IMG/VR virus record: IMGVR_UViG_3300045988_005753
DNA length: 64,000 nucleotides
Strand: one strand, 5' to 3'
DNA from: a virus
Lineage: Duplodnaviria > Heunggongvirae > Uroviricota > Caudoviricetes
Shown here: piece after piece, positions 1-64,000 of the stretch
How the letters are laid out: every line of letters begins with the position of its first letter
Position numbering within the stretch: position 1 is the first letter of the stretch
The notes under the pieces: generated by a model
Told to the model about the DNA's origin: nothing
Seen by the model: only the letters and a program-made list of their open reading frames with translations
The model's database searches: none
Program-made: the position numbers and the translations under genes

Positions 1-57
1 ACGGGGAGGGAATGACCTTCCCCACTAAATAAAGTCCTAAACTGGAGATTCTAAATT

Positions 58-306
58 ATGTCAACTATCCGCGTAACTGTTAATGCTTATGGCTGCCACC
101 AACTTGATGCAAAATTCGATATCGGTGGAACAGATAACACCTTTGACCTTATCAAAATGCTGATTCAGCAGGTGATACCAGATTATAACCCTACTGATGA
201 CTTCTGGAAAGATGCCGTAAAAGAAGCCATAAACGAGGAATCTCACTACCATTATTGGGGTGACTTGATTATCTCTCTGTACTACAGCAAACAAGGTTAC
301 AACTAA
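58..306 (+). CDS. hypothetical protein (82 aa)
   Basis: ATG-initiated ORF from the track; followed by tandem hairpins and a T-run at 344-370. Confidence 0.5.
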   Translation: MSTIRVTVNAYGCHQLDAKFDIGGTDNTFDLIKMLIQQVIPDYNPTDDFWKDAVKEAINEESHYHYWGDLIISLYYSKQGYN

Positions 307-316
307 TCGACGCAGC

Positions 317-332
317 GGGGCTAAATAGCCCC
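317..332 (+). other. GC hairpin (GGGGCT/AGCCCC stem, 4-nt loop) with no T-run
   Basis: inverted repeat read directly; shares its stem sequence with the terminator hairpin at 344-364. Confidence 0.4.
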
Positions 333-343
333 AGATACCTTTA

Positions 344-370
344 CAGCCCCTATTTAAAGGGGCTTTTTTA
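344..370 (+). terminator. rho-independent terminator
   Basis: stem CAGCCCC/GGGGCT followed by TTTTT, directly after the 58-306 ORF. Confidence 0.6.
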
Positions 371-1900
371 CGTCTATGTGATAGCCTCTCTCAAAGACTT
401 ATACAATCCCTTTCCCTTTCCTTTCTAGAATCTTATCAGACCTTAAAAGCAATAACTCTATAGTCTACTCTATAGCCTTTTATCAAATCAACTTAAATAT
501 AAGCCCATAACCCGAAAGGGAAGGGCAACCATTAAAACGCTCTATAAAGCTCTATAACAGCCTTATCAACCTAACTTAAGCAATCATATTAACCCACTCT
601 AAAAAGCCCTTTATAGAGCTTCCCAGAGCCTTAAAAGAATCTTATAAGGTGTAAGCTTTATTATCTCGTTAGCTATCTTGTGAATATCTAAAAAGGGCTT
701 GTTAGTGTCTTAAAAGTATGTTATAGGAGCTTAAAAGTAGCTTAAAAGTTACGTAAATGCTAGCCCCCTTAACATCTTCTTAACAATTTCTTAACAATCC
801 CTACATAGTTATGCTTGTTAGAGACTTGTTAGCCCCTTGTTAAATCTCTGTTAAGACCATGTAAAATCCTTGTAAGAGTCTTTGGCATAGCCTTAAAAGC
901 TTCTGTAAAGCCCTATAAAGAGCTATCCATACAGTTGAGGGGTAGATACTAGGAAGAGGCTTAAAAGGGGCTATACAGAGCTATAGAGAGCTTTTAAGAG
1001 GCATGTTTAAGGAATCACTAAGAGGGAAAGGGAACGATAAGAAAAGAGTAGTGACCATGTTAATAGCTTGTTAAAAAGATTAAACACTTGTTAGAAACTT
1101 GTTAATTATCTTAACAAAATAACTCTTTAAAATTAACTTGTTAGCTCTTGTTAATCATCTGTTAAGATTCTGTAAAGCCCTATCAAATCTTGTTAGAAAA
1201 CTGTTAAGCCCTTGTTAGTTCTGTTAAGAATCTGTTAAGACCTTTGAAGAGTTGTTAAGAAGATGTGAGAACTGTTAAGGGATTGTTAAGGATATTTTAA
1301 AATTTTGCAAAGTACTTGTAAGGGAGCTGTTAAGGGCTACCAAGCAGATATACATCCTAATCAGATATTTTTCAGTTCCTTCAAAGACCCTAAAAAATGA
1401 CTTGATAGCCCTATTTTATAAAAATTTTAAAAATCTGAATAATTACCTAGACAGTCTTTTAAAAAATACAGGTAGAAACAGGCTTATAAGATACCTTGTT
1501 AGTACCGTGTTAGACCTTGTGAGATAAGGTCTGTGAAGATATTCCTGTTAAGTTTGTTAAAACAGTCTATATAGAGGCTTAGTAGTACCTAGTGAACACC
1601 TATAGAGGGTATCATAGCTTACCTAGAGATTAAGAGGTGTATAGGAGCTTCTAAGAGGGTGTAGAGGGATGGTTAAGGTGATTGTATAGGTTGTTAAGAA
1701 GGCTTGTTAGAGGGCTATTTAGAAGGGTTATACAGAGGGCTATTAAGACCACTAGATAGTTACTAAGATACTATATAGTACTATATAACTATATAGAGAG
1801 TAAGATTAAGAAGGTTGTTAAGAAGGATAGATATTTTATTCACATATGATGGTGACCCAGAGGTTGGGACAACCGATAAAATTTTATAAAAAATTAAAAA
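370..1900. repeat. non-coding repeat-rich region; array of TTGTTAAG/CTGTTAAG/CTTGTTAG octamers at about 9-12 bp spacing (densest 1060-1330), plus CTTAAAAG and CTATAAAG motifs
   Basis: no ORF of 60 aa or more on either strand; dozens of direct octamer copies and their reverse complements (CTTAACAA near 778-800) read directly. Confidence 0.75.
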
Positions 1901-1931
1901 GCCCCCAATTAAGGAGGCTCTTAAGATATTT

Positions 1932-2480
1932 TTAAATCAGTGTTTCCAGAACTGTTTTTAGTGATGACTTGGTTGTCTGATAAAAATGAGTAAAGCCGTT
2001 GTTGTTATCAAATACCTGCATCATGATATCATCTCCCTTGATTGGGTACACTCGGATATCATAGTGAAAACCATTAAAGACACAAGAGCCATTACAGAAT
2101 GCACTAAAGTCATCCACTGAGATATACTCTTCATGTCCTGTGATTTTTATACAGATACCTTTACTCGGTCTCTTAGGATTAATATCTTCCATCACAGACA
2201 TATTCTGTCCACCAAGAGATACCATAGTGACCACTTTACGGTTCTTCTGTCTAAAGTACATCTTAACTTTCTGTAAAGTGTCTTCATAGAACGGATAAGA
2301 CTTCTCTACAAAGATTCCTTCAAGTGGCTCTTTACCATTTTCAACTTCTCTGTTATGCCGTACTGCAAAGATAATTTGTTCGAACCAGTCAAGATTTTCT
2401 TCGGAGAGTGCTTCCCGAACATCACTCCAATCAAGGACTAGGTAGTTACCTTCAACTTCTTTTAAGTTATCTTTTTCCAT
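1932..2480 (-). CDS. hypothetical protein
   Basis: track ORF 1932-2525 starts on TTG; the first in-frame ATG at 2480 avoids overlap with the upstream gene. Confidence 0.45.
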   Translation of the reverse strand: MEKDNLKEVEGNYLVLDWSDVREALSEENLDWFEQIIFAVRHNREVENGKEPLEGIFVEKSYPFYEDTLQKVKMYFRQKNRKVVTMVSLGGQNMSVMEDINPKRPSKGICIKITGHEEYISVDDFSAFCNGSCVFNGFHYDIRVYPIKGDDIMMQVFDNNNGFTHFYQTTKSSLKTVLETLI

Positions 2481-2493
2481 ATCTATCACACCG

Positions 2494-2958
2494 TTATCGT
2501 AAAACTTGGTAAGCTGGTACTGCAAACTTGTTGCTATTGTTCCTAATAAGGTCTTCTTCTGTTACTAAGAATGTAATCCCACATAAGTGCGTATGGTGGC
2601 TGTCATACTCGAATATTTTAAGTAAGTATTTACCATCATGATAAACAGATTCTACTACACCTTTTGCAACAATCTTTCCAGTCTTGAAGTCTTTAAGAGG
2701 GTATGTATTACCAACTTTAGGGACTGTTTTCACTTCAGGTTCTTTTAGCTTCTCACTAGCTTCTACATCACCTAGTAAGTTAGAACTTTCAAAAGCTACG
2801 TGTTTCATATATGCTTCTGAACATTCCCAGATAAAACAATGTACAAGAACCTTAGCAGCATGTCTTGAGCAATTCAACTCATCACAGATTTCTTTGTACA
2901 TTTCATCTTTAGTTGAATTGGTAAGCATTGCTTTTCGAACTGTTTCTTTAATTTTCAT
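2494..2958 (-). CDS. hypothetical protein
   Basis: ATG start with GGAGAG RBS upstream. Confidence 0.55.
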   Translation of the reverse strand: MKIKETVRKAMLTNSTKDEMYKEICDELNCSRHAAKVLVHCFIWECSEAYMKHVAFESSNLLGDVEASEKLKEPEVKTVPKVGNTYPLKDFKTGKIVAKGVVESVYHDGKYLLKIFEYDSHHTHLCGITFLVTEEDLIRNNSNKFAVPAYQVLR

Positions 2959-3376
2959 AAGCTCTCCGAATAACCCTATTAAGCATCTCTAAAGTCAGCT
3001 TTCCAGATTCTAAATGTGGCACAATAAGTTTTAAAGCTTTTTCAACATCATGCACAACATCTATTATACCTTCTGCATAGGCTTCTACAAGGATATCTTT
3101 TACATTTTGTGATTTACCTTTTTGTGGTATCACTAGACGCATATCAAACTTATTTGCTTGAGGATGGTTCTTACCTTGCCAATAACCGTCTTTGTTAAAG
3201 CTGATGTAGTCACCGTGGTAAAAGTGTACACCATTAGCTTTAAACTTCTCCAGCACAAGGCATTGAATTGGGTATTCAGTATTCCACTCCCTGACTCCTA
3301 TAACCTTCACTGTTGCGATGTACTCCTGTGTTTTTGCATCTATGATGTCAAGTTCTTGACCAGCTATGATTTGCAT
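2948..3376 (-). CDS. hypothetical protein
   Basis: ATG start; operon-like packing with neighbours. Confidence 0.5.
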   Translation of the reverse strand: MQIIAGQELDIIDAKTQEYIATVKVIGVREWNTEYPIQCLVLEKFKANGVHFYHGDYISFNKDGYWQGKNHPQANKFDMRLVIPQKGKSQNVKDILVEAYAEGIIDVVHDVEKALKLIVPHLESGKLTLEMLNRVIRRAYEN

Positions 3377-3429
3377 ATTCGCTACCTTCTAAGTTTCTAC
3401 AAAGGGGCTATCAAGTAACCCCTAAGTTA

Positions 3430-3654
3430 TTACTCAGACTTTTCAGTCTTCTTATCGGATTTCTTACTAGTCTTCTTCTCAGCTTTCTGCTCAGGTTCCT
3501 TCTCAGGAGTTGCCTTGATAACCATATCAAGAAGCTCTGATAAGTCACTCTTCAGCAAAGTAACAGGCTGCTCGTTGTAGAAGTTTTTGTCAAGATAAAC
3601 TTTAAACTCTTCTATAGAAGGAAATCCAAAAATTGGTACAGGTGTCTTAATCAT
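3430..3654 (-). CDS. small lysine-rich hypothetical protein
   Basis: ATG start with GGAGAG RBS; KK-rich C-terminus. Confidence 0.5.
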   Translation of the reverse strand: MIKTPVPIFGFPSIEEFKVYLDKNFYNEQPVTLLKSDLSELLDMVIKATPEKEPEQKAEKKTSKKSDKKTEKSE

Positions 3655-3730
3655 TACTTAGTCTCTCCATAGGCATCTTTTAAGATTGCCTTGTTAATCA
3701 TTTCAGCGATTGCAAAACGAACACACACAG

Positions 3731-4234
3731 CTATAATTGTAGGTTGCATTCTTTACTTACCTCTTCAAGTTTAACCTCAGAATCCTTAAGTCGTTTCTTA
3801 TGAACCCTGAATCTCATTAGTGAGATGATAATACCAGCTAAAGGAACAGTATACAAGTACCAGATATCATGTAGCTTTGCAGTAATCTGTGTAATGGTCA
3901 AGTCTTGAGCTATGTAGCTGATTGCTGATACGGCTAGCAATGTTGCTAAGAAGAAAACCAGTATCATAACAATATTCAGACAACCTCTGGCGTGGTATTC
4001 ATGCTTAATGCACTTATTCTTCTCTTCAACAACCCTGTTGTAGTCATTTGTAAAGTCTCTGTAGAAAGCTTTCAAGTATTCTTGATTGTAGCCTTCAAAG
4101 CAACCTGTACCATACCAATAATCACCACCAAAATGTGCTATGATACCAGTATCTCCATTTGGTTTGGTTACTCTTAAAGAAGTATGATGACGAGTATCCT
4201 GGTAATCTATCTTATATCTCTCTTCAAAAATCAT
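3731..4234 (-). CDS. membrane protein (one hydrophobic segment)
   Basis: ATG at 4234 overlaps the upstream stop (ATGA) and has a GAGGGG RBS; hydrophobic stretch IVMILVFFLATLLAVSAISYI. Confidence 0.55.
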   Translation of the reverse strand: MIFEERYKIDYQDTRHHTSLRVTKPNGDTGIIAHFGGDYWYGTGCFEGYNQEYLKAFYRDFTNDYNRVVEEKNKCIKHEYHARGCLNIVMILVFFLATLLAVSAISYIAQDLTITQITAKLHDIWYLYTVPLAGIIISLMRFRVHKKRLKDSEVKLEEVSKECNLQL

Positions 4235-4449
4235 TTTCCAACCCCTCTCAATCGTTTGTTCCATTCAAGGTCAACAAATCTTTGCAGGACTTTCCCTCTA
4301 GGTGTTACACCTTTTAAATCTGCATCGTAACAATGGTAAAAGTCACCTTCAGCATGTTTACCATAGCATTTTCTGATATTCTGGCTTCTGCGATACTGTT
4401 CTAACAAGGACAGTTTGTAGTAATCTTCAACTGTAGTTAGTTTTTTCAT
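4231..4449 (-). CDS. hypothetical protein
   Basis: ATGA start-stop coupling with the upstream gene. Confidence 0.5.
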   Translation of the reverse strand: MKKLTTVEDYYKLSLLEQYRRSQNIRKCYGKHAEGDFYHCYDADLKGVTPRGKVLQRFVDLEWNKRLRGVGK

Positions 4450-4991
4450 TCTTTCACCATAGCATTTCTGAACTGACGTTGTGTTTCTCTTGTAATTTCG
4501 TTTGGAGTAAACCCTGCTTTTAGCATATCTCTGAAAAGAACTTCTAAATGGTTCCTCTCAATGATGTGAATGGCATTCTGAATAGCTGTTTTGCGCTCCT
4601 TCAGGTCACTACTAATCTCCTCGCACTTACTGGTAAGTTCTGTGTCAACTTTCTTATAGACTGGCATAACATGTGCGTAGCAACCTTTATTAGTCTCCAT
4701 GAAAAATTTAAAAGATTCTTCAGAGTCCTTTAGAGCAATCCCTATAAAGTTCTTGTAAGCACCTGTGAAAGATAAAGACTCAATCTCAGCAGTTGAGTAT
4801 ACAGTCCCTGCACACAGCCTTGCAGAAGTACTAAATGTGTGGTTTGGTGTCATGTCAAAATCTAAGTTCTTCAGTGGCCTGAAATAAACAATACCGTTGT
4901 GTGAGATATGTGTTACAACAGCCTCAACACTCTTTGACGGATTCTGTTTAACGTACAAAATTATTTTATCTTTTTCTTTCACTGTAGCCAT
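4446..4991 (-). CDS. hypothetical protein
   Basis: ORF of 181 aa packed in the operon. Confidence 0.55.
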   Translation of the reverse strand: MATVKEKDKIILYVKQNPSKSVEAVVTHISHNGIVYFRPLKNLDFDMTPNHTFSTSARLCAGTVYSTAEIESLSFTGAYKNFIGIALKDSEESFKFFMETNKGCYAHVMPVYKKVDTELTSKCEEISSDLKERKTAIQNAIHIIERNHLEVLFRDMLKAGFTPNEITRETQRQFRNAMVKE

Positions 4992-5063
4992 ATCTATTCT
5001 CCAGAAACTAAAAAGGGAACTACCTCTCGATAGCTCCCATCATAATTAATGTTGTATACTCAG

Positions 5064-5645
5064 TCAAGAGTATTTTTTAGGCAGTAATGCACTACGCTTG
5101 TTACTTTCCTCACTCAGTAGTGCGATAAATTCATCACCTTTGCCTTTCCACGGGCTAAATGTAGGGATGTGTTCTCTGATAGCCTCAATCACTGTTTTCA
5201 GGGCATTGTTCTTTAACCACCAATCAGACACTGCCGAAGCTACAATGTAGTAAGCACCATCATCCGTGAAGATTGGCTCAGAGATACATGGTGAAATCAT
5301 AGTGGTAATGATAGAACCATTATTCATGTAGTATGTTCTTTTTTCAACCTTGTCAAGAAGCTTATGAAGGTCTGCAAAGAGACTCACAACCTCTTTATGG
5401 TCAATATCTTTTTCAAGATTTGCTCTGTACTTTAATAGTGCAGCATCAACCTCTTTATCATTGAATTTGAAGTACTGGACTTCTTCATTCACACATACAC
5501 TGATATTGTTGGTGTTTATCGTCAATTTGCACAGTTTGACTGGAGAATTGATGTTAGTCTGAAAAAGTGCTACACAGCCTTCTACATTTCCGAAATGTTT
5601 TACTAATGTAACTTCTGGTTGGATATGCTCATGTTCTTCTGACAT
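5064..5645 (-). CDS. hypothetical protein
   Basis: ORF of 193 aa. Confidence 0.55.
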   Translation of the reverse strand: MSEEHEHIQPEVTLVKHFGNVEGCVALFQTNINSPVKLCKLTINTNNISVCVNEEVQYFKFNDKEVDAALLKYRANLEKDIDHKEVVSLFADLHKLLDKVEKRTYYMNNGSIITTMISPCISEPIFTDDGAYYIVASAVSDWWLKNNALKTVIEAIREHIPTFSPWKGKGDEFIALLSEESNKRSALLPKKYS

Positions 5646-5989
5646 TACAGTTTCCTCATTAAATACTTTTTAAGTTGTGTGTTAGGTTTCTCAAAAACTT
5701 CTATAGAAGATATCTTAACAGACTCACCACGCATACCAGTATGTTTGAATATATAGTACTCCAACATCCCTATGTACTTTGCTGGTAAGTCATACTTGAC
5801 ATACACCGTTACAGAATCTTCAAATTCAACAACCTTTGTGCCATCTTTGTAGTTAAACTCTTTAGGATGGTTGTAGTTGTCAATGTCATACATTAAAAAG
5901 AGTCTTTTACGTTGTAAGTCAAGCTTATTTGTTAAAGACTCTTTAATATCTGAGAAGTTTTTGTACACTGTGACATGGAGCTTGCTCAT
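5645..5989 (-). CDS. hypothetical protein
   Basis: ATG start with a GAGAG-type RBS. Confidence 0.5.
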   Translation of the reverse strand: MSKLHVTVYKNFSDIKESLTNKLDLQRKRLFLMYDIDNYNHPKEFNYKDGTKVVEFEDSVTVYVKYDLPAKYIGMLEYYIFKHTGMRGESVKISSIEVFEKPNTQLKKYLMRKL

Positions 5990-6275
5990 CGTTAAACTCT
6001 CTGACGAAGAAATAGTTGACTTTGTTATTACCTACCATAAGGTCAAAGCAGGTATTTTCAAAAGGTTTGTTGTAGGCATCGTATGAAATATATGGGTCAG
6101 CTACTTGCTTAGTGCTTAACTTCTTACTTGATGGATTTAAGAGGCCACCATACAGCTTCTTGATAGCCTCTTCTACAACAGACCAGATAATTTCGTCAGT
6201 AATTTCTTCGTACAGGTCAAGTTCACGCTCTAGTGAGAAGTCACAAATAGGGAAAACAACCTGTACTTTACTCAT
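5943..6275 (-). CDS. hypothetical protein
   Basis: ORF of 110 aa; its 3' end overlaps the next gene start by 47 nt. Confidence 0.45.
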   Translation of the reverse strand: MSKVQVVFPICDFSLERELDLYEEITDEIIWSVVEEAIKKLYGGLLNPSSKKLSTKQVADPYISYDAYNKPFENTCFDLMVGNNKVNYFFVREFNDEQAPCHSVQKLLRY

Positions 6276-6670
6276 TAACGAATAACCTGTGAGACTTGAA
6301 TTGCTTCAGTTACTGACAAGTCACCTACTTTCTCTTCTTTGATAAAAGTGAAGGTGAGTTCAACAGGTTCTTGCTCTTCTTGCTCAACTGGAATGCCATT
6401 AAGCTCATCGCGGATTGATTGGGTTGTCCAATCCTCCCCACCATCTGGATAATGGATGGCGTAAAGAGGAAACTCTAAATTATGCCAAGCAAAAACAGGA
6501 CAACCGTCTGCATCATCTCGGCATCTGTGGAGGTACGTATTTGTACCTTCAAAATGCAAATGAAGATTGCCATTCTTCTCAAATAGAAGAGCATCTTGCA
6601 GGTCTAGTTCCTCATTTTCGCTGTAACGACTGACATCAACTTTAACGTGGATATGACTGTTATTATTCAT
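6275..6670 (-). CDS. hypothetical protein
   Basis: ORF of 131 aa, tightly packed. Confidence 0.5.
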   Translation of the reverse strand: MNNNSHIHVKVDVSRYSENEELDLQDALLFEKNGNLHLHFEGTNTYLHRCRDDADGCPVFAWHNLEFPLYAIHYPDGGEDWTTQSIRDELNGIPVEQEEQEPVELTFTFIKEEKVGDLSVTEAIQVSQVIR

Positions 6671-7061
6671 AAAAACCTCTCTCTGCTTGTTCGATTTTTG
6701 CTCTTAAAGTTTCGCAATGCTGTAAATGGTAGTTAGCTTCTTGTTCATGTGTTGCTAACTGCCTTTCCAGAACAGTTTTATAGTAACCTGCAAGTTGCTC
6801 TTTTGTCAATGGGTGCTCTGAAATAATATCAAGTCCACTTTCACCAAGAGGATTGAATTGTCCATGCTCATTGACATTGTAAGTCTCAAACTTGAACATA
6901 CCATTGTTCACAGACTCAATAGGTGACAGTTCAACAAGCTCTACAGTAAACCGTGTATACACCTTGTCGCCTCTTGAAACTACATTGTTTCCAATGATGC
7001 GTACAAGCGAACCATTACGAGTGTATTTAAAAGTTCCAAAGTCACTAGCCCAAAGTTTCAT
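6663..7061 (-). CDS. hypothetical protein
   Basis: ATG with GGAGAAAA RBS immediately downstream of the terminator at 7079-7103. Confidence 0.55.
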   Translation of the reverse strand: MKLWASDFGTFKYTRNGSLVRIIGNNVVSRGDKVYTRFTVELVELSPIESVNNGMFKFETYNVNEHGQFNPLGESGLDIISEHPLTKEQLAGYYKTVLERQLATHEQEANYHLQHCETLRAKIEQAERGFYE

Positions 7062-7078
7062 AGTTTTCTCCTTAGAAA

Positions 7079-7103
7079 ATAAAAAAGGCTCCCGAAGGAG
7101 CCT
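7079..7103 (-). terminator. rho-independent terminator or attenuator after the endolysin gene
   Basis: hairpin AGGCTCC-CGAA-GGAGCCT followed by a T-run on the minus strand. Confidence 0.6.
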
Positions 7104-7112
7104 ATGAAGATA

Positions 7113-7577
7113 TTACTTTGGGTATACACTGTCAAGATAAATGTCAGCTTCCATTCTACGTCTGTTTTTCAGTCCGTTTGAAGTGACCTTCTTACCTTTG
7201 ACTGTAACCTTGTTCCACCACTGCATAGCTTCTGCACAACCTCCCTTATTACCAGCGTTGTGGCGCTTGATAAATGTTGAGTCCTGCATAGCTGTGATAC
7301 CGATGTTGTATGTTTCACTTACAAGTGCATCGAACTCATTCTGAGTAGTTGGAACCTTGATAGCTTTGTTCACTGCTGCAACAAACTTCTCAACATCCGC
7401 GAGAAGATACTGTTCAGCTTGTTCAGCAGTAATTTTCATACCCATCTTAACAGTTTTTCCGTCAATACGAATTGTACCATACCCGATTGTTGGGATTCCG
7501 GCAGAGTCTTCGTAAGCCTCTAACTCCAGACCTTCGAAGAACTTAATAGCGTCTAAACCTTTTCTTGAGAGTTGCAT
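7113..7577 (-). CDS. endolysin, phage lysozyme (T4 e / lambda R-like)
   Basis: N-terminal FEGLELEAYEDSAGIPTIGYG matches the catalytic-Glu region of phage lysozymes; 154 aa. Confidence 0.8.
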   Translation of the reverse strand: MQLSRKGLDAIKFFEGLELEAYEDSAGIPTIGYGTIRIDGKTVKMGMKITAEQAEQYLLADVEKFVAAVNKAIKVPTTQNEFDALVSETYNIGITAMQDSTFIKRHNAGNKGGCAEAMQWWNKVTVKGKKVTSNGLKNRRRMEADIYLDSVYPK

Positions 7578-8710
7578 TACGCCTCCCCTGCTGGGTTAAC
7601 TGTAACTGTTGCTGCATTGGATGTTACAGAGCCACCTGCACCAGTAACTACACAGGTGTAGCTTCCTGCATCAGCAGCGGTTGCACCTTCTTTGGTGTAA
7701 GTTGCAGTAGTTGCATCGAGGATGTCTTCCTCACCTTTCTTCCATTGGTAACCTGTCGCACCTGTTGCCACAACATTCAGCGTTAAGGTCTCACCTTCAG
7801 TGATTTCTTGATTGGTTGGCTGTTGAGTGATAACTGGTAAAGCTTTCACAGTAACGGTTGCAGGGCTAGAAGTGACAGAACCACCTGCACCTGTTACAAC
7901 GCAAGTGTATGAACCTGCATCTGCTGGCAGAGCACCAGACTTACTATAGGTTGCATCTGTAGCCGAAGGAATGTCAGAGCCATCTTTCTTCCACTGATAA
8001 CCTGTTGCACCTGTTGCAGTCACTTCCAAGTTGATGTTTCCACCCTCATTGACGGTCTGGCTAGAAGGTTGCTGTGTAATCACAGGCAGTGCGTTGACAG
8101 TAACTGTTGCCGCATCTGAGGTAACGCTTGTCCCAGCCTCTCCAGATACAACACAAGTGTATGAACCGGCATCAGAAGGTTCTACAGACTGTTTTGTGTA
8201 GGTTGCAGATGTGGCGCTAGTGATATCCTCACCATCCTTTTTCCATTGATATCCAGTGGCATTAGTTGCAACAACGCTTAGGGTAAGTGTACCACCTTCA
8301 TTTACTGTTTGATTGGTTGGTTGCTGAGTGATTGATGGTGGCTTGATAGCGTCCTTCAACTTAGCATTCAACATTGAGAATGGTTTAACTCTTGCCAGCC
8401 ATTCACAATAAACTGTATCAACGTCTTTACCATTGATAATTGCATATTGTAAGTCCATGAAGAAGTCAGAAGTTCTCATTTGAGCACCAATGCTGTAAAG
8501 CAACTCATCACTAAATGGAACTTTGTAGTCTGGTTTGTAGTCAAACTCATCGACTTCTGCAATATCAGCTTCAGGCCAATACGAACTGTAGGTAAGCGGT
8601 AAAATAGCCTCTTGATATGTTCTAAAATCATATCTCTTACCAGCCTTTACGTTTGCAATGAAGCCCTTCACAAACTCTTTGAAGTCTGGGTAAGTCTTTG
8701 CTTTAATCAT
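7577..8710 (-). CDS. protein with three tandem Ig-like domains; N-terminal domain paralogous to the 8707-9078 product
   Basis: three repeats of about 90 aa (ITQQP..NEGG..GATGYQWKKDG..DAGSYTCVV..VTV); shared WPE(A/E)DI and FMDLQY motifs with the neighbour. Confidence 0.7.
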   Translation of the reverse strand: MIKAKTYPDFKEFVKGFIANVKAGKRYDFRTYQEAILPLTYSSYWPEADIAEVDEFDYKPDYKVPFSDELLYSIGAQMRTSDFFMDLQYAIINGKDVDTVYCEWLARVKPFSMLNAKLKDAIKPPSITQQPTNQTVNEGGTLTLSVVATNATGYQWKKDGEDITSATSATYTKQSVEPSDAGSYTCVVSGEAGTSVTSDAATVTVNALPVITQQPSSQTVNEGGNINLEVTATGATGYQWKKDGSDIPSATDATYSKSGALPADAGSYTCVVTGAGGSVTSSPATVTVKALPVITQQPTNQEITEGETLTLNVVATGATGYQWKKGEEDILDATTATYTKEGATAADAGSYTCVVTGAGGSVTSNAATVTVNPAGEA

Positions 8711-9078
8711 TTCTTTTTAGCCTCTAAATGTGCGTTTAGTCTAAAATAACCTTTGTGATGCGGAGATACGTCACCAACAACAATACCTTTAACCTTATAA
8801 CCTTTACCAATTACATACTGGATATCCATAAGGAATCTTCCAAGACCAACAATATGGAACATTGGATATAATAGATTCTCAGAGTCTGGAATATTGATTT
8901 CGGGTTTGTAGGTACGATGTTCGATTGTTGGTGTAATATCTTCTTCAGGCCATTTGCTGAGTCTCCATGTCAAAGGTGTTGGGATAACATCATTAAGGCT
9001 GTACCTTTCACCATTTTGCACGGAATTGACATAGGATTGTAGGAAGCAATAAAAGTCTTTTGCACTCTTAGCTTTCAT
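8707..9078 (-). CDS. hypothetical protein, paralog of the N-terminal domain of the Ig-like protein
   Basis: alignable motifs KAK..DF, G(E/K)RY, WPEEDI, YKPE, LMDIQYVIGKG. Confidence 0.55.
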   Translation of the reverse strand: MKAKSAKDFYCFLQSYVNSVQNGERYSLNDVIPTPLTWRLSKWPEEDITPTIEHRTYKPEINIPDSENLLYPMFHIVGLGRFLMDIQYVIGKGYKVKGIVVGDVSPHHKGYFRLNAHLEAKKK

Positions 9079-9125
9079 TAAATATCCTTATAAATAGTTA
9101 AAGGGGCATCAGCCCCTATTCACAC

Positions 9126-9716
9126 TTAAGCTTTGGTCTTAAGTAGGTTCTTAAGTTTTTTAAGATTCATACTCTCATCAAACTTAAAACCAAATCCATT
9201 GACATAATCAATGAACTCGGATTTCTTACTAAGTGACAATGCGTAACTCATATCGAAGTTCTTACTTGTTTCTGCGTCTGGACTAGAGTTCACATCAAAT
9301 GAAATTTCTGTAGGTTCTTGCTTACTTTTTCTCATATTATCAACCAACAAACATGTATAGTTTGCTGGATAGAAGTTTACACTGCCATCAACGTAGCTGT
9401 ACTTATTATTATGGATAAGGTTGGAAAATACCTTAAGAAATGTTTCTGAGTCGTGGCAAACAAGTTTGAATTGGCTGCTCTCTCCAAGCGCAACTAATGA
9501 GTACGGACTTTCACTATCAAAGTCATAATTTGGATTCGATGGCGTCACTGTTACACGCATCAAGTTATTAGCGATAGTCTTCTGTTTAAAAGAATTTTGA
9601 ACATAGTGAAGACCTCTCTCACACTGATTGACTAGCTCTTTAAGTAGGTCATTTGCATATGGTGAATTAATTGATACAGAGCCATCACTATTGTAATTAA
9701 AACTTACTGTTAACAT
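9126..9716 (-). CDS. hypothetical protein
   Basis: ORF of 196 aa. Confidence 0.55.
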   Translation of the reverse strand: MLTVSFNYNSDGSVSINSPYANDLLKELVNQCERGLHYVQNSFKQKTIANNLMRVTVTPSNPNYDFDSESPYSLVALGESSQFKLVCHDSETFLKVFSNLIHNNKYSYVDGSVNFYPANYTCLLVDNMRKSKQEPTEISFDVNSSPDAETSKNFDMSYALSLSKKSEFIDYVNGFGFKFDESMNLKKLKNLLKTKA

Positions 9717-9943
9717 TTTTCAGTTCTCCTGCGATTTATAATTTTGCTGCAATAGAGAAACGAAGTAAACTCACTGGAAGAAACCACTAAGTGTTGTTCA
9801 CTAGATTGAGCCATTGCCCTGAAATACATTCCAGTCAAAGCATCATAGTGACTATTCTTTCCAATTGAGGTTATATAGCCATGACTCTTTGCAGTTTGAT
9901 ATAAATCTATAATATCTGCGATTTCTAATTGGGAACTACACAT
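9710..9943 (-). CDS. hypothetical protein
   Basis: ATG with AAGAGGA RBS. Confidence 0.5.
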   Translation of the reverse strand: MCSSQLEIADIIDLYQTAKSHGYITSIGKNSHYDALTGMYFRAMAQSSEQHLVVSSSEFTSFLYCSKIINRRRTEKC

Positions 9944-10086
9944 AGATAATCCTCTTGTCTTCTGTAATTTTGAAAGAACAGGTACAGACCAATTTCAGAG
10001 GATGAATAGTAGATTAACTCTACCCTTTTTGATTCCTTACAGTGATTGGTATTCTTACCTTTCTTCGGTTTATTTGATTTTCTCAT
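9925..10086 (-). CDS. small basic hypothetical protein
   Basis: ATG at 10086 has an AAGGAG RBS; the longer track ORF lacks one. Confidence 0.4.
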   Translation of the reverse strand: MRKSNKPKKGKNTNHCKESKRVELIYYSSSEIGLYLFFQNYRRQEDYLCVVPN

Positions 10087-10183
10087 TAAGTCTCCTTTGT
10101 AGAACAAGGCAGACCTACAGCTTTAAGTAAGATGGTACAGTAATCCATACAACAAGTCAAGAACTATTGCAAGTTAAAAAAGT

Positions 10184-10215
10184 TGTTGACAAAGTACTTG
10201 ACAAGGTGTAGGCTT
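10184..10215 (+). promoter_or_regulatory. conserved tandem TTGACAA element (GTTGACAAnnnACTTGACAAGGTGT) in a divergent intergenic region
   Basis: a near-identical element recurs at 51719-51746 in the second divergent intergenic region. Confidence 0.5.
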
Positions 10216-10335
10216 ATAAATACTTAGAAGATAACTTAAAAGGTTCCTCTAAAAAGGCTATTTAAACAGATATCTTTCTGGATATCTATCTTTTATCTTA
10301 AAAGCCTTTTAAGAGGTCTTATAAGAGGCATACCA

Positions 10336-10707
10336 ATGAAAAACAGAACAAACAAAGGCCAGTTTAAAAAAGGCCAGTCTGGAAACCCATCTGGAAGACC
10401 AAAAGGCTCACGTAACAAAAGCTCTCTCGTAAAAGCTCAACTGACCATTGATAATTCTGCTGAGTTTGCTGCAAAGTTGTTTGAAGCAATTGTTACAAGG
10501 GACGCTGCTAAGCTTGCAGAGTTCGGTTTGACGACTGACGATGTAAACCTGAAGTCGATGATGGAGGCTGGTAAAACTATCATGACTCACTCAGCAGGTG
10601 AGATGAAAGCGATTGCAGCAGACACTAAGAAGACCCCTGATAACGGTGGTCAGTCTCAGACAGATAACAAACCAACGTTCTCTGCTGTTGCAACGCTTAA
10701 AAAATAA
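10336..10707 (+). CDS. hypothetical protein with N-terminal GNPSGRPKG motif (possible DNA-binding, terminase-small-subunit-like)
   Basis: ATG with AGAGG RBS; basic glycine-rich N-terminus. Confidence 0.5.
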   Translation: MKNRTNKGQFKKGQSGNPSGRPKGSRNKSSLVKAQLTIDNSAEFAAKLFEAIVTRDAAKLAEFGLTTDDVNLKSMMEAGKTIMTHSAGEMKAIAADTKKTPDNGGQSQTDNKPTFSAVATLKK

Positions 10708-10789
10708 TTTTAAAAGGTGTTGACAGGCTCTATAAAGTTGCTCTAAAGTCTGTCACATCAACTAACAAAATGAGAGAAGAGAGTAAAAT

Positions 10790-12205
10790 ATGAGCGAATT
10801 ATTTAAACATGCGCACCTTCATGCAGGTCGAACTGAAAATGGTGCTGTAAACCATACTTCATCAATGTCTGCTCTTGTAGACTTTTACAAAGCTGCTGGT
10901 TCAAGCCGTAGCAATGTAGAAATCTTACCAGACCTGTTCTACAAAGCTTTGCGTGAGGATGTTGATGTTGCAGTTCGTATTTTACTGCATATGCGAGATG
11001 TACGAGAAGGTATGGGTGAGCGTAAAGCCTTCAGAACTGTTTTGCTTCAAGCGATTGAAGATAAAGTTTTAGAGCCTACGCAGGTTCTTCGCATTATGGA
11101 TAAGATTGCAGAGCTTGGTCGTTTTGATGACTTCAAAATCTTTGTAGGTACTCGTTTCGAGACAGATGCCTTCAAGCATTTAGAAGCAGCATTACTAGAC
11201 CCTGCAACAGCAGGTTTGGCAGCTAAGTGGTTACCACGAGTCAAACCACGTCATAAGCAGTTTGTAAAACGTTTCTGCAAGTTTGCAAACTTGAGTGAGA
11301 AAGAGTACCGCACACTGCTGTCTGCACTATCTGATACAGTTGAACAAAAAATATCTGCTAATGAGTTTGGTAAGATTGACTACAGTAAGATTCCTTCACT
11401 TGCTGCTGCACGTTACCAAAAGCTCTTTAACCGTAAAGATGGAGAACGCTACAAAGCTTACATTGAGTCCTTATCAAAGGGCGAGACTAAGATTAATGCT
11501 GGTGCTGTTTATCCATATGATGTGATTAAATCTATCAAGTATGGTAATGCAGATGTTGCTAATGAGCAGTGGAAAGCACTACCAAACTGGATGGCAGAAG
11601 GTGAAAACATCCTGTGTATGACTGATGTTTCAAGCTCAATGTCTTGGGTGAATCTTGGTTCAATCACTGCCCTTGATATTGGTGTATCCCTTGCCTTGTA
11701 TGTAGCAGAACGCAATACAGGTTGTTTTAAGAATGAGTTAATGGTTTATTCAACAAACCCTCATTTCATCGAACTGAGTGGTGATTTACGAAACCGTCAT
11801 CGTCAGGTAATGCGTCATGTTGAATATGGTTCAACTAACTTACAAGCAGCTTTTGACCGCATTCTTGAAATAGGTAAGAGAAACAACTTGACTCAGGAAG
11901 ATATGCCAAGTAAGCTTATCATCTTCTCTGATATGGAGTTCAATCAGGTTGACGGTGCAAATGGTCATACAAACTTTGAAGCAATTCAGAGTAAGTACAA
12001 AAAAGCTGGATATGAGATGCCACAATTGGTATTCTGGTACTTAGCAAACCGTAATGGTACTTGCGAAGTGTCTGTTAAGGATAACGGTGTAGCAATGGTA
12101 TCTGGTTTCTCTCCAGCCACTTTAAAAGCTCTGCTTGGTGGTGAGAAGTTTGACCCAATCAGCGTAATGCTCAAAGCAGTAATGATTGACCGCTATATCT
12201 GGTAA
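10790..12205 (+). CDS. vWA-domain protein, candidate Ro60/TROVE-like RNA-binding protein
   Basis: 471 aa; helical N-terminal part then a DxSxS MIDAS-type motif (DVSSSMS) typical of vWA folds; sits directly upstream of the tRNA array that contains Y-RNA-like elements. Confidence 0.55.
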   Translation: MSELFKHAHLHAGRTENGAVNHTSSMSALVDFYKAAGSSRSNVEILPDLFYKALREDVDVAVRILLHMRDVREGMGERKAFRTVLLQAIEDKVLEPTQVLRIMDKIAELGRFDDFKIFVGTRFETDAFKHLEAALLDPATAGLAAKWLPRVKPRHKQFVKRFCKFANLSEKEYRTLLSALSDTVEQKISANEFGKIDYSKIPSLAAARYQKLFNRKDGERYKAYIESLSKGETKINAGAVYPYDVIKSIKYGNADVANEQWKALPNWMAEGENILCMTDVSSSMSWVNLGSITALDIGVSLALYVAERNTGCFKNELMVYSTNPHFIELSGDLRNRHRQVMRHVEYGSTNLQAAFDRILEIGKRNNLTQEDMPSKLIIFSDMEFNQVDGANGHTNFEAIQSKYKKAGYEMPQLVFWYLANRNGTCEVSVKDNGVAMVSGFSPATLKALLGGEKFDPISVMLKAVMIDRYIW

Positions 12206-12223
12206 AAAGTTTTAAAAAGGGTA

Positions 12224-12252
12224 TTGACAATGTGTTTAATACCCTTTAATAT
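12224..12252 (+). promoter_or_regulatory. sigma70-type promoter upstream of the tRNA array
   Basis: TTGACA, 17-bp spacer, TAATAT. Confidence 0.55.
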
Positions 12253-12370
12253 GTTCTACATAGAAACGAAATGAGAGCTTTTCTAAGATACTGAAAAATA
12301 TTTTAAAAAAGTTCTTGACAACCACTAAAAAATAATGTTAAAGTAGTTACATAGAGTTTGAAAAGTTTAT

Positions 12371-12447
12371 CTCTGTTTAGCTCAGCTTGGTAGAGCGTTC
12401 CGTTTGGGGCGGTAAGGCCGGAGGTTCAAGTCCTCCAACAGAGACCA
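12371..12447 (+). tRNA. tRNA-Pro (UGG)
   Basis: cloverleaf folded by eye: acceptor CTCTGTT/AACAGAG, T-arm GGAGG-TTCAAGT-CCTCC, encoded CCA. Confidence 0.75.
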
Positions 12448-12454
12448 AATTAAT

Positions 12455-12532
12455 GTTCCAGTAGACAAAATGGTAAAGTCACCACTCTTTCAAAGTGGAT
12501 ATTTGAGGGTTCAAATCCCTTCTGGAACGCCA
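12455..12532 (+). tRNA. tRNA-Glu (UUC)
   Basis: acceptor GTTCCAG/CTGGAAC, anticodon stem CCACT/AGTGG, loop CTTTCAA, CCA. Confidence 0.75.
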
Positions 12533-12537
12533 GTTTT

Positions 12538-12618
12538 GACAGAAGACCAATTACAGCAAACTTAATCTTATTCATCTGAAGGTAAATCGGACAAAGAAGA
12601 GATTTGGTCTGGTCATTA
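12538..12618 (+). ncRNA. stem-bounded structured element A (ACAGAAGACCAATTACAGCAA ... TTGGTCTGG)
   Basis: 5' AGACCAA pairs with 3' TTGGTCT; compensatory changes relative to elements B and C. Confidence 0.4.
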
Positions 12619-12623
12619 AGAAT

Positions 12624-12700
12624 TGCGGGTATAGAGAAAGGGCGTCTCACATGTCTCATTAGCATGGTATCGGCAGGTTCGACTCCTGCACCCGCCTCCA
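12624..12700 (+). tRNA. tRNA-Met-like (CAU), irregular acceptor with a 1:72 mismatch
   Basis: T-arm GCAGG-TTCGACT-CCTGC, anticodon stem CATGT/GCATG, loop CTCATTA, CCA; 5' boundary uncertain. Confidence 0.5.
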
Positions 12701-12705
12701 AATTT

Positions 12706-12776
12706 ACAGAAGACCGTTTACAGCAACATTTATTAAATTTTTAGCGGAAAAATTGAAAGATACGGTCTGGTAATAC
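12706..12776 (+). ncRNA. stem-bounded structured element B (ACAGAAGACCGTTTACAGCAA ... ACGGTCTGG)
   Basis: 5' AGACCGT pairs with 3' ACGGTCT; internal AATTTTT-AGCGG-AAAAATT hairpin. Confidence 0.4.
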
Positions 12777-12783
12777 TAAACAT

Positions 12784-12860
12784 GGTTAGGAAGCACATAA
12801 GGTATGTGCGGTCGCCTGTTAAGCGAATGGCACAGGGTTCGAATCCCTGACTAACCGCCA
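12784..12860 (+). tRNA. tRNA-Asn (GUU)
   Basis: acceptor GGTTAGG/ACTAACC, D-stem GCAC/GTGC, loop CTGTTAA, T-arm CAGGG-TTCGAAT-CCCTG, CCA. Confidence 0.75.
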
Positions 12861-12929
12861 AATTTAGGAGAGAAGCGATTGCTCACCGATTTGTAAGGTG
12901 CAAGTCCTTAGCCTGAATAGAAATTAAAT

Positions 12930-13017
12930 GTGTCGTTATCCCGTAGATGGTAGCGGTGGGGACTGTAAATCCCTTGTCATTGAGACTCGGTAGGTTCGAC
13001 TCCTACACGGCACACCA
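12930..13017 (+). tRNA. tRNA-Tyr (GUA), long variable arm
   Basis: 88 nt; acceptor GTGTCGT/ACGGCAC, loop CTGTAAA, T-arm GTAGG-TTCGACT-CCTAC, CCA. Confidence 0.7.
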
Positions 13018-13022
13018 ATAAA

Positions 13023-13100
13023 GGTTATGTAGTTTAATCTGGTTAAAATACTCCCCTGTCACGGGAGATGATGAGGGTTCAAATCCCTTCGTAACCGCCA
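13023..13100 (+). tRNA. tRNA-Asp (GUC)
   Basis: acceptor GGTTATG/CGTAACC, anticodon stem CTCCC/GGGAG, loop CTGTCAC, CCA. Confidence 0.75.
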
Positions 13101-13124
13101 ATTTTGAGAGGGCTATTTAGCCCC

Positions 13125-13160
13125 TCCCTTAAAGAGTTCTTACGAGTATTCTTTAAAGGA
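13125..13160 (+). other. conserved hairpin (stem CCTTAAAGA/TCTTTAAAGG, loop containing TTCTTACGAG)
   Basis: same hairpin family recurs at 13974-14005 and 16466-16495, each time in a spacer of the tRNA array. Confidence 0.45.
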
Positions 13161-13161
13161 G

Positions 13162-13240
13162 CAGAAGGCCAAATACAGCAAGAATGTATGAAATTTCAAG
13201 CCAATTTAATTTTGAAAATTTAAAACTTGGTCTGGCTCAA
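13162..13240 (+). ncRNA. stem-bounded structured element D (AGAAGGCCAAATACAGCAAG ... TTGGTCTGG)
   Basis: 5' GGCCAA pairs with 3' TTGGTC (one G-U); same ACAGCAA core as A, B and C. Confidence 0.35.
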
Positions 13241-13247
13241 CAAATTT

Positions 13248-13385
13248 ACAGAAGACCGTTTACAGCAAAACTTAAACAATCTATTTCTCCGGTAAAGAAA
13301 AGGCGAAGGTTCGATTCCTTCACTCGGCAGATGTCGAGTTGGTGTAATGGTAGCACTTAAGATGATAAACAACGGTCTGGTAATT
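13248..13385 (+). ncRNA. candidate Y-RNA / YrlA-like tRNA mimic: closing stem around a circularly permuted tRNA-like module
   Basis: order read directly: 5' stem AGACCGTT, T-arm GAAGG-TTCGATT-CCTTC, acceptor 3' strand ACTCGGC, 4-nt loop, acceptor 5' strand GTCGAGT, D-arm GTGT-AATGGTA-GCAC, 3' stem AACGGTCT. Confidence 0.5.
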
Positions 13386-13529
13386 ATCTTTGTAGATAAG
13401 TTATTAAGCTTACCTGTGAGTATGCGACCACAAAGGGTGAATGGGTAAATTCTAGATTTAAACCCAAAAAGGCACATCGCTACAGACCTTAAGCAAGTCT
13501 GGGTAGCTTATCTACAAAGATAATTTAAT

Positions 13530-13605
13530 GGAAGTGTAGCAGAATGGTGATGCGGCAGACTTTTAATCTGACAGGCGATGGGTTCGAATCCCTCCACTTC
13601 TACCA
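13530..13605 (+). tRNA. tRNA-Lys (UUU)
   Basis: acceptor GGAAGTG/CACTTCT, loop CTTTTAA, T-loop TTCGAAT, CCA. Confidence 0.7.
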
Positions 13606-13609
13606 ATAT

Positions 13610-13686
13610 GGTTCAGTCGCAGATAAGGTAATGCAAGGGTCTCATAAGCCCTATGAATGTGGGTTCGATTCCCATCTGAACCTCCA
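13610..13686 (+). tRNA. tRNA-Met or tRNA-Ile2 (CAU)
   Basis: acceptor GGTTCAG/CTGAACC, anticodon stem AGGGT/GCCCT, loop CTCATAA, CCA. Confidence 0.7.
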
Positions 13687-13687
13687 A

Positions 13688-13763
13688 GCTGGTATAGTTA
13701 AGAAGGTTATAACACTCCCCTGATAAGGGAACATCGGTGGTTCGATTCCACCTACCAGTACCA
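13688..13763 (+). tRNA. tRNA-Ile (GAU)
   Basis: acceptor GCTGGTA/TACCAGT, D-stem GTTA/TAAC, loop CTGATAA, T-arm GGTGG-TTCGATT-CCACC, CCA. Confidence 0.7.
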
Positions 13764-13778
13764 ATTTCAATAAAGTTG

Positions 13779-13807
13779 TTGACATTGAGATGTGACTACT
13801 TTATAGT
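13779..13807 (+). promoter_or_regulatory. internal sigma70-type promoter within the tRNA array
   Basis: TTGACA, 17-bp spacer, TATAGT. Confidence 0.5.
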
Positions 13808-13973
13808 AACCTTAGTTTTCGTTGCGTAGCGTCTATTTTGCAAATTTAAAATAAATGCAAACGACAATGTTTTTCTGGCAGTAGCTTGATAGGCTAAACA
13901 CCAGTGAGGTCTTCCAATCCCTCATCAAAGAATTTGGCGTACTCGCCCACGGTATGATTAATAAGGTGGGCAT

Positions 13974-14005
13974 CTTTAAGGACTTTCTAAGAGAGTCTTT
14001 AAAGA
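13974..14005 (+). other. conserved hairpin (stem CTTTAAGGA/TCTTTAAAG, loop CTTTCTAAGAGAG)
   Basis: member of the TTCT(T)A(C/A)GAGAG-loop hairpin family. Confidence 0.45.
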
Positions 14006-14009
14006 TAAT

Positions 14010-14086
14010 GCACCCTTAGTTCAATTGGATAGAGCAACGGTCTTCTAAATCGTTAGTTACAGGTTCGAATCCTGTAGGGTGTACCA
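14010..14086 (+). tRNA. tRNA-Arg (UCU)
   Basis: acceptor GCACCCT/AGGGTGT, anticodon stem ACGGT/ATCGT, loop CTTCTAA, T-arm ACAGG-TTCGAAT-CCTGT, CCA. Confidence 0.75.
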
Positions 14087-14228
14087 AATAGTTAGCAGAT
14101 TACTTAGACTGCCTTAGCGGGTCTTCCTGTAGGGAGGTGGTCTGTATCTCATGTTTTCCAGAACATGTAAATAATCTGAGAAGAAGCTTGACAGTGTTGA
14201 GATAACAGGGTAAGCTTCGAATTATAAT

Positions 14229-14311
14229 ATGGGACGATGTTAAGACTCTAAGGCATGAGCAACGGCCTCCAAAACCGTTTCAAAGGGGTTCAACTCCTCC
14301 GTCCCATGCCA
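14229..14311 (+). tRNA. tRNA-like gene, probably tRNA-Trp (CCA), with an enlarged irregular D-region
   Basis: perfect 7-bp acceptor ATGGGAC/GTCCCAT, T-loop TTCAACT, CCA end, anticodon loop CTCCAAA; 83 nt. Confidence 0.5.
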
Positions 14312-14324
14312 AAGTCTTATTAGG

Positions 14325-14414
14325 GGTAGGTAGCGGCTAATGGCAGCCAAACAGTCTTGAAAACTGTTGCCACTGTAGAGATACGGTGAGGGTTCGACTC
14401 CTTTACTTACCGCC
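14325..14414 (+). tRNA. tRNA-Ser (UGA), long variable arm; CCA apparently not encoded
   Basis: acceptor GGTAGGT/ACTTACC, anticodon stem ACAGT/ACTGT, loop CTTGAAA, T-loop TTCGACT. Confidence 0.65.
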
Positions 14415-14565
14415 TAATAAGATTTACTCCGTCCATGCTTGTTCGCATTGTCGGTTTATCCCTCGTGTATTGTCGTACACTGTCAAAGCACCTAGTAGGT
14501 GTCATGGAGAGAGATAATATCAAGCTCTCCAAAGGTTCTAGTCACCGGATTAAACAAGACTATGC

Positions 14566-14588
14566 AAAGACCTAAATAGGTCTTTTTA
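14566..14588 (+). terminator. rho-independent terminator-like hairpin inside the tRNA array
   Basis: AAGACC-TAAATA-GGTCTT followed by TTTTT. Confidence 0.45.
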
Positions 14589-14591
14589 GAG

Positions 14592-14650
14592 GGCTTCTAA
14601 GGTTATTACAGCTTGTTGTGGAACCTTGTTGCTTAGGTTCTTAGAAGTTC
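14592..14650 (+). other. long hairpin (CTTCTAAGG ... CTTAGAAG)
   Basis: 8-bp inverted repeat around a 40-nt loop; related to the CTAAGG hairpin family. Confidence 0.35.
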
Positions 14651-14666
14651 TCTAAAAAGATTTAAT

Positions 14667-14744
14667 GGGAGATTGACGGTAATTGGTAAACCTACCATCC
14701 TTAGAAGTTGGTGTTTGAGGGTTCGAATCCCTTGTCTCCTACCA
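14667..14744 (+). tRNA. tRNA with anticodon UAG (Leu-type) but a short variable arm
   Basis: acceptor GGGAGAT/GTCTCCT, D-loop AATTGGTAA (Leu-like), anticodon stem CCATC/GTTGG, loop CTTAGAA, A73, CCA; 78 nt. Confidence 0.6.
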
Positions 14745-14751
14745 AATTAAT

Positions 14752-14827
14752 GCAGGTGTAGCAAAATGGTTATGCGGCTGACTCTTAATCAGTAAGACGA
14801 TGGGTTCAATTCCCTCCACCTGTACCA
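14752..14827 (+). tRNA. tRNA-Lys (CUU)
   Basis: acceptor GCAGGTG/CACCTGT, anticodon stem GCTGA/TCAGT, loop CTCTTAA, CCA; close paralog of the Lys(UUU) gene. Confidence 0.7.
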
Positions 14828-14833
14828 AACAAT

Positions 14834-14909
14834 GGGGTCATAGTTTATATGGTTAAAATTCGAGTTTTGCAAACTTGGGAACTGAGTTCAATTCTCAGTG
14901 ACTCCACCA
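14834..14909 (+). tRNA. tRNA-Ala (UGC)
   Basis: acceptor GGGGTCA/TGACTCC, anticodon stem CGAGT/ACTTG, loop TTTGCAA, T-arm CTGAG-TTCAATT-CTCAG, CCA. Confidence 0.75.
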
Positions 14910-14915
14910 ATTAGT

Positions 14916-14990
14916 GCATCCATAGTTTAAACGGGAAAATTACAGTCTTCCAAACTGAGGTTGAGGGTTCGATTCCCTCTGGATGCTCCA
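14916..14990 (+). tRNA. tRNA-Gly (UCC)
   Basis: acceptor GCATCCA/TGGATGC, loop CTTCCAA, T-arm GAGGG-TTCGATT-CCCTC, CCA. Confidence 0.7.
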
Positions 14991-14997
14991 AATTAAT

Positions 14998-15073
14998 GCT
15001 CCTATCGTATAATTGGTTATTACGGTTGCCTTGTAAGCAACTTATCAGGGTTCGAGTCCTTGTGGGAGCACCA
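14998..15073 (+). tRNA. tRNA-Thr (UGU)
   Basis: acceptor GCTCCTA/TGGGAGC, anticodon stem GTTGC/GCAAC, loop CTTGTAA, CCA. Confidence 0.75.
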
Positions 15074-15074
15074 A

Positions 15075-15165
15075 TTCAGAGGTCAAGTGAAAGACCGCTT
15101 TGAGTCAACTGAAGACCGTAACAAATTCCACGGAGTTGAGTTAGCGGCACAACTCCAGACCTCTT
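15075..15165 (+). ncRNA. structured spacer element E (long-range stem CAGAGGTC/GACCTCT, internal hairpin GGAGTTG...CAACTCC, GAAGACCGTAACAA motif)
   Basis: inverted repeats read directly; shares the GAAGACCGT core with elements A-D. Confidence 0.35.
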
Positions 15166-15169
15166 TCAT

Positions 15170-15244
15170 ACTCGCTTAGTTTATATGGTAAAACATCACC
15201 CTTACAAGATGAAGAAAAAGGTTCAAGTCCTTTAGTGAGTACCA
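15170..15244 (+). tRNA. tRNA-Val (UAC)
   Basis: acceptor ACTCGCT/AGTGAGT, D-stem GTTT/AAAC, anticodon stem TCACC/GATGA, loop CTTACAA, CCA. Confidence 0.7.
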
Positions 15245-15245
15245 T

Positions 15246-15323
15246 GTTCCAGTATCCCAATTGGCAGAGGATGCAAGCTCAAACCTTGTATTAGTGACGG
15301 TTCGAATCCGTCTTGGAACACCA
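15246..15323 (+). tRNA. tRNA with anticodon CAA (Leu-type) but a short variable arm
   Basis: acceptor GTTCCAG/TTGGAAC, D-loop AATTGGCAGAG (Leu-like), anticodon stem GCAAG/CTTGT, loop CTCAAAC, A73, CCA. Confidence 0.6.
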
Positions 15324-15328
15324 ATTTT

Positions 15329-15404
15329 GCAGGATTAGTTCAAATGGAAAGAGCAACAGTCTACGAAGCTGTTAATAGGGGTTCGAATCCCTTATCCTGC
15401 GCCA
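15329..15404 (+). tRNA. tRNA-Arg (ACG)
   Basis: acceptor GCAGGAT/ATCCTGC, D-stem GTTC/GAGC, anticodon stem ACAGT/GCTGT, loop CTACGAA, CCA. Confidence 0.75.
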
Positions 15405-15421
15405 GATAAAAAGGTGACACT

Positions 15422-15664
15422 ATGCAAACATTAACAGTAGTTGAACATGAAAACTGTGAGAGTATTGAGTTTGTCAGGGTCATTGGTGTTGAACACCACA
15501 TTTTCTTAAAAGTGGGATACTTATGTGACCCCGCTAGAGTAGAAAGATTTATACGTGATTGTTTTGGTGGTAGACATCTGAAGAGTGTTATTTTTGAGAC
15601 AGTTTTACCAGAAGGTTTAGAAACGAATAATAACATTTACCTCCTTACGAGGATTAGACAATGA
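15422..15664 (+). CDS. hypothetical protein embedded in the tRNA array
   Basis: ATG with AGGTGA RBS; ATGA coupling to the next ORF. Confidence 0.45.
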   Translation: MQTLTVVEHENCESIEFVRVIGVEHHIFLKVGYLCDPARVERFIRDCFGGRHLKSVIFETVLPEGLETNNNIYLLTRIRQ

Positions 15665-16218
15665 GATACTTAAAGTATGCTTCATGGATTTTCTTAGCTT
15701 TGTTAGAGCCATTTGCAGCAATCTTAGCAGTTATCTTAGCACCTTTCGTAGTTCCATTCTACAGTGAGAAGAAAGGACATCTACCTTTCGGGTTCAGATG
15801 GATGGAAACTTATGACAACCCAATTGATGGTGATGAAGGTCACGTTAAAAGATGGGCTAATATTAGATGGATTGGTAAACTAGGTGTCTACATGCAAAGA
15901 GTCGGATGGCTCTGGAGAAACAAAGCTTATAACTTCTCTTACCATGTATTAGGGAGAGATGTAAAAGATGTTACTAAGTGGAAAGGTAATATCAACGTAA
16001 GTTCTGACCCTGAAGATAATCAGACAGGTTATCTCCTAATGTGGAACAGTAATGCTTGGGGATTATTCGCTTTTATCCCATCAATTAAAATCTTTGGTAA
16101 ACAATTTTACTGGAGAATTTATATTGGATGGAAACTAAAAAGTGTTGTCCCAGAAGAAAGAGCATTCTCAAGGGAAAGAGTTATGTTGGCATTCTTTATT
16201 CATCCACTGAGAAAGTAA
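15661..16218 (+). CDS. membrane protein embedded in the tRNA array
   Basis: N-terminal hydrophobic segment WIFLALLEPFAAILAVILAPFVVPF; 185 aa. Confidence 0.5.
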   Translation: MRYLKYASWIFLALLEPFAAILAVILAPFVVPFYSEKKGHLPFGFRWMETYDNPIDGDEGHVKRWANIRWIGKLGVYMQRVGWLWRNKAYNFSYHVLGRDVKDVTKWKGNINVSSDPEDNQTGYLLMWNSNAWGLFAFIPSIKIFGKQFYWRIYIGWKLKSVVPEERAFSRERVMLAFFIHPLRK

Positions 16219-16226
16219 AGATTTAA

Positions 16227-16302
16227 AGGGGATTAGTTTACAAGGTTAAAACCTCGGTCTTTGAAATCGAAGAAGTTGGTTCAATTCCAACATCCCCCGC
16301 CA
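16227..16302 (+). tRNA. tRNA-Gln (UUG)
   Basis: acceptor AGGGGAT/ATCCCCC, anticodon stem TCGGT/ATCGA, loop CTTTGAA, T-arm GTTGG-TTCAATT-CCAAC, CCA. Confidence 0.7.
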
Positions 16303-16304
16303 AT

Positions 16305-16383
16305 GCTCCATTACTCCAATTGGCAGAGAGGCCAGACTTAAAATCTGTGTTATGTATCGGTTCGAATCCGATATGGAGTACCA
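16305..16383 (+). tRNA. tRNA with anticodon UAA (Leu-type) but a short variable arm
   Basis: acceptor GCTCCAT/ATGGAGT, D-loop AATTGGCAGAG (Leu-like), loop CTTAAAA, T-arm ATCGG-TTCGAAT-CCGAT, A73, CCA. Confidence 0.6.
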
Positions 16384-16388
16384 AATTT

Positions 16389-16464
16389 AGCGGTATAGCA
16401 TAACTGGCAATGCAGCAGTCTCTGAAGCTGTCTTATTAAGGTTCAAATCCTTATGCCGCTGCCA
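16389..16464 (+). tRNA. tRNA-Gln (CUG)
   Basis: acceptor AGCGGTA/TGCCGCT, anticodon stem GCAGT/GCTGT, loop CTCTGAA, CCA. Confidence 0.65.
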
Positions 16465-16465
16465 C

Positions 16466-16495
16466 TTCTAAGGATTCTTACGAGAGTCCTTAAAT
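16466..16495 (+). other. conserved hairpin (stem TAAGGA/TCCTTA, loop TTCTTACGAGAG)
   Basis: member of the TTCTTACGAG-loop hairpin family. Confidence 0.45.
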
Positions 16496-16571
16496 GTGGC
16501 CTTATCATAAATGGTAATGACCCATGCTGTGAACATGGTCTATACGGGTTCAAATCCCGTAGGTCACCCCA
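16496..16571 (+). tRNA. tRNA-His (GUG)
   Basis: acceptor GTGGCCT/AGGTCAC, D-stem TCAT/ATGA, anticodon stem CCATG/CATGG, loop CTGTGAA, CCA. Confidence 0.75.
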
Positions 16572-16576
16572 ATTTA

Positions 16577-16653
16577 TAGTCCAAGTAGCTTATATGGTTA
16601 AAGCGCGTGTCTGAAAAACATGAGAAGAGGGTTCAAATCCCACTGGACTACCA
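16577..16653 (+). tRNA. tRNA-Phe (GAA)
   Basis: acceptor TAGTCCA/TGGACTA, anticodon stem CGTGT/ACATG, loop CTGAAAA, T-loop TTCAAAT, CCA; 5' end uncertain by 1 nt. Confidence 0.65.
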
Positions 16654-16669
16654 ATTTCAAAGGTGCTTA

Positions 16670-17404
16670 ATGAAAGAGATGACAGAACAAGGTAAGGAGA
16701 TTTTTAATCTCTTAAAAACTGGTAAAGGGTTTTCTAACCCCCTTATTACTGGTGCAGCAGTTCTCGGTGGAACCGTAGCTGCCTCCACATCACTTGTAAG
16801 CTCTATTAGTTCTGTATCAGACCCTACAGTAAAAGATAAGCTTGTTGCTGCTGGACTTACAACAGTTCTGCTTAACAGCTTTACCACGAGTCTGACAAGC
16901 ACTACATCAACTACCAAAACACTGACAGATTACGGTCAAAAGTCCATTGATGAGTTTTCATCACGTATGCAGGTAGCAAAAGGTTATTCTAATGTTATGG
17001 GTGCAGCAGGTGAACAAGTTGGCTGTACACCATTTAGTGGTATTATGGGTGTTGCTACAGAGTATGGTCAAAAAGCTATTGATACGATTAACAGTGCACT
17101 AGACGGTGTTAATGATGTATTAAGTGATTTACAAGACGCTATTGACAAAGGTCTTGATACTATTTCTGATTTAGCTAACCAAGCTGTTAGTAAGATTAAT
17201 GAAGGTATCTCGAAGATTACAGCTTATGCAGATGAAGTTGTGCAGATGATTGAAGAAGAAGCTGCCCTTATTGCAGAGTACCTTAAAACGAATATCAATG
17301 GGTTCTTAGCAGGTATCTTACCAGACTGGTTTGATGATGCTTGTAAAACTGGTGTAATTGACACTATTGCAACACCAGAAATGAAGAACGCATTACAGAA
17401 ATAA
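16670..17404 (+). CDS. hypothetical Ser/Thr-rich protein
   Basis: track ORF starts inside tRNA-Phe; first ATG downstream of the tRNA (16670) has an AAAGGTG RBS. Confidence 0.5.
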   Translation: MKEMTEQGKEIFNLLKTGKGFSNPLITGAAVLGGTVAASTSLVSSISSVSDPTVKDKLVAAGLTTVLLNSFTTSLTSTTSTTKTLTDYGQKSIDEFSSRMQVAKGYSNVMGAAGEQVGCTPFSGIMGVATEYGQKAIDTINSALDGVNDVLSDLQDAIDKGLDTISDLANQAVSKINEGISKITAYADEVVQMIEEEAALIAEYLKTNINGFLAGILPDWFDDACKTGVIDTIATPEMKNALQK

Positions 17405-17405
17405 T

Positions 17406-17498
17406 GGAAGATTAACCCTAAAAGGTAAGGGAGCAGTTTGCTAAACTGCCAGTAGCTGAGAAATCGGTGTACCAGTTCAAGTCTGGTATCTTCCTCCA
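17406..17498 (+). tRNA. tRNA-Ser (GCU), long variable arm
   Basis: 93 nt; acceptor GGAAGAT/ATCTTCC, anticodon stem GCAGT/ACTGC, loop TTGCTAA, T-arm ACCAG-TTCAAGT-CTGGT, CCA. Confidence 0.7.
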
Positions 17499-17502
17499 AT
17501 TT

Positions 17503-17578
17503 GAATCCGTGACAGAAATGGCTATGTGCCTGTCTGCAAAACAGGTTTATAAGGGTTCGAGTCCCTTCGGATTCTCCA
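17503..17578 (+). tRNA. tRNA-Cys (GCA)
   Basis: acceptor GAATCCG/CGGATTC, anticodon stem CCTGT/ACAGG, loop CTGCAAA, T-arm AAGGG-TTCGAGT-CCCTT, CCA. Confidence 0.75.
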
Positions 17579-17615
17579 AGTTATTTTACTCTCTCTCAAT
17601 TAAAATAATAATAAT

Positions 17616-17676
17616 GCCCTGCTATCAGTATTCTTCCTTTCGCTACCGAAGAGTATTTTTAGACAGGGCTTTTTTA
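17616..17676 (+). terminator. terminator-like structure after the tRNA array
   Basis: GCCCTG ... CAGGGC stem around a structured loop, followed by TTTTTT. Confidence 0.5.
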
Positions 17677-17730
17677 CAGAGTTATACTTTATAAGAAGCC
17701 TTATACAGTATGTCTCTGACGTACATTGTG

Positions 17731-17755
17731 GTTTCTCCTTGACGGTCTCTGTACC
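17731..17755 (+). terminator. rho-independent terminator
   Basis: GACGGT-CTCTGT-ACCGTC followed by TTTTTT. Confidence 0.6.
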
Positions 17756-17800
17756 GTCTTTTTTAAGGGGAAACATGATTAACTATTTGGAGAAAACATA

Positions 17801-18001
17801 ATGAGCGAGACCGTTTATAAAGAACTTTATGAAGCTAATAAGAAGCTAGAATTTATGCAGAATACTATCATGGCAATTGCAGACAGATTGTCTGTAGCAA
17901 CAGGTATTGATATTAAAGAAGCATCTATGGATGCACTTCTTGATGCTGTTGATGCAAAGTTCGAAGTTAAGAAAGAAGAGACTGCTACAGACTCTGAATA
18001 A
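17801..18001 (+). CDS. small hypothetical protein upstream of the large terminase
   Basis: ATG with GGAGAAAA RBS; 66 aa. Confidence 0.5.
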   Translation: MSETVYKELYEANKKLEFMQNTIMAIADRLSVATGIDIKEASMDALLDAVDAKFEVKKEETATDSE

Positions 18002-18022
18002 TTCTATTTGCGGAGGCGCTTA

Positions 18023-19624
18023 ATGGACTTAAATGCTGTTAAGCAGAAGCGAGTGGAAGATGTTAGGAAAGTCCTAGCTGGAGAGTTGGGGCTTTCTGAT
18101 GAAGTAAAAGAAATTATTAAATCATTCGGTAAAGACCCCTCTAAATTCCTTCCAACTCAAATTCTGACTTTATTAAGATACACACCAGACCAAGTTCGCC
18201 TTATCTTTAAATTGATGACTGATAAGAATTATGTAGCCCCTCAGCCGGGTTCTCAAGAGGTCTTTTTAAATACTAATGCTGACTTGGTTCTTTATGGTGG
18301 TGCTGCTGGTGCTGGTAAAACTGCTGCATTGTTAATGGACTCTCTAAGATTTATTGAAGACCCTAACTATAATGCTGTATATTTCCGTCGAAATACAACA
18401 CAGCTACAAGGTGGTTTATGGCCTGCTGCAAAGAAACTATTTGGTAAGTTTGGTGGGATTCCTCACGAGCAGAAAATGACTATCACATTCCCTTCTGGGG
18501 CAACTATCAAGTTTACCTACCTAGAACTTGAAAAGCACGCTGAAGGTCATCAGGGTATTGAGTATTCAGCCATTTACTTTGACGAAGGTACACACTTCTC
18601 CGCTTCACAGATTTCATACCTACAAACCCGTCTACGTTCTGGTGCTGAAGGTGATTCATACATGAAGATTTCCATGAACCCAGACAGAGACCACTTTATT
18701 TATGATTGGGTGGAGCCATTCTTAGATGAAGAAGGCTATCCAGACCCTGAAAAGTGTGGTCGTATTCGTTGGTATGTAATGAATGATGGTGTGATGGTTT
18801 CTGATTGGGAGAGAGACAAGATTCTTGAAATGTTCCCTCTTGAGATTCCTCAAACATACACCTTTATCTCTGGTACGATTGATGATAACCCAATCCTTGA
18901 CTTCTTAGAGCCTAAGTACCGTGGTAAGTTGGAAAACAACACCCCTGTAAACGTTGCAAGACTTCGTTTCGGTAACTGGAAGGCTCGTGCAGAAGGTTCA
19001 AACTATTGGCAAAGACAATGGTGTGAAATTGTTGATTCACTCCCAGAAGATGTATTTGATGTTAGAGCATGGGACTTAGCAGCAACTTTACCATCTGAGG
19101 TTAACCCTAATCCAGACTGGACAGCAGGTGTTAAGATGGGTAAATCTAAAAAAGACGGTTGCTATTATATCATTGATGTAGTAAGATTTAGAGATAGACC
19201 CTCTGGAGTCGAAACACAAATTAATTTGACTGCTGAAAGTGACGGTAAGCGAACTGGTATTTTTATCCCTCAAGACCCAGGCGCTGCTGGTAAATCCTAC
19301 GCAACATCCCTCATCAGGAAACTTGCCGAGAAAGGTTATCGAGCAAGAGCCAAACCAACAAATAAAGATAAAGTTACCCGCTTTGCGGGATTTTCTGCTG
19401 CTTCTGAAGCTGGACTTGTAAAAGTCTTGAGAGGTAGTTGGAATGAAGCTTACTTTCAAGAACTTGAAGGCTTTTGTGGTGATGGTAAAACTAAAGATGA
19501 CCAAGTGGATGCTACCAGTGATGCTTTCAACAGTCTTAACGAAGTTAAATTATTCAAGCCACCATCAATGGGTGCTCACACAGATTTAGTGAGAGGAAAC
19601 CCATATGAGGGGCTTAGACGTTGA
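18023..19624 (+). CDS. terminase large subunit
   Basis: Walker A LVLYGGAAGAGKTAAL near the N-terminus; track ORF starts on TTG at 18008, ATG at 18023 has a GGAGG RBS. Confidence 0.85.
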   Translation: MDLNAVKQKRVEDVRKVLAGELGLSDEVKEIIKSFGKDPSKFLPTQILTLLRYTPDQVRLIFKLMTDKNYVAPQPGSQEVFLNTNADLVLYGGAAGAGKTAALLMDSLRFIEDPNYNAVYFRRNTTQLQGGLWPAAKKLFGKFGGIPHEQKMTITFPSGATIKFTYLELEKHAEGHQGIEYSAIYFDEGTHFSASQISYLQTRLRSGAEGDSYMKISMNPDRDHFIYDWVEPFLDEEGYPDPEKCGRIRWYVMNDGVMVSDWERDKILEMFPLEIPQTYTFISGTIDDNPILDFLEPKYRGKLENNTPVNVARLRFGNWKARAEGSNYWQRQWCEIVDSLPEDVFDVRAWDLAATLPSEVNPNPDWTAGVKMGKSKKDGCYYIIDVVRFRDRPSGVETQINLTAESDGKRTGIFIPQDPGAAGKSYATSLIRKLAEKGYRARAKPTNKDKVTRFAGFSAASEAGLVKVLRGSWNEAYFQELEGFCGDGKTKDDQVDATSDAFNSLNEVKLFKPPSMGAHTDLVRGNPYEGLRR

Positions 19625-19640
19625 TAGCTAGGTGAGAAGA

Positions 19641-21107
19641 ATGGCAGATATTACAGAAACACAAGAAAGCTTACCACCATTTAGAATGGGTGAAGTAGGT
19701 TCTTTGGGTCTGAAGGTTAAGAATGGAAGAATCTATGAAGAACCTCGTCAGGCACTAAGGTTCCCTGAAAGTATTAAAACTTTCCAATTAATGATGCGTG
19801 ACCCTGCTGTAGCAGCATCTGTAAATATTATTAAGATGTTTGTCAGAAAAGTCAACTGGAGATTTGTACCTCCAAAGGGAAAAGAGCAAGACCCTAAAAT
19901 GCTTGAAAGAGCAGACTTCTTTAATTCTTTAATGGATGACATGGAGCATGATTGGGCAGATTTTATTAATTCTGTAATGTCATTCTGCACTTATGGGTTC
20001 TGTGTTAACGAGAAAGTTTATAAGAAGCGTCAGGGTAAAAAAGGAAAGTACCAGTCTAAATTTGATGACGGTTTAATTGGATGGGCTAAATTACCAATCA
20101 GAAACCAGTCAACGCTTGATAAGTGGTATTTTGACGAAGACTTTAGAAAAGTTACTGGTGTCAGACAAAATCTGAGAAATGTTTCACATATTGCTGGAGC
20201 AATTAATCTCGGAGAAAGACCACTAACAAGAAAACTTCCACGAGCTAAATTCATGCTGTTCAAGTATGACGATGAATATGGAAATCCAGAAGGTCGTTCA
20301 CCATTACTTAATGCTTATGTACCGTGGAAGTATAAAGTACAGATTGAAGAGTATGAAGCTGTTGGTGTTTCAAGAGACTTGGTAGGTATGCCAAAGATTG
20401 GTTTACCACCAGATTATCTGGATGAAAATGCAGAACCTGAAAAGAAAGCTTTCGTACAATACTGCAAAACTGTTGTCAATGACATGATTGCTAATGACAG
20501 AGCAGGTTTAATCTGGCCTAGATATATTGACCCAGACACTAAAGAGGATATTTTTGAGTTCTCATTAGTTTCTAGACAGGGTGCTAAAGCATACGATACA
20601 GGTTCTATTATTGACAGATATTCCAAGCAGATTATGATGGCATTTATGTCAGATGTTCTTGCTATGGGTCAGTCAAAATACGGTTCATTCTCTCTTGCAG
20701 ATTCTAAGACAAGCTTACTAGCGATGTCAGTAGATATTCTGCTGAAGCAAATTAAGAACGTAATTAACCGTGATTTAGTTGCACAGACTTATGCTCTTAA
20801 TATGTGGGATGATGAAGAACATGTACAAATCACATATGATGATATCGAAACTCCAGACCTTGAAGCAATTGGTTCTTATATTCAGAAGACTGTTGCAGTA
20901 GGTGCTTTGGAAGTTGACAAAGAGCTATCTAACAAGCTTAGAGAGCATATTGGTCTTCCTCCTGCTGATGAGTCTCAGCCAGTATCTGAAAAGCTTTCTC
21001 CAAATAGCCAAAGCCGTTCAGGAGATGGTTATAAGACCGCTGGAGAAGGTACTGCAAAGACACCTTCAGCGAAAGACCCAAGCACAGCAAATAAGGCAAA
21101 TAAATAA
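19641..21107 (+). CDS. portal protein (by position and size)
   Basis: about 490-aa ORF directly after the terminase; track ORF starts on GTG at 19632, ATG at 19641 has an AGGTGA RBS. Confidence 0.65.
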   Translation: MADITETQESLPPFRMGEVGSLGLKVKNGRIYEEPRQALRFPESIKTFQLMMRDPAVAASVNIIKMFVRKVNWRFVPPKGKEQDPKMLERADFFNSLMDDMEHDWADFINSVMSFCTYGFCVNEKVYKKRQGKKGKYQSKFDDGLIGWAKLPIRNQSTLDKWYFDEDFRKVTGVRQNLRNVSHIAGAINLGERPLTRKLPRAKFMLFKYDDEYGNPEGRSPLLNAYVPWKYKVQIEEYEAVGVSRDLVGMPKIGLPPDYLDENAEPEKKAFVQYCKTVVNDMIANDRAGLIWPRYIDPDTKEDIFEFSLVSRQGAKAYDTGSIIDRYSKQIMMAFMSDVLAMGQSKYGSFSLADSKTSLLAMSVDILLKQIKNVINRDLVAQTYALNMWDDEEHVQITYDDIETPDLEAIGSYIQKTVAVGALEVDKELSNKLREHIGLPPADESQPVSEKLSPNSQSRSGDGYKTAGEGTAKTPSAKDPSTANKANK

Positions 21108-21607
21108 TGGCTGAAGTTATCTCTATTTCAAATGCTACACGGGTGCATTCGTATAGAGGTGTTCTTATCATCACTGACAAGTTATCTGTAGAGGCTGGCT
21201 CAAGGGTCAGCCTTTCAGGTTATGTAAGTGATGGTGGAGCCTCTGACGTTTTCACTATTTGTAGGTTACTTGATGCACCAATGAGTGGAAAACCGTTTAT
21301 TTCAGGAAATTGTAGTGAAATTGTTAAAATTCCATTTGACAGTTCATGCCTTTTGGGTGTAAAGTTATATAACTGCGAGAATAAACGTATCAATGTTAAT
21401 AGCATTGAAGCCGCTTTCATTACCCTCGACACTGCATTTCAATCTCCAATGACAGTTAATAAAGAAACAAACAGACTTGAATACATTTTTTCACAAAATG
21501 ATTACAAAGTACTTGTCAAAGGCAAAGTATATGATATGATTGTAAATGTGGTAGATGAATCTGGTAACCATTCAACAGTCCTTAAACAAAAAGTAAGGTT
21601 TAATTAA
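21107..21607 (+). CDS. hypothetical head-module protein
   Basis: start overlaps the portal stop (TAATG); 166 aa. Confidence 0.5.
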   Translation: MAEVISISNATRVHSYRGVLIITDKLSVEAGSRVSLSGYVSDGGASDVFTICRLLDAPMSGKPFISGNCSEIVKIPFDSSCLLGVKLYNCENKRINVNSIEAAFITLDTAFQSPMTVNKETNRLEYIFSQNDYKVLVKGKVYDMIVNVVDESGNHSTVLKQKVRFN

Positions 21608-21939
21608 TGGGAACATTAACTATTGATGGTAAGAACAAAATCCTCGCCACGCTAACCCCAACGACTATTATTTTACACAATGTAGACCCAACGGCAGACC
21701 CTACAGCAAATAAGGTTACTCAGCCAGTGGCTATTTATTTTTCTGAACCGGATAATGGCTTAATTGCCTCAGAAGACACAGTTAATATCACTGTTCCAGC
21801 TTCTGCAACGGTCTCACACTATAGCTTGTGGGATGCTAACGATAAATGCGTGGCAACTGGTGCTCTTAGCAAACCTCAATTCTTTGCTGAAGAAGGTATC
21901 TATGTTATCTCTTCAGTCTCTGTAGATTTAAACAAATAG
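21607..21939 (+). CDS. hypothetical head-module protein
   Basis: 110 aa, translationally coupled. Confidence 0.5.
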   Translation: MGTLTIDGKNKILATLTPTTIILHNVDPTADPTANKVTQPVAIYFSEPDNGLIASEDTVNITVPASATVSHYSLWDANDKCVATGALSKPQFFAEEGIYVISSVSVDLNK

Positions 21940-21950
21940 GGTGAGTAAAA

Positions 21951-23297
21951 ATGAGTTCGAATATCTTCAGACTTGCTGATAGATTATTCAACCAACCTTT
22001 ACTAGCCACTGAATCATTAGCTCACTCAGCAGCAACTTATGTGAATAACAGATTGCTGGGTGATGTCCAAGCAGCAGTAAACTTTGATAAACCCAAAGGT
22101 GACGCAAGAAGTCTTTTAAAAGTAAAAGATGACATTGCTATTATCCCTATTATGGGTGGCTTAACCCATCGTATGACATTCATTGATGCAATGTGTACAG
22201 GTGGATTAAGCTCTTATGAGGGTTTACGTAGAGGCTTTGACGAAGCTTTAGCAGATGAGTCAATTAAGACTATTGTTCTGCATATTGATTCTGGTGGTGG
22301 TGAAGCTTCAGGTTGCTTTGAATTAGCACGTCACATCATGGCTTCAAGAGGCCAAAAGAAAATTATTGCTTATGTAGATGAGTTCGCTTGTTCCGCTGCA
22401 TATGCTCTTGCATCTTCTGCTGAAGAAATTATTGCATCACCAGATGCAGATGTTGGTTCTATTGGTGTAATCATGGTTCATCAGGAATTAACTAAGGCAT
22501 TTGAAAAGAATGGCGTAACAATTAACGTCATCAAAGCTGGTGAGTTTAAAGGTATGGGTTCACCATTCCAAGCACTTTCAGAAGAAAGCAAAGAAAGACT
22601 TCAAAAGAGAATTAATGATACCTACGCAACCTTTACAGGTTTTGTAGCTGAAGCTCGTAATATCTCTGAAGAAGCTGTAAAGAATACTGAGGCGAATGTT
22701 TATTCTGCTCAGGAAGCTCTTGAACTTGGTTTAATTAACTCAATCATGTCTCAAGATGATTTCTTAAATTACTTACAAGGTTCTGAAGAGGCTCCTGTAA
22801 GTTTAAACGTTAACAATTCAGGTGAAGAAATGACTGAACAAGAAAAGCAAGAACTAGAAGCTTTGCGTCTTCAGGTTGCTCAAATGAAAGCTAAAGAACA
22901 GGAAGCTGCTTTGTCAGATTTGACTAATAAGATTTCTGCTTCTGCTGAAGCTTTTGGATTTGATGCAAAAGAAGCTGCAACGACTATTTTAGGTGCTGGT
23001 CTTGATAACCCTCTAAGTGTTCTGTTTATGAATGCTATGGAAGGTGCTAACCAGAAACTTAATGAAACTATCGCGTCCCATGCTTCTGCAATGGAAGAAA
23101 AAGAATCAGAAATTACCAAGCTGAAAGAAACTGCTGGTGCTGTTCTTGAACATTCTAACGCTATGGAAGAAGTGGGTAATGACGGCGAAGCTGATTTGGT
23201 TGAAGAAGAAAAAGAACCAGCTAAGAATGCTTCCGAAGACACCGCTGAACAACGCAAACTGGCTCTCCAGAATGCTCTAAAATCTCTTATCAAATAA
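21951..23297 (+). CDS. prohead protease (S49/SppA-ClpP-like) with Ala/Glu-rich scaffold-like C-terminal domain
   Basis: motifs IIPIMGG, HIDSGGGEASG, YVDEFACSAAYALAS; C-terminal coiled-coil-like region. Confidence 0.75.
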   Translation: MSSNIFRLADRLFNQPLLATESLAHSAATYVNNRLLGDVQAAVNFDKPKGDARSLLKVKDDIAIIPIMGGLTHRMTFIDAMCTGGLSSYEGLRRGFDEALADESIKTIVLHIDSGGGEASGCFELARHIMASRGQKKIIAYVDEFACSAAYALASSAEEIIASPDADVGSIGVIMVHQELTKAFEKNGVTINVIKAGEFKGMGSPFQALSEESKERLQKRINDTYATFTGFVAEARNISEEAVKNTEANVYSAQEALELGLINSIMSQDDFLNYLQGSEEAPVSLNVNNSGEEMTEQEKQELEALRLQVAQMKAKEQEAALSDLTNKISASAEAFGFDAKEAATTILGAGLDNPLSVLFMNAMEGANQKLNETIASHASAMEEKESEITKLKETAGAVLEHSNAMEEVGNDGEADLVEEEKEPAKNASEDTAEQRKLALQNALKSLIK

Positions 23298-23308
23298 GGA
23301 ACACAATA

Positions 23309-23686
23309 ATGGCATATCAAGGTTTTACTAAGTTAGGTAACAGAGAACCTCTGAATGATATCATTCTTTGGGAACAGGTTACACCAACAGGCCACTCTCG
23401 TAAAGAGTATACCCCACAGGCATCTACAGAGTATCGTGTAGGTGAAGTTCTGAAAGCAAACGGTACTAAGGTACAAGCTGGAGAAGAATCTCAAGCAGAC
23501 TCTGTATGTATCGTTAATTTCTACGCAGACCTGCAACTGTCTTACCACGGTCAGTTGAAAGTTGTTGGTATTTACCGCGACGCAGAGCTAAAAGACCTGC
23601 TAACTCTTGAATCAAGCGTTGATGCTACTGAAGTCAAGAAAGCTCTGGCTGCTAAAGGTATTGATTTCGTACCAACTGGCCTGTAA
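23309..23686 (+). CDS. head decoration-like protein (by position, lambda gpD-like)
   Basis: 125-aa ORF between protease and major capsid gene. Confidence 0.45.
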   Translation: MAYQGFTKLGNREPLNDIILWEQVTPTGHSRKEYTPQASTEYRVGEVLKANGTKVQAGEESQADSVCIVNFYADLQLSYHGQLKVVGIYRDAELKDLLTLESSVDATEVKKALAAKGIDFVPTGL

Positions 23687-23719
23687 TAACAATAATAAGA
23701 CATTCTGGAGAATTTTACA

Positions 23720-24826
23720 ATGTTGACTAATTCTGAAAAAAGCAGATTTTTCCTTGCTGACCTGACTGGTGAAGTCCAGTCTATCCCAAATACTTATGGG
23801 TATATTTCCAACTTAGGTCTGTTCCGTTCAGCACCAATCACCCAAACTACTTTCCTTATGGACTTGACTGATTGGGATGTTAGCTTGCTTGATGCGGTAG
23901 ACCGTGATAGCCGTAAAGCAGAGACTAGCGCACCTGAGCGTGTTCGTCAAATCAGCTTCCCAATGATGTACTTCAAAGAAGTTGAAAGCATTACTCCTGA
24001 TGAAATTCAGGGTGTACGTCAGCCAGGCACTGCAAACGAACTGACTACTGAAGCTGTAGTACGTGCTAAGAAGCTGATGAAGATTCGTACCAAGTTCGAT
24101 ATTACTCGTGAGTTCCTGTTTATGCAAGCTCTGAAGGGTAAAGTTGTTGATGCTCGTGGTACTCTGTATGCTGACCTGTACAAGCAGTTCGACGTTGAGA
24201 AGAAGACTGTTTACTTCGACCTTGACAACCCTAATGCTGACATCGACGCTTCTATTGAAGAACTGCGTATGCACATGGAAGACGAAGCTAAGACTGGCAC
24301 TGTAATCAACGGTGAAGAAATTCACGTAGTTGTTGACCGCTTATTCTTCAGCAAACTGGTTAAACACCCTAAGATTCGTGACGCTTATCTTGCACAGCAG
24401 ACTCCGCTGGCTTGGCAACAGATTACTGGTTCTCTGAGAACTGGTGGTACTGACGGCGTTCAGGCTCACATGAACACTTTCTACTACGGTGGTGTTAAGT
24501 TTGTCCAGTACAACGGTAAGTTCAAAGACAAGCGTGGTAAGGTTCACACTCTGGTGAGCATTGATAGTGTAGCAGCAACTGTTGGTGTAGGTCATGCTTT
24601 CCCTAACGTTTCTATGCTGGGTGAAGCTAACAACATCTTCGAAGTGGCATATGGTCCATGCCCTAAGATGGGTTATGCAAATACACTTGGTCAGGAACTG
24701 TACGTATTCGAATACGAAAAAGACCGTGACGAAGGTATTGACTTTGAAGCTCACTCTTACATGCTGCCATACTGCACACGTCCTCAGTTGCTGGTAGACG
24801 TTCGTTCTGACGCTAAACCAGACTAA
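23720..24826 (+). CDS. major capsid protein
   Basis: 368-aa ORF after protease and decoration genes, followed by a strong AAGGAGG RBS for the next gene. Confidence 0.7.
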   Translation: MLTNSEKSRFFLADLTGEVQSIPNTYGYISNLGLFRSAPITQTTFLMDLTDWDVSLLDAVDRDSRKAETSAPERVRQISFPMMYFKEVESITPDEIQGVRQPGTANELTTEAVVRAKKLMKIRTKFDITREFLFMQALKGKVVDARGTLYADLYKQFDVEKKTVYFDLDNPNADIDASIEELRMHMEDEAKTGTVINGEEIHVVVDRLFFSKLVKHPKIRDAYLAQQTPLAWQQITGSLRTGGTDGVQAHMNTFYYGGVKFVQYNGKFKDKRGKVHTLVSIDSVAATVGVGHAFPNVSMLGEANNIFEVAYGPCPKMGYANTLGQELYVFEYEKDRDEGIDFEAHSYMLPYCTRPQLLVDVRSDAKPD

Positions 24827-24847
24827 TATTCTTAAGGAGGGTTATGA

Positions 24848-25297
24848 ATGTGCTATACAGGCGACCCAGCCAATAACCCTCTTGATAGAGTAAGAATCCT
24901 CTGCACAGACACCAATAATGATGAAATTCTTATTGAGCAGTCTGTGCTAGAGTGGTTCTATCTAGAATCTGGAAAGGATGAAAAGAAAGCAGCCATCAAA
25001 GCTCTTAAATATTTACTCTTTCAAGTAGCCAAGATGGGAGATGAGAAGGTTGGTGGTGTTTATTTACGTAACTCTTCCAGATTCAAATCTCTGAAAGCTG
25101 TTTATGACGACCTTGTTAAAAGCTCTGTTTCAGGACTACCCTATGCAGGTGGTATTAATCAGTGCGACATTGATATGCGTCGTCAAAATCCTTGCTCTGT
25201 CAAGAAATACACAGAATATGGTGATGCTGCCAGATACGAAGGCAGAGATTACTGCAACCGTGTTAATGGCGTATTTATTATCGAGCGAGATGAATAA
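24848..25297 (+). CDS. head completion / connector protein (positional)
   Basis: AAGGAGGG RBS; 149 aa. Confidence 0.5.
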   Translation: MCYTGDPANNPLDRVRILCTDTNNDEILIEQSVLEWFYLESGKDEKKAAIKALKYLLFQVAKMGDEKVGGVYLRNSSRFKSLKAVYDDLVKSSVSGLPYAGGINQCDIDMRRQNPCSVKKYTEYGDAARYEGRDYCNRVNGVFIIERDE

Positions 25298-25779
25298 TGG
25301 TTAAAAGGGTTATTCACCCCGCTAGAGCAAAATTAGTCGGGGCTATGAAGAACTTGCAAACGGCTAATGCTCAAGTTGGGTATTTTCAAGAACAAGGTCA
25401 ACATAGCTCTGGTTTTTCTTATCCTGCTTTAATGTATTTACAAGAAGTTATTGGGGTTCCTTCAGCTTCTGGTAAAGTATATCGTAGGTTGTTTGAAATC
25501 ACTATGATGCTAAACAAACAGACCTTGTTAGAGCAGACTAAGAAGAATCTATATAAGCAACTTAGCAGTCTCAACACAGACCCTTCAAATACCTTAGAAG
25601 CATTTGCAAAGAATGCTCAAAAGGCAATTAAAAGAGGTTTTGGTAATTCTGCTATCCTCCCTCCTAACGCACCTTCCACAGTCAAGAAAAAAGGCTTTAA
25701 TGCACCTCTTGTTGAGACAGGTGACTTAAGAGATAACCTTGCTTATAAAATTTCTACTAAGAAGGGTATTAAGAAATGA
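25297..25779 (+). CDS. head-tail joining protein (positional)
   Basis: translationally coupled 160-aa ORF. Confidence 0.5.
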   Translation: MVKRVIHPARAKLVGAMKNLQTANAQVGYFQEQGQHSSGFSYPALMYLQEVIGVPSASGKVYRRLFEITMMLNKQTLLEQTKKNLYKQLSSLNTDPSNTLEAFAKNAQKAIKRGFGNSAILPPNAPSTVKKKGFNAPLVETGDLRDNLAYKISTKKGIKK

Positions 25780-26177
25780 GACTCTTAAACAGACACAGCT
25801 TTGTAGTAAAGCGTAAAGTCTCTGAAGACGGTTATTACAATGATGATGGTGATTGGGTAGCTTCACAAGATATTGTAGAGGTTAACTGTAAAGGTAATAT
25901 CCAGCCATATATCAAAGGTTCTGTAAAGAATGGTACACAGATTGCTTTACCGGAAGGTATCAGGCTTACCGATACAAGAATCCTGTATACTACATATAAA
26001 CTTAGAACTTCAGATGATGTAGAGTGGAATGAGTCTGACATTGTTATGATTGATGGTCATGAGTATGAAGTATTTATGACTATGGATTGGTCACAGCAAT
26101 TAGCCCATACGTCCCATTATGAATATATCATTATTAGAAGGGATAAAATGAATGCAGTTAGAAACAGCAGAACTTGA
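25776..26177 (+). CDS. head-tail joining protein (positional)
   Basis: ATGA-coupled 133-aa ORF. Confidence 0.5.
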   Translation: MRLLNRHSFVVKRKVSEDGYYNDDGDWVASQDIVEVNCKGNIQPYIKGSVKNGTQIALPEGIRLTDTRILYTTYKLRTSDDVEWNESDIVMIDGHEYEVFMTMDWSQQLAHTSHYEYIIIRRDKMNAVRNSRT

Positions 26178-26751
26178 AAAAGGTCTAGTTAGAACCTTAG
26201 TGGATGTTATTGGTCACAGACTAGCTCGTGATAAAAATAATAGACCAAACGTAATTAGAGCTTACCCTTCTGATAACTCAAATGACAAAGGTTTAAAACC
26301 TGACCAGCCATTTATTACCGTATATTGTCAAGATGCTGCAACACCTTATGGTTGGGTTCTTGATAAGTTTGTTGAGGATGATGTAGTTTGCTACAGAATT
26401 GCTTTTCAGATTCCTGTACTAATTACGGTGAATGGTAAAGGTGCTCACAGCATCATGCTTGAGCTTAAACAACGATTAGAGATGAGTTCAGTCAGAGATT
26501 TAATTCTTGAAGAGACAGGAGCTACAGTTCTAGACACTGGAGCTATTCCAAATGACTACACTTATCTTAATACAGATTTCGAAAATTCTGCACCTCTTGT
26601 TGTAACTCTTGTAAAAAATTCGGTCCTGAAAGATGAACGTGGAAGTATTATCGAACGTGTTATTGTGGATGGTGAATTAGTTTACGAAGAAGGACAAGAG
26701 CCACCAGAATATACTATCCATCTAGATGTAGACTCCAAAGGGGTAAAATAA
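26152..26751 (+). CDS. tail completion protein (positional)
   Basis: 199-aa ORF overlapping the upstream gene by 26 nt. Confidence 0.5.
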   Translation: MQLETAELEKGLVRTLVDVIGHRLARDKNNRPNVIRAYPSDNSNDKGLKPDQPFITVYCQDAATPYGWVLDKFVEDDVVCYRIAFQIPVLITVNGKGAHSIMLELKQRLEMSSVRDLILEETGATVLDTGAIPNDYTYLNTDFENSAPLVVTLVKNSVLKDERGSIIERVIVDGELVYEEGQEPPEYTIHLDVDSKGVK

Positions 26752-28104
26752 ATGTGGAATCCAATTGTTAATGTAGATATTACATTGAACACCGCAGGAA
26801 CTACAAGAGAAGGTTTTGGGCTGCCACTATTTTTAGCTTCAACAGATAATTTTGAAGAAAGAGTGCGTGGTTACACTTCCTTAACTGAAGTTGCTGAAGA
26901 TTTCGATGAGAACTCTGCTGCATATAAAGCTGCTAAACAACTTTGGAGTCAGACTCCTAAAGTAACTCAGCTTTATATTGGTAGACGTGCTATGCAGTAT
27001 ACTGTATCAATTCCTGATGAAGTTTCTGAAAGCACAGATTATTCTCTAACTGTAGCTGTTAGTGGTGGAGTTTCTCAGCCATTCCAGTACACTGCACAGT
27101 CAGAAGATACTGCTGAGAAAGTACTACAGCAGTTTAAAACACAGATTGAAGCAGAGCCTTCTGTTAAAGACCTTGTTACAGTTAATGTAACTGGTTCTGG
27201 CGGTTCAGCAACAATGGTAATTACCAAAGCTGGTGATAATGACTTCGTGAAGGTGACTTCTACAGCACAAACAGTATCAATTGCAAGTACTACTGCTGAC
27301 ACAGCATCGACTGCTCTGGCAGCTATTGAAGCTTATTCAACTGACTGGTATTTCATTGCAGCAGAAGACAGAACTCAACAGTTTGTCTTAGCAATGGCTT
27401 CTGAGATTCAAGCTCGCAAGAAGATTTTCTTTACAGCTAACTCCGATGTAACAGCCCTACAAGGCACAGAATTAGCTAGTGCAAACGATGTTCCAGCACA
27501 GCTTGCTAAGAGTCAGTACACTCGTACCGTTTGCTTGTGGCATCACACAGCAGCAGAAGACTATCCAGAAATGGCATACATCGCTTATGGTGCTCCGTAT
27601 GATGCAGGTTCAATTGCTTGGGGTAATGCACAGTTAACTGGTGTAGCTGCTTCTCTACAGCCATCTAATCAGAGACCTCTGACAAGTATTCAGAAGTCAG
27701 CTTTAGATGCACGTCACTGTAACTTTATTGACCTTGATGGTGGTGTTCCAGTGGTTCGTAGAGGGATTACTTCTGGTGGGGAATGGATTGATATCATCCG
27801 TGGTGTTGACTGGTTAGAATCAGACCTGAAAACTTCTCTGAGAGACTTGCTAATTAACCAGAAGGGTGGTAAGATTACTTATGATGATACTGGTATTACC
27901 CGTATTCGTCAAGTCATTGAAACCTCTCTGCAAAGAGCAGTCAACAGAAACTTCCTGTCATCTTACACAGTTAATGTTCCTAAAGCCTCTCAAGTTGCTT
28001 TGGCAGACAAGAAAGCTCGTATCCTGAAAGACGTTACCTTCTCAGGTATCTTAGCAGGGGCTATCTTGGATGTTGACTTGAAAGGTACAGTGGCTTACGA
28101 ATAA
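26752..28104 (+). CDS. tail sheath protein
   Basis: 450-aa ORF immediately upstream of the tube gene and chaperone pair; myovirus gene order. Confidence 0.6.
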   Translation: MWNPIVNVDITLNTAGTTREGFGLPLFLASTDNFEERVRGYTSLTEVAEDFDENSAAYKAAKQLWSQTPKVTQLYIGRRAMQYTVSIPDEVSESTDYSLTVAVSGGVSQPFQYTAQSEDTAEKVLQQFKTQIEAEPSVKDLVTVNVTGSGGSATMVITKAGDNDFVKVTSTAQTVSIASTTADTASTALAAIEAYSTDWYFIAAEDRTQQFVLAMASEIQARKKIFFTANSDVTALQGTELASANDVPAQLAKSQYTRTVCLWHHTAAEDYPEMAYIAYGAPYDAGSIAWGNAQLTGVAASLQPSNQRPLTSIQKSALDARHCNFIDLDGGVPVVRRGITSGGEWIDIIRGVDWLESDLKTSLRDLLINQKGGKITYDDTGITRIRQVIETSLQRAVNRNFLSSYTVNVPKASQVALADKKARILKDVTFSGILAGAILDVDLKGTVAYE

Positions 28105-28119
28105 TAGAGGTAAATTGGA

Positions 28120-28566
28120 ATGACTATGTATCAGCAATATTCCCCTAAAGACGTTGTGTGTAGCTGGAATGGTATTGCCATTGAAGGCTTTGCCCCAGAC
28201 TCATTCTTACGTCTACAGAGAACATCACCACTTGTGACACCAGTTGTAGGTGCAGGTGGTCAAGTTGCTCTGACAAGAAATGCAGACAAGACAGGTACTA
28301 TTGAGATTGAGCTAATGCAGACTTCTCTCTCTAACCAGATGCTTTCTGCAATTCAAGCTAAACAAGACAATATGGAACTTGAAGAAGATATCTCTTCTAA
28401 CTTCGTAATCTACGACCCATCAGGCTCTGTTCTGGCAACTGGTATTAATGCTTGGTTGCAGGAATTACCGCAGATTGAACTTGGTCGTGACCAGAACTCT
28501 AAAACTTGGATTTTTGGTTGTGAGAAGCTAGACTACACTTCTACAATTCCAGCGTCAAGTGTTTAA
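28120..28566 (+). CDS. tail tube protein
   Basis: 148-aa ORF after the sheath gene with AGAGG RBS, followed by a terminator. Confidence 0.6.
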   Translation: MTMYQQYSPKDVVCSWNGIAIEGFAPDSFLRLQRTSPLVTPVVGAGGQVALTRNADKTGTIEIELMQTSLSNQMLSAIQAKQDNMELEEDISSNFVIYDPSGSVLATGINAWLQELPQIELGRDQNSKTWIFGCEKLDYTSTIPASSV

Positions 28567-28576
28567 TAAATCCTAT

Positions 28577-28612
28577 AAGGGGGAGACTTTAAAAGGTCTT
28601 CCCCTTTTTTGT
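28577..28612 (+). terminator. rho-independent terminator after the tail tube gene
   Basis: AAGGGGGAGAC ... GTCTTCCCCTT stem followed by a T-run. Confidence 0.6.
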
Positions 28613-28639
28613 TTCTTTTAAAAGTATTAAGGAATCACA

Positions 28640-29038
28640 ATGAAAACAGAATCTAGAGTAATTAATGGTAAGAAAGTAAATATTGTTCTGCTTGGGGCAA
28701 GAGATGGTATTAAGATGTCTATGAAGTTGGGTAAAATTGTTGTTCCAACCTTTGCACAGATGCTGTCAAGTCTGACTGATAAAGACAAGAAAGAAGCTCC
28801 AATGGTTCCATTTAAAGAACTTGTTGAAGCTTGTTTTGACAGAATTGAAGAAATTAACCTTGAAGAAATAGCTACATTACTATTTCAAGGGGCAACTGTC
28901 GATGACTTCCCACTTAATATTGATACGTACTTCCAAGCAAACTACGGTGAGTTTATTGATTACTTAGCATTTGCGCTGGAGGCAAACTTCGGAAGTTTTT
29001 TCGAAGCAAGCATTTTCAAAAGCCTAACTTCTCAGTAA
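28640..29038 (+). CDS. tail assembly chaperone (upstream frame)
   Basis: position between tube and tape measure genes; slippery T_TTT_TTC at 28996-29002 near its 3' end. Confidence 0.6.
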   Translation: MKTESRVINGKKVNIVLLGARDGIKMSMKLGKIVVPTFAQMLSSLTDKDKKEAPMVPFKELVEACFDRIEEINLEEIATLLFQGATVDDFPLNIDTYFQANYGEFIDYLAFALEANFGSFFEASIFKSLTSQ

Positions 29039-29040
29039 AC

Positions 29041-29279
29041 ATGGGTAACACTCTACAGACACCACTAACTGATGCTGCTGTAGAGGCAACCTATGAAGAA
29101 GCAGACGAGATGAAATTTGTGCTTGCTATTTATGGTATGGAAGGGTGTAAAGAAACACTTGACCAACTCTTTGCTATGACATTCTCTGATTTATTATCAT
29201 TGAGACAATTTCTTGAGATTCAGAGGTCGTATAAAGAGGAAATTGCTTACAACGAACTTAGAAGAGCAGGAAAAATGTA

Positions 29280-29280
<1 letters not shown>
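29041..29280 (+). CDS. tail assembly chaperone -1 frame extension
   Basis: in the -1 frame relative to 28640-29038; the -1 frame is open from the slippery site to 29280. Confidence 0.5.
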
Positions 29281-34664
<5,384 letters not shown>

Positions 34665-34665
<1 letters not shown>

Positions 34666-36134
34666 TGGCAGGATTAACTACAACAGGATTACAAACTCTA
34701 AGATATCAGGAAATTTTTGATAATATCAAATCAAGACTTCTTAGAGATATTTCACCAAACCTTGACGTTTCTGAAGATAGCCAATTAGGTCTCTTCCTAG
34801 CTTCAATTGCAAGGTCTTTAGCAGATACACATGAGATTCTATCAGAAATCTATGACGGCGGGACAATTGACAAGGCTGAAGGATTTAACCTTGATGATAT
34901 TACAGCTTTGAATGCTGTATACAGATATGTTGCTCAGGCAACAAGGGGTCAGGTTGAGTTCACTGGAACAACTGGTGCTACCATCTCTTCAACAACAAGA
35001 TTGAGAAGTACTGCTGGAAATATCTTTTATCCAGTTAACAATATTACCCTCACCCCATCATATTGTGTTGAAGCTGTTCTTGAAGTTAACTCTTTACGAA
35101 CTGATGCAGATTATGTTATTATTATTGATAACGTTATTTTCTCATATAAACCAACCTCATCAGACACAATCACCACACTACTAACTAAATTAGCAGAGGT
35201 TATTAATGGTGGTATTGTAGCAAAAGCAGAAGTTATCAATGATGGAGCCTCATTAAGAATCTATAAAGACGAGGGTGATATCATTGCAAGAACAAACCCT
35301 ATGGTTGTTACTGCGACAACGTTTCTGACCTTTACAAAGATTACAACTATCTCAGATGTAGTGGCTGAAGAGGTTGGTGCTATTCCTGCTTTAGCTGGGA
35401 CTCTTATTGAGATTGAGACAACTGTTGATGGTCTTGACAGCATCTATAACAGGTATGACTTAACAACTGGTAGAAACGAAGAAACTGACACAGAACTTAG
35501 ACAGAGATATTTAGAATCCTTAGCAGTTACTGGTGTAGGGACTTTGGATGCAATTGTAGCTGCTGTTAAAAGGGTTCAAGGTGTCTCAGATGCTTCAGGT
35601 GTTGAAAATGATACTGAAGAGACGAACTCAGAAGGTCTTCCACCAAAATCTTTTAAGATTGTCGTAGTCGGTGGTCAAAATGATAATGTTGCTCAAGCAA
35701 TCTGGGATACAAAACCTGCTGGTATTAGAGCTTACGGCTCAATTTTTGGTACAGCCCATGATTTAGGTGGCTTAGCACATAATATTTACTTTAGCAGACC
35801 AACACCAAAATACGCATTTGTTAAAGTATCTTACTCATTATATGACGAAGAAAGCTTGACAATCCCTGAAGAGGATATCAGAGACAGTATTGTACAAGGT
35901 ATTAATGCCTACGGAAGAACTCTTAAGGTTGGTAATGACGTTATCCCTAACAGAATCTACGGATATATCTATGATGTAATTAAAGGTATTGAGATTAATG
36001 AGGTGAAAGTAGCATTATCAAACAGCCAATCAGTTCCACCTAGTGACGGACAATATACTACAGCAAGAATTACTGTTGACGGTGACCAATATACTGTTTG
36101 GGAAAGTAGCCAGTATACCATCACTAAGGAGTAA
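34665..36134 (+). CDS. baseplate J-like protein
   Basis: 489-aa ORF in the canonical position. Confidence 0.55.
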
Positions 36135-36136
36135 TA

Positions 36137-36991
36137 ATGTTTGAAAAGATTGATAGTGTTTATTATAAAACACTTGATGAAAGGACTGTAACACAGTTTA
36201 AAGATAAATTTATCTATACAAGTATCTTGAAAGCAATCACTGATGAGCTACAAACATTAGAGGATGTTTGCTGGCAGATGCACACAGAGAGAAATATCAG
36301 GACGTCAGTAGGCCAACAACTTGATAATATTGGCTCACTGATTAAAGTTCCTAGACCTTTAGGTGCAGATGATGAAACATATAGAGCTATGCTTTATATC
36401 CAAATCTTCCTAAGACGTTCTGACACTACTCCAACATTCTTGCAAAAAGCAATTATGACATTGTATGGTGCAACTTTCTCTCAGATTTTTGAGCATATTA
36501 CTCCTAAGACTGGTGGTATCGTTATCCGTATTAACACCAGAAAAAGCGTTCTAGATGCTGCATATACGCTGTCAAAGATTTCTGCAACAACTACTGGCTC
36601 CGCTGTTATCTTAAGAGATGTTACTTTAAATGGGACTGCTTGGACACCTGTAGAGGTTGCTGATTCATCACTTGCTATTGTTGATGATAAAGAGAACTGG
36701 TTTGTAACTGATGCTAACAGAGGTCTTGTCACAAATAATACTGGTGGCTCTCTGGAGTCCAACTTAGTAGGTAGCCTTGCAGATGCTGGTGTTATTGATG
36801 GTTACTTTAAGGTTGACAGAGCAGCAAACTCACAGAGTGATGATTATATGACTGTAGATAGGTCCAATAATAGTGGCTATTTCATCGTTGGTAAAGAAGC
36901 TATTGCAGATGGTGCATATGGAATCATGGCTGAGGTTGCACAAATTGTCAAAGGCAGAAAAGATAAATCACAACAAGAAGGAAATTCTTAA
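36137..36991 (+). CDS. baseplate/tail fibre attachment protein (positional)
   Basis: 284-aa ORF. Confidence 0.5.
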
Positions 36992-37293
36992 TGGCAGTTT
37001 TAAATTGGTCTACAAATGAAGTAGATACTGATGGTAATCAGTTAAAAGTTTTACCACCACCGGAAGTTCAAGAGACAGGTCTTTTAAAGGGTGAGCCTAT
37101 GGGTAGACAGTGGTTCAACTATATTATCAACTACCTGCTGAATAAAGTAAATGGCACTGTTGGTGAAGTTCGTTCATATGCAACTGAGCAACCAGATTTA
37201 GTAGCTAATGGCTGGAATCTCATTAAGTCTGAGACAGGGACTGCATCAACAAGTACAAGAAACCTTTACACATATGAATATGTAGGAGCTTAA
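36991..37293 (+). CDS. hypothetical tail protein
   Basis: 100-aa coupled ORF. Confidence 0.45.
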
Positions 37294-37295
37294 TA

Positions 37296-38471
37296 ATGGC
37301 AGTAGGTGAAATTCAAATTAGTGCCTTGCCACAAGCGGCCTTACCAATTGATTTGAGTGATATCTTCCATCTTAAGCAAGGTGTTGAGGATAAAAGATGT
37401 ACGCTTGAACAGTTGTTAGCACCTCACGCATCTTTGAGGAATAACCCTCATGGTGTAACGAAATCGCAAGTAGGTCTTGATAATGTTATTAACTCTCTTC
37501 AATTAGTTGCAGCTAATAACTTGTCAGACATTGTAAATGTTGCTGAGGCAAGAGCAAATCTACAAATTATGTCGTCAGAGGAAGTGAATAACTTAATTCA
37601 GCAACATATTGACGACAAAAGTAACCCACATAACACAACGAAAGCACAGGTCGGTTTAAGTAATGTTCAGAACTGGACAACATCTAATCTGTACAATGAA
37701 GATGCTGATAAGTACGCTACCGCGAAAGCAGTTAATAATTTATACAAAGCTATCCAAGCATCATATCCAGTGGGGACTATTCATCTGTCTGTTAACTCTG
37801 CTAACCCATCCACTTACTTGCTTTGTGGAGGTACTTGGGAGTTAGTTTCTAAAGGTAGAGCACTAGTTGGTTATGATACAGATTCCAGACCTGTTGGTTC
37901 AACGTTTGGTTCTCAGACTGTAGCATTAACAAATAATAATTTACCAGCACATACTCACTCTATCTATCTAACAGGTGGTGGTCATACACACTCTGCAAGT
38001 GTATCTATCTCTAGTTTTGATTATGGTTCAAAAAGTACATCAACTTTTGATTACGGTACAAAAACGACTAATAGTGCTGGTGCTCACACTCACACGTTTA
38101 GTGGCACAACAAGTAATGCTGGTAACCACAACCATAGAGTTCCTATGAGGGGTAATGATAGGGGTGGCACAAACGCTATTACTGCATCTGCTGATGCTGG
38201 TGTTGGTAATGCTATGTATACTGATTTAGCTGGTGCTCACACCCATAGCTTCTCAGGTACAACTGCATCATCTGGTGCTCATAGCCATACTGTCGCAATT
38301 GGTGCTCACAGCCACACTGTTAATATTGGTTCGCACAGTCATACAGGCACTGTTACTGTTTCTAGCTCTGAGCATACACACTCAGGGACATCTGGTTCTG
38401 TTGGTGGTGGTCAAGCTTTCAGTGTTGAGCAGCCATCTTTTGTAGTGTATGTGTGGCAGAGAACAGCTTAA
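37296..38471 (+). CDS. tail fibre protein with His-x-His C-terminal tip
   Basis: two copies of the NPH..TK.QVGL.NV phage fibre repeat; C-terminal repeats AHTHS, GHTHS, AHSHTV, SHSHTG. Confidence 0.75.
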   Translation: MAVGEIQISALPQAALPIDLSDIFHLKQGVEDKRCTLEQLLAPHASLRNNPHGVTKSQVGLDNVINSLQLVAANNLSDIVNVAEARANLQIMSSEEVNNLIQQHIDDKSNPHNTTKAQVGLSNVQNWTTSNLYNEDADKYATAKAVNNLYKAIQASYPVGTIHLSVNSANPSTYLLCGGTWELVSKGRALVGYDTDSRPVGSTFGSQTVALTNNNLPAHTHSIYLTGGGHTHSASVSISSFDYGSKSTSTFDYGTKTTNSAGAHTHTFSGTTSNAGNHNHRVPMRGNDRGGTNAITASADAGVGNAMYTDLAGAHTHSFSGTTASSGAHSHTVAIGAHSHTVNIGSHSHTGTVTVSSSEHTHSGTSGSVGGGQAFSVEQPSFVVYVWQRTA

Positions 38472-38480
38472 TTTCTTTAC

Positions 38481-38501
38481 AGGGGCTTTATAGCCCCTTT
38501 T
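38481..38501 (+). terminator. weak terminator-like hairpin between the two fibre genes
   Basis: AGGGGCT-TTAT-AGCCCCT followed by TTT. Confidence 0.4.
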
Positions 38502-38517
38502 AAGAGGAAAATTCATA

Positions 38518-41067
38518 ATGGCAGATTACAAATTGAGTCAATTAAACTCAATCGACACAATTCGTTCAGAAGACCTATTGCACATCAGAGTTAAGAAAAG
38601 ACCTGAAATGTTGGGTGATGAAGACCGCAGAATGACCTATCAAGACTTCTTAGCTTCCTTCAAACTAGAAAGGTTTGTTCAGATTGCTGGAAGTAATATG
38701 ACTGGGGATTTAGGTATTGTCAAGTTACTTTATGGTGGTAAGGCAGTATTTGACCCTACAGGTTCTTCTGAAATTACTATTGGGGATGTTTTAAAGACTT
38801 TTAAACTTAATGCAAATGGTCTTAAACTAACTATTGCAGATGCTTCAAGGTCAGCAACTGTTTATCATACTCTGAATAAGCCAAGTCCTAATGAGCTTGG
38901 TATGAGAACTAATGAAGAGAATGACGCAAGATATGCAAGACTTGCTATCACAAACACATTCTCTGGAACTCAAAATATTCAAGGTGATGCTAACTTACTT
39001 CGCCTTAGAAACCAAAATGCAAATAATGCACAATACATCGAAGGTGTAAACCTAGATGGTTCGGCTAGATGGTGGGTTGGTATTGGTAGTAATGGCTCTG
39101 ATGAAGTAAAGCTGTACAATAACAAATACAACTCAGCCTTGACTGTTGCAAGTAATGTCTCTGTTAATAAGTCTTTAGCAATCACTGGTCAAGTTCAACC
39201 TTCAGATTTCTCTAACTTAGATGCTAGATACTTCACTCAGACAGTTGCTAATCAGAGATTTGCACAGTTAGCTGCTAATAATAATTTCACGGGCACTAAC
39301 ACGTTTAGTAGAAATCTAACCATCATTAGTGACAGTGCTGCTTTAAGGTTGAAAAATGCAACAGCTAGCTCACTATTCATTCATGGTGTTGACTCTCAGA
39401 ACACTAACAGGTGGTATGTAGGGAACGGGGATAACACAGCCTCTGTGCTGCTACACAACTATGTACACGGTTCAAATATCAGGCTTGATAATGGCTATAT
39501 CTCAGTCAACCAGAACTTCAGAATCACTGGTCAAGTTCAACCTTCGGATTGGACTAATATTGACTCTAGATATATTCCGGCAGCAACATTAAGTACGATT
39601 GCAAGAACTAATGCACAAAATACTTTTAATGGTGTACAGAAAGTTGTTACGGATAATGAAGCCCTAATTGTGAAAAACTCTACTCAGAACAGACCATTGT
39701 ATATCCGTGGTGTGGACACTGCTAATGTGTCAAGGTGGTGGGTAGGTGTTGGTAGGGCAGATAATAATGATGTAACCCTAAATAACAGTTATTCTGGAAC
39801 CCAATTGGTTCTCGGGAATACAACATCATACATTAACAAAACATTGACTATTGCTGGACAAGTTCAACCTTCAGATTTCTCTAACTTAGATGCTAGATAC
39901 TTTACGCAAAGTGCTAGTGATAGTAGATACCTAAGAATCAGAAGCACTAGCTTCAATGTGGGAAACACTGATAAGTGGGCTAAAATTGCCACTGTTGTGA
40001 TGCCACAATCAGCATCCACTGCTGTTATTGAGGTATTTGGTGGGTCAGGTTTTAATATTAATACACCAAACCAAGCAGGTAAATGTGAAATTGTTCTGCG
40101 AACTTCAAATAACAATCCAAAGGGCTTAAATGTTGTTGCTTGGAGAACATCAGAGAACACCATTATCAGGGATATTGGTTATGTGAATACTTCTGGAGAC
40201 ACCTATGATATTTACTATCTTGCTGGTACGCATCAAAACAGCACAACGACAAGGGTTCAGTCTTCTAGTAATGCAAGTGTACAGTTGTTTGAAGTCCCAC
40301 AGACATTTGATGATGCTCCACAAGGTATTGTGAAGGGTACAATTGCAAAATACTACACAAGTTTGCAAAAACCAACCCCTTCAGATATTGGTGCATACAC
40401 TAAAGCAGAGACTGACCAGAAAATTGCAGAAGCAATTAGTGACTCTACAGACCTGAATAAAATCTATCCAGTAGGTATTGTAACGTGGTTTAACAGTAAT
40501 GTTAACCCTAATACAGCACTTCCTGGTCTAACTTGGACGTACCTGAACAATGGTGTTGGTAGAACTATTAGAATTGCAGCAGCAAACGGTTCAGATGTTG
40601 CTACAACTGGTGGTTCAGACTCTGTAACGTTATCTGTTGGTAACTTACCTTCACATACACACAGTTTCTCTGCTACCACTTCATCATTTGATTATGGTAC
40701 TAAGACTTCTAGCACAACTGGTAACCATAACCACAACAGAGGTACTATGGAGATTACTGGTTCATTTGGTTACTTCAGGAGTGACACTAGCAGCTTCTAC
40801 ACAGCAAGTGGTGCATTCCACCTCGGTAGTCAGGCAGGTTCTAAAGGGTTTACTGGTAATAACTTTACTAATGGTATCCCTGTCAACTTCAACGCATCAA
40901 GAAACTGGTCTGGTGTAACAAATACAACAGGTAACCATAGCCACACTGTAGGTATTGGTGCTCACAGTCACACTGTTAGTGGTAACACAGGTGGTACTGG
41001 TTCTGGTTCAGCATTTAGTGTTACTAACCAGTTCTATAAGCTAATGGCTTGGGTAAGAACTGCTTAA
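38518..41067 (+). CDS. long tail fibre protein with three internal tandem repeats and a His-x-His C-terminal tip
   Basis: repeated ITGQVQPSDFSNLDARYFTQ and WWVG.G blocks; C-terminus SHTHSFS..NHNHN..NHSHTVGIGAHSHTV; ends ..WVRTA like the shorter fibre. Confidence 0.75.
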   Translation: MADYKLSQLNSIDTIRSEDLLHIRVKKRPEMLGDEDRRMTYQDFLASFKLERFVQIAGSNMTGDLGIVKLLYGGKAVFDPTGSSEITIGDVLKTFKLNANGLKLTIADASRSATVYHTLNKPSPNELGMRTNEENDARYARLAITNTFSGTQNIQGDANLLRLRNQNANNAQYIEGVNLDGSARWWVGIGSNGSDEVKLYNNKYNSALTVASNVSVNKSLAITGQVQPSDFSNLDARYFTQTVANQRFAQLAANNNFTGTNTFSRNLTIISDSAALRLKNATASSLFIHGVDSQNTNRWYVGNGDNTASVLLHNYVHGSNIRLDNGYISVNQNFRITGQVQPSDWTNIDSRYIPAATLSTIARTNAQNTFNGVQKVVTDNEALIVKNSTQNRPLYIRGVDTANVSRWWVGVGRADNNDVTLNNSYSGTQLVLGNTTSYINKTLTIAGQVQPSDFSNLDARYFTQSASDSRYLRIRSTSFNVGNTDKWAKIATVVMPQSASTAVIEVFGGSGFNINTPNQAGKCEIVLRTSNNNPKGLNVVAWRTSENTIIRDIGYVNTSGDTYDIYYLAGTHQNSTTTRVQSSSNASVQLFEVPQTFDDAPQGIVKGTIAKYYTSLQKPTPSDIGAYTKAETDQKIAEAISDSTDLNKIYPVGIVTWFNSNVNPNTALPGLTWTYLNNGVGRTIRIAAANGSDVATTGGSDSVTLSVGNLPSHTHSFSATTSSFDYGTKTSSTTGNHNHNRGTMEITGSFGYFRSDTSSFYTASGAFHLGSQAGSKGFTGNNFTNGIPVNFNASRNWSGVTNTTGNHSHTVGIGAHSHTVSGNTGGTGSGSAFSVTNQFYKLMAWVRTA

Positions 41068-41074
41068 TCCCTTG

Positions 41075-41103
41075 TTGACTGATTGTTAAGATGGTGTTAA
41101 TAT
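41075..41103 (+). promoter_or_regulatory. sigma70-type promoter upstream of the holin-like gene
   Basis: TTGACT, 17-bp spacer, TAATAT; overlapped by inverted repeat AGATGGTG ... CACCATCT. Confidence 0.55.
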
Positions 41104-41146
41104 TCTTTATGGGTATTCTCACCATCTTGGCTGATGAGGTGATTAA

Positions 41147-41341
41147 ATGCCTACAATCCTAGCAATTCTTCTAAAAAATCTAGGTAGCTTCTTCTGGAAA
41201 CTCATTTTATCCCTTCTGAGTGAATACATGATTGAGAAAGTGTTCTTTAAGCTTGCAAGATACCTTGCGAGTAAAACAGACACACCTATTGATGATGAGT
41301 TCGTAGATAACTTAGAAAAAGCTTTTAAGGGGGAGAAATAA
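41147..41341 (+). CDS. holin-like small membrane protein
   Basis: 64 aa, N-terminal hydrophobic segment, charged C-terminus, GAGGTGA RBS. Confidence 0.45.
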   Translation: MPTILAILLKNLGSFFWKLILSLLSEYMIEKVFFKLARYLASKTDTPIDDEFVDNLEKAFKGEK

Positions 41342-41713
41342 ATGAAGTGGCTAGAGGAAGCTTTTAAAAATAATATTGGTGCAATTGTAGTTGGTATTTT
41401 TAGTGTTATCGGGATGTATACCACTATGCAAGTTTCAAGTGGTAAGCAAGAAGTGTCTGTCACAACAAAGTTACAGCAGCTAGATAATTATTCCAAAAGT
41501 AACTATTCAGCTATTCGTGATTTACAGTCTGACATGAGACTAATTCAGCTAGGGATGGAGAACCAGAAAGTCCAGTTAGAGAATGTTAAGGGTGAGAATG
41601 CGAAACTTACCAAAACTCTTGATAAATTCTCTGACAGTGTGAACAATCTGGCCCAATCAGTATCAGCCTTGCAAGCTATTACTGAAAAGAACACAAAGAA
41701 TACTGAAAAATAA
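41342..41713 (+). CDS. membrane-anchored coiled-coil protein (spanin or antiholin candidate)
   Basis: N-terminal TM segment IGAIVVGIFSVIGMY then coiled-coil-like region; coupled to the holin-like ORF. Confidence 0.4.
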   Translation: MKWLEEAFKNNIGAIVVGIFSVIGMYTTMQVSSGKQEVSVTTKLQQLDNYSKSNYSAIRDLQSDMRLIQLGMENQKVQLENVKGENAKLTKTLDKFSDSVNNLAQSVSALQAITEKNTKNTEK

Positions 41714-41720
41714 AATTTTA

Positions 41721-41748
41721 AGGCTCCCGTAAAAAGGAGCCTTTTTTG
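41721..41748. terminator. bidirectional rho-independent terminator between convergent operons
   Basis: GGCTCC ... GGAGCC hairpin flanked by T-runs on both strands. Confidence 0.65.
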
Positions 41749-41750
41749 TT

Positions 41751-42650
41751 TTATTTACCTACTGACAAAGGTGCTTCAATCTTCCCTGCATGTTGGTAGT
41801 TGTTAATACCACCAATAAAATCACTTGCAGTAAGATGTTTCAGGTCACTTAAAGTATTAAGTGGTAGACCAATCTCAAAAGTTGGTGCATGGAACTCTTC
41901 ATTGTTCATCAGTTCATAAACCTGCTTCATATGGTTCTGATAAATCTGAGTATCTCCAAAGACACCTATCAAGTACCGTGGAGTGTATCCAGTCATCTTG
42001 CAAAGAACTTCTAAGATGAAGCCATAAGACGCAATGTTAAATGGAAGTCCTAAAAAGGTGTCTACAGAACGCTGATACCATTGCAAATCCACTTCACCTT
42101 CATTAGTGATATAAATCTGAAACAGAACATGACAAGGTGCTAAAGCCATTGAGTTTGCTGCAATATCTGCTGCATTCCAAGCATTAACAAGCATGTAACG
42201 GTCTGTGATATCACCCTTCATCTTCGTTACTAAGGTCTCTAGTTGGTCTACAACACAACCATTATGACCTTCGAAGTTTCTCCACTGGACCCCATAGATT
42301 CTCCCACCTGCATCTTCTAACCAATCTTGTTCAGAAGAATAATTAGAACTTAACCAGCGTTTAAAATCATCTGACCAGATAGTCCAGCGTTCCCCATCAT
42401 TTTCACCCCAAGTACGGTAACGGAGTTCACCAAGTTTATTCTCACCATTCAGGAACCATAAAGCTTCCCCAATAACTTGCCGTGTAAACACCTGTTTAGA
42501 TGTTAAGAGTGGGAAACCAGTGCGCATATCAAAACGAAATTTTGGTGGAGCAAATGCAGAGATAACATCTCCAGTTCGTGTAGTACGCAGTTCACCAACG
42601 GATAAAACATGGTTCAGGATATTTTTGTAACTTGTATCTGCTTGTGACAT
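41751..42650 (-). CDS. thyA: thymidylate synthase
   Basis: active-site region LAPCHVLFQIYI and overall ThyA-like sequence; 299 aa. Confidence 0.85.
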   Translation of the reverse strand: MSQADTSYKNILNHVLSVGELRTTRTGDVISAFAPPKFRFDMRTGFPLLTSKQVFTRQVIGEALWFLNGENKLGELRYRTWGENDGERWTIWSDDFKRWLSSNYSSEQDWLEDAGGRIYGVQWRNFEGHNGCVVDQLETLVTKMKGDITDRYMLVNAWNAADIAANSMALAPCHVLFQIYITNEGEVDLQWYQRSVDTFLGLPFNIASYGFILEVLCKMTGYTPRYLIGVFGDTQIYQNHMKQVYELMNNEEFHAPTFEIGLPLNTLSDLKHLTASDFIGGINNYQHAGKIEAPLSVGK

Positions 42651-42651
42651 A

Positions 42652-43098
42652 TCAAAAGTGCCCTTTTACTTGTGGAACATAAATTTCAAAGGTGGCTTTA
42701 CCATCCTCTGATGGTTTTGACTGTACCTTTGTAAATACACGGTTATCATACAGCTTCTCAAAGAAGTTTTCAAAAGGTAAATACACAGTGGCCTCTTCAG
42801 TAACTTTATGGAAAACTGTATGGAAAACTACACCATCAAGATTCTGGTAAAGCTCTTTGATGAAGTGGTCTTTCACAATCTGACTGCTAGTTGTTTCCAG
42901 CTTAATGTTCGAGATTGCTGAACCTACAGCCATATAGCCCATGACACGTTTCTTCTCAGTATGCTTAATCTTACCATCTTTGTAAGCCATAATGAGATTG
43001 GAGAGAATCTTCACACCATAATACTTTTCAAGGTGAGTGGGTACGCCATAAAAACCTAATGCGAAGTTTTCAGAGTGGATAATGTTTTCACGTTTCAT
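42652..43098 (-). CDS. hypothetical protein
   Basis: 148-aa ORF coupled to thyA. Confidence 0.5.
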   Translation of the reverse strand: MKRENIIHSENFALGFYGVPTHLEKYYGVKILSNLIMAYKDGKIKHTEKKRVMGYMAVGSAISNIKLETTSSQIVKDHFIKELYQNLDGVVFHTVFHKVTEEATVYLPFENFFEKLYDNRVFTKVQSKPSEDGKATFEIYVPQVKGHF

Positions 43099-43099
43099 A

Positions 43100-43399
43100 T
43101 TAATCTGCCAACCTTAAATTAAAATTAACACCAAATTTTTCACATACTCCCAACATATACTCAAGGGAGACATTACCAGTGAGATGAATTATGTTGGATA
43201 CACGAGCCTGAGAGATACCACAAATTTTAGCAACTTGCTCTTGAGAAAGACCTCTGGATTTAATCTCTCTCTTAAAACGATGTGCAACGAAATCTCTCAT
43301 TTCGTCTACATCCATTGGACAAATATAACTCTCCATTTCAGCCTCTCTATCAGCCTCCCAATCATCTTGTGGGGCATAAGGGTCAAAAACCTCATTCAT
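43100..43399 (-). CDS. helix-turn-helix DNA-binding protein
   Basis: LSQEQVAKICGISQARVSNI HTH motif; track ORF starts on TTG at 43429, ATG at 43399 chosen. Confidence 0.55.
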   Translation of the reverse strand: MNEVFDPYAPQDDWEADREAEMESYICPMDVDEMRDFVAHRFKREIKSRGLSQEQVAKICGISQARVSNIIHLTGNVSLEYMLGVCEKFGVNFNLRLAD

Positions 43400-43604
43400 C
43401 TTTCTTCTTCCGTTTGCGTGAAGTATCAATCAACGAATCTATGTTTGTAGCCCTAACCTTTTCACGTTCATCATTAAGATAATCATCAAGAGCCTTTTCA
43501 ATCTGTGAATCATCTTGACAGATAACTGTAAAGACTGTAAAGCCGTCTGTATCGTCAATTATCTTACCATAACCGCTTCTGGGATGTAACTTTTTAAGAG
43601 CCAT
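43392..43604 (-). CDS. hypothetical protein
   Basis: 70-aa ORF. Confidence 0.45.
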   Translation of the reverse strand: MALKKLHPRSGYGKIIDDTDGFTVFTVICQDDSQIEKALDDYLNDEREKVRATNIDSLIDTSRKRKKKDE

Positions 43605-43605
43605 A

Positions 43606-43989
43606 TTAGATACCTGTGCAGCTTCTGTTTTCTAAGAAATACTCAACACCATACATAGCTTTTTGCATCAAATCTTCTTTAAACTGGATACGATGGTTGA
43701 GCATAGCCTGTACATCAATATCATCATGGTGCTTCTCTTTAATATTTGCAGATTGCAGGAAATACTCTGCAAGAACGCGATATTGATAGTCAGTCACCTT
43801 GTCAGTCATCTCTGTCAAAGATTCTTCAGAGATTGGTTTAAGTAGCTCACCATTAGCTAGAGCAACACCTTTTACAATCTGGCAAGTATCTTCTGGAACA
43901 CCTGACAAGTCCACATTTGGGAGTTCTGTTGCATTGACTGGTAAATTCATTGCCATAACCATTGCAGCAGCTAATAAAATCTTTTTCAT
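43606..43989 (-). CDS. secreted/periplasmic protein (signal peptide)
   Basis: N-terminal MKKILLAAAMVMAMNLPVNA; GAGGT RBS. Confidence 0.55.
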   Translation of the reverse strand: MKKILLAAAMVMAMNLPVNATELPNVDLSGVPEDTCQIVKGVALANGELLKPISEESLTEMTDKVTDYQYRVLAEYFLQSANIKEKHHDDIDVQAMLNHRIQFKEDLMQKAMYGVEYFLENRSCTGI

Positions 43990-44084
43990 AATGACCTCAA
44001 AGTTATATTAAATTTTGTATTACATTGAGTATAAAAATAAGCTATAACACCTGACTTGTCAACAGATTTTATAGCTTATTTGGC

Positions 44085-44195
44085 AGATTTTTTATAAGGC
44101 TACTGCCATCCTTCCATACATTACCTAACCAAGCCGAACATCACACAACCAGACCGAGCCGCACCCCGCCTTATTAAAAGACCCTGTTTAAAGAC
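44085..44195. repeat. CA-rich (GT-rich on the minus strand) repeat element, copy 1, with core TTAAAAGACCCTGTTTAAAGACCTTTTAAAAAGG
   Basis: aligned by eye to copy 2 at 45330-45650. Confidence 0.6.
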
Positions 44196-44222
44196 CTTTT
44201 AAAAAGGAGCCTCCAAAGAGGC
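44196..44222 (-). terminator. rho-independent terminator after the 44235-44675 gene
   Basis: AGCCTC-TTTG-GAGGCT hairpin followed by a T-run on the minus strand. Confidence 0.5.
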
Positions 44223-44234
44223 TACCTAGTCAAC

Positions 44235-44675
44235 TTAGAAAGGTTTTCTACGTTGCTTGTTAATGTTAGCTTTCATAGCAGCTAAATGGTTTTGCTGTTC
44301 AATTAGTCGTGAACGTTCTTGATGGCTAAGTGCCATAGTGTTCACATTCTCAATTGCTTGAGTGGCTTGCTTTAAAGCTCGACCAATCTTACCAGACATT
44401 TTACGTTTTGCAATAGTTGCTTGATGTTTAGGCTCAACCACACGATAACCAACACCCATTGAAGCAACCAGATAAATCTTCTCTTCTTTAAGAAGCTTTT
44501 CAATAAACTTCTCAAGTCGGTTTAGACGTGTAAGTGCATAAGCCTTCATTTCATCTTCGTACTTAACAATGTCACCTTGATAAGTTGGCTTCACAATACC
44601 TAAGAAGGTATCCATCTCAGAGTGTGATACAGTGTCACCGTAACTAAACTTTGCTGCTAATGCTTTTGTATTCAT
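44235..44675 (-). CDS. hypothetical protein
   Basis: 146-aa ORF. Confidence 0.5.
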   Translation of the reverse strand: MNTKALAAKFSYGDTVSHSEMDTFLGIVKPTYQGDIVKYEDEMKAYALTRLNRLEKFIEKLLKEEKIYLVASMGVGYRVVEPKHQATIAKRKMSGKIGRALKQATQAIENVNTMALSHQERSRLIEQQNHLAAMKANINKQRRKPF

Positions 44676-44677
44676 AA

Positions 44678-45283
<606 letters not shown>

Positions 45284-45329
45284 TTAGTTGATTGTTAAGT
45301 TGTTTGTAAAGAACCCTCAATAGAAGACT

Positions 45330-45650
45330 CTTTAGAAACTTGGTAGATTTTTAACGTGGCTACTACCATCCACCCATACCATACCATACCAAACCTGACC
45401 AAATCTTGCCGCACCCAACCTGACCTCGCCTAACCTTACCACACCTCATTAAAAGACCCTTTTAAAGACCTTTTAAAAAGGTAAGTCTCATTTTAATGTA
45501 GCTGAGACTAACTACCCATACCTTACCGCACCGGACCTTACCGGACCGCACATCGCCGCACCAAACCAAACATCACATTACCTGACCTCACCGCGCCTTA
45601 CCATACCTCACTTAAAAACCCTCTTAGAAAGACTCTTAAGTGATGCTGGT
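45330..45650. repeat. CA-rich repeat element, copy 2 (two CA-rich arms flanking the same TTAAAAGACCC...TTTTAAAAAGG core and a hairpin)
   Basis: shares GGCTACT(G/A)CCATCC and the 34-bp core with copy 1. Confidence 0.6.
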
Positions 45651-45699
45651 GAGTACCCGTTGGTTTATGCTGCTCAGTATACTCACCAAATTTTCTATG

Positions 45700-45888
45700 T
45701 CAACAACTTTCTAATAAAGTTTTATGAAGATTTTGCTTAACAACTCGCCTCACATGCCTATGTTCTTTCTTAATAAAGAGTGACCTCTTCTTGATAGAGC
45801 GCCTATTCTTGTAAGTATTACTAGGATACTTATCATGAACCGGACAACAACTACCCGGATTTGTAAACTTGATAATCTCTCTTTTCAC
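45700..45888 (-). CDS. small basic hypothetical protein
   Basis: 62-aa ORF immediately downstream of the ligase gene; weak. Confidence 0.3.
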   Translation of the reverse strand: MKREIIKFTNPGSCCPVHDKYPSNTYKNRRSIKKRSLFIKKEHRHVRRVVKQNLHKTLLESC

Positions 45889-46988
45889 TATTCATAATCC
45901 CTAATAACGAGACCAACAGGGAACTGTAAAGACCCCTTACGAGTCATCTTCTGGAACTGAACCGTTAAAGGCTTCCCGATAAACTCTTCAGGATGCTCAG
46001 CAAGATACTGTTTCTTCTCATGAGTAGTCTTCCATGAGACATCTACAAAGACGTTAGGAAGAGTCTCTACAACGAACTTGCCATGACCACGTTTATCGGT
46101 CTTGACACCAGTCACTTTAAACTCTTCAGTGTGCATCTTCTTGTGCTTAATCAAGAAATATGAACGGTGACAACACTCATAGAAGGAGTCTTCAGAGATT
46201 GAACGGTACATTGCACCTTCAAACTTAGCTTCAACCCACTTATCATGGGCTTCGTCAAACTCTTCCCAAGAATTTACACGGATAGTCTGTACAGGAACAA
46301 CTCTACAGGTATCCCCAAGCTCAACAATGGGTGAGTTATCGATAACTTCACGACGCTCAGGCCAAGATTTTGAATTGTCACAGATATCATACCAGTAGAA
46401 TTTAAGAAGGTGACGGTCTGGATTGTCAGCATTCTTAATCATAGACACAATATCTTCTAAGTCCCAACCATGAGCATAAATCTCGCCATCAAAGTCTTCA
46501 ACTTGCGGGTGTAATTTAAGCAACAAAAGCAAATCTGGGATTAGTTCTGCTGGAACGTTGTAAACAGTATTCTCACGAGAATAAGCCGTGAAACTAACTG
46601 TATCAGCATCTCTTGAAATTCTACAACGGACACCATCAAGCTTTGGTTGAGCATCAGCAGGGAACTTCAGATACTTTGCATGACTAACCTTTGCAGCGTC
46701 ATGAGCAAGCTGTACACCTACCTTCTCAGTATTCTGTGCAGACTCTTTTGTGTAAGCATAACCCTTGCGGTCAACTTGCTTTTTATACTTAGCAGCAACT
46801 TCAAAGAGAGCTTGCTGTTCAGCGTTACGCTCATTCTTTTTACCGATGTTTTTAGGTTCTGCTGTATACTCTTCAAACATCATCTTGCCATTTTCTTTAC
46901 CGTAGGTTGTAATAACTTTGTCACCTACAGCAACACATGACCAAACGTTGAAGGAACCATCTTTATTTTGTTTGTACAGAATTGTCAT
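45888..46988 (-). CDS. ATP-dependent DNA ligase
   Basis: KxDG adenylation motif (PKLDGVRC) and typical size of 366 aa. Confidence 0.8.
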   Translation of the reverse strand: MTILYKQNKDGSFNVWSCVAVGDKVITTYGKENGKMMFEEYTAEPKNIGKKNERNAEQQALFEVAAKYKKQVDRKGYAYTKESAQNTEKVGVQLAHDAAKVSHAKYLKFPADAQPKLDGVRCRISRDADTVSFTAYSRENTVYNVPAELIPDLLLLLKLHPQVEDFDGEIYAHGWDLEDIVSMIKNADNPDRHLLKFYWYDICDNSKSWPERREVIDNSPIVELGDTCRVVPVQTIRVNSWEEFDEAHDKWVEAKFEGAMYRSISEDSFYECCHRSYFLIKHKKMHTEEFKVTGVKTDKRGHGKFVVETLPNVFVDVSWKTTHEKKQYLAEHPEEFIGKPLTVQFQKMTRKGSLQFPVGLVIRDYE

Positions 46989-46993
46989 TCAAA

Positions 46994-47518
46994 TTACCTT
47001 AGCATGTGTGATTTTACTGGAATAAAGATACCAAATTGTGAGACTGCTAAACCAGATAGTGACATACACTGTTCAGGTAAGTACACAAAAACCCCTGTGT
47101 AGAAGTCTATAAAAGAACCATCATCTTGTTTGCAGGCTAGTTTTCCATAACCATAGTTGTACAACTTTAATGAACCATCATCATACTTTAAGTAGTTCTT
47201 GAACTGAACATTAAAAGCATATTCAGAGAACCTTGTGTACAGGTCATAAAGCAATCCAATACTGTCGTCGACTATTGCTACACCAAACTTTTTACAAATA
47301 TCTACATAGTTTTTGTATAATTTATTATGATTTTCAGGTGTTGCAAAGTTTGTATACCAATGTTCTAAGATAGATAACTTAATTGGCTGATTTTTAGAAT
47401 ATTCTAATACCTTCATGTCATACCAAGATTTCCTAAGTCTGACATCATCTAGCCTTAAATTTTGAGACACTTCGCGGAAGTTTTTGATGATTATATTTCT
47501 GCGCCTATTGTCAATCAT
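46994..47518 (-). CDS. hypothetical protein
   Basis: track ORF starts on TTG at 47551; ATG at 47518 has an AGAGGA RBS. Confidence 0.5.
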   Translation of the reverse strand: MIDNRRRNIIIKNFREVSQNLRLDDVRLRKSWYDMKVLEYSKNQPIKLSILEHWYTNFATPENHNKLYKNYVDICKKFGVAIVDDSIGLLYDLYTRFSEYAFNVQFKNYLKYDDGSLKLYNYGYGKLACKQDDGSFIDFYTGVFVYLPEQCMSLSGLAVSQFGIFIPVKSHMLR

Positions 47519-47520
47519 AA

Positions 47521-47712
47521 TCAATCCTCTGAGTGATACCAAGTGTTGCAAGCATTACATGCGTAAAGCTCTAAGTCATTTTTATCTGGTTTATGAAAAC
47601 AGTTCGCTCCGCAGTGACAACGAAATGGTTTTCCACCAACTGTCAGAATGAAGGATTGAACCTTTCCATCAGGAGTTCGTACAGCATTTTTATGCTTGTC
47701 TTCTTTATTCAT
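47521..47712 (-). CDS. small Cys-rich (zinc-ribbon-like) protein
   Basis: CHC..C and C..C pairs (FRCHCGANCF ... YACNACN). Confidence 0.5.
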   Translation of the reverse strand: MNKEDKHKNAVRTPDGKVQSFILTVGGKPFRCHCGANCFHKPDKNDLELYACNACNTWYHSED

Positions 47713-47868
47713 TTGTGCTATTGCCTTTGTCAGATTTCATATAGGACATGTTACTACGCCTTTTAATAAAATGTACAACGCATTTTGGTGTATCCTTTGC
47801 GTCTTTGATGTGCAATCTCTCGAAACTGTGCACTGTGAAGGTTGCATCTGTCATTGTTTGCTTAGGTT

Positions 47869-48075
47869 TCATTTTCTCTTACCACCAATCTCTACGTCGA
47901 TAACTTGAACATCGCCAGCAACATCAAACTTATGAATGATGCTTTCAACAGTGTAAGTCCAACCATCAATGCGAACCAACTCACCTTCTCGTGGGACGAT
48001 TGGATTACGTTGAGCTACGGTTGTAGTGGAGTGAACAACATCATAACGATAGATATAGTTTACTAATACTTCCAT
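47869..48075 (-). CDS. hypothetical protein
   Basis: track ORF overlaps the upstream gene by 89 nt; internal ATG at 48075 with GAGGT RBS chosen. Confidence 0.4.
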   Translation of the reverse strand: MEVLVNYIYRYDVVHSTTTVAQRNPIVPREGELVRIDGWTYTVESIIHKFDVAGDVQVIDVEIGGKRK

Positions 48076-48085
48076 CGTGAAAACC

Positions 48086-48343
48086 TCACTCAATAACCGT
48101 GGTATGTGATTGACTATTTTTGCCATAGTTATAAGATGTTGTTGTTTGAGAGTTTGGACATCTGACAACAACAATATCTCTGCTTATAGCATCACCATTG
48201 AGTTTGTAGATTTTGCAGTCTTGCATCTCTGGAGGGAGGCTGTAAGAATCATCTTTGATTTCATAAGATGGGTTGCAGCCAGCCAGAAAAATTACTCCAA
48301 GTGCAACCATTGCTTTCACACAACCCTTAACCTTATTGTTCAC
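48086..48343 (-). CDS. lipoprotein
   Basis: signal peptide with lipobox LAGC (MVALGVIFLAGC). Confidence 0.55.
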   Translation of the reverse strand: MNNKVKGCVKAMVALGVIFLAGCNPSYEIKDDSYSLPPEMQDCKIYKLNGDAISRDIVVVRCPNSQTTTSYNYGKNSQSHTTVIE

Positions 48344-48475
48344 GATAGTCTACCTCTCTGTATGTTTTTAAATAGTGAGTGATGAGTTCTGGTAATTCAC
48401 TACGTTTAACGTTTGAACGAAGAAGTGTCCAGTCAAAACCTTTACCAACCCTTCCCCAGAGACTGTACATTTTCT

Positions 48476-48709
48476 TCATAGCAACTCCAGAATATCAATA
48501 CGTTCGCCTTTGAGTACTCCAGTACGGTCTTTTGCAATCTTACCATCAACGATAAGGATGTGTGTAGACCTTAAAGCGTCGTTGTTAAAGGTTTTTACGA
48601 ACTTGCTAGGCATGACTACAATGGACATCTCCTGAATTAACTCTGGAGTGTAGCAGTTATCATGAAGTTGCTGAATAACGTCTGCAAGTGTCATTTTTGA
48701 TGTCTCCAA
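48476..48709 (-). CDS. hypothetical protein
   Basis: 77-aa ORF. Confidence 0.45.
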   Translation of the reverse strand: METSKMTLADVIQQLHDNCYTPELIQEMSIVVMPSKFVKTFNNDALRSTHILIVDGKIAKDRTGVLKGERIDILELL

Positions 48710-48906
48710 TATTCAATATCTACAAGTTCTTGTGCAATACTTTTAAGGTTACTTTTAAGGAAAACTTTCTCACCACCAGACATGGAAGTGTTATCAATGA
48801 GTCTATTCATTCTCTCAAACAACTTCTGCTTACGGTTCTTGATAGTTTCCTTTGATGCACCTTTCATCATTGCTGCATGGGTTCTTCCACGGTGGCTCAT
48901 AATCAC
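48691..48906 (-). CDS. hypothetical protein
   Basis: 71-aa ORF. Confidence 0.45.
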   Translation of the reverse strand: MIMSHRGRTHAAMMKGASKETIKNRKQKLFERMNRLIDNTSMSGGEKVFLKSNLKSIAQELVDIEYWRHQK

Positions 48907-48961
48907 TCCTATATAAGATATTGTATATGGTACTCTTCCATGAGCACCTTGTCAATACTAA

Positions 48962-51661
48962 TCAGTGAACCTCAAGCCAGCTTTTACCAACCTTACCAGT
49001 ACCTGTAACAAGTGTTTCTTTCTTAAGACCTAAGTTTTTAGAAGCTTGTCCATAATACCAGTCAGTAACTGCTTTCACTTCTGCCGTCATACTTTCTGGA
49101 CATTCCCAGCTTGTTTCATCGTGATATGCGCAGAGTAAACGAGCACCAATAGCTGGTTGACGACCATTTAACTTCATCAAACCTTCGTCAATCATACGAC
49201 GACAAGCAAGGTTAATTGCCTCATTTTGAATCTGAGCCTCTGAACCCATCAAAAGGTAGTTCAACAGTTTGTGTGGAGATTTACACCACAACCAAGCTCC
49301 AGCAACCTTTACAAAACCCCCTTTAGAGATTGCAGCAGTCTTACCAAACACCTCTTCAAGTGCCTTTTTAGTTGCTTTGTAGTCAGCTTCCAAGTCATCT
49401 AGCAGCTTCTTAATTTTAGGCAAACGGATAAAGTAAGTCTGTTTAGTCAGCGCACCTTCCTGAGTAGTTGCAGCCTTAATCGTCTTAGCAAACTTCTCAT
49501 CACCTGCACCGAACAGCAGTGCATAGATACCATTCTTAGCTTTCTTACGACCCTTACTAATCTCATGAAGAAGGTTCTCATCCTGAGTAGCACGACAAGT
49601 CAAGATGTCCTGCTCATCATTCAAGCTAAAGTAAATACTATTCAGTGTATGCGCATCAGTCCCTGAATAGACAACGTACAGGTCATTCTCAGAGTCATAA
49701 CGAAGGTACTTATCAATCTCTGGGTTGAGGTACTCATCAAAGTGTTTGCAGTAATAGCGTCCATCTTCTTGACGAATAAACTCAATCTCTTCTTTACCTT
49801 GCGTTACCGCTTTGGTGAAGTCTTTATCACCCATAAAGTTACAAAGCAGAACTAACTGGGCCGAGTTCATATCTACAGAGACAACGTTAGTACCTTCCTC
49901 ACAAATCCACACTGCCCTCATTGGTTCCCCATAGACAGCAGCACCAGACGGTACGTTTACAATACCATATTGTGTCATACGTCCAGTTGAAGTACCAAAC
50001 ACCATTGCACCAGCACTAAGTCGACCATCAGGACGAATCTGGTTCAACCAACCTTTTTCATCATCCTTTGAGTTCTCAATAGTTCTGCGTCTGTGCATCA
50101 AAGTATAGTACTTAGCAATCTTCTGTCCAAGCTCACCTTCAATCGTATCATAAGATGATTCAGTAAGTTTTGGTGAAGTACGGATTAAGCAAGGCTCAAG
50201 CAAATCTGTGTACTTCTTCACAGACCAGTTATGCTCAATGTACTGGACACCTTCATGCTCAACATAGCTCAAACCACACCGCTCAACCATTTCCTGCCAC
50301 TTAGGATGCTTTGTAATCATCTTTTTATTGTCTTTGAAACGACAAACTTTGACAGGGCGACCATCTGAGTCTTTCTTGTAATTCCAATCATCTGGAATCC
50401 AGCCAACTGATTTCAAGTAGTCTTTAACAACTGCTACCTGAGTCATGCGAGAAACTTCGAACTCAATTGGTGTATATGGTGCATCAATCAAACCTGTGTA
50501 GCGACTTGACTCAAGTTCAAAGTGGTTAACAACATGACTGTTATAGTACTTCACAGTTTTGACTGTTTTTACTGGCTTCCAGTCTTTGCATTTCTTACCA
50601 ATCTTTGCGTTCAACTCATTGCAAATTGCACGAGCATCCTTCATTGCTACAAAACCTTCCTTGTACTCTTCACCAGTTACAGAGTTGGTTGGCGTATAGC
50701 AATTTCTCTTTTCAATGTTAAAAATCTTTGTAGTTGGCTTACCAAATGGCTTGATTTCGTATGTCTGCATCTCACCGTTACGTACCTGCTGACGATACTT
50801 TGTTTTAGGGTACTTGGTAATTCTCTTCAGTCCATCTGCATGACCAAATGTTTCAACATACTCATTCCAAGCTTTTGCAAACTCTTCTCCAGTGACTTTA
50901 CCTTTGGTCTTAATAGTTGGAGGTAGATGTGGTTCAACCTCTGAGGCAAGCTCATTAGTCAACTTGTCAAGCTCCTTTACATGGAACTCCATAAGCTCCT
51001 TATCAGCTTTCCAACCATTGATAGCTTGTTGACTCATCCAGAAAGATGTTTCTTTAGCTCGCATGTAGGTTTCATAAGTGTCTATGCCACACTTCTTAAG
51101 CTTGAGATACTCATTATCAAGTGCCCGTTTAGTTTTGGCGTTAATACGAATATCTTCTACAACACGAGTGAAGATTTCTGCATTCCAAACACCCCAATGC
51201 TCAATCTCTGGCTTACGAACACCAACACGAGCACCCCATGCAGCCAAGCCATGAGCACCTTTATAACCCTTTGGAGTTGGTCTATCCATCCACTGAACAC
51301 GAGACTGGATAAGAGAATCCTGAAAGAAATTACTCCACGGCTTACACTTTGGATTATCAAAGTTCCATAAATCAGGGGCAATGTGATTGAAAACCCACCA
51401 GTCATAACCGAGACCATTATGGATGCAAAGACGTTTTGCCTTTAACGCAAACTCAATACCTTCACGTAAGCCACCCTTAATGTACTTGGTATACTTGTGA
51501 CCGAGGATAGGCTCGTCTGTAAATACCCATACAGGCGGCTCTTCATCGTCAGATTTATAGTCTGCGAAAGCCATTACGTGAACTTTAGTGAACTCAAGGA
51601 GTAAACCATCAGTTTCTGTATCACCAACTAAATGTAAGTTTTTAAAATCTACGTTTTCCAT
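48962..51661 (-). CDS. DNA polymerase, family A, with 3'-5' exonuclease domain
   Basis: exo motif DTETDGL, motif-B-like KKAKNGIYALLFGAG, motif C YHDE; ATG at 51661 has a GAGGGAG RBS. Confidence 0.85.
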   Translation of the reverse strand: MENVDFKNLHLVGDTETDGLLLEFTKVHVMAFADYKSDDEEPPVWVFTDEPILGHKYTKYIKGGLREGIEFALKAKRLCIHNGLGYDWWVFNHIAPDLWNFDNPKCKPWSNFFQDSLIQSRVQWMDRPTPKGYKGAHGLAAWGARVGVRKPEIEHWGVWNAEIFTRVVEDIRINAKTKRALDNEYLKLKKCGIDTYETYMRAKETSFWMSQQAINGWKADKELMEFHVKELDKLTNELASEVEPHLPPTIKTKGKVTGEEFAKAWNEYVETFGHADGLKRITKYPKTKYRQQVRNGEMQTYEIKPFGKPTTKIFNIEKRNCYTPTNSVTGEEYKEGFVAMKDARAICNELNAKIGKKCKDWKPVKTVKTVKYYNSHVVNHFELESSRYTGLIDAPYTPIEFEVSRMTQVAVVKDYLKSVGWIPDDWNYKKDSDGRPVKVCRFKDNKKMITKHPKWQEMVERCGLSYVEHEGVQYIEHNWSVKKYTDLLEPCLIRTSPKLTESSYDTIEGELGQKIAKYYTLMHRRRTIENSKDDEKGWLNQIRPDGRLSAGAMVFGTSTGRMTQYGIVNVPSGAAVYGEPMRAVWICEEGTNVVSVDMNSAQLVLLCNFMGDKDFTKAVTQGKEEIEFIRQEDGRYYCKHFDEYLNPEIDKYLRYDSENDLYVVYSGTDAHTLNSIYFSLNDEQDILTCRATQDENLLHEISKGRKKAKNGIYALLFGAGDEKFAKTIKAATTQEGALTKQTYFIRLPKIKKLLDDLEADYKATKKALEEVFGKTAAISKGGFVKVAGAWLWCKSPHKLLNYLLMGSEAQIQNEAINLACRRMIDEGLMKLNGRQPAIGARLLCAYHDETSWECPESMTAEVKAVTDWYYGQASKNLGLKKETLVTGTGKVGKSWLEVH

Positions 51662-51718
51662 TTTTACTCCCTCTAAAATCATTAACCCCATACATTACTG
51701 CAAAAAATTATAAAAAGC

Positions 51719-51746
51719 AAGTTGACAATACACTTGACAAGGTGTT
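51719..51746 (+). promoter_or_regulatory. second copy of the conserved tandem TTGACAA element
   Basis: GTTGACAATACACTTGACAAGGTGT, near-identical to 10184-10215. Confidence 0.5.
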
Positions 51747-51918
51747 AATCTTTGCGAAGTGGGTTTTTACTTAAAAGGTTACTTAACAGTTTAACTATAC
51801 AGATACTTTAGAACTCTTAAAAGATTATTTAATAGCTTTTAAAAAGCTTTAAAGTATAACGTATAGAATACGTTAAGATAAAAGATTAAAACTTAATAGT
51901 TACTTAAAAGAGGCTTAC

Positions 51919-52341
51919 ATGCAGAAAATGTTTGTTCACCCAGACATAGCTGACTTTGTTAGAGCTTTGCAGAAGTTGGAAGAACTTGACATTGCTGCTC
52001 AACGGGAATATGCTCACCATCACAGGGGAATGGTAGATATACAACATGAAATAGAGTTGTCTGAAAACTATGAAGATGACTTAAAATGCTCTGTATTTGA
52101 GCATATGAAAGATGTTGCTACAGCGAGACGTAAAGCTAAAGACACAGTTGCTTTACTAGATTCTCTTAAAAAGAGGTTGCAAAGTGGTACAGACCTGTGT
52201 AATCTAGCGTCACTGATTAACGATGTTGAAACTTCTTGGGATAGGCACTATTATCCACGTTCTGAAAAGACACTTGACTTTTCTTCATCAGAAAACTTAA
52301 AATGTTCTAGAAAGAAACTTAACCAACTGAGAGAGAAATAA
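51919..52341 (+). CDS. hypothetical protein
   Basis: AGAGG RBS; 140 aa. Confidence 0.5.
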   Translation: MQKMFVHPDIADFVRALQKLEELDIAAQREYAHHHRGMVDIQHEIELSENYEDDLKCSVFEHMKDVATARRKAKDTVALLDSLKKRLQSGTDLCNLASLINDVETSWDRHYYPRSEKTLDFSSSENLKCSRKKLNQLREK

Positions 52342-52342
52342 T

Positions 52343-53143
52343 ATGAATATCGATGTAGAAAAGATGCTTGAAGAAAAAGGTATTGACGAAGCATTTTTAA
52401 TCAATGCCGTAGAAAGCATGGCTATGATTCTTCGTGGGAACAACTACACAGAACAGTTTATGCCTGCAAGCTACAACTTGCCTGAAGACAAGTCTGATAA
52501 CGGTGCTTTTGCAGAACAGGTCAACATGATGCTTTGCGACAAAACACTTGCTTTAGCATCTATCGTTGTAGGTGTTGATGCTCTTGCAGAGTTCATTTTT
52601 TATGAGATGCAGAAAAATGACTATATTGCCATGACCACTGAAGAAAAAGACTTGCTACTACTCGCAGGTAATGATGAGCTAATTGACCTGTTAATTTCAT
52701 CAACCAGTGCTGTTATGGCTGCTCTTGAGAAGCGAATGGAAGAGAAGTTGTCACGATATGAAAAACTTGATTGGGGTGTAGAAGAACTAAACCCACGAAT
52801 CAAGGAGATTATCCAGCAAACTAAAGAGTCTTTGGAAGAAGCTGTTGAGAATGACTCTGTAGCTGATATAGAACCGCTTCAGGTGAAAGTTGCACTAATG
52901 ATTCCAGCTATCTCTACGATGATGAATATCGTTGCACTAATCCAACTTTCACAGATGATGGGTGTGAGTATTGAGTTCATTGAAGAGATGACTGGTGGCG
53001 TCAGTATGCAAGCAATCAATGATGTTTTGGTGAACATTGGTGCTTCCATCATTGAAGAGAAACTACGCATCAACTTCGGTGATGATTTTGTGAAGCAACT
53101 CTCAGCTATGGCTGAAAAAGAGTCTGCTGAGCAACTACACTAA
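52343..53143 (+). CDS. hypothetical acidic protein
   Basis: 266-aa coupled ORF. Confidence 0.5.
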   Translation: MNIDVEKMLEEKGIDEAFLINAVESMAMILRGNNYTEQFMPASYNLPEDKSDNGAFAEQVNMMLCDKTLALASIVVGVDALAEFIFYEMQKNDYIAMTTEEKDLLLLAGNDELIDLLISSTSAVMAALEKRMEEKLSRYEKLDWGVEELNPRIKEIIQQTKESLEEAVENDSVADIEPLQVKVALMIPAISTMMNIVALIQLSQMMGVSIEFIEEMTGGVSMQAINDVLVNIGASIIEEKLRINFGDDFVKQLSAMAEKESAEQLH

Positions 53144-53161
53144 GTCTTTATAAATCTTACA

Positions 53162-53186
53162 AGCCTCCTTAGTTGGGGGCTTTTTA
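53162..53186 (+). terminator. rho-independent terminator
   Basis: AGCCTCC ... GGGGGCT hairpin followed by TTTTT. Confidence 0.6.
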
Positions 53187-53204
53187 GTAATTAATGGAGA
53201 TAAA

Positions 53205-53948
53205 ATGAGTAATATTATCGCATTTACTGGAAAGGCACGTTCTGGAAAAGACACCTCATGTTCTATTGTGAAGAACATCTTAGAGGATGAGTATGGCTAC
53301 AATGTTGAAGTAATGGCCTTTGCAGACAACCTTAAACTATCTGCATCAAAGATATTTGACTTGACTTGGAATGACCTGTACGGTGAAACTAAAGAGACTC
53401 CACAGGTTTTTGACTTATCATATCCTGAACTGATGTTTAAAGTTACGGAAGCTATGGAGTTCACCTTCAGGGATGAACGTTACCATATGGACTTCAAGCT
53501 TATGTCAGAGTTAACCGGACGATTAATCATGGAGCTTAAGAAGGTTGCTAAACCAACTCTATTGACACGTCTGGGGTTTAGCAAAAAGTATAAATTCTCA
53601 TCAAGACAAATTCAACAGATTTGGGGTACTGAAGTTGTCCGTAAAGTAATGGGCGACAAGTTCTGGTCTAAAGACCTTGAAAAAAGAATGGTTAGATTCC
53701 ATGAAATGTGCTCACTTAGAAATCAATATGGTTTTGTCTTAATCAGTGATTTAAGATTTGACTCTGAAGCTGAATGGCTGAGTAGATTTGCACACCAAAC
53801 TATTGAAGTAAAAAGAGACAATGTGGACAAAGTTTCATCACATGTTTCAGAAAATGGGATTTCTACAAAATATGAGCGTGACATTATTCATAATAATGGT
53901 ACTCTTGCAGACCTTGAGAACAAGCTAAGAGCCATCATTAAAGTTTAA
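53205..53948 (+). CDS. deoxynucleoside monophosphate kinase-like protein
   Basis: N-terminal P-loop IIAFTGKARSGKDT resembling T4 gene 1 dNMP kinase. Confidence 0.55.
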   Translation: MSNIIAFTGKARSGKDTSCSIVKNILEDEYGYNVEVMAFADNLKLSASKIFDLTWNDLYGETKETPQVFDLSYPELMFKVTEAMEFTFRDERYHMDFKLMSELTGRLIMELKKVAKPTLLTRLGFSKKYKFSSRQIQQIWGTEVVRKVMGDKFWSKDLEKRMVRFHEMCSLRNQYGFVLISDLRFDSEAEWLSRFAHQTIEVKRDNVDKVSSHVSENGISTKYERDIIHNNGTLADLENKLRAIIKV

Positions 53949-53956
53949 AAGAGAGA

Positions 53957-54157
53957 ATGAAGATGAGAGTAAAAGACAATTTTAAAGTTATTGACCACCG
54001 TTTAGTGGAACTCTCATCTCTTTCCAATGAGGTAATGATTGAACGTCTTAAGAGAGTTGAATCACGAAGGAAAGAGATTGCAGATGAAATTCATGAACTG
54101 GACAAGATTGAAAATGGATTGAAGGCAGAACTACAACGAAGAGGTGCTAATGTCTAA
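53957..54157 (+). CDS. small hypothetical protein
   Basis: 66-aa ORF. Confidence 0.45.
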   Translation: MKMRVKDNFKVIDHRLVELSSLSNEVMIERLKRVESRRKEIADEIHELDKIENGLKAELQRRGANV

Positions 54158-56135
54158 AGGTCGTAAATTGAAAGAGGCTGGTCAGTTTGTTGGTCATTGC
54201 GCATGTCCACGTTGTGGTTCATCAGATGCTGGTTCAATCTATCATCATGACGATGATTCTTATTCAATGACTTGCTTTAGTTGTAACAAAGGTTTCCCAG
54301 AGTGGGATTTTGATAAAGGACAAATCGTGAGCACTTATTCTACTGGTTCAGACAATAAAAACCGTACTTTCCGTGGAATGGATTTAGACGATGTAAAAGA
54401 AAACCTAGAAGCAATGGACTTGAAAGATAGGAAGATTCCTGCAAAAGTCCTTGAACGCTTAGGTATCAAGGTTGACATTGACAGTGACGGTGAAATTGAT
54501 GCGCACTTCTATCCAACTTACAAACGTAATGAAGATGGTAAGCTAGCACATGTTGGCTACCGTGTTCGTCACCGTTACCCAGAAGACCATCCAAAAGAGC
54601 ACCTACGTGGTAAGCTAAAAGACTTTTCTGGTGGTGTTGGAGACATTAAAGGTGAACTGGCAATGTTCGGTTCATGGATTGCTCCAGAAGGTGGTAACCG
54701 TCTATTCATCTGGGAAGGTGAGATGGAATGTGCGACAGCAATCTACATGACTTCTTTGGCGATTAAAGATAAGTCTCGTCGTAAGAATTACTGTCACGTA
54801 TCTGTTCCGTCAGGTGCAAACATTAAGTCTATCAAAGACAACTATCAGTACATCACATCATTTGATGAGATTTACTTGTGCTTTGATAACGATGAAGCAG
54901 GTGCTAAAGCTACCAAAGAGGCTGCTGGTATCCTACCTATTGAGAAGGTTCGTTTATTCCAGTATCCAGAAGGTGTAAAAGACCTTAACGAATGGTGGAC
55001 AAAGTTCTATAAAGAGAAAGACACAGTTCTTGAAGGGTTTAAGCAGCGTATCTACAATGCGCCCCGTTACTGCCCTGCTGGTATCAAGAACTTCGCAGAT
55101 GGTTTTGAGGCAATGAAGAATCGTGGTCAGATTCCATTGATTCCTTTCCCAGAATCTTTCGGAGATTTGAACAGGCTGACTTATGGCGGTTACGGTTTAG
55201 GTGAGATTACAACTCTGGCAGCACCATCTTCAGTGGGTAAATCTGCATACACTCGTGAAATGATTTATACTGCTTGGAAAGATACCGATTACAATATTGG
55301 TGTAATTCCTGTAGAAGATACCTATGAAGAGTTGATGGAGATGCTTTGTGCAATCCACCTGAGCAAGCAGATTTCTGAGATTCCTTATGACGAACGTGAT
55401 TGGGATGAATTGAAGGAAGCACATGCAGAACTGTCTAAAGGTCGTCGTATCCACATCGTAGACCATCAAGGGGCAATTGACCAAGATAACCTGCTGGAAT
55501 TTGTTGATTATCTTGTTAACAGTTTAGACTGTAAGATTATTATTCTTGACCCTATTACGTTGGCTCTGTCACGTTCAGATACGGATGAAGAGGAAGTTTT
55601 GTCTGAGCTATTGCGCCGTTGCAAACGCTACCAGTATGCACAGGTGAACGTCTGTCACGTTCGTAAGAGCGCAGGTGGTCAGAAAGCCAACTCTGAAGGT
55701 GGAGATATCTCTGAAGAGGATATTAAAGGCTCTGGTGCGTATTTCCAGATTTCTATGAACAACATTCTGTTAATGCGTAACAAGGTTGACCCAGACCCTG
55801 TTAAGAAAAACTTGACAAAAATCAAGTTAACTAAATGTCGTCGTCATGGTAAGTCAACTGGTATTGCTGGTCATACTTGGTACAATCCAGATACAGGACG
55901 TCTCATCAAAGCATCTGGTTGTGGAGTTGACATTGATGGCGCAGCAGAGAATATTCGCCAACAGTTTGGTATTGGTGAAGCTGAAGACCATTACGATGAC
56001 TCTTTGCCACATTATGAGGATGAAGTGTTTGACCGTGAGACTGGTGAAGTCTATACTGAAGAGCAGCGTCAAAGCTCAACGATTCCACCTGTATTAAGTG
56101 AGGATGCAGATGACTGCCCGTTCGAAACTGAGTGA
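54150..56135 (+). CDS. bifunctional DNA primase / DnaB-like helicase (T7 gp4-like)
   Basis: N-terminal zinc ribbon CACPRCGS...CFSCN, TOPRIM-like region, Walker A GEITTLAAPSSVGKSA; ATG at 54150 with AGAGGTG RBS. Confidence 0.85.
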   Translation: MSKGRKLKEAGQFVGHCACPRCGSSDAGSIYHHDDDSYSMTCFSCNKGFPEWDFDKGQIVSTYSTGSDNKNRTFRGMDLDDVKENLEAMDLKDRKIPAKVLERLGIKVDIDSDGEIDAHFYPTYKRNEDGKLAHVGYRVRHRYPEDHPKEHLRGKLKDFSGGVGDIKGELAMFGSWIAPEGGNRLFIWEGEMECATAIYMTSLAIKDKSRRKNYCHVSVPSGANIKSIKDNYQYITSFDEIYLCFDNDEAGAKATKEAAGILPIEKVRLFQYPEGVKDLNEWWTKFYKEKDTVLEGFKQRIYNAPRYCPAGIKNFADGFEAMKNRGQIPLIPFPESFGDLNRLTYGGYGLGEITTLAAPSSVGKSAYTREMIYTAWKDTDYNIGVIPVEDTYEELMEMLCAIHLSKQISEIPYDERDWDELKEAHAELSKGRRIHIVDHQGAIDQDNLLEFVDYLVNSLDCKIIILDPITLALSRSDTDEEEVLSELLRRCKRYQYAQVNVCHVRKSAGGQKANSEGGDISEEDIKGSGAYFQISMNNILLMRNKVDPDPVKKNLTKIKLTKCRRHGKSTGIAGHTWYNPDTGRLIKASGCGVDIDGAAENIRQQFGIGEAEDHYDDSLPHYEDEVFDRETGEVYTEEQRQSSTIPPVLSEDADDCPFETE

Positions 56136-56391
56136 TAGCTATAAAAGAGAGGGGTTCACACCCTTCTTTGAAGAAAAAAGTTTAAATAAATTTCAGGAAG
56201 AGTGTTTGACAAAGGTTGATAGGTTCTATAGAATGCTCTACATGAAATGTGATGGAGGTGTTGAGGTAGAAGAAAAGTTCCATCACAGTATTATCACAGT
56301 CACTATTACTATACCTGAACATAATATTGGTTGGCTGTTTATAATGAAAGAAAATGTGTTTGAATATCAAGTATATCGGAGAATATCATGA
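56098..56391 (+). CDS. doubtful ORF overlapping the primase-helicase 3' end
   Basis: contains a candidate promoter inside; kept at low confidence. Confidence 0.25.
   Translation: MRMQMTARSKLSDSYKREGFTPFFEEKSLNKFQEECLTKVDRFYRMLYMKCDGGVEVEEKFHHSIITVTITIPEHNIGWLFIMKENVFEYQVYRRIS
56206..56234 (+). promoter_or_regulatory. sigma70-type promoter
   Basis: TTGACA, 17-bp spacer, TAGAAT. Confidence 0.5.
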
Positions 56392-56537
56392 AACACTCTA
56401 AAGCATTTGAAAAAGTTTTTGGGGATTCCTTAAAAGCCACTGCTGGAAAACCAGCAAAATACTATGAAGAAAAACGTGTAAGAACTGGAAAAACTGCACG
56501 TAAAGCAGCTTCTAAAGATAAGCACAACTTCCAGTAA
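56388..56537 (+). CDS. small basic protein (49 aa, below the ORF-track cutoff)
   Basis: ATG with GGAGA RBS; reads MKHSKAFEKVFGDSLKATAGKPAKYYEEKRVRTGKTARKAASKDKHNFQ. Confidence 0.4.
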   Translation: MKHSKAFEKVFGDSLKATAGKPAKYYEEKRVRTGKTARKAASKDKHNFQ

Positions 56538-56544
56538 TTAGTAT

Positions 56545-56573
56545 TTGACAATAGAGTATCAACAAATTAGAAT
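56545..56573 (+). promoter_or_regulatory. sigma70-type promoter upstream of the SSB-like gene
   Basis: TTGACA, 17-bp spacer, TAGAAT. Confidence 0.55.
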
Positions 56574-56609
56574 TGGTACTCTTCATAAATTGAGATAGAG
56601 GTTTAAATA

Positions 56610-57467
56610 ATGTCTAAAGTTGTTAAAATGAAAGCTCCGGTAGAGAAGTACAACGGTACTGAACGTCAAACTCTGCGTTACCTTCTGAAAGATGTCTGGT
56701 TTTATTACCTGAACACTTCACCACGTCCGGGAAAAGGTAAGTCTATTGATAAGAAATTTCCAGGCAAAGATTGTAACTACAGCGTATCAATTCTGGCAGA
56801 AGACGGTAACAAACTGTTTAAAGAGTTTACTAAGTCTAAGAAAAATCCAGAAGGCTGGGATAAAGTCACTACTGAAGCAGTTGATGCAGATGACTTCGAA
56901 GAGAAGTTTGGTTGCAAACCACCATTTGAAGCAGATACTTACTACATCTTGAAAGTAAGTCGTGCAGCAGCTTATAAAGATGGTGCTGTGTGGACAGCTA
57001 AACAGTCATTCCCTGTAATGCTGATTGAAGAAGTAAATGGTAAGCGTGTAGCTGTTAAGCAGCCGATGAAGAAAATCAAAGCTCAAGCATCTGATAAACA
57101 TGAAGATGACAAGAACTATGATGTAATTCATCCAGATATTGCAGTTGGTAACGGTTCTTTTGGTAGTGTGATTCTTTCTACTCACTTCTACACTTTTGAG
57201 AACAATGTCTTGACAAAGCCTATTCAGGAACAGTTTATCATTGATACTCTTGTACCTTACACTGGTGGTAACGGTGCTAATGGTGAGCCTGAACTGGATG
57301 AAGATGAATTGGCTATGCTTGGTCTTGATGGTGTTGAAGATAACGGTGAAATCACTGAAGAAGACGCAACAGACCATAAATCTTCGAATGATTCTGATGA
57401 TGGTGACGATGAAGACTTGCCAGACCCAGATGACGAAGAAGATGAAGACTTCGATACAGAAGACTAA
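56610..57467 (+). CDS. single-stranded DNA-binding protein-like (acidic C-terminal tail)
   Basis: C-terminus DDGDDEDLPDPDDEEDEDFDTED resembles the acidic tails of T7 gp2.5-type SSBs; lies within the replication module. Confidence 0.45.
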   Translation: MSKVVKMKAPVEKYNGTERQTLRYLLKDVWFYYLNTSPRPGKGKSIDKKFPGKDCNYSVSILAEDGNKLFKEFTKSKKNPEGWDKVTTEAVDADDFEEKFGCKPPFEADTYYILKVSRAAAYKDGAVWTAKQSFPVMLIEEVNGKRVAVKQPMKKIKAQASDKHEDDKNYDVIHPDIAVGNGSFGSVILSTHFYTFENNVLTKPIQEQFIIDTLVPYTGGNGANGEPELDEDELAMLGLDGVEDNGEITEEDATDHKSSNDSDDGDDEDLPDPDDEEDEDFDTED

Positions 57468-57486
57468 TCTCTAAAAAGTTACTTTA

Positions 57487-57514
57487 AAGCCCTGTACTTA
57501 GTATGGGGCTTTTT
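57487..57514 (+). terminator. rho-independent terminator
   Basis: AGCCC ... GGGCT hairpin followed by TTTTT. Confidence 0.55.
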
Positions 57515-57530
57515 CATATGGAGAGCCATA

Positions 57531-58571
57531 ATGGAGAAGTACACATTAACAAAACTTCCAGATTCAGTTACACATGTCTTTATTGACTCTGACAGCATTG
57601 CCTATAAAGGTGCTTGTGTAGTTGAGAAAGCAAAGTATAAATACGTTAATAAACTCACAGCAGAAGAATCTGAACCATTTGATAATGCGAAAGATGCTGC
57701 AAGATGGTTAGCAGACCAGAGAATCCTTGTGGAAGAGCTTGGCCTGACATTTGATGAAGATGAATGGGAAAGACAAACTTGGAAAGAAGCTAAGAGTGAA
57801 AAAGAAGCTATCATGGCTACTCAACAGGTTCTTCAGGAATGGCTTAAGGTTGTTGGTAAAGAAAGAACTTGGGTGGGTTATTTAACAGAGAAAGGTGTGC
57901 ATAAACATAAAGACATTAAAGGTCTTGAGCACCAATATCAAGGTAACCGTAAAGATGCTGTCACACCAACACACTTAGTCGCTTGTCGTGAATACCTTTT
58001 ATCCAGACCAGAGTTCAAGCTCTTAAAGGGAGGCTTCGAAGCCGATTCAATCGTAATTGCTAAAGCTGAAAAGATGGGTAAGAAGGCTGCTCTTATGAGT
58101 ATTGACAAAGACCTTCGACAAGCTGAAGGAACTTATTGTATTGATATGACTTATGAAAAATCACCACTAATCTTTATTGCTGATAATAATGTTGGTGATA
58201 TCTGGGATTGTCCTATCAAATCAAAACCAAAAGCTGCAAAAACAGTTGGTGTAGGTTTTAAATTTTTGTGTTATCAGGCTGTTGCTGGAGATAATGCAGA
58301 CAACTACTTTGGCCTTAAAGGTGCTGGCAAAGTAGCTGTGATGAATGCTTTAGATGGTAAAGAGACCTATAAAGAGTGCCTTGACGCTATCTATGAACTC
58401 TATGCTAAAAAAGAGTCTTACACCTATGTGTCATGGGATGGACAGACTGTTACCAAAACACCATTAGAGTTAATGGAGCAACATTTCTGGATAGCATATC
58501 AAGAGAGAAATCCAAAAGATAATTTCTCTTTTAAGAAATATAATTGGGAGCCGTGTATGAATGAAGATTAA
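57531..58571 (+). CDS. 5'-3' exonuclease / flap endonuclease-like protein
   Basis: N-terminal HVFIDSDSIAYKGA resembles the FEN-family metal-binding motif; position beside primase and SSB. Confidence 0.45.
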   Translation: MEKYTLTKLPDSVTHVFIDSDSIAYKGACVVEKAKYKYVNKLTAEESEPFDNAKDAARWLADQRILVEELGLTFDEDEWERQTWKEAKSEKEAIMATQQVLQEWLKVVGKERTWVGYLTEKGVHKHKDIKGLEHQYQGNRKDAVTPTHLVACREYLLSRPEFKLLKGGFEADSIVIAKAEKMGKKAALMSIDKDLRQAEGTYCIDMTYEKSPLIFIADNNVGDIWDCPIKSKPKAAKTVGVGFKFLCYQAVAGDNADNYFGLKGAGKVAVMNALDGKETYKECLDAIYELYAKKESYTYVSWDGQTVTKTPLELMEQHFWIAYQERNPKDNFSFKKYNWEPCMNED

Positions 58572-59058
58572 AGGATTTGGCAATTGTCCCACCTACGGTC
58601 ATTGGGTATCTTTGTGTGGGGAAGTTGACCCCACTAAACATTTTGGCTTTGTCTATTTAGTATACTGTAAGAAAACCGGACAATACTATATCGGAAAGAA
58701 ACAGCTTAATAGTGTGACCAAAAGAAAAGTTGCTGGTAAGACTCGGAAGAAGGTAGTCACTAAGGAAAGTGATTGGATGACTTATGAGACTTCTTCTGAG
58801 TATATTAAAAAAGATATTGAAAGCTTTGGAAAAGAATCTTTTGACTTTTACATTATTCAAACCTACTACACAAAAGGTGGCCTAGTCTATGGTGAAGCAA
58901 ACCTTCAACATAAATTCGATGTAATGACAAAAAGGATTGACTCGAAGCTCAGACTCTTCTACAATGCCAATATTGCAGCAATTAAGTTTATTACTAAAGA
59001 AACTTATGAAGATGCTGAAAAAAGAATCCATAAGGTAATGAAAGCAAATTGTGCTTGA
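58561..59058 (+). CDS. GIY-YIG nuclease-like protein (homing endonuclease candidate)
   Basis: FGFVYLVYCKKTGQYYIGKK matches the GIY ... YIG spacing. Confidence 0.5.
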   Translation: MKIKGFGNCPTYGHWVSLCGEVDPTKHFGFVYLVYCKKTGQYYIGKKQLNSVTKRKVAGKTRKKVVTKESDWMTYETSSEYIKKDIESFGKESFDFYIIQTYYTKGGLVYGEANLQHKFDVMTKRIDSKLRLFYNANIAAIKFITKETYEDAEKRIHKVMKANCA

Positions 59059-59064
59059 TAACTA

Positions 59065-59328
59065 TTGAGAGAGAATAAAATGTTTAACAAAAGTAAAGCT
59101 GTGAGTCATGTAGCAAAAGTTGACAGCAAGATTGAAGAACTTGAGCGCATTCTTGCAAATGCCAGAGAGTCGATAATTAAAGAGGTTGAAGCTGTTGAAT
59201 CTCAAATGCAGCACCTAATGCTTAAACGTCAAGAGCTACGTGAGCATCTGGAATATATTGAAACACGAGAGCTAAAGGTTAACAGATATTTTAAGGAGTC
59301 CAAATGTTTAACTCAAGAGAATCAGTAA
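59065..59328 (+). CDS. hypothetical coiled-coil protein
   Basis: 87-aa ORF. Confidence 0.45.
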   Translation: MRENKMFNKSKAVSHVAKVDSKIEELERILANARESIIKEVEAVESQMQHLMLKRQELREHLEYIETRELKVNRYFKESKCLTQENQ

Positions 59329-60059
59329 AAAACTGGAATCTTCGTTGTGGAAACACTCAAAAGCAACCTTACAGTGATGAGTATTGGGAATCTTTGAAAT
59401 CTCAATCTCTGTGTATGCTTGAAGAAGCAAAAGAGCTTGTAAAAGCAATTGAAGAGAAAGACCCCATTGAGACACTGGATGCTCAGGCAGATTTGCAATA
59501 TGTTCTTGACGGTTTGATTTACCTGTCACAACATGACCATAACGGTGCTATGAAAGCTGTTTGCCATAATAATGACCTGAAGTACACAGACGACTATGAA
59601 GAAGCTTTAAAGCGTCTTGCAGATATTGAGAAGCGTACTGGTCAAGAGTGTATCATCAGAATGTCAGTAGTTGATGGTAAAGAGTGGTATGCGATTGTTC
59701 GTGCAGCCGATGGGAAGATTATGAAGCAATCAAATCTCCCTAAAGTTCAGCTTGGTGAATACATTGTAGAACTTGAAAGCCAAGAACTTTTTGTGGTAGT
59801 ATCTGACACATGCGTTATCTGCAAAGGTATTGTATGTAGCTTAAAGGATTTGGGTGTAGATGGTTTTGTAGAAGTTAATCCAATTACCTCTAAAGCAGAT
59901 AAAGATTTCTGTAAAGAGAATGGACTATGGATTGCAGATATTGTCTACTATGATGGTGAGCAGTTCCATGTAACCTCATACCCGAAACTGAATTATGATG
60001 CTAATAACCTGAAGTGCTGGTTAAAAGGGGTTGGTTATAATGGATTCACAGAACATTAA
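59304..60059 (+). CDS. hypothetical protein
   Basis: AAGGAG RBS; 251 aa. Confidence 0.5.
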   Translation: MFNSRESVKNWNLRCGNTQKQPYSDEYWESLKSQSLCMLEEAKELVKAIEEKDPIETLDAQADLQYVLDGLIYLSQHDHNGAMKAVCHNNDLKYTDDYEEALKRLADIEKRTGQECIIRMSVVDGKEWYAIVRAADGKIMKQSNLPKVQLGEYIVELESQELFVVVSDTCVICKGIVCSLKDLGVDGFVEVNPITSKADKDFCKENGLWIADIVYYDGEQFHVTSYPKLNYDANNLKCWLKGVGYNGFTEH

Positions 60060-60363
60060 TAAAGAAGGTGTGGCTCAGAAGAGCCACTTCTCAAACTACA
60101 ATATCTCTATGACGGTGTTTATGAATGACCCGTTACTTGAGAAGTATGGTGAGACTCCAGATACACTTCTGGATAATGAACAAGTTTTAAAAGCAGTCCT
60201 GTACAAATACGGGATTGATATTGAGAAAGAGTATTCTTTTGAAATCTGTCAACACAGGAATACTTTTGGTAAAGTTGTAATGGCTCCACTCTTCATGGGT
60301 GTAGAAAGAACTGACTATGGTTGGTTATATCTAAAAAGAAACTTGGAGAAATACCGTGTCTAA
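60040..60363 (+). CDS. hypothetical protein
   Basis: track ORF starts on TTG at 60031; ATG at 60040 chosen. Confidence 0.45.
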   Translation: MDSQNINKEGVAQKSHFSNYNISMTVFMNDPLLEKYGETPDTLLDNEQVLKAVLYKYGIDIEKEYSFEICQHRNTFGKVVMAPLFMGVERTDYGWLYLKRNLEKYRV

Positions 60364-60688
60364 AGCAAAAAAGTTATCTTATGATGACATTATCTCAGGT
60401 GCTAAATTAGGTGTTGATAGTATCGGACAAGATGTTAAGCACGGAGACACAGTTATGTACTGTGATGACCGAAGAGGCAGAAGTGCAATCTTGTTTGGAA
60501 GAGTTGTTTGCAAGATGCGAGGCAATTACGTTGTTGAAGACATGAATGTGGATGTCACAAAACAGCTTGAAATAATTATGAATAGTGATATATCATGGTT
60601 CGTCAATTGTATGCACACTTCGTCAGTCACAAAGGTAAGTGATAAGTTTTACGATATGTGGCAGAATGAGCAAATTTTCAAGATTTAA
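60356..60688 (+). CDS. hypothetical protein (GTG start)
   Basis: no in-frame ATG near the 5' end; GTG with TGGAGA RBS. Confidence 0.4.
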   Translation: MSKAKKLSYDDIISGAKLGVDSIGQDVKHGDTVMYCDDRRGRSAILFGRVVCKMRGNYVVEDMNVDVTKQLEIIMNSDISWFVNCMHTSSVTKVSDKFYDMWQNEQIFKI

Positions 60689-60692
60689 ACTA

Positions 60693-60720
60693 GGAGCCTC
60701 TTCGGAGGCTCTTCTCATCT
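60693..60720 (+). terminator. hairpin with UUCG tetraloop upstream of the RNR gene (attenuator or terminator)
   Basis: GGAGCCTC-TTCG-GAGGCTC followed by a T-rich tract. Confidence 0.5.
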
Positions 60721-60733
60721 GTAGGATTCAAAA

Positions 60734-62968
60734 ATGATTAAGACAATTAAAAAATCAAACGGTACAGTGGTAAGTTTTGACCCAGAAAGACTGAATAAGT
60801 GGGCATCATGGGCAGATAAGCGTGGAATCATCTGGTCAGAAGTCACTATGGAAGCCATGAAACGTGTCTATGAAGGTTGCACCACAAAAGAGATGCACCA
60901 AGCCATGATTGATGTTTGTGTTGATAAACAAACTCAAGAGTACTCAGACATGGCTGGACGGCTACTTCTGGGGATTATCTACAAAGAAGCCTTTGGAGGC
61001 TTTACTAAGGTTCCTACGCTGGTTACCTTCGTTAAAAATATGGAGAGAGCAGGACTTTGGGAGAAAATGGACTATTCTCAGGAAGAGCTTGAATATCTGC
61101 AAGGGTATATTGTGCACTCAAAAGATATCTCTTACGGCTATGCAGTGTTGAAACAGTTCAGAGACAAATATGGTATCCGTGATATTAAAACAGGAAGACT
61201 TTTTGAGTCACCACAGTTTATGTTTATGGGTATGGCTATGAAAGCCTTTGAGAAGCAACCAAAACACCGTAGACTGCAAGATGTGATTAAGCTGTACACT
61301 TACTTATCTGACCTGAAGATTAACGCTCCTACGCCTTATCTGAATGGCTTAAGAGCTACTAAATCAGGTTATGCGTCATGCTGTTTGATTAAGGCGAATG
61401 ATACTGCTGAATCTCTAGGTATTGCTGCAAAGGTTGCCTATGACATGACCACAAAGCAAGCTGGTATTGGTATGCTGATGGAGACTCGCACTATTGGTGA
61501 TGGTATCCGTCAAAACACTATTGAGCACATGGGTAAACTGCCTTATTACAAGCTTGTACGTTCATCTGTAGAGGCAAATAAACAGAAGAGTCGTGGTGGT
61601 TCAGCTAACAACTTCTACACCGCTCTAGACCCGCAGATTGAAGATTTACTACGTTTGAAGCACCCTACAACGGTTCCTTCTAAACGTATTAATGAGATGG
61701 ACTACTCATTTGGTACAAATGATTATTTCTGGCAGTGTGTTCAATATGATACAGATTGGTTGCTATTCTCTTACAAGGATGCACCAAAACTTTATGATAT
61801 GTTCTACACCGCATCTGCTGATGAGTTTGCTATGGCAGTTGGTCACGCAGTACATTCTGGTGTTAAACATAGACGAGTAAAGGCTCGTGAAATTGCTAAA
61901 CTGTTTATCCAGCAGCGTTATGCAACAGGTCGTGTGTACCCATTCTTCACAAATAATGCAAACACACATACACCATTTAAAGAGCCTTTGAAGATGTCAA
62001 ATCTTTGCATGGAAATTGTGTTGCCAGTGTACGGCTTTGAGAAAGAGACAGACCTTTACAGAGATGATGCTGTGAAAGAGGATGGTGAGGTAGCTCTTTG
62101 CTTCCTAGCTAGTTTGGTTGCAGGGAGAATTTCAGAAGATGAATACGCTGACGTTGCTTATTATGCTCTTGCAATGGTTGACTCCGTTATTGACCTTATG
62201 GATTATCCGTATCCATCGATGCGCAACCATGTTCAGAAGCGTCGTTCTGTTGGTATTGGCCTTACAAATGTGGCTCATTACCTTGCGAAAAACTACGTGA
62301 ACTACTCTTCAAGAGCAGGTAAAACGAAGCTTCATGAGCTTGCTGAAATGCACTCTTACTACTTACACGAAGCTTCTTTAAGACTTGCTAAAGAGCGTGG
62401 TGTACCTGAATACATGAAGTTCACTAAGTATCCTGAAGGATGGGTTCCTCCGAAGACAGCTAACAAGAAGATTGATGAGAAGCATGATGCAAAACTAAGA
62501 TATGATTGGGAAGACTTAGCACAACGTATCAAAGAAAATGGTGGCATCCGAAACTCTGTACTTGAGGCTTATATGCCTAATGAGAGTTCTTCACTGGCAA
62601 CTAACACGACAAATGGCTTGTACCCAATTCGTGACTTTATTTTAACTAAAAAGTCTGCAACTGGTAACGTACTGTTTATTGTTCCAGATTATGAAGAGTT
62701 AAAGTATGTCTATGAAATTGCTTGGGCTATTGACACCTTTGACCTGATTGATTGTTATGCAATTGTTCAAAAGTTCACTGGTCAAGCTATCTCTTCAGAC
62801 TTCTATGTTGACTATGCAAAGTCTAAGAAGGTATCATTGGCTCAAGCTTTAAAATACATGATTTACGCTAACTCGGTAGGTATGAAAACCATGTACTACC
62901 TTAACAGTCGCATCGGTGTAGGTAAGTCTGCACTGCAAGATGCCTATTGCGAGGGTTGTGGTGTTTAG
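60734..62968 (+). CDS. nrdA: ribonucleotide reductase class I alpha subunit
   Basis: active-site region NLCMEIVLP and N-terminal ATP-cone-like segment; 744 aa. Confidence 0.85.
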   Translation: MIKTIKKSNGTVVSFDPERLNKWASWADKRGIIWSEVTMEAMKRVYEGCTTKEMHQAMIDVCVDKQTQEYSDMAGRLLLGIIYKEAFGGFTKVPTLVTFVKNMERAGLWEKMDYSQEELEYLQGYIVHSKDISYGYAVLKQFRDKYGIRDIKTGRLFESPQFMFMGMAMKAFEKQPKHRRLQDVIKLYTYLSDLKINAPTPYLNGLRATKSGYASCCLIKANDTAESLGIAAKVAYDMTTKQAGIGMLMETRTIGDGIRQNTIEHMGKLPYYKLVRSSVEANKQKSRGGSANNFYTALDPQIEDLLRLKHPTTVPSKRINEMDYSFGTNDYFWQCVQYDTDWLLFSYKDAPKLYDMFYTASADEFAMAVGHAVHSGVKHRRVKAREIAKLFIQQRYATGRVYPFFTNNANTHTPFKEPLKMSNLCMEIVLPVYGFEKETDLYRDDAVKEDGEVALCFLASLVAGRISEDEYADVAYYALAMVDSVIDLMDYPYPSMRNHVQKRRSVGIGLTNVAHYLAKNYVNYSSRAGKTKLHELAEMHSYYLHEASLRLAKERGVPEYMKFTKYPEGWVPPKTANKKIDEKHDAKLRYDWEDLAQRIKENGGIRNSVLEAYMPNESSSLATNTTNGLYPIRDFILTKKSATGNVLFIVPDYEELKYVYEIAWAIDTFDLIDCYAIVQKFTGQAISSDFYVDYAKSKKVSLAQALKYMIYANSVGMKTMYYLNSRIGVGKSALQDAYCEGCGV

Positions 62969-63023
62969 TTTTAATAACTATGAGGGTCGTAAAAGACCCT
63001 CTAAAATTAACTTTGGAGAGACT

Positions 63024-63281
63024 ATGAAAGATTTAATAGCAAACCATGAATGGACTATATACTTGCTCCACAAACCTCGGAAAACGTTGTACTACGTGAG
63101 TAGCACAGACATGATGATAAAACAAAATGATGACTCATGGGTCGATGGTGTCTCTTACATCTCTACAGCAGATGGTAAAATCTATGCAAGACCTTATGAC
63201 ATGTTTAATAAAGAAAATTGGGAAGTTTTAGACAGAAAACAAGCCTTAGAGATGATAAAGAAAGGAGAAATCACATTATGA
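63024..63281 (+). CDS. small hypothetical protein between the RNR genes
   Basis: track ORF 62940-63281 overlaps nrdA; ATG at 63024 has a GGAGAG RBS. Confidence 0.4.
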   Translation: MKDLIANHEWTIYLLHKPRKTLYYVSSTDMMIKQNDDSWVDGVSYISTADGKIYARPYDMFNKENWEVLDRKQALEMIKKGEITL

Positions 63282-64000
63282 TTAACCAACACCCAATCTT
63301 TTTAGGTGGTGAGAGAAAGACATTTGACTCACTTAACAAGCACTACCCAAAAATCTTTGAGCTATATAAACAACAAAAAGCTCAAGACTGGTCAGAAGAT
63401 GAGTTCCCTTTTGAACAATCACGTCTTGATTTTGAGAGTGTACCAGCATCAATGTCAGGTGTAATGCTTGAGATTCTTAAGTGGCAGTGGGAAGCAGATA
63501 CCCAAGTTGCTAAGAGTTTAGCGTTTGCTTTTGCACCATTCATCTCTGATGACATTTATGCAACTGCAATTATGAAGCAGTCTGAGATTGAAAACCTACA
63601 CGCTCTGACTTACTCGGAGATTGTAAGGCAATGTATTAAAAATCCTGAAACAATCTTAGATGAGATTAACCAGAACATTGCTGTACAAGACCGATTAAAA
63701 ACTGTGAATCATGTTCTTGAAGAATTACTGGATGAAGGTATAAACTATCGACTGAGTTATGTCCGCGACTCACTTCTGGACAAAGACCCTTTACACTTCC
63801 ATAAAGTGATTCTGAAAGGTCTATTTGCAGTGACTGCACTGGAAGGTATTTCTTTTATGGCATCCTTTGCATGTACTTTTGCACTTGATGCTCAAGATAA
63901 ATTTCAGGGTATTGCTCAAGCTGTCCAGAAAATTATGCTTGACGAAATCCTTCACACTAAAATTGATATTGAAGTTTTAAAAGAAACTTTAAGAGATGAT
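63279..64000 (+). CDS. nrdB: ribonucleotide reductase beta subunit, 5' part (runs off the window end)
   Basis: ATG at 63279 with AAGGAG RBS; ferritin-like motifs EGISFMASFA and DEILH; frame open to the window end. Confidence 0.7.

Follow-up and report, generated by a model that had tools for sequence, protein, structure and literature searches.

Between the tube and tape measure genes of a Felix O1-like phage lie two small open reading frames, 28640-29038 (ORF1) and 29041-29280 (ORF2). The question raised by this locus is whether the two encode separate proteins or whether some ribosomes join them by slipping back one base at a T_TTT_TTC heptamer near the end of ORF1. The window, meaning the whole 64,000-nucleotide stretch of viral DNA that was analysed, comes from a Felixounavirus (Felix O1-like); within it, region 28100-29600 shares 99.3% identity with Escherichia typing phage 1, and 295 phage records match this region. 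Most Felixounavirus records, including those of the window's nearest relatives, carry two separate small genes or "hypothetical proteins" here. The evidence assembled below argues strongly that ribosomes reading the tail assembly chaperone gene undergo programmed -1 frameshifting, and this is very probably how the locus is expressed.

Gene neighbourhood and reading frames

The locus is part of a run of tail genes, and its features are the following:

26152-26751, + strand: neck terminator
26752-28104, + strand: tail sheath (phrog_205)
28120-28566, + strand: structural protein of 148 aa in the tube position, directly after the sheath gene (phrog_280, Pfam KPP10_Orf10)
28577-28614, + strand: strong intrinsic terminator-like hairpin (28577-28606, 13-bp stem) plus T-run, between the tube and chaperone genes
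28640-29038, + strand: tail assembly chaperone, zero frame (the "G" equivalent), 132 aa without a slip (PF21822, phrog_1613)
28996-29002, + strand: slippery heptamer T_TTT_TTC (P site, UUU 28997-28999; A site, UUC 29000-29002); re-pairing is possible with UUU UUU at 28996-29001
29002-29280, + strand: extension in the -1 frame, equivalent to "T", with 92 codons and a stop, including the annotated ORF2 (phrog_4963 tail assembly chaperone, E 2.8e-55)
29041-29043, + strand: ATG taken by annotators as the ORF2 start, 2 nt after the ORF1 stop and lacking a Shine-Dalgarno sequence
29280-31508, + strand: tape measure protein (phrog_4036, E 0; Pfam TMP_3)

The order sheath, tube, ORF1, ORF2, tape measure, together with the Pfam and PHROG matches, bears out the original prediction that a chaperone pair occupies the space between the tube and tape measure genes. 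ORF1 matches Pfam PF21822 (Phage_TAC_15) over residues 9-124 with 73.2 bits (gathering cut-off 22, E 3.7e-20) and the tail assembly chaperone family phrog_1613 with E 2.7e-48. Its AlphaFold model matches phage (myophage) tail assembly chaperones in BFVD, the best structural match being the deposited 212-aa fusion of phage Moogle. A Foldseek search of the PDB with the same model gives no convincing solved structure, only a weak match (E 0.41, TM 0.47 and 0.58) to 5ir0, which is ORF19 of the Vibrio cholerae PICI-like element PLE. A PDB sequence search with the fusion protein gives no match, and a protein search with the -1 frame extension returns six short ORFs and no natural fusions.

A tube function for the product of 28120-28566 is suggested by its gene position. 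The terminator-like hairpin that follows coincides with a rho-independent terminator annotated at the same place in phage wV8; termination at 28577-28614 would leave the chaperone and tape measure genes less transcribed than those of the sheath and tube. At the other end of the locus, the tape measure ATG overlaps the -1 frame stop at 29278-29282 (ATGTAATG), an arrangement in which ribosomes that have made the long chaperone would end at the tape measure initiation codon, allowing translational coupling.

Read from the window sequence, the heptamer TTTTTTC occupies 28996-29002 on the + strand. The ORF1 codons AGT TTT TTC at 28994-29002 encode Ser119-Phe120-Phe121 and place T_TTT_TTC in the zero frame of ORF1, where the original prediction had put it; the sequence and frame check finds all of its coordinates right. 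The ORF1 stop, TAA, lies at 29036-29038, with eleven sense codons between TTC and the stop, so that the predicted distance of twelve codons holds with the stop codon included. Relative to ORF1, ORF2 lies in the -1 frame. The -1 frame has no stop from 28960 to 29280, which includes a 26-codon overlap with ORF1 and agrees with the claim that this frame is open from the heptamer through ORF2 and that a fusion is possible. The predicted products are a 132-aa short form and a 213-aa fusion made of 121 zero-frame and 92 -1-frame residues. The last C of the heptamer is forced, as a T in its place would make TGA in the -1 frame.

A heptamer of this kind may also arise without any recoding, from a conserved Ser-Phe-Phe in an AT-rich genome. 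The 84 window ORFs of a crude set (~18,400 codons) contain 62 in-frame X_XXY_YYZ heptamers, and in 38 of these Y is A or T; by chance, 0.05-0.09 heptamers are expected in the 26-codon overlap. This expectation is not negligible, and the single genome is therefore only suggestive, weak evidence. An origin by chance is also favoured by Phe codon usage in the window, where TTT is the commoner codon (435 vs 310 TTC). Even so, TTTTTTC is found at the chaperone site alone among the 62 heptamers, and the -1 ORF that follows it runs for 94 codons, against at most 29 after each of the others.

Conservation of the slip site and a natural control

The comparison with relatives covers 55 Ounavirinae-type loci: 31 viral contigs, fetched via the well-conserved tube protein as a neutral anchor, 18 metagenome contigs fetched with the chaperone alignment, and six annotated phage regions. 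A profile search of genome contigs with the chaperone alignment yields no matches. All 55 loci, with chaperone identity down to 39%, share a zero-frame T_TTT_TTC at homologous codons and a -1 ORF behind it; in the complete contigs this ORF has 94-100 codons and runs up to the tape measure start. The most distant relatives returned by tblastn are two rV5-like Vequintavirinae, Cronobacter phage PBES 02 (L057, 1848) and Escherichia phage TH18 (L058, 1773), which share 28-30% protein identity with the window and have the same heptamer, at the homologous NYGCFF, in the same frame and with a -1 ORF. Their -1 ORF is longer (~125 codons) and ends 52-65 nt before the tape measure start. Loss of the heptamer in homologs had been named as an outcome that would speak against the prediction, and with 55/55 Ounavirinae-type and 2/2 Vequintavirinae loci that refutation fails decisively. 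In the PBES 02 and TH18 records, the annotated downstream ORF is only small and separate.

T_TTT_TTC is the only heptamer in the overlap that is conserved across the relatives. Their -1 frame opens just 1-15 codons 5' of it, which pins the shift to the heptamer and leaves no other place for it. When the region is compared with Erwinia phages by blastn, the alignment is limited to window positions 28985-29025; nucleotide identity forms an island around the site, the rest of the gene having diverged. Some Felixounavirus loci contain a second in-frame heptamer, A_AAT_TTC, 12 nt 5' of the main one (L023 at 3865; L038 and L040 at 2845); it arises by an AAC-to-AAT change, lies within the open -1 frame and does not occur in the window.

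Codon choice at the site also bears on a chance origin. In a codon alignment of 15 divergent sequences, Ser119-Phe120-Phe121 is AGT TTT TTC in 15/15, whereas TTT and TTC both occur in each of four other columns with invariant Phe (8:7, 3:12, 6:9 and 3:12), and synonymous sites are frozen solely at the slip codons. Because Ser-Phe-Phe is invariant as protein, which in itself favours chance, part of the nucleotide conservation comes from protein constraint. Of the six serine codons, however, AGT is not the one preferred in the window genome (224, vs 434 TCT and 352 TCA), yet it stands at the slip site in every one of the 15 sequences. A homolog that lacks the -1 extension has TCA TTC TTC instead, and the conserved 92-codon ORF, which has no start codon in many relatives, needs a route of expression. 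Chance formation of the heptamer thus retains next to no probability, and its conservation in relatives places the site well beyond chance.

The homolog with TCA TTC TTC serves as a natural control. It is found in the chromosome of Buttiauxella noackiae (a prophage), is 46% identical to the window's chaperone and has non-slippery codons for Ser-Phe-Phe; the -1 extension is absent, and the gene precedes tape measure, Dit-like and hub genes. Directly after it comes a gene that starts with an ATG of its own; its 201-aa product is colinear over the full length with the fusion predicted for the window, the junction included, with E 8e-13 (E 9e-7 for the extension alone and E 3e-4 for the chaperone part). 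The window's -1 extension aligns with residues 108-194 of this single-ORF protein. By this comparison, the fused architecture does occur as an ordinary protein in Buttiauxella, where Ser-Phe-Phe is no longer spelled with slippery codons. In the deposited sequence (JPRU01000001.1; L056 6001-6986), the chaperone and the 201-aa protein are two genes that overlap at TAATG. The genes 5' of the Buttiauxella chaperone match no PHROG family, and neither a sheath nor a tube gene is recognised among them.

The ORF2 start and the hairpin over it

The main alternative to a frameshift is that ORF2 is translated alone, by termination and reinitiation at the ATG 2 nt past the ORF1 stop, with the terminating ribosome opening a hairpin that covers this ATG and with the heptamer being incidental, or with reinitiation adding to frameshifting in the window's clade. 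The sequence TAA-AC-ATG is a typical coupling arrangement, and ORF2 is annotated as a separate gene in most GenBank records. The ATG nevertheless lacks a Shine-Dalgarno sequence, and its position is not conserved. In 7/15 divergent relatives the -1 ORF offers no ATG, GTG or TTG as a start ahead of codon 40, which lies well inside the conserved domain, and one of the 15 sequences has TTG only. Within Felixounavirus itself, contig L015 has ATA in place of the ORF2 ATG (3922-3924; IMG/VR 3300045988_004167).

The peptide encoded by the -1 frame is conserved from the heptamer on, as FFRSKHFQKP or, in other lineages, FFRSSYP[KE][KR]P. The part upstream of the ATG (FFRSKHFQKPNFS) is conserved and aligns with the normal Buttiauxella ORF. 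Reinitiation leaves this peptide unexplained, as it does the frozen AGT TTT TTC codons and the relatives that have no start codon.

A further observation in favour of reinitiation is structural:

29040-29095, + strand: RNA hairpin that includes ATG 29041 (helix 1, 29040-29045/29090-29095; helix 2, 29051-29064/29073-29085)

The hairpin has an MFE of -24.7 kcal/mol (z -2.55) and begins 38 nt after the heptamer. Across 14 distinct Felixounavirus, Mooglevirus and Suspvirus sequences, 16 pairs are predicted and 97.8% of cells are paired. Six pairs have both sides changed, some of them via amino-acid (non-synonymous) changes. Six such changes were matched in 1/500 shuffles, and slid controls gave at most one such pair, although the covariation comes from a small number of independent lineages. 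The hairpin is present only in lineages with an ATG near the ORF2 start position, an association that favours reinitiation; it is absent from Kolesnikvirus, P778 and the L050-L054 lineages, as well as from lineages that have no ATG there.

In view of the startless relatives, the conserved peptide ahead of the ATG and the frozen codons, reinitiation is improbable as the account of how ORF2 is expressed. Some independent translation of ORF2 from the ATG after the ORF1 stop may nonetheless occur in the window's own clade. A start 38 nt 3' of the heptamer makes the hairpin too distant for a classical stimulator. It might still form a second layer of control on the chaperone pair, either by gating termination-reinitiation to give a free T-domain protein or by modulating the slip from a distance of 38 nt; we regard this as doubtful. 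Control by the hairpin, if true, would depart from the simple lambda model of one fixed ratio.

Stimulatory elements, mechanism and known systems

For the preferred reading, a -1 slip at T_TTT_TTC, the next matter is what might stimulate it. One candidate lies 5' of the site:

28978-28982, + strand: internal Shine-Dalgarno-like GGAGG, candidate 5' stimulator, 13 nt 5' of the heptamer

In ~53 kb of coding sequence, GGAGG is found within gene bodies at only nine places, this one included. Stimulatory Shine-Dalgarno-like elements of -1 shifts are spaced 9-14 nt 5' of the heptamer (PMC5009743), and the 13-nt spacing in the window falls within this range of the dnaX/IS-type signal. The element is kept in 10/15 divergent relatives, with exactly the same 13-nt spacing in rV5-like TH18. 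It is absent from Kolesnikvirus, L036, L046 and Cronobacter phage PBES 02 (L057), and Yersinia P778 has GGAAG only. GGAGG is thus likely a dispensable enhancer of the slip, a function suggested by its sequence and spacing and not shared family-wide.

On the 3' side, the original prediction had asked for a search for a downstream stimulatory structure. Single-sequence folds and a family-wide alifold find no stem-loop or pseudoknot that begins at the usual distance of ~5-9 nt past the heptamer; the nearest real hairpin is the one that starts 38 nt 3'. The first 65 nt 3' of the heptamer fold with -3.6 kcal/mol, weaker than shuffles, and the family alifold consensus 3' of the heptamer reaches -0.79 kcal/mol with nil covariation. 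With no conserved structure at the usual 3' spacing, the slip rate could be low. Rfam has no match at 28900-29100, and its weak matches, far below gathering scores, lie only over the terminator at 28500-28690.

Three other candidates for a signal were considered. The heptamer is flanked by the palindrome CTTCGGAAG...TTTCGAAG, and a terminator-like hairpin lies at 28976-28992; both were rejected as signals, neither being conserved in relatives. Ribosomes pausing at the ORF1 stop might stimulate the slip by collision, an idea set aside because the distance from heptamer to stop varies from 34 to 61 nt among relatives.

A shift at the same bases could in principle come from RNA polymerase rather than from the ribosome: at the T6 run, the polymerase would add one U, and the resulting subpopulation of mRNA would yield the fusion. 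The homopolymeric run at the site and the weak hairpin with T-run just 5' of it (28976-28992) are consistent with such transcriptional slippage, and hairpin-assisted slippage is known in IS elements (PMC5009743). Productive bacterial runs, however, comprise ~9 A or T (PMC5009743), and a run of six is short by this measure; the upstream hairpin is not conserved in relatives. The motif, moreover, has all that tandem slippage requires of a heptamer, in the correct frame, and the tested homologous tail chaperone systems (lambda G/GT) shift on the ribosome (PMC5009743). Transcriptional slippage is accordingly very unlikely, more so than reinitiation.

The ribosomal slip fits what is known of shift-prone sequences in E. 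coli, where UUN A-site codons are prone to shift and where all-pyrimidine codons and all-pyrimidine X and Z shift better (PMC4066793). U_UUU_UUC agrees with these rules in having a UUN A-site codon, pyrimidines throughout and cognate re-pairing. The site, the frames and the conservation are observed; the slip, how often it happens and what the two products do are inferred, as follows. Most ribosomes would translate 28640-29038 and release the 132-aa chaperone. A minority would slip with tRNA-Phe on UUU 28997-28999 in the P site and tRNA-Phe on UUC 29000-29002 in the A site, both tRNAs shifting one base back onto UUU UUU. Decoding would then resume with CGA at 29002 in the -1 frame and continue to the stop at 29278-29280, giving a 213-aa product that consists of the N-terminal chaperone domain and a 92-residue extension. 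By analogy with lambda G/GT, the short form may coat the tape measure protein, while the extension of the long form may recruit tube subunits, and the ratio of the two would be determined by a fixed rate of slipping. GGAGG 13 nt 5' of the heptamer may boost the slip rate via pairing with 16S rRNA, as in dnaX, and no 3' structure at canonical spacing is expected to take part. In the searchable literature, no experimental detection of the fusion product was found for any Ounavirinae phage.

The main use of this result is a correction of the gene model. On the comparative data, the true products of the locus would be the 132-aa protein and the 213-aa frameshift fusion, and, since Felixounavirus phages are used in Salmonella and E. 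coli typing and biocontrol, accurate models of their tail genes are of some practical value. Modest additions are that the same T_TTT_TTC extends from Ounavirinae to rV5-like phages with <30% protein identity, that a prophage relative has swapped the frameshift for two genes while losing the slippery codons at the same time, and that a clade-specific covarying hairpin lies over the ORF2 start. The frameshift itself is supported, ordinary and already known; biologically, it is nothing new in kind.

The closest known cases are the Citrobacter phages Michonne and Moogle (Ounavirinae, Mooglevirus), whose genome papers state the frameshift (PMC4591319, PMC4319497); in GenBank KT001916 (phage Michonne, of the same subfamily), the CDS is annotated as joined by ribosomal slippage, placed at the homologous heptamer. 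They share with the window a homologous gene (73% protein identity), an identical T_TTT_TTC at homologous codons and a -1 ORF that ends at the tape measure start, and their fusion has 212 aa compared with 213 in the window. They differ in genus and in the place of the downstream candidate ATG. For these phages, as for the window, the frameshift is a prediction and not an experimental demonstration.

E. coli dnaX resembles the window in having an internal Shine-Dalgarno-like sequence 9-14 nt 5' of the heptamer (13 nt in the window; PMC5009743). Unlike the window, dnaX uses A_AAA_AAG and needs a close 3' stem-loop, a structure that the window does not have. Compared with the dnaX signal, the window's Shine-Dalgarno-like element is not conserved throughout its family.

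Phage P2 E / E+E' is like the window in that the phage is contractile-tailed and the chaperone pair lies between the tube and tape measure genes. Its heptamer, T_TTT_TTG, is also T-rich; the last base differs, as does the protein family.

The lambda heptamer is G_GGA_AAG. Lambda differs further from the window in being a siphovirus with no detected sequence similarity, and its product ratio and binding partners are known, whereas those proposed for the window are projected from it. In lambda G/GT, as in the window, two overlapping ORFs lie between the major tail and tape measure genes (the class of Xu, Hendrix and Duda 2004), and there a minor fusion arises when ribosomes slip by -1 close to where the first ORF ends, without the need for a 3' structure (PMC5009743). 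In its gene position, its overlapping second ORF, its in-frame slippery site and the conservation of this site in diverged homologs, the window's chaperone locus has the features of the G/GT type.

What the first reader, a model, noticed from the sequence alone, without database searches (positions are those of the whole stretch)
37296..41067. Two tail fibre genes with homologous His-x-His tip domains
Both fibres end in repeated HTHS, HSHTV and NHNHN motifs and a conserved terminal ..WVRTA segment, resembling the metal-coordinating His-x-His repeats of T4-type long tail fibre tips. The short fibre also carries two NPH..TK.QVGL.NV fibre repeats. Two fibres with related receptor-binding tips suggest dual or switchable receptor specificity.
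Basis: partly seen in the sequence, partly recalled or inferred. Interest (0 to 1): 0.45.

Follow-up and report, generated by a model that had tools for sequence, protein, structure and literature searches.

The report
Two known Felixounavirus tail fibres

Summary
ORF 37296-38471 (391 aa) has nine HxH motifs and two NPH..TK.QVGL.NV repeats. ORF 38518-41067 (849 aa) has four HxH motifs. The tips are homologous to each other (32% identity, E 8e-17).

The window is a Felixounavirus about 97% identical in DNA to Escherichia phage wV8. The genes are orthologues of wV8 genes 82/83, Felix O1 gp76/gp77 and Bas63 gp26 (STF)/gp27 (LTF). Their gp37 homology was reported in 2010 and 2015. Cryo-EM papers from 2025 (Sf14, Bas63) show both fibres on the virion together. 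The Bas63 paper describes collar-needle-head tips with HxH motifs.

I confirm this by sequence: the STF tip matches T4 gp37 (PDB 2XGF) at E 1.8e-26 and the LTF tip at E 7e-7. The His columns are nearly invariant in homologues, and the variable trough lies between them, where the head should be.

"Dual" receptor recognition is plausible because the two heads are unrelated here. "Switchable" is not supported: I found no invertible segment, template repeat or cassette.

One modest addition: the LTF keeps only 4 of T4's 7 His sites and carries a rare 67-aa His-free head, shared at 80% identity with Mu-like E. coli prophage fibres.

Verdict: already known, low interest.

The parts
36991..37293 (+). 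100-aa protein, orthologue of Bas63 gp25 'LTF platform', the trimer to which the long fibre attaches.
   Evidence: 87% identical to bas63_0025 with the same gene order. The role comes from the Bas63 cryo-EM paper. PHROG 4141, no Pfam hit.
37296..38471 (+). Short tail fibre (STF), 391 aa. Orthologue of wV8 gene 82, Felix O1 gp76 and Bas63 gp26.
   Evidence: 99.5% identical to wV8 gene 82 and 75.8% to Bas63 gp26. PHROG 2097 tail fibre, E 2e-139. Pfam Gp10_C 67 bits.
37296..37430 (+). STF N-terminal baseplate-binding region (about aa 1-45), containing the motif EDKRCT at aa 31-36.
   Evidence: It is the most conserved part of the protein (0.81-0.94 identity to the query among 21 homologues). The motif and its role are described in the Sf14 and Bas63 papers. 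The assignment is inferred by orthology.
37443..37667 (+). Two NPH..TK.QVGL.NV repeats (aa 50-64 and 110-124), 60 aa apart, separated by predicted helices. This is the STF shaft.
   Evidence: Pattern match. N50, H52, L121 and N126 are nearly invariant in 42 homologues. The AF2 model has helices at 66-78, 82-88 and 94-106. [quoted passage not shown] No Pfam family covers the repeat.
37728..37949 (+). STF collar domain (about aa 145-218), of the T4 gp10 C-terminal / gp37 collar type.
   Evidence: Pfam Gp10_C covers aa 154-276. PDB hits to 2XGF and to gp10 (2FKK). This is the best-predicted part of the AF2 model (pLDDT 84-89).
37950..38135 (+). STF descending needle strand (aa 219-280), with HxH at 219, 230, 264 and 278 and two FDYG.K motifs.
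   Evidence: It aligns with T4 gp37 sites 883, 915 and 929, plus one extra site at aa 230.
38136..38237 (+). STF head region (aa 281-314), hypervariable and the presumed receptor contact.
   Evidence: It is the conservation trough (0.24-0.35) flanked by conserved His boxes. It aligns with the T4 gp37 head.
38238..38468 (+). STF ascending needle strand (HxH at 315, 329, 338, 347 and 360) and the C-terminal strand ...AFSVEQPSFVVYVWQRTA that returns to the collar.
   Evidence: Pfam Phage_fiber (the 14-aa His-box repeat) scores 20.7 bits in 5 stretches.
38481..38501 (+). Conserved GC hairpin plus T-tract between the two fibre genes. It is annotated as a rho-independent terminator in wV8.
   Evidence: Sequence. 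RNA fold -16.5 kcal/mol, z -3.1. The stem is conserved and the loop varies in wV8, Felix O1, VpaE1 and Bas63. wV8 annotation. The consensus scan did not call it because it has only 4 T.
38518..41067 (+). Long tail fibre (LTF), 849 aa. Orthologue of wV8 gene 83, Felix O1 gp77 and Bas63 gp27.
   Evidence: 91.4% identical to wV8 gene 83. 61% (aa 1-472) and 70% (aa 610-849) identical to Bas63 gp27. PHROG 4277 full-length match.
38905..39927 (+). LTF shaft: three repeats of about 110 aa of the gp37_trimer / T7 gp17 pyramid-like type, each ending ...ITGQVQPSD(F/W)(S/T)N(L/I)D(A/S)RY...
   Evidence: Pfam gp37_trimer 268 bits in 3 stretches. PDB hit to T7 gp17 (4A0T) at aa 275-344. DNA repeat family D1 with spacings of 342 and 327 nt.
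39928..40377 (+). LTF middle domain (about aa 471-620) of unknown fold.
   Evidence: It matches only tail-fibre PHROGs (3299, 21552, 22609, 11029). No Pfam or PDB sequence match.
40378..40653 (+). LTF collar domain (about aa 621-712).
   Evidence: Pfam Gp10_C at 23 bits, below the cut-off of 27. YPVG...W...GR...GGSDSVTL...NLP is conserved in 55 homologues. AF2 pLDDT is 82-88 here.
40654..40734 (+). LTF descending needle strand (aa 713-739), with HxH at 713 and 737 and one FDYGTK motif.
40735..40935 (+). LTF head region (aa 740-806): 67 aa with no HxH motif (one lone His, H768), starting RGTMEITG and ending NASRNWSG. It occupies the positions of T4 gp37 His sites 929 and 966.
   Evidence: Alignments. 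Conservation trough 0.05-0.18. 80.6% identical to Mu-like E. coli prophage fibres. Only 9 representatives among 1.84 billion proteins.
40936..41064 (+). LTF ascending needle strand (HxH at 807 and 816) and the C-terminal strand ...GSAFSVTNQFYKLMAWVRTA.
   Evidence: The last 42 residues are identical in Felix O1, VpaE1 and Bas63 LTFs.

Best explanation
The two ORFs are the short (STF) and long (LTF) tail fibres of a wV8-like Felixounavirus, a Felix O1-type myophage of E. coli O157:H7.

By orthology with the Bas63 and Sf14 cryo-EM structures, each protein forms a homotrimer. Six copies of each fibre sit on the baseplate at the same time. The STF binds wedge protein 2 (window 34665-36134). The LTF binds the platform trimer (window 36991-37293).

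Each fibre ends in a T4 gp37-type tip. After a collar domain, the chain runs down a thin needle, forms a small head, and runs back up to the collar. In the trimer, each HxH motif would supply six histidines that bind one metal ion on the needle axis (Fe2+ in T4). That gives up to nine possible sites in the STF and four in the LTF.

The hypervariable head between the descending and ascending His boxes is the receptor-binding part. The receptor is most likely LPS core or O-antigen sugars, as for other members of the genus.

In this phage the two heads are unrelated. The virion therefore probably recognises two different surface epitopes, either together or in sequence. It does not switch between them.

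Shown here: gene identity, homology to gp37, conservation of the His columns, and the position of the variable region. Inferred: trimer formation, metal binding, the receptors, and the order of binding.
For: Identity of the phage and genes:
- The region is 97% identical in DNA to wV8, with the wV8 gene order and 'tail fiber protein' annotation.
- STF is 99.5% and LTF 91.4% identical to wV8 genes 82 and 83.
- Identity to Bas63: wedge 2 94.9%, wedge 1 83.2%, platform 87%, STF 75.8%, LTF 61-70%, in the same gene order.

The gp37-type tip:
- PDB 2XGF matches STF at E 1.8e-26 and LTF at E 7e-7.
- In the alignment, all seven T4 HxH sites are kept in the STF, plus two extra. Four are kept in the LTF. 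The C-terminal ...R.A end is also shared.
- Pfam hits: Gp10_C, gp37_trimer x3 and the Phage_fiber His-box repeat.
- His columns are 54-55/55 in LTF-tip homologues and mostly 33-42/42 in STF homologues; the weakest, aa 264, is 25/42.
- The conservation minimum lies exactly between the descending and ascending His boxes. This is what a down-and-back hairpin with a variable head predicts.

Published support:
- Bas63 STF and LTF both carry a collar-needle-head tip with HxH motifs. They measure 430 A and 630 A and are both on the baseplate (PMC12609058).
- Sf14 has two fibre sets that 'may bind different receptors' (PMC11821841).
- The gp37 homology of both Felix O1-type fibres was reported in 2010 and 2015.
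- The genus uses LPS as its receptor.

Two different heads: the STF and LTF heads share no similarity here. DNA identity between the two genes is limited to His-box stretches of 46 nt or less.
Against: - AlphaFold2 monomer models were poor (mean pLDDT 61 and 65, below 50 in the heads). Foldseek against the PDB gave no hit at E <= 0.001. The needle fold is therefore supported by sequence only.
- The LTF collar scores below Pfam's cut-off (23 vs 27 bits).
- The LTF has lost three of T4's seven His sites, so its distal part may not be a metal-stapled needle at all.
- T4 gp37 needs the chaperones gp38 and gp57. The Mu-like prophage fibre with the same LTF head is followed by a Caudo_TAP chaperone. 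I found no gp38 homologue in the window. How these tips fold is therefore unexplained.
- No receptor data exist for either fibre of this phage. In Felix O1 the two fibres carry nearly the same head, so two fibres need not mean two receptors.
Confidence: 0.88

Rival explanations
1. Redundant rather than dual recognition. Both fibres bind the same receptor or overlapping parts of the same LPS molecule. Having two fibre lengths only raises avidity or gives a T4-like sequence: the long fibre makes the first reversible contact and the short fibre then locks on.
For: In Felix O1 the STF and LTF share a 270-nt stretch at 81% DNA identity covering the distal needle and head, and the head sequences are nearly identical. 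The genus is known to depend on LPS only. T4 sets the precedent for sequential use of long and short fibres.
Against: In this window, as in Bas63 and VpaE1, the two heads are unrelated. They differ in length here (34 vs 67 aa) and only short His-box DNA matches remain.
Confidence: 0.3
2. Switchable specificity. The phage alternates between the two tips or diversifies them, by DNA inversion (as in the Mu G segment), a diversity-generating retroelement, or frequent gene conversion between the two homologous tips.
For: The two genes share His-box coding stretches of up to 54 nt at 81% and 43 nt at 88% that could in principle recombine. Heads have clearly been exchanged between fibres and between phages over evolutionary time.
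Against: The genes are tandem and co-oriented, each with its own RBS and start codon. There is no inverted repeat longer than 23 nt around them. There is no further copy of either tip in the 64-kb window that could serve as template or cassette. Both proteins are seen together on virions of relatives. The nearly identical wV8 locus has no invertase or reverse transcriptase annotated within about 6 kb either side of the fibre genes.
Confidence: 0.03
3. The HxH motifs are conserved mainly as 'His-box' recombination linkers and structural glycine/histidine turns, not as metal ligands. The LTF tip in particular is not a metal-stapled needle.
For: The conserved flanks are the same in LTFs whose heads differ completely: wV8-type, Felix O1-type, a T4-like head in VpaE1, and Bas63-type. 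This fits recombination at the His boxes. The LTF lacks three of seven sites.
Against: Both histidines of each motif are nearly invariant at the protein level across homologues of only 40-50% identity. That indicates selection on the residues themselves. In T4 these same aligned residues bind iron (citing Bartual 2010). The two roles are not mutually exclusive.
Confidence: 0.1

Closest known systems
Escherichia phage wV8 genes 82 and 83 (tail fiber proteins), and the same genes in E. coli O157 typing phages 1, 8, 11, 12 and 15, and in HY02 and MET-P1-301
   Same: Same genes in the same locus. STF differs at 2 of 391 residues. The STF tip is 100% identical to MET-P1-301. The LTF tip is 98.7% identical to wV8.
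   Different: The LTF has a recombinant patch at aa 253-335, inside the second shaft repeat, where most residues differ from wV8. Three substitutions (T757A, H768Y, F778Y) lie in the LTF head.
Bas63 (JohannRWettstein) gp26 STF and gp27 LTF, cryo-EM 2025 (PMC12609058); Sf14 gp52/gp53 (PMC11821841)
   Same: Orthologous fibres with the same neighbours (wedge 2, wedge 1, platform, STF, LTF), the same N-terminal binding motif, and the same collar-needle-head tip with HxH motifs.
   Different: The number of His sites differs: STF 9 here vs 7 in Bas63, LTF 4 here vs 6. The heads are unrelated in sequence, and the LTF head here is about twice as long.
T4 gp37 receptor-binding tip (PDB 2XGF)
   Same: Significant sequence homology through collar, needle and C-terminal strand. 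The HxH motifs align with the seven iron-binding motifs. The variable head is at the turn.
   Different: The tips sit on single-protein fibres attached directly to a simple Mu/P2-like baseplate, not on a four-protein jointed fibre. There is no gp38 homologue in the window. The STF has two extra His sites and the LTF has three fewer, with a different, larger head.
Tail fibres of Mu-like E. coli prophages (P0091/P0111, 344 aa; e.g. in O104:H4 strains)
   Same: They carry the same rare His-free head as the LTF, 80.6% identical over 67 aa, between the same His boxes.
   Different: The N-terminus is short and different (Phage_fiber_2). The C-terminal end is of T4 gp37 type (...NIAFNYIVRLA). The gene is followed by a Caudo_TAP assembly chaperone, which is absent here.
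T7 gp17 pyramid domain (PDB 4A0T) / Pfam gp37_trimer
   Same: The three ~110-aa shaft repeats of the LTF match this domain.
   Different: In the LTF it is a repeated shaft module, not the domain next to the receptor-binding tip.

Membership tests
Felixounavirus STF/LTF pair (Bas63 gp26/gp27, Felix O1 gp76/gp77) | Full-length sequence similarity to the named fibres. | tested here: met
   STF is 99.5% identical to wV8 and 75.8% to Bas63. LTF is 91.4% identical to wV8 and 61-70% to Bas63. Tips are 68-74% identical to Felix O1 and VpaE1.
Felixounavirus STF/LTF pair (Bas63 gp26/gp27, Felix O1 gp76/gp77) | Gene order: baseplate J-like wedge, wedge 1, 100-aa platform, STF, LTF, two small ORFs, then thymidylate synthase on the opposite strand. 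| tested here: met
   The order is the same in the window, wV8, Felix O1, VpaE1 and Bas63.
Felixounavirus STF/LTF pair (Bas63 gp26/gp27, Felix O1 gp76/gp77) | Both fibres present together on the virion as trimers, six of each. | not testable with these tools
   Known only from cryo-EM of Bas63 and Sf14. Inferred here by orthology.
T4 gp37-type receptor-binding tip | Significant sequence similarity to the crystallised tip (2XGF). | tested here: met
   STF E 1.8e-26 over aa 145-362. LTF E 7e-7 over aa 707-828. BLASTP against full gp37 gives 1.9e-26 and 1.4e-10.
T4 gp37-type receptor-binding tip | A collar domain (Gp10_C / tail-collar type) directly before the needle. | tested here: met
   STF: Gp10_C at 67 bits against a cut-off of 27. 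LTF: only 23 bits, but the collar motifs are conserved in 55 homologues, most of which carry PF21939 in precomputed Pfam.
T4 gp37-type receptor-binding tip | HxH motifs on both the descending and the ascending strand, aligned with the seven Fe-binding motifs of gp37, around a variable head. | tested here: met
   STF keeps 7 of 7 and has 2 extra. LTF keeps 4 of 7. The His columns are nearly invariant. The variable trough lies between them.
T4 gp37-type receptor-binding tip | Intertwined homotrimeric needle with metal ions on the axis. | tested here: inconclusive
   Only monomer AlphaFold2 was available. pLDDT was 61 and 65, and there was no Foldseek hit at E <= 0.001. Metal content cannot be tested here.
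T4 gp37-type receptor-binding tip | Dependence on a dedicated chaperone encoded next to the fibre gene (gp38 in T4; a Tfa/TAP protein in Mu- and P2-like phages). | tested here: not met
   tblastn of T4 gp38 against the window gives nothing better than E 0.2. The two downstream ORFs are small proteins of unknown function (PHROGs 402 and 4038), not TAP. The Sf14 paper also reports no chaperone homologue. Only 64 kb of a genome of about 88 kb was visible.
Switchable tail-fibre systems (Mu/P1 invertible segment; diversity-generating retroelement) | Inverted repeats flanking alternative fibre ends plus an invertase, or a template repeat plus a reverse transcriptase. | tested here: not met
   The longest inverted repeat in 36000-42000 is 23 nt at 78%. 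There is no extra copy of either tip-coding region in the window. No such gene is annotated within about 6 kb either side of the fibre genes in wV8.

The most novel reading that the evidence does not exclude
The wV8-type LTF tip may be a structurally remodelled gp37 tip. It has lost the two metal sites next to the head and the last ascending site. It has gained a rare 67-aa His-free head domain (RGTMEITG...FYTASGAF...NASRxWSG) that moves as a cassette between Felixounavirus LTFs, some STFs and Mu-like Enterobacterales prophage fibres. If so, this head would have a new receptor-binding fold. Together with the unrelated STF head, it would give wV8-like phages genuine two-receptor recognition of E. 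coli O157:H7, and both tips would fold without any gp38- or TAP-type chaperone.
Probability: 0.3. Interest if true: 0.35.

Novelty: already known. Interest (0 to 1): 0.15.

Why it matters
Tail-fibre tips set host range, so they are the parts to swap when retargeting phages for therapy, typing or detection. For this locus the basic facts are already published: two fibres, both with gp37-like histidine-stapled tips.

This analysis adds a residue-level map for the wV8/O157:H7 lineage. It marks where the conserved His-box flanks end and the variable heads begin (STF aa 281-314, LTF aa 740-806). It shows that the two heads differ in this phage but are nearly the same in Felix O1. It also shows that the LTF head is a rare cassette shared with Mu-like prophages.

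These boundaries are the natural cut sites for head-swap experiments. The result does not change any current view of phage biology.

Tried and rejected
1. AlphaFold2 monomer models of the LTF tip (250 aa, 55-sequence alignment) and of the full STF (42 sequences) had mean pLDDT of 61 and 65. Confidence was good only in the collar. The needles came out as long low-confidence hairpins. Foldseek against the PDB returned only weak hits: T4 gp10 and the Bizionia C24 tip at E 0.02-2, plus pore-toxin hairpins. I treat this as uninformative, not negative, because the fold is an obligate intertwined trimer.

2. T4 gp38 chaperone homologue in the window: none.

3. Invertible segment or DGR: none.

4. I thought the LTF head might be shared with the gp37 of the T-even-like Mosigvirus 'O157 typing phage 3', which gave a 45% tblastn hit. 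The alignment shows that only the His-box flanks match, not the head.

5. PDB and Pfam searches with the LTF middle domain (aa 470-630), the LTF N-terminus and the STF N-terminal 145 aa gave nothing significant. The one exception is a weak NLSD..N...AR.NL repeat match to a 'short tail fiber gp92' entry, 9ZD7, at E 3e-4. The NPH repeat belongs to no Pfam family.

6. The Bas63 gene-essentiality preprint (PMC11482910) says nothing useful about the two fibres.

7. The consensus terminator scan missed the intergenic hairpin. I checked it by eye, by folding and by alignment instead.

Full report
**What is there**

The stated coordinates hold two tandem + strand ORFs: 37296-38471 (391 aa) and 38518-41067 (849 aa).

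- The short protein has nine HxH motifs between aa 219 and 362. It also has two copies of NPH..TK.QVGL.NV, at aa 50 and 110.
- The long protein has four HxH motifs, at aa 713, 737, 807 and 816.
- The proteins end in ...VYVWQRTA and ...LMAWVRTA.
- No other ORF in the window is rich in HxH.
- The two C-terminal regions align at 32% identity over about 220 residues, E 8e-17.

NHNHN and WVRTA are exact only in the long protein; the short one has NHNHR and WQRTA.

**What phage this is**

- The 3.8-kb region is about 97% identical in DNA to Escherichia phage wV8 and to several E. coli O157 typing phages, all Felixounavirus.
- In wV8 the two genes are numbers 82 and 83, annotated as tail fibre proteins. 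They sit after the baseplate genes and before two small ORFs and thymidylate synthase. The window has the same order.
- The short protein differs from wV8 gene 82 at 2 residues. The long one is 91.4% identical to gene 83. Most of its differences fall in a patch at aa 253-335 that looks recombinant.
- I fetched phage Bas63 (MZ501086) and compared it. Wedge 2 is 94.9% identical, wedge 1 83.2%, the 100-aa 'LTF platform' 87%, STF (gp26) 75.8%, and LTF (gp27) 61-70%.

**What is already published**

- The Felix O1 genome paper (2010) reported that gp76 and gp77 both resemble T4 gp37 at the C-terminus.
- The VpaE1 paper (2015) said the same for gp74 and gp75. It noted conserved N-termini and variable C-termini.
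- The Sf14 cryo-EM paper (2025) showed two sets of fibres folded up along the tail and proposed that they may bind different receptors.
- The Bas63 cryo-EM paper (2025) describes a 430-A STF and a 630-A LTF. [quoted passage not shown] It counts seven motifs in the STF and six in the LTF. My own count on the Bas63 sequences gives the same numbers.

The finding as worded is thus already in the literature for orthologous genes.

**Independent test of the gp37-like tip**

- A sequence search of the PDB with the STF hits the T4 gp37 tip (2XGF) at E 1.8e-26 over aa 145-362, and also the gp10 C-terminal domain. The LTF hits 2XGF at E 7e-7 over aa 707-828. Its shaft hits T7 gp17.
- Pfam gives Gp10_C for the STF. 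For the LTF it gives three gp37_trimer repeats plus sub-threshold Gp10_C and gp37_C. The 14-residue Phage_fiber His-box repeat scores 20.7 bits on the STF tip (cut-off 20) and 16.7 bits on the LTF tip.
- In a three-way alignment with T4 gp37, the STF keeps all seven T4 HxH sites and adds two, at aa 230 and 360.
- The LTF keeps four. The two sites next to the head are replaced by GSFGYF and NASRNW, and the last ascending site is deleted.
- Both proteins share the C-terminal strand ending R-x-A.
- In 55 LTF-tip homologues the His columns are 54-55/55. In 42 STF homologues most are 33-42/42 and the weakest, aa 264, is 25/42.
- Conservation drops to 0.24-0.35 at STF aa 281-310 and to 0.05-0.18 at LTF aa 740-800. 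These troughs lie exactly between the descending and ascending His boxes. This is what a chain that runs down, forms a variable head and runs back would show.

**Structure prediction was not decisive**

Only single-chain AlphaFold2 was available. The models had mean pLDDT of 61 (LTF tip) and 65 (STF). Only the collar was confident. Foldseek found nothing at E <= 0.001. For an intertwined trimer this neither supports nor refutes the fold.

**Dual or switchable?**

I found nothing that could switch the tips.

- The genes are co-oriented, each with its own start.
- The longest inverted repeat in 36-42 kb is 23 nt.
- Neither tip-coding region has another copy in the window. The only matches are His-box stretches of 46 nt or less shared between the two genes.

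Dual recognition is plausible. Relatives carry both fibres at once, and the two heads here are unrelated: 34 aa in the STF against a 67-aa His-free head in the LTF.

Two fibres do not by themselves imply two receptors. In Felix O1 the STF and LTF share 270 nt at 81% identity, covering the distal needle and head, and the head sequences are nearly the same.

The genus is reported to use LPS. No receptor is known for either fibre of wV8-like phages.

**Head cassettes**

The LTFs of the window, Felix O1, VpaE1 and Bas63 have identical last 42 residues and the same upstream frame (...SSFDYGTK...). Their heads are entirely different. VpaE1 carries the T4 gp37 head almost unchanged.

The window's LTF head recurs in several other settings:

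- It is 80.6% identical in 344-aa tail fibres of Mu-like E. coli prophages. The context there is Mu gp45-gp48 homologues, the fibre, then a Caudo_TAP chaperone.
- It is about 75% identical in DNA in 15 of 5,426 complete E. coli genomes, including O104:H4 strains.
- It is 52% identical in a Providencia prophage fibre and 38% identical inside an STF-type protein.
- A full HMMER scan of 1.84 billion representatives found only nine proteins with this head at E <= 0.001. The query was short, so sensitivity was limited.

Phages with more than 90% identical tips are almost all O157:H7 isolates.

This is the familiar mosaic pattern of fibre tips, with exchange at conserved His boxes. It is the only part of the analysis I did not find stated in the papers I read.

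**Open point: chaperones**

T4 gp37 needs gp57 and gp38 to fold, and the prophage fibre with the same head has a TAP gene next to it. The window has no gp38 homologue. The two downstream ORFs are small proteins of unknown function. The Sf14 authors also found no chaperone. The rest of the genome, about 24 kb, was not visible.

**Verdict**

The finding is a correct reading of a known feature in a phage nearly identical to sequenced ones. The structural interpretation is supported by sequence. 'Dual' is plausible, and 'switchable' is not supported. Novelty: already known. Interest: low.

Noticed in passing
window 42652-43098 (- strand): Relative to wV8 the window lacks 1,238 bp. The deletion removes most of the dihydrofolate reductase gene (frd), genes 88 and 89, and the 3' end of gene 90. 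What remains is an in-frame 148-aa fusion ORF: gene 90 N-terminus (about aa 1-88) joined to the last 60 aa of frd, with the junction at ...LDGV|VFHTV. None of 216 Felixounavirus records spans this junction in one piece, so the deletion looks unique to this phage or assembly.
   Followed up: yes
window 38481-38501: There is a GC hairpin plus a short T-tract between the STF stop codon and the LTF start codon. The fold is -16.5 kcal/mol, z -3.1. The stem is conserved and the loop varies in wV8, Felix O1, VpaE1 and Bas63. It is annotated as a terminator in wV8. It might lower LTF expression relative to STF, and the Bas63 paper reports partial LTF occupancy.
   Followed up: partly
window 39274-39522 (LTF aa 253-335): Inside the second shaft repeat of the LTF there is a mosaic patch where most residues differ from wV8. 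The flanks are 96-98% identical in DNA. This indicates a recombination event within the shaft, not the tip.
   Followed up: partly
L004 (Felix O1) 1851-2120 and 4310-4579: In Felix O1 itself the STF and LTF genes share 270 nt at 81% identity, covering the distal needle and head. Both fibres therefore carry almost the same head (GGRYGGDSIGGKHRV.VSGTEQVSSVAGDHSHT). This is not the case in the window, Bas63 or VpaE1.
   Followed up: partly
L007 8001-9610 (Mu-like prophage, E. coli GCA_024380535.1): A 344-aa prophage fibre carries the same rare head as the window's LTF, but its C-terminal end is like T4 gp37. It is followed by a Caudo_TAP chaperone gene. The Felixounavirus locus has no such gene.
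   Followed up: partly
window 33623-34246 (nt 34184-34192): The 207-aa baseplate spike has its own HxH motif ([11 protein letters not shown]188/H190). These are the positions reported as the likely iron site of the Bas63 puncturing apparatus.
   Followed up: partly
window 12371-17578: There is a cluster of 26 tRNA genes on the + strand, upstream of the structural module. Felix O1 is reported to have 22.
   Followed up: no
window 36972-36998, 37277-37303, 38499-38525: The ribosome-binding sites and first codons of three successive genes (platform, STF, LTF) form a 27-nt repeat family (..AGGA..N..TAATGGCAG.). All three proteins begin with Met-Ala.
   Followed up: no
protein P0009: A 276-aa partial protein labelled Pseudomonas aeruginosa is 94% identical to the LTF tip. 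It sits on an 829-bp contig. This is probably phage contamination of that assembly rather than a Pseudomonas gene.
   Followed up: no

Follow-up and report, generated by a model that had tools for sequence, protein, structure and literature searches.

Short direct repeats within a phage tail fibre gene raise the question of whether they mark a place where the fibre grows and shrinks, or serve another kind of exchange. The question arises here for an open reading frame of 849 aa on the + strand (38518..41067) of the window, the whole 64-kb stretch of phage DNA that was analysed. An earlier note, made from the letters alone, had proposed that the repeats in this gene are substrates for recombinational expansion or contraction of fibre length. 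Our analysis suggests a different emphasis: the 44-nt repeats encode conserved linkers between domains, and it is probable that these linkers serve the exchange of domain cassettes and seldom a change of length. In-register swapping of cassettes at linkers was not part of the earlier reading.

Identity and architecture of the fibre gene

The window phage is a Felixounavirus, ~96% identical to phage wV8, and the ORF matches annotated Felixounavirus tail fibre genes; against wV8 gene 83, annotated as 'tail fiber protein', nucleotide identity is ~96% over the aligned 92%. Gene order runs from baseplate genes through a 391-aa short fibre and the long fibre to small ORFs (64 and 123 aa) and thymidylate synthase, and the order around the long fibre is common to the window and to loci L028-L034. 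Sequence and gene order together indicate an orthologue of the Felixounavirus long tail fibre (LTF), of the Bas63 gp27 / wV8 gp83 type.

The shaft consists of three cassettes (A, B and C) and a fourth variable module (D), set apart by five linkers (L0-L4), with all parts on the + strand. The conserved N-terminal region (aa 1-118; 38518..38871) is 92-100% identical at the amino acid level in nearly all of 143 homologues, and would correspond to the baseplate-binding domain and first beta repeat described for the Bas63-type LTF (PMC12609058). It is followed by L0 (KPSPNELGMRTNEENDARYARL; 38872..38943), which belongs to the linker family in diverged form, is 88-100% conserved in homologues and lies before cassette A; nucleotide identity to relatives falls just downstream of it, at ~38938. 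Cassette A (aa 143-220; 38944..39177) is the first PF20744 beta domain (HMM domain aa 140-223) and is assigned to type 0. Linker island L1 (aa 221-258, ...ITGQVQPSDFSNLDARYFTQTVANQRFAQLA...; 39178..39291) holds the first exact copy of the 44-nt repeat and precedes cassette B (39292..39519), the second PF20744 beta domain (HMM domain aa 249-337), of type 3. Linker island L2 (aa 335-360, ITGQVQPSDWTNIDSRYIPAATLST; 39520..39597) is a conserved nucleotide island containing a diverged copy, and its signature, NIDSRYIP, is specific to this position; nearly all the genomes examined retain it. Cassette C (39598..39846; HMM domain aa 362-446), the third PF20744 beta domain, is of type 1, and L3 (aa 444-463, TIAGQVQPSDFSNLDARYFT; 39847..39906) carries the second exact copy at the border with the variable module.

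Module D (aa 464-616; 39907..40365) may have the fifth beta repeat as its counterpart in the Bas63-type LTF. Linker L4 (LQKPTPSDIGAYTKAETDQKIAEA; 40366..40437) is related to L0, with BLASTP similarity to the L0 region. The remainder (40438..41064) resembles a C-terminal collar followed by an HxH needle and head receptor-binding tip: the tip matches the T4 gp37 tip structure 2xgf (phmmer E = 7e-7), with HxH motifs that align and are visible in the translation, and it matches Gp10_C (E = 1.5e-4) and gp37_C (E = 7e-3) at scores under the Pfam gathering thresholds.

The repeats encode inter-domain linkers

The exact repeat occupies 39190-39233 and 39859-39902 on the + strand. These are its only two exact occurrences in the window, and 100 dinucleotide-preserving shuffles contained no match to it even at up to 3 mismatches. 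The near-identical repeat that the earlier note had placed at about 39190 and 39860 is thus real, with an exact length of 44 rather than 45 nt, and the diverged third copy it had seen near 39530 was recovered at 39532-39575, where 33 of 44 bases match. Neighbouring copies are spaced by 342 and 327 nt, and all three are in frame inside the single ORF. Similarity extends beyond the exact core to 76 nt at 84% identity (39164-39239 versus 39833-39908), and around the core the two regions agree at 74 of 100 bases.

Each copy encodes the consensus GQVQPSD(F/W)xN(L/I)DxRY, placed after one of three PF20744 (gp37_trimer) domains. This family matches the protein in three stretches with 268.3 bits against a gathering cut-off of 21.7 (E = 2.4e-81), and the homologues carry the same domain. 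The three protein-level repeats to which the DNA copies had been matched therefore exist as domains, but the DNA repeats are the linkers after these units and not the units themselves. Compared with one another, the unit bodies are 34-39% identical at the amino acid and 47-50% at the nucleotide level; they are old paralogues, with DNA conservation limited to the linkers.

The fold of a single unit is most readily compared with T7 gp17, whose C-terminal structure, pyramid domain included, was matched by phmmer with one unit (E = 1.9e-6) and with a unit profile (E = 2.7e-8). With Foldseek, the AF2 model aligned to 4a0t with probability 1.0; the alignment covers 63-67 residues at 35% identity, and its rmsd is 1.4 A. 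T4 gp34 was not reached by sequence in a PDB profile search with the unit. The AF2 model, of the monomer only (mean pLDDT 70.6, pTM 0.32), predicts beta domains with short helices in the linkers, including L1. By homology with the Bas63 fibre, the linker would be the 'triple alpha-helix and turn' motif of that structure.

One account of the repeats is that a trimeric helix-and-turn tolerating no change, together with codon preference, keeps the linkers alike, with no recombinational history or consequence. The linker peptide is indeed strongly conserved at every position and in every genome. Also, synonymous codon identity (0.65-0.87 for the linkers of 22 genomes) does not exceed that of the conserved N-terminus, and so gives no hint that the linker DNA itself is under added selection. 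Under this phage's codon usage, however, GQVQPSDFSNLDARYF encoded twice independently would have ~6.8 of 16 codons in common, with P = 1.6e-5 for at least 15 and P = 6e-7 for all 16; the observed number is 15 of 16, and codon bias does not account for the match between L1 and L3. Further, paralogous linkers are about as similar to each other as orthologous linkers are, in spite of the ancient divergence of the adjacent domains: differences per 45 nt are 3.1 for L1-L3, against 3.1 for L1-L1 and 2.5 for L3-L3 between genomes. Purely structural constraint is accordingly a very improbable explanation, and the behaviour of the cassettes described below, whose breakpoints cluster at linkers and which have been relocated within the gene, the junctions lying at the linker, also counts against it.

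Mosaic variation among homologues

Variation was compared across 143 homologues, and per-segment states were counted on the 136 that are in register; in the MAFFT segment-identity table the rows for P0070 and P0038 show alignment artefacts, and those two were examined separately. Linkers and N-terminus are 81-100% identical across the 143 homologues (75-100% for L4), whereas each domain body falls, relative to that of the window, into one of two classes, with identity of 80% and above or of 62% and below. Correspondingly, L0, L1, L2 and L4 are at 80% identity or above in 99-100% of the in-register homologues, and A, B, C and D each show the two modes; for cassette A, 69% of homologues fall in the upper class and 31% in the lower. 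In the closest GenBank relative, wV8, cassette B is a different allele (42% aa, ~50-60% nt identity) between flanks that are 96-100% identical. Module D ranges from 7 to 100% identity and shows block replacement between L3 and L4: homologues of 788-790 aa are 81-98% identical through cassette C (89-98% in those at ~94% overall identity) and 10-12% identical directly after L3.

The cassettes of 144 proteins comprise 32 types in 54 architectures. Among the in-register homologues there are 24 patterns of high and low identity, with all high/low combinations of segments present, and cassette states assort independently. Discordant neighbours, each requiring a breakpoint, are present at N|A in 41 of the 136, at A|B in 84, at B|C in 66 and at C|D in 36. 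At the nucleotide level, identity between the window and a relative drops from 96-100% to ~50% and returns, switching at 39178-39268, 39508-39620 and 39838-39900, a pattern that divergence in place cannot yield. A profile over 22 genomes gives linker islands an identity of 0.78-0.91, versus ~0.45-0.65 in cassette bodies. The conservation of linkers and N-terminus, the bimodality of the bodies and their independent assortment together give the linkers the look of islands at which crossovers exchange cassettes; the breakpoints are placed to conserved islands of ~60-110 nt, a resolution coarser than the 44-mer itself.

Position shifts and unit number

Cassettes have also changed position. The type found at cassette A occurs at position 2 in L030, at position 3 in L031, L033 and L034, and at position 4 of 5 in L029, whose fourth unit is 80% identical to it in nucleotides. 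GenBank isolates with register-shifted or internally duplicated cassettes are DaR-2019a, DaR-2019b and vB_Si_CECAV_FGS030. DaR-2019a has the order X-L2type-[A]-L1-[B]-L3, and in DaR-2019b, as in L031, the A type takes position 3; FGS030 has the A type twice, at positions 1 and 3, the two forming a direct repeat of 300 nt at 92% identity, and the 3' end of the duplicated block coincides with the end of the 44-mer in L3. Most cassette types are nevertheless position-specific, and non-allelic exchange is thus uncommon.

These shifts and the internal duplication are what might be expected of an array unstable in length, in which unequal recombination among L1, L2 and L3 regularly makes shorter or longer fibres. 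There is a precedent in T4, where duplicating a small domain of the fibre changed host range (Tetart 1996, via PMC3157838). One metagenomic contig (P0038/L028; ENA ERZ1505402 NODE_674) has 2 units in a 740-aa protein that lacks cassette C, with its junction inside the linker at GQVQPSD, although the metagenome assembly behind it has a low coverage (6.7x) and the variant may be artefactual. Syntenic Ounavirinae loci hold 4 units (P0122/L032) and 5 units (P0121/L029) on contigs ERZ28599557 scaffold_93 and SRR22802239_169, in both cases in divergent lineages with ~72% nucleotide identity in the flanking genes. Length polymorphism does, therefore, exist in relatives, and the idea of expansion and contraction, which its complete absence would have overturned, survives to that extent.

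Other evidence argues against length change as a regular outcome. The unit number is three in 143 of 144 close homologues, and an AlphaFold survey of the genus saw no variation in repeat number (PMC12609058). A classic unstable tandem array would have near-identical units throughout and frequent copy-number polymorphism in close relatives; these units have only 44-76 nt of linker in common (~44 nt of homology), their bodies are ~48% identical, and they do not form such an array. The product of an L1xL3 deletion (-669 bp) was found in none of the GenBank phages, IMG/VR, JGI metagenomes or GTDB genomes. A pattern for L1xL3 or L2xL3 junctions, which matched both positive controls (L028 and L030), had no match in the last three collections; rare population variants do not show in consensus assemblies, and low-frequency events may escape there. 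Likewise, a synthetic L1xL3 deletion query returned no 1-unit gene from GenBank phages. Its sole contiguous full-length match, FGS030, is a normal 3-unit gene with the A-type cassette at position 3; shorter matches in KhF1, KhF3 and MET-P1-301, considered as unit loss, instead fit the 788-790-aa form with a shorter D module, judging by the spans of the matches.

An array that is regularly unstable in length thus seems unlikely. Expansion and contraction, as the earlier note had them, are borne out by the 2-, 4- and 5-unit genes, the shifts and the duplication, but as rare outcomes. The comparisons partly support the idea of length change, as a minor outcome; the pattern that dominates is in-register swapping, between phages, of divergent cassettes at the linkers, and purifying selection on fibre length may hold the count at three.

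Similarity of L1 and L3

Besides the window, only L001 has two copies of the exact 44-mer; in wV8, L1 and L3 have 2-3 differences. It is possible that recent, lineage-specific gene conversion within the gene homogenised L1 and L3, independently of cassette exchange between phages. The restriction of the doubled 44-mer to two genomes is consistent with this, as is L020, in which the variant WANLDARY occurs at both L1 and L3 within a 46-nt exact match. L1-L3 distances are also slightly lower within genomes than between them, at 7.61 versus 8.17 differences, a small gap with a permutation P of ~0.05 that ignores relatedness; given this marginal result, we make no claim to have shown that conversion is ongoing. 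In other genomes, L017 and L018 among them, L1 and L3 are clearly different, and a cassette imported with its own 3' linker would give equal identity. Conversion is, overall, a tentative suggestion that falls well short of being the favoured one, and it is compatible with cassette exchange rather than exclusive of it. The likeliest origin of the identity of L1 and L3 over 44 nt in this phage is non-allelic exchange, or a cassette carrying its own 3' linker.

Probable cassette exchange at linkers

Under the explanation we favour, exchange of cassettes between phages, the linkers belong to the gene's slowly evolving backbone and lie between shaft domains arranged like beads on a string. Their DNA is conserved from phage to phage and from one position to another, so that they can act as short homology islands. 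During co-infection, homologous recombination would cross over within these islands. The usual crossover, in register, would replace one domain cassette by a very different allele and so generate combinatorial shaft diversity or, at L3 and L4, diversity of the distal module; a rarer crossover out of register, such as L1 x L3 or L2 x L3, would move or duplicate a cassette, with units lost or gained. Physical crossover within the linker DNA, like the action of any particular recombination machinery there, is what we infer from these patterns. Against this, stretches of 20-45 nt are short as substrates for efficient homologous recombination.

Comparison with other fibre systems

The closest parallel is found in the T-even LTF and adhesin genes g37 and g38, for which recombination at His boxes and glycine-rich motifs is reported to swap hypervariable segments (Tetart 1996, 1998; Trojet 2011, PMC3157838), and natural isolates are chimeras with exchanges within or near conserved motifs (PMC3157838). 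Both systems have short conserved motifs flanking hypervariable segments, and duplication of a small fibre domain is known in the T-even phages. Two features that characterise g37/g38, motifs conserved in DNA on either side of hypervariable segments and independent assortment of those segments among natural isolates, are found in the window LTF also. However, this LTF swaps whole PF20744 shaft domains of ~85 residues, whereas the T-even phages swap adhesin loops at the tip; its linker is repeated 3-5 times per gene, which makes out-of-register exchange possible; and exchange in Felixounavirus is read from natural sequences.

Within the genus, the cryo-EM study of the Felixounavirus Bas63 (JohannRWettstein) described unexpected variability in repeats 2-5 of its LTF, gp27, at a constant repeat number, for which tolerance of mutation, host recognition or escape from defence was proposed (PMC12609058). 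The text of that paper contains no occurrence of recombination or of cassettes. Repeats 2-5 of gp27 would correspond to cassettes A, B, C and D of the window, the correspondence of repeats 1 and 5 being drawn from segment boundaries and PMC12609058. To that account the present analysis adds bimodal, independently assorting alleles, shifts of position, and rare 2-, 4- and 5-unit genes. We found no description of cassette recombination in Felixounavirus fibres in the open-access literature.

Other fibres share the tandem arrangement or the fold. The T4 gp34 proximal rod (5NXF/5NXH) and the T4 gp37 'trimerization region' (PF20744) are likewise tandem mixed alpha/beta fibrous domains, although the Foldseek similarity of gp34 to the window monomer model is weak (E = 0.06). 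The T7 gp17 pyramid (4A0T/4A0U) is the best relative of a single unit among solved structures; T7 gp17 has one copy directly before its tip domain, whereas the window LTF has three in tandem within the shaft.

Implications

Felix O1-like phages are widely used in typing, biocontrol and therapy of Salmonella and E. coli, and how they recognise their hosts is still not well understood. The exchange described here is no new kind of mechanism but an ordinary and clear example of phage fibre evolution, motif-mediated mosaicism of T-even fibres having been known since the 1990s. For engineering, L0-L4 offer natural, structurally tolerated junctions for chimeric fibres.

A bolder reading, which we regard as speculative and on balance doubtful, is that the shaft domains form a combinatorial system of specificity or evasion, with linker DNA kept partly as a universal splice site. 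If this were true, at least 32 cassette types would be available at three positions, together with module D and the tip; any cassette could stand at any position, and the number of beads would change occasionally. The Felix O1-like shaft would then contain a recombination-based generator of diversity, serving, for example, lateral glycan binding or escape from a defence that senses fibres.

That fibre length can change, to 2, 4 or 5 beads, and yet is normally three hints at a functional constraint on length, which might, for example, come from docking of the retracted fibre on the sheath, seen in Bas63. The exchange of cassettes at linkers, rather than gradual drift, may provide a simple answer to the surprise that shaft variability presented in the Bas63 study.

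The long tail fibre gene and its repeats

The repeats lie within an 849-aa ORF (38518–41067) whose megablast matches are genes annotated as tail fibres in the Felix O1-like phages (Felixounavirus); the best match is wV8 gene 83 (~96% identity across the aligned 92%). Baseplate genes and a 391-aa fibre with a Gp10_C/HxH tip precede the long fibre, and two small ORFs and a thymidylate synthase on the opposite strand follow it. This gene order, canonical for the fibre locus of Felixounavirus, recurs at every related locus examined. Elsewhere in the window, 26 tRNA genes are clustered at 12371–17578 on the + strand; slightly fewer, 22, are reported for Felix O1 (PMC3185647).

Pfam places three tandem PF20744 "gp37 trimerization region" domains in the protein (E = 2.4e-81), referred to here as cassettes A (aa 143–220), B (aa 259–334), and C (aa 361–443), each a beta domain. 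In sequence searches against solved structures, the repeat unit resembles the T7 gp17 C-terminal domain, pyramid domain included, and the fibre C-terminus resembles the T4 gp37 HxH needle. An AlphaFold2 model of residues 119–480 contains three beta-rich domains (pLDDT ~85–93) joined by linkers of lower confidence with short helices; by Foldseek, one unit superposes on T7 gp17 (4A0T/4A0U) at 1.4 Å across 63–67 residues, and similarity to T4 gp34 is weak. This picture is consistent with what cryo-EM has shown for the orthologous Bas63 fibre, also of a Felixounavirus.

The earlier note's near-identical repeats inside this gene are borne out: two exact copies, the only ones in the window, lie at 39190–39233 and 39859–39902 (+ strand), and a diverged third has its core at 39532–39575 (33/44 bases shared), all in frame within the ORF. 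The repeat is 44 nt long, however, not 45, and its second copy starts at 39859. Dinucleotide-preserving shuffles yielded no 44-mer match (0/100). A repeat finder recovers one family of three 76-nt members starting at 39164, 39506, and 39833 (spacings of 342 and 327 nt), and identity to the first member is 67% for the second and 84% for the third. The 44-mer is not the repeat unit: its product, GQVQPSDFSNLDARYF, is the linker found after each beta domain. The exact copies lie in linkers L1 and L3, and the diverged copy in L2.

Two further linkers, the diverged L0 before cassette A (KPSPNELGMRTNEENDARYARL, 38872–38943) and L4 after a fourth, variable module D (KPTPSDIGAYTKAETDQKIAEA, 40366–40437), are related to one another (BLASTP E = 9e-4 and 1e-3 in two reciprocal alignments) and bracket the entire variable shaft, A to D, as a second, more diverged direct-repeat pair. 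Direct repeats at the DNA level also link the HxH needle regions of the 391-aa short fibre gene and the long-fibre C-terminus (37296–38471 versus 40680–41001); for example, 38269–38322 matches 40925–40978 (54 nt, 81% identity) and 38078–38123 matches 40956–41001 (46 nt, 78% identity). These copies are ~2.6 kb apart in direct orientation, and could let the two fibre genes exchange tips or undergo deletion between them.

Cassette mosaicism among relatives

The comparison set comprised 120 homologous proteins and 27 IMG/VR loci, and then several further loci, with identity to the window protein measured per segment in 136 in-register homologues. The N-terminus, L0, L1, L2, and L4 are at least 80% identical in 99–100% of these homologues. 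Cassette A reaches 80% in 69% of them and is at or below 62% in 31%; the corresponding shares are 21% and 76% for B and 42% and 52% for C, while module D ranges from 7% to 100% identity. All combinations of high and low segment states are present (24 patterns), and adjacent segments disagree in 41 homologues at N|A, 84 at A|B, 66 at B|C, and 36 at C|D. With clustering at 75% identity, the 430 units fall into 32 cassette types, arranged in 54 three-cassette architectures across 144 proteins. The cassettes, hypervariable and flanked by conserved linker DNA, assort independently.

At the DNA level, identity between the window and its relatives flips between 96–100% and ~50% at linker islands 39178–39268, 39508–39620, and 39838–39900. 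In wV8, the closest GenBank relative, the B cassette is only 42% identical in protein between flanks of 96–100%. Such a pattern requires replacement by recombination; divergence in place cannot yield it. L3 also bounds a swappable distal module on its 5′ side, since homologues of 788–790 aa are 81–98% identical through cassette C (89–98% for those ~94% identical overall), fall to 10–12% directly after L3, and recover at L4.

Origin of the linker identity

The bodies of A, B, and C are mutually 34–39% identical in protein and 47–50% in DNA, and are old paralogues. Unlike these bodies, L1 and L3 are identical at 44/44 bases. Codon bias does not account for this identity: given the codon usage of the phage, the 16-residue peptide encoded twice independently should share ~6.8 of 16 codons, but 15/16 match, and the chance of at least 15 matching is 1.6e-5 (6e-7 for 16/16). 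In a codon alignment of 22 genomes, nucleotide identity is 0.78–0.91 in linker islands versus ~0.45–0.65 in bodies. Linker synonymous codon identity in this alignment (0.65–0.87) is no different from that of the conserved N-terminus. In this respect the linkers resemble any other part of the gene's backbone, and the comparison gives no sign of special selection on linker DNA.

Among genomes encoding the same peptide at L1 and L3, the paralogous L1–L3 distance is 3.1 differences per 45 nt, against orthologous distances of 3.1 (L1–L1) and 2.5 (L3–L3). The linkers form a homogenised pool, because paralogous distance is no greater than orthologous distance though the adjacent domains diverged anciently. 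This fits occasional non-allelic exchange, or cassettes that bring their own 3′ linker along. Some genomes share their own variant at both linkers; one relative's locus (L020) carries WANLDARY at both, within a 46-nt exact match. Within-genome L1/L3 similarity is marginal in a permutation test uncorrected for relatedness (7.61 versus 8.17 differences, P ~0.05). Two exact copies of the 44-mer are present only in the window and one relative (L001); other genomes have 1–4 mismatches.

Cassette position and unit number

Although most cassette types keep to a single position, five are shared between positions. The A type of the window sits at position 2 in Salmonella phage DaR-2019a (MK965969), where the order X-L2type-[A, 88% nt]-L1-[B, 93% nt]-L3 amounts to a one-unit register shift; at position 3 in DaR-2019b and an E. 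coli-associated contig (L031); at positions 1 and 3 in Salmonella phage vB_Si_CECAV_FGS030 (PP429241), a sequenced isolate; and at unit 4 of 5 in a divergent Ounavirinae contig (L029, 80% nt identity). Cassettes have, then, changed position with junctions at linkers. The two FGS030 copies form a 300-nt direct repeat (92% identity, 663 nt apart; 1738–2037 and 2401–2700 of its locus, L033), each comprising cassette and linker and sharing its 3′ end with the 44-mer; this repeat offers unequal recombination a much longer substrate than does the window's 44-mer.

Unit number also varies. A 740-aa protein from an ENA metagenome contig (P0038/L028, 6.7x coverage) has two units, with cassette C precisely absent; its junction falls inside GQVQPSD, which fits an L2xL3 crossover. 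When 1.84 billion representative proteins were searched with a profile, a five-unit gene (1015 aa; L029, Logan SRR22802239_169, 3001–6048) and a four-unit gene (901 aa as called; L032, ENA ERZ28599557 scaffold_93, 3001–5706) emerged, both syntenic on uncultured Ounavirinae-like contigs of 77–87 kb. The flanking baseplate genes of the five-unit lineage are only ~72% nt identical to Felixounavirus or any GenBank phage, and the four-unit call appears to start ~30 codons late, at MLGDEDR. A junction-specific pattern that matched both positive controls (L028 and the DaR-2019a locus, L030) had no match in IMG/VR, JGI metagenomes, or GTDB genomes, and 50,697 GenBank phage records queried with a synthetic L1xL3 deletion yielded no one-unit gene. 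The Bas63 paper describes repeat number as constant across the genus, and three units are present in 143/144 close homologues. The earlier proposal that the repeats are substrates for fibre-length change is thus partly supported: rare genes with two, four, and five units exist in relatives, and recombination at linkers does change fibre length, but only seldom, with the swapping of cassettes as the main outcome. Separately, Felixounavirus fibre sequence (~89% identity) occurs inside GenBank records labelled as Staphylococcus and Campylobacter phages, such as Staphylococcus phage SA1 (GU169904.1, 84735–84951), which suggests mislabelled, chimeric, or contaminated entries.

Mechanism and relation to known systems

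We infer homologous recombination during co-infection, with crossovers within linker islands. In-register exchange would replace a cassette; out-of-register exchange would relocate, duplicate, delete, or add one. The homology available, 20–45 nt, is short for efficient recombination. Selection may hold the unit count at three, perhaps via fibre length; the Bas63 fibre, when retracted, docks along the sheath.

For the fibre and adhesin genes of T-even phages, recombination at conserved motifs flanking hypervariable segments is the established model (Tetart 1996, 1998; Trojet 2011, PMC3157838). Already known, too, are the PF20744 family, its fold (T7 gp17 pyramid, T4 gp34-like rod), and, from Bas63, the general architecture of the fibre. 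That cassette exchange underlies the "unexpected" variability in repeats 2–5 of the shaft seems not to have been put forward before in Felixounavirus: the text of the Bas63 paper uses neither "recombination" nor "cassette" and offers three other explanations, and other Felixounavirus genome papers note the fibre only as variable. Exchange at linkers would not surprise the specialist, but it explains a recent structural puzzle, the variability of the shaft repeats, and is useful for fibre engineering.

Follow-up and report, generated by a model that had tools for sequence, protein, structure and literature searches.

The locus and its gene content

The window, by which we mean the whole 64,000-nucleotide stretch of viral DNA analysed here, is of Felixounavirus origin (∼98% identical to wV8), and the features of the region under study are collected in Table 1. 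An earlier note, made from the letters alone, had described an open reading frame at this place, and its limits, strand, ATG start, 165-residue length and quoted motifs all proved accurate, as did its placement inside a replication module: primase/helicase, exonuclease, MazG-like and nrdA genes surround the GIY-YIG gene, in the order exonuclease, GIY-YIG gene, small ORF, MazG and nrdA. The ATG at 58561 precedes the exonuclease stop codon (58569-58571), so that the two genes overlap by 11 nt, and a GGGAG Shine-Dalgarno sequence (58546-58550) is found 10 nt upstream of the ATG.

Table 1. Positions of the GIY-YIG gene, its motifs and its neighbours in the window.
Feature	Position	Strand	Remarks
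Primase/helicase gene	54144..56135		Replication module
5'-3' exonuclease gene (phrog_107)	57531..58571	+	Upstream partner of the GIY-YIG gene
Exonuclease/GIY-YIG gene junction (sequence)	58546..58571	+	Empty HNH-AP2 site in the window
SegE-type GIY-YIG gene, single-domain, 165 aa	58561..59058 (stop codon included)	+	ATG start
G13-H14-W15 motif, an N-terminal extension specific to the family that precedes the GIY strand	58597..58605	+	No T4 SegE counterpart
'GIY' motif FGFVYLVY, residues 28-35	58642..58665	+	G29, F30, Y32 invariant; aligns with SegE FVY
'YIG' motif YYIGKK, residues 42-47	58684..58701	+	Y43, G45, K47 invariant; K46 in 100/101
Lys/Arg-rich β-hairpin insertion, residues 49-68, LNSVTKRKVAGKTRKKVVTK	58705..58764	+	Between YIG strand and helix 1
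W72-x-x-Y75-x-x-S78-S79 motif	58774..58797	+	W72, Y75, S78 invariant; aligns with SegE GYLGSG
E112 codon, predicted helix 2 (residues 105-118)	58894..58896	+	Glu in 101/101
Y134-N135 codons, 'YN'	58960..58965	+	101/101
MazG-like gene	59304..60059		Replication module
nrdA	60734..62968		Replication module

No paralogue of the GIY-YIG gene occurs within the window. The GC content of the gene is slightly low (0.35–0.375 versus ∼0.38–0.40) and resembles that of the neighbouring small ORFs; its composition thus bears no sign of recent acquisition. Promoter-like sites numbered 17, compared to 14.2 ± 4.2 in shuffled sequence, and were therefore not enriched, and a terminator scan likewise gave no more than the shuffled expectation. 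One promoter-like site (58937-58965) lies within the GIY-YIG gene.

Fold, family and conserved residues

The 165-residue product matches the Pfam family PF19835 (SegE_GIY-YIG) over residues 21–138 with an E-value of 1.2e-27 and a score of 97 bits, well beyond the curated gathering threshold of 25 bits and covering profile positions 10–123 of 123, and it matches the PHROG family phrog_447 with an E-value of 4e-48. The generic GIY-YIG model PF01541 alone gave no significant match (E 3.9), NCBIfam returned only a sub-threshold match to a group-I-intron endonuclease (E 0.015) and a PADLOC search returned nothing. Neither the protein on its own nor a profile of 101 sequences retrieved a significant solved relative from the PDB sequences. 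The structures nearest to an AlphaFold model (pLDDT 94) are those of GIY-YIG nucleases, the catalytic domain of I-TevI among them, and the model contains the three-stranded sheet plus helices of the GIY-YIG superfamily fold, which is also common to SLX1 and UvrC. Profile match, predicted fold and invariant catalytic-type residues together bear out the earlier description of the protein as GIY-YIG nuclease-like, and on its sequence we assign it to the GIY-YIG nuclease domains of SegE type. While a first word-index search for homologues recovered only 14 proteins, profile searching revealed a wider SegE-type family, which comprises 2,262 clusters at E≤1e-3 in an exhaustive search of representatives.

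Conservation was scored on 101 diverse homologues, with identity down to 32%, in all of which W15, G29, F30, Y32, Y43, G45, K47, W72, Y75, S78, E112, Y134 and N135 are invariant. The GIY and YIG motifs fall on predicted strands β1 (residues 29–36) and β2 (residues 42–48), respectively. Upstream of them, the GHW motif is retained almost throughout (G13 in 90, H14 in 98 and W15 in all 101 homologues). The hairpin insertion that follows β2 consists of predicted strands 50–55 and 64–69 with conserved basic residues at 60–64 and 68; it appears as a 19-residue gap in the SegE alignment, is missing from both T4 SegE and I-TevI, and we infer that it is a candidate DNA-binding element. Not every family member shares the C-terminal helix (residues 150–163) and the initial ∼10 residues.

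As hhalign comparisons of the family profile with I-TevI and T4 EndoII were not significant, residue equivalences outside the GIY and YIG strands follow from motif order only; the MAFFT --add alignment was unreliable near the Glu helix. On this footing the W72-x-x-Y75-x-x-S78-S79 motif would be the equivalent of 'Y-L-G-S-G' in T4 SegE, E112 is presumed to be the metal-binding catalytic Glu that corresponds to E75 of I-TevI, and Y134-N135 would correspond to Y89-N90 of I-TevI and Y82-N83 of SegE. The canonical catalytic Arg (R27 of I-TevI) is harder to place. The W/Y register sets it opposite D71, which is variable in the 101 homologues, and hhalign sets it within the basic hairpin in an alignment that is itself not significant. 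Candidates for the position are K46, the invariant K47 and the always-basic residue 105 (K/R). The active T4 SegE likewise has no Arg at the position of I-TevI R27.

No second Pfam domain was detected in the protein at E≤10, NUMOD and HTH domains being absent, and only 30 residues with a single predicted helix follow N135. Of 85 long members of the family, 52 carry NUMOD3, and others carry NUMOD1 or HTH.

Conservation of the gene and the mobile element beside it in relatives

DNA of the GIY-YIG gene was found in 298 phage records, 259 of them at a coverage of at least 80%. The gene is present in 259 Felixounavirus/Mooglevirus records, akin to its neighbours MazG (259, at an identity of at least 60%) and exonuclease (258) and to the 6-kb region as a whole (261), and the record counts of the gene and of MazG are nearly equal genus by genus. 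All 29 Erwinia phages carry it, and it occupies the syntenic place in 31 of 32 IMG/VR loci. Synteny is kept in Felixounavirus, Mooglevirus, Kolesnikvirus and Arno18, i.e. in four Ounavirinae lineages, and the gene is full length in essentially every Ounavirinae record, a split copy occurring in one relative only (EC6). Neither the ∼300 records nor the 31 metagenomic loci showed sporadic presence or absence, and no allele without the endonuclease was encountered.

The protein has diverged in step with its neighbours. Its identity to the wV8, Sf14, SunLIRen and Arno18 counterparts (98.8, 87.3, 60.6 and 49.1%) follows that of the exonuclease (96.8, 89.9, 54.7 and 52.8%) and of NrdA (92.5% for Sf14 and 57.4% for SunLIRen), and identity and dN run parallel in the four lineages, with no sign of horizontal replacement. 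The gene is under strong purifying selection, with a full-length dN/dS of 0.04 against wV8 and pN/pS values of 0.08/0.79 against Sf14. It is thus fixed in the Felix-O1-like phages (Ounavirinae) as a core gene passed on vertically, and not a mobile one. The mobile homing endonuclease that the earlier note had proposed finds no support, given that nearly all relatives have the gene at this very locus, that it co-diverges with its neighbours and that the DNA-binding module is missing. That note had also named, as grounds for abandoning its idea, a missing GIY-YIG profile match, and conservation at this locus in all relatives with the catalytic residues absent; conservation was found in essentially all Ounavirinae relatives, while the profile match and the residues are retained.

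A mobile element does exist at this locus: it is a gene of the HNH-AP2 type, separate from the GIY-YIG gene and represented in wV8 by gp113. In 13 of 31 relatives this ∼490-bp gene, in several alleles, lies between the exonuclease gene and the GIY-YIG gene, the insert measuring 487–493 bp in 12 of the 13 occupied loci; the exception, EC6/L038, shows 728 bp as far as the truncated GIY match. The window lacks the HNH-AP2 gene and is the empty-site allele for its insertion, and the exonuclease/GIY-YIG overlap is kept in every HNH-minus locus examined. In most HNH-containing relatives the last ∼600 bp of the exonuclease gene (57960-58560) form a divergent tract with an identity trough of 75–86%, and this sole local trough, resembling a co-conversion tract, follows the HNH gene and not the GIY-YIG gene. 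The idea that presence or absence at this spot would mark a mobile insertion therefore holds for the exact place, the polymorphism being real, and fails for the gene to which it was attached; the GIY-YIG gene should not serve as an insertion marker, a use for which the HNH-AP2 gene, polymorphic at the junction with the exonuclease, is the right one.

The GIY-YIG gene itself is ordinary and already catalogued: it belongs to an existing Pfam family and is 95–99% identical to genes of over 200 Felixounavirus genomes already on deposit, and its importance for the window is accordingly small. A full-text literature search for Felix O1 together with GIY-YIG gave no match, and a comparative paper on Felixounavirus treats homing endonucleases generically only.

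Proposed role and comparison with known systems

We interpret the gene as a catalytic-domain-only nuclease of SegE type, a fixed and non-mobile core gene of a replication/nucleotide-metabolism operon with an EndoII-like role, an interpretation that we consider to have an even chance of being correct. By analogy with T4 EndoII, the most likely role would be that of a low-specificity DNA endonuclease of the replication/nucleotide-salvage operon. The protein would be an active Mg-dependent endonuclease that grips DNA by its GHW extension and basic β-hairpin, probably as an oligomer, a binding mode modelled on the single-domain enzymes EndoII, Eco29kI and Cfr42I, which have no separate DNA-binding domains, EndoII binding via its N-terminal and middle regions as a tetramer (PMC2764454). 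As binding through these elements would take the place of a separate domain, cleavage or nicking would be of low sequence specificity. Host (or branched) DNA might be opened in this manner and then degraded by the co-expressed exonuclease, and the products could supply the neighbouring salvage genes, those for MazG and ribonucleotide reductase, in parallel with T4 EndoII or with T7 gp3 plus gp6. For the short family members in general, a role in host-DNA breakdown is suggested by analogy only.

Several observations count against an EndoII-like role: (i) the similarity to EndoII is not significant, and the nearest characterised relative, SegE, is a homing enzyme; (ii) the canonical Arg has no clear counterpart, although the active SegE shares this trait; (iii) the sparing of the phage's own DNA is not explained, since to our knowledge no DNA modification such as hydroxymethylcytosine is known in Felix-O1-like phages. 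Linkage to nrd genes, for its part, is equally typical of homing endonucleases: while T4 denA is adjacent to nrdB, so are T4 mobE and I-TevIII linked to nrd genes. The self/non-self discrimination of EndoII relies on the hydroxymethylcytosine of T4 DNA (PMC1564403).

An unlikely alternative is that the enzyme serves replication, recombination or packaging as a structure-specific nuclease, i.e. an SLX1- or UvrC-like cutter of flaps, nicks or junctions that debranches replicating concatemers along with the FEN-type exonuclease. The fold common to SLX1 and UvrC, the translational coupling, within the replication module, to the gene for a 5'-3' exonuclease and the core status expected of a debranching enzyme all speak for it. 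Weak evidence in the same direction is that the annotations of Bas63 (1–50 kb) and wV8 (1–50 kb and 70–77.5 kb) name neither a Holliday-junction resolvase nor any other endonuclease apart from homing ones.

Rather improbable, in our estimation, is a free-standing endonuclease of homing or marker exclusion, fixed in the lineage yet functional, that would cut a specific site in competing phage genomes without the gene (or with a sensitive allele) and be copied by recombinational repair, like T4 SegE at uvsW. SegE is a proven homing endonuclease and the nearest characterised relative (PMC2988022), more than half of the family representatives at 50% identity have the two-domain NUMOD/HTH architecture classic for homing endonucleases, the catalytic residues are intact, and the gene lies close to nrd genes, which are known as a hotspot of homing; in RB16, a homologue of 359 aa is encoded between nrdC and nrdD. 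Against these points stand the missing DNA-binding module, the uniform presence across ∼300 records and 31 metagenomic loci, the divergence in parallel with the flanks, the lack of a paralogue in the window and the association of the only co-conversion-like tract with the HNH gene, which in the same genomes displays just the pattern of a mobile endonuclease (13 of 31 loci, several alleles).

We regard as very improbable an inactive homing-endonuclease relic, kept for overlapping regulatory signals or for a non-catalytic (DNA-binding or structural) role. Loss of the C-terminal DNA-binding module, the unplaced canonical Arg and the promoter-like site inside the gene would suit a relic, and some T4 endonuclease genes are retained for promoters embedded in them (PMC2988022), but purifying selection acts over the whole length of the gene, Tyr, Tyr, Glu and Asn are strictly invariant in 101 homologues from unrelated phage lineages, promoter-like sites are no more frequent than in shuffled sequence, the active SegE lacks the Arg too, and EC6 alone has a split copy.

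Finally, the annotation as NAD synthetase, for which the label in phrog_447 and in many GenBank/RefSeq records is the sole argument, is almost certainly wrong: no NAD-synthase or PP-loop (ATP-pyrophosphatase) Pfam match was obtained at E≤10, and the fold is GIY-YIG. NAD synthetases are generally much longer than 165 residues. The label, unsupported in PHROG 447 and in RefSeq records alike, also extends to the cyanophage gene T4-GC213, listed as 'NAD Synthetase' in a supplement whose excerpt gives no evidence code (PMC3037559), and because of it the cyanophage homologue has been counted as a metabolic gene (PMC7238727).

Returning to the catalytic-domain-only nuclease, counterparts are found in another phage family and another host. 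T4-GC213 of cyanomyoviruses (Kyanoviridae) and other short phrog_447 proteins are one-domain proteins of 130–175 aa that show 30–37% identity to the product of the window's gene and share its invariant residues, and T4-GC213 is near-core in cyanomyoviruses, where it adjoins nrdA-nrdB (just after). Tentatively, and with less confidence than we place in the nuclease reading itself, we suggest that short SegE-type proteins devoid of a DNA-binding domain may be a domesticated homing-endonuclease catalytic domain, core in two unrelated myovirus lineages, Ounavirinae and marine cyanomyoviruses, that would act as an EndoII-like initiator of host-chromosome breakdown or in competitor exclusion, with the basic β-hairpin and oligomerisation replacing the targeting domain. 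If so, the mislabelled cyanomyovirus 'NAD synthetase' is wrongly counted as an auxiliary metabolic gene. A strongly conserved single-domain nuclease that is near-universal in two abundant groups of phages makes a sensible and inexpensive target for biochemistry and knockouts, with relevance to the breakdown of host DNA by phages whose own DNA is unmodified.

Among the characterised enzymes, I-TevI is intron-encoded and requires a linker, a zinc finger and an HTH for cleavage. The family profile did not match it significantly by hhalign (identity 13–15%), and of two residues of its catalytic domain (PDB 1LN0), R27 has no clear counterpart in the 165-residue protein and H31 is not conserved there. 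The same held for T4 EndoII (DenA), with an hhalign probability of 0.3% (not significant), and in EndoII the canonical Arg (R57) follows YIG immediately, a place where the 165-residue protein has no Arg. T4 SegE, in contrast, belongs to the same Pfam family and gave a profile-profile match of 95% probability, with the GIY Tyr, YIGK, Y-x-x-S, Glu and YN motifs in common; its own match to PF19835 is marginal and partial (36.5 bits, profile positions 60–120). SegE (205 aa) starts directly at the GIY strand, whereas the 165-residue protein adds the N-terminal GHW extension and a basic β-hairpin of 19–20 residues, and has nothing that corresponds to the C-terminal half of SegE or to the NUMOD3, NUMOD1 or HTH domains of longer relatives. 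The two also differ in their distribution: genes for Seg-type homing endonucleases are sporadic, whereas the gene of the 165-residue protein is fixed and syntenic.

The GIY-YIG gene in its replication module

An earlier note had read the product of this gene as GIY-YIG-like and had placed the gene inside the replication module, and both readings held. The ORF is real. It shares 11 nt with the end of the preceding 346-aa exonuclease gene, whose stop codon falls after the ATG, and a GGGAG stands 10 nt ahead of that ATG; primase/helicase and exonuclease genes stand on one side with MazG-like and nrdA genes on the other. A profile search gave 97 bits (cut-off 25 bits, E 1.2e-27) against Pfam PF19835, 'SegE_GIY-YIG', with residues 21-138 covered, whereas the generic model PF01541 returned E 3.9 and alone would have missed the gene. 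The GIY-YIG match is no chance motif.

Features of the locus (window positions) and of the GIY protein (residues, with strands and helices from the AlphaFold2 model)
Feature	Position	Strand	Remarks
Primase/helicase	54144..56135		exonuclease side of the GIY gene
5'-3' exonuclease	57531..58571		directly upstream of the GIY gene; phrog_107
Exonuclease 3' tract	57960-58560		final 600 bp of the exonuclease gene
HNH-AP2 insertion hotspot	57960-58710		junction ~58560; relative loci L017, L018, L020, L024-L028, L030-L032, L038; L001:3031-3555
GIY gene	58561..59058	+	ATG start, 165 aa
MazG-like pyrophosphatase	59304..60059		other side of the GIY gene from the exonuclease
nrdA	60734..62968		beyond the MazG-like gene
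Short N-terminal strands	including 15-17
FGFVYLVY	28-35
GIY strand (beta)	29-36
YYIGKK	42-47
YIG strand (beta)	42-48
Extra hairpin	50-55 and 64-69		two strands
Helix	80-89
Beta strand	94-102
Helix	105-118
C-terminal helix	150-163

Confidence in the AlphaFold2 model, built from 101 homologues, is high (mean pLDDT 94, pTM 0.87). Across these homologues, down to 32% identity, W15, G29, F30, Y32, Y43, G45, K47, W72, Y75, S78, E112, Y134 and N135 are invariant, H14, K46 and Q48 are near-invariant, and residue 105 is K or R throughout. Among the invariant positions are both Tyr, the Glu and the Asn by which active sites of the GIY-YIG superfamily are defined (PMC1564403), the Glu and Asn equivalences being taken from motif order and secondary structure, as the MAFFT add-alignment was poor there.

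The locus belongs to Caudoviricetes, Ounavirinae. The 6 kb round the GIY gene matched 261 records in total; about 240 Felixounavirus genomes share 96-98% identity with it, the best matches being wV8 and the O157 typing phages. Felixounavirus sequence, 93-98% identical to the locus, also occurs in GU169904 (Staphylococcus phage SA1), in MG065668 and other 'Campylobacter phage' records, and in protein P0008 of an archaeal assembly ('Methanobrevibacter gottschalkii'); these records are most likely chimeric or contaminated. Between the primase/helicase and exonuclease genes lies a 285-aa ORF (56610-57467, +; phrog_3877, unknown function) whose C-terminal tail is strongly acidic (…DDEEDEDFDTED), a feature that recalls single-stranded-DNA-binding proteins of phages, T7 gp2.5 for example.

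Many records label the GIY gene 'NAD synthetase', and others 'GIY-YIG homing endonuclease', 'hypothetical protein', 'HNH homing endonuclease' or 'baseplate hub assembly protein'. The best PHROGs family, phrog_447 (E 4e-48), is itself labelled 'NAD synthetase' and is followed by three 'homing endonuclease' families. The same label recurs in RefSeq, at relative loci L007:3417-3890 and L008:3441-3911, and in the cyanophage cluster T4-GC213, whose listed supplement entries give it without an evidence code; a cyanophage 'NAD synthetase', not necessarily T4-GC213, is listed as an auxiliary metabolic gene in a study of cyanophage transcriptomes (PMC7238727). A Pfam search detected no NAD-synthase domain in the GIY protein, and the label is best seen as an annotation error that has been propagated. 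Another family label is probably dubious too: residues 48-101 of a 110-aa ORF (60031-60363, +; phrog_4007) match phrog_3506, labelled thymidylate synthase (E 4e-12).

Fixation of the GIY gene and mobility of its HNH-AP2 neighbour

The earlier note had further proposed a free-standing homing endonuclease that mobilises itself between related genomes, a proposal contradicted by census, synteny, co-divergence and selection. The GIY gene occurs in 298 phage records (259 at a coverage of at least 80%), the MazG gene in 259 (at least 60% identity) and the exonuclease gene in 258. By organism name the GIY and MazG counts run in step: Escherichia 122 and 120, Salmonella 80 and 81, Erwinia 29 and 29, Shigella 23 and 23, 'Felixounavirus' 14 and 14. 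The order exonuclease, HNH gene (in some), GIY gene, small ORF, MazG and, further on, nrdA is kept in Felixounavirus wV8, Mooglevirus Sf14, Kolesnikvirus SunLIRen and Pectobacterium phage Arno18, so that the synteny comparison places the GIY gene at one position across four lineages. Among 32 IMG/VR loci fetched via the exonuclease, the GIY gene lies directly downstream in all 31 whose exonuclease is at least 54% identical; the sole locus without it is from a distant phage (35%). Amino-acid identities to the window's GIY protein (wV8 98.8%, Sf14 87.3%, SunLIRen 60.6%, Arno18 49.1%) parallel those of the exonuclease (96.8, 89.9, 54.7 and 52.8%) and of nrdA (92.5% in Sf14 and 57.4% in SunLIRen, these two only); the MazG values are 99.2, 76.5, 37.8 and 38.6%. 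The dN/dS against wV8 is 0.04; against Sf14, pN is 0.08 and pS 0.79, with synonymous sites saturated. Within the 64-kb window we found neither a paralogue of the GIY gene nor a marked compositional anomaly at it. The gene is thus very probably a non-mobile core GIY-YIG gene. Escherichia phage EC6 (L038, NC_027369), alone among the relatives compared, has a copy divided between two ORFs (in BFVD 87 and 91 aa long; 'NAD synthetase x2'), which could reflect a frameshift or a sequencing error.

The expectation that presence or absence at this locus would mark a mobile insertion named the correct place but the wrong gene: the GIY gene is fixed, and it is an HNH-AP2 gene that comes and goes, being inserted in 13 of the 31 loci. 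In wV8 (174 aa) and Sf14 (about 163 aa) it is placed precisely between the stop of the exonuclease gene and the GIY start, and the wV8 annotation mentions that Felix O1 itself has an HNH gene like it. The insert measures 487-493 bp in 12 of the 13 loci; in EC6, with its split GIY copy, the distance to the truncated match is 728 bp. The alleles, several and divergent, are 100, 97, 85 and 49-58% identical to wV8 gp113 in amino acids, and just 22 phage records have the wV8-type allele at a coverage of at least 80%. In six of nine profiled Felixounavirus loci with the insert, nucleotide identity to the window falls sharply from a background of 95-99% to 75-86% over the exonuclease 3' tract, and five loci are also low (77-79%) over the first ~150 bp of the GIY gene; in L018 and L020 (wV8-like alleles) and L017 (an intermediate allele) the dip (85-88%) is confined to the final 150 bp of the exonuclease gene. 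Such a trough reads as the co-conversion signature expected around a homing endonuclease, and the HNH-AP2 homing endonuclease gene has an insertion hotspot at the exonuclease/GIY junction. The window, its junction uninterrupted and no HNH-AP2 homologue within its 64 kb, is an empty-site allele.

Locus L033 (IMGVR_UViG_2974591419_000001) lacks the insert and has a divergent exonuclease 3' tract (78-85%) like that of insert-bearing genomes, which suggests either that the HNH gene was lost or that conversion was partial. In Escherichia phage Bas63 (JohannRWettstein; L010:46630-49516), nrdD is annotated in two pieces (intron-split) that enclose a 'putative homing endonuclease' ORF, and a further homing endonuclease adjoins the DNA polymerase gene; these are more mobile elements of the replication/nucleotide module.

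Family architecture, proposed function and known systems

The GIY protein ends 30 residues past N135, and Pfam (E<=10) revealed no second domain. Its wider family (2,262 clusters at 50% identity, E<=1e-3) is bimodal in length, with 59 of the best 150 representatives at 180 aa or less and 79 above 220 aa. The long members (n=85), with NUMOD3 in 52, an I-HmuI-type NUMOD in 7, NUMOD1 in 4 and assorted HTH domains among the remainder, are built from two modules in the manner classic for GIY-YIG homing endonucleases; the GIY protein belongs to the short class. A 359-aa protein of T4-like RB16 (L009:3492-4571), with an N-terminal SegE-type GIY-YIG domain, is a long-form member in a classic homing-endonuclease position, between nrdC and nrdD. 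T4 SegE matches the family profile (95% probability, E 3e-8) and shares the Y-x-x-S motif, but lacks the conserved N-terminal extension with its G-H-W motif and the conserved Lys/Arg-rich hairpin of 19-20 residues after YIGKK. Since SegE covers just part of the Pfam model that bears its name (profile positions 60-120, 36.5 bits), PF19835 mainly describes members like the GIY protein. Alignments of the family profile to I-TevI and EndoII were not significant.

The GIY protein is a conserved single-domain GIY-YIG protein with active-site-type residues intact, and its gene is fixed in the subfamily. It would act as a Mg-dependent DNA endonuclease, the missing targeting domain being offset by the N-terminal extension and basic hairpin and, probably, by oligomerisation; low sequence specificity would be expected of such an enzyme. 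The gene is co-oriented in one series with the exonuclease gene, upstream of the MazG and ribonucleotide-reductase genes, and because of this company we tentatively suggest that the protein may open host or branched DNA for the exonuclease and nucleotide salvage. That it is instead a structure-specific nuclease of replication or recombination seems unlikely, although no other resolvase is named in annotated Bas63 (1-50 kb) or wV8 (1-50 and 70-77.5 kb), a faint hint in its favour. That it is a fixed yet site-specific exclusion endonuclease is quite doubtful. An inactive relic is most improbable. The canonical Arg (I-TevI R27) has no clear counterpart, but T4 SegE, proven by experiment to be an endonuclease (PMC2988022), equally lacks it, so that its absence need not signal inactivity.

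With hundreds of copies in public databases and a curated Pfam family, the existence of the GIY gene is not new. The modest added value lies in (i) a clear negative on its mobility, (ii) recognition of the neighbouring HNH gene as the mobile element, and (iii) the short subfamily, devoid of DNA-binding domains, as an uncharacterised nuclease that is near-core in two lineages of phages.

Known systems offer likenesses. For the proposed binding of DNA with no targeting domain the precedents are T4 EndoII, Eco29kI and Cfr42I, none of which has a DNA-binding domain of its own; EndoII binds two DNAs as a tetramer, helped by its N-terminal and middle regions (PMC2764454). The proposed host-DNA and salvage role resembles that of EndoII (PMC1564403), whose gene denA abuts nrdB. 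In cyanomyoviruses, too, nrdA-nrdB stand just ahead of the short homologues (T4-GC213); in the supplement of Sullivan et al., T4-GC213 is found in most of the cyanophage genomes tabulated, with at least 14 coordinate entries, one a 78-bp fragment. Linkage to nrd genes can be read in two ways, since homing endonucleases also favour their neighbourhood, as with T4 mobE, I-TevIII and the SegE-like gene of RB16. The T7 gp3/gp6 pair provides a likeness for the proposed partnership of the GIY protein with the exonuclease.
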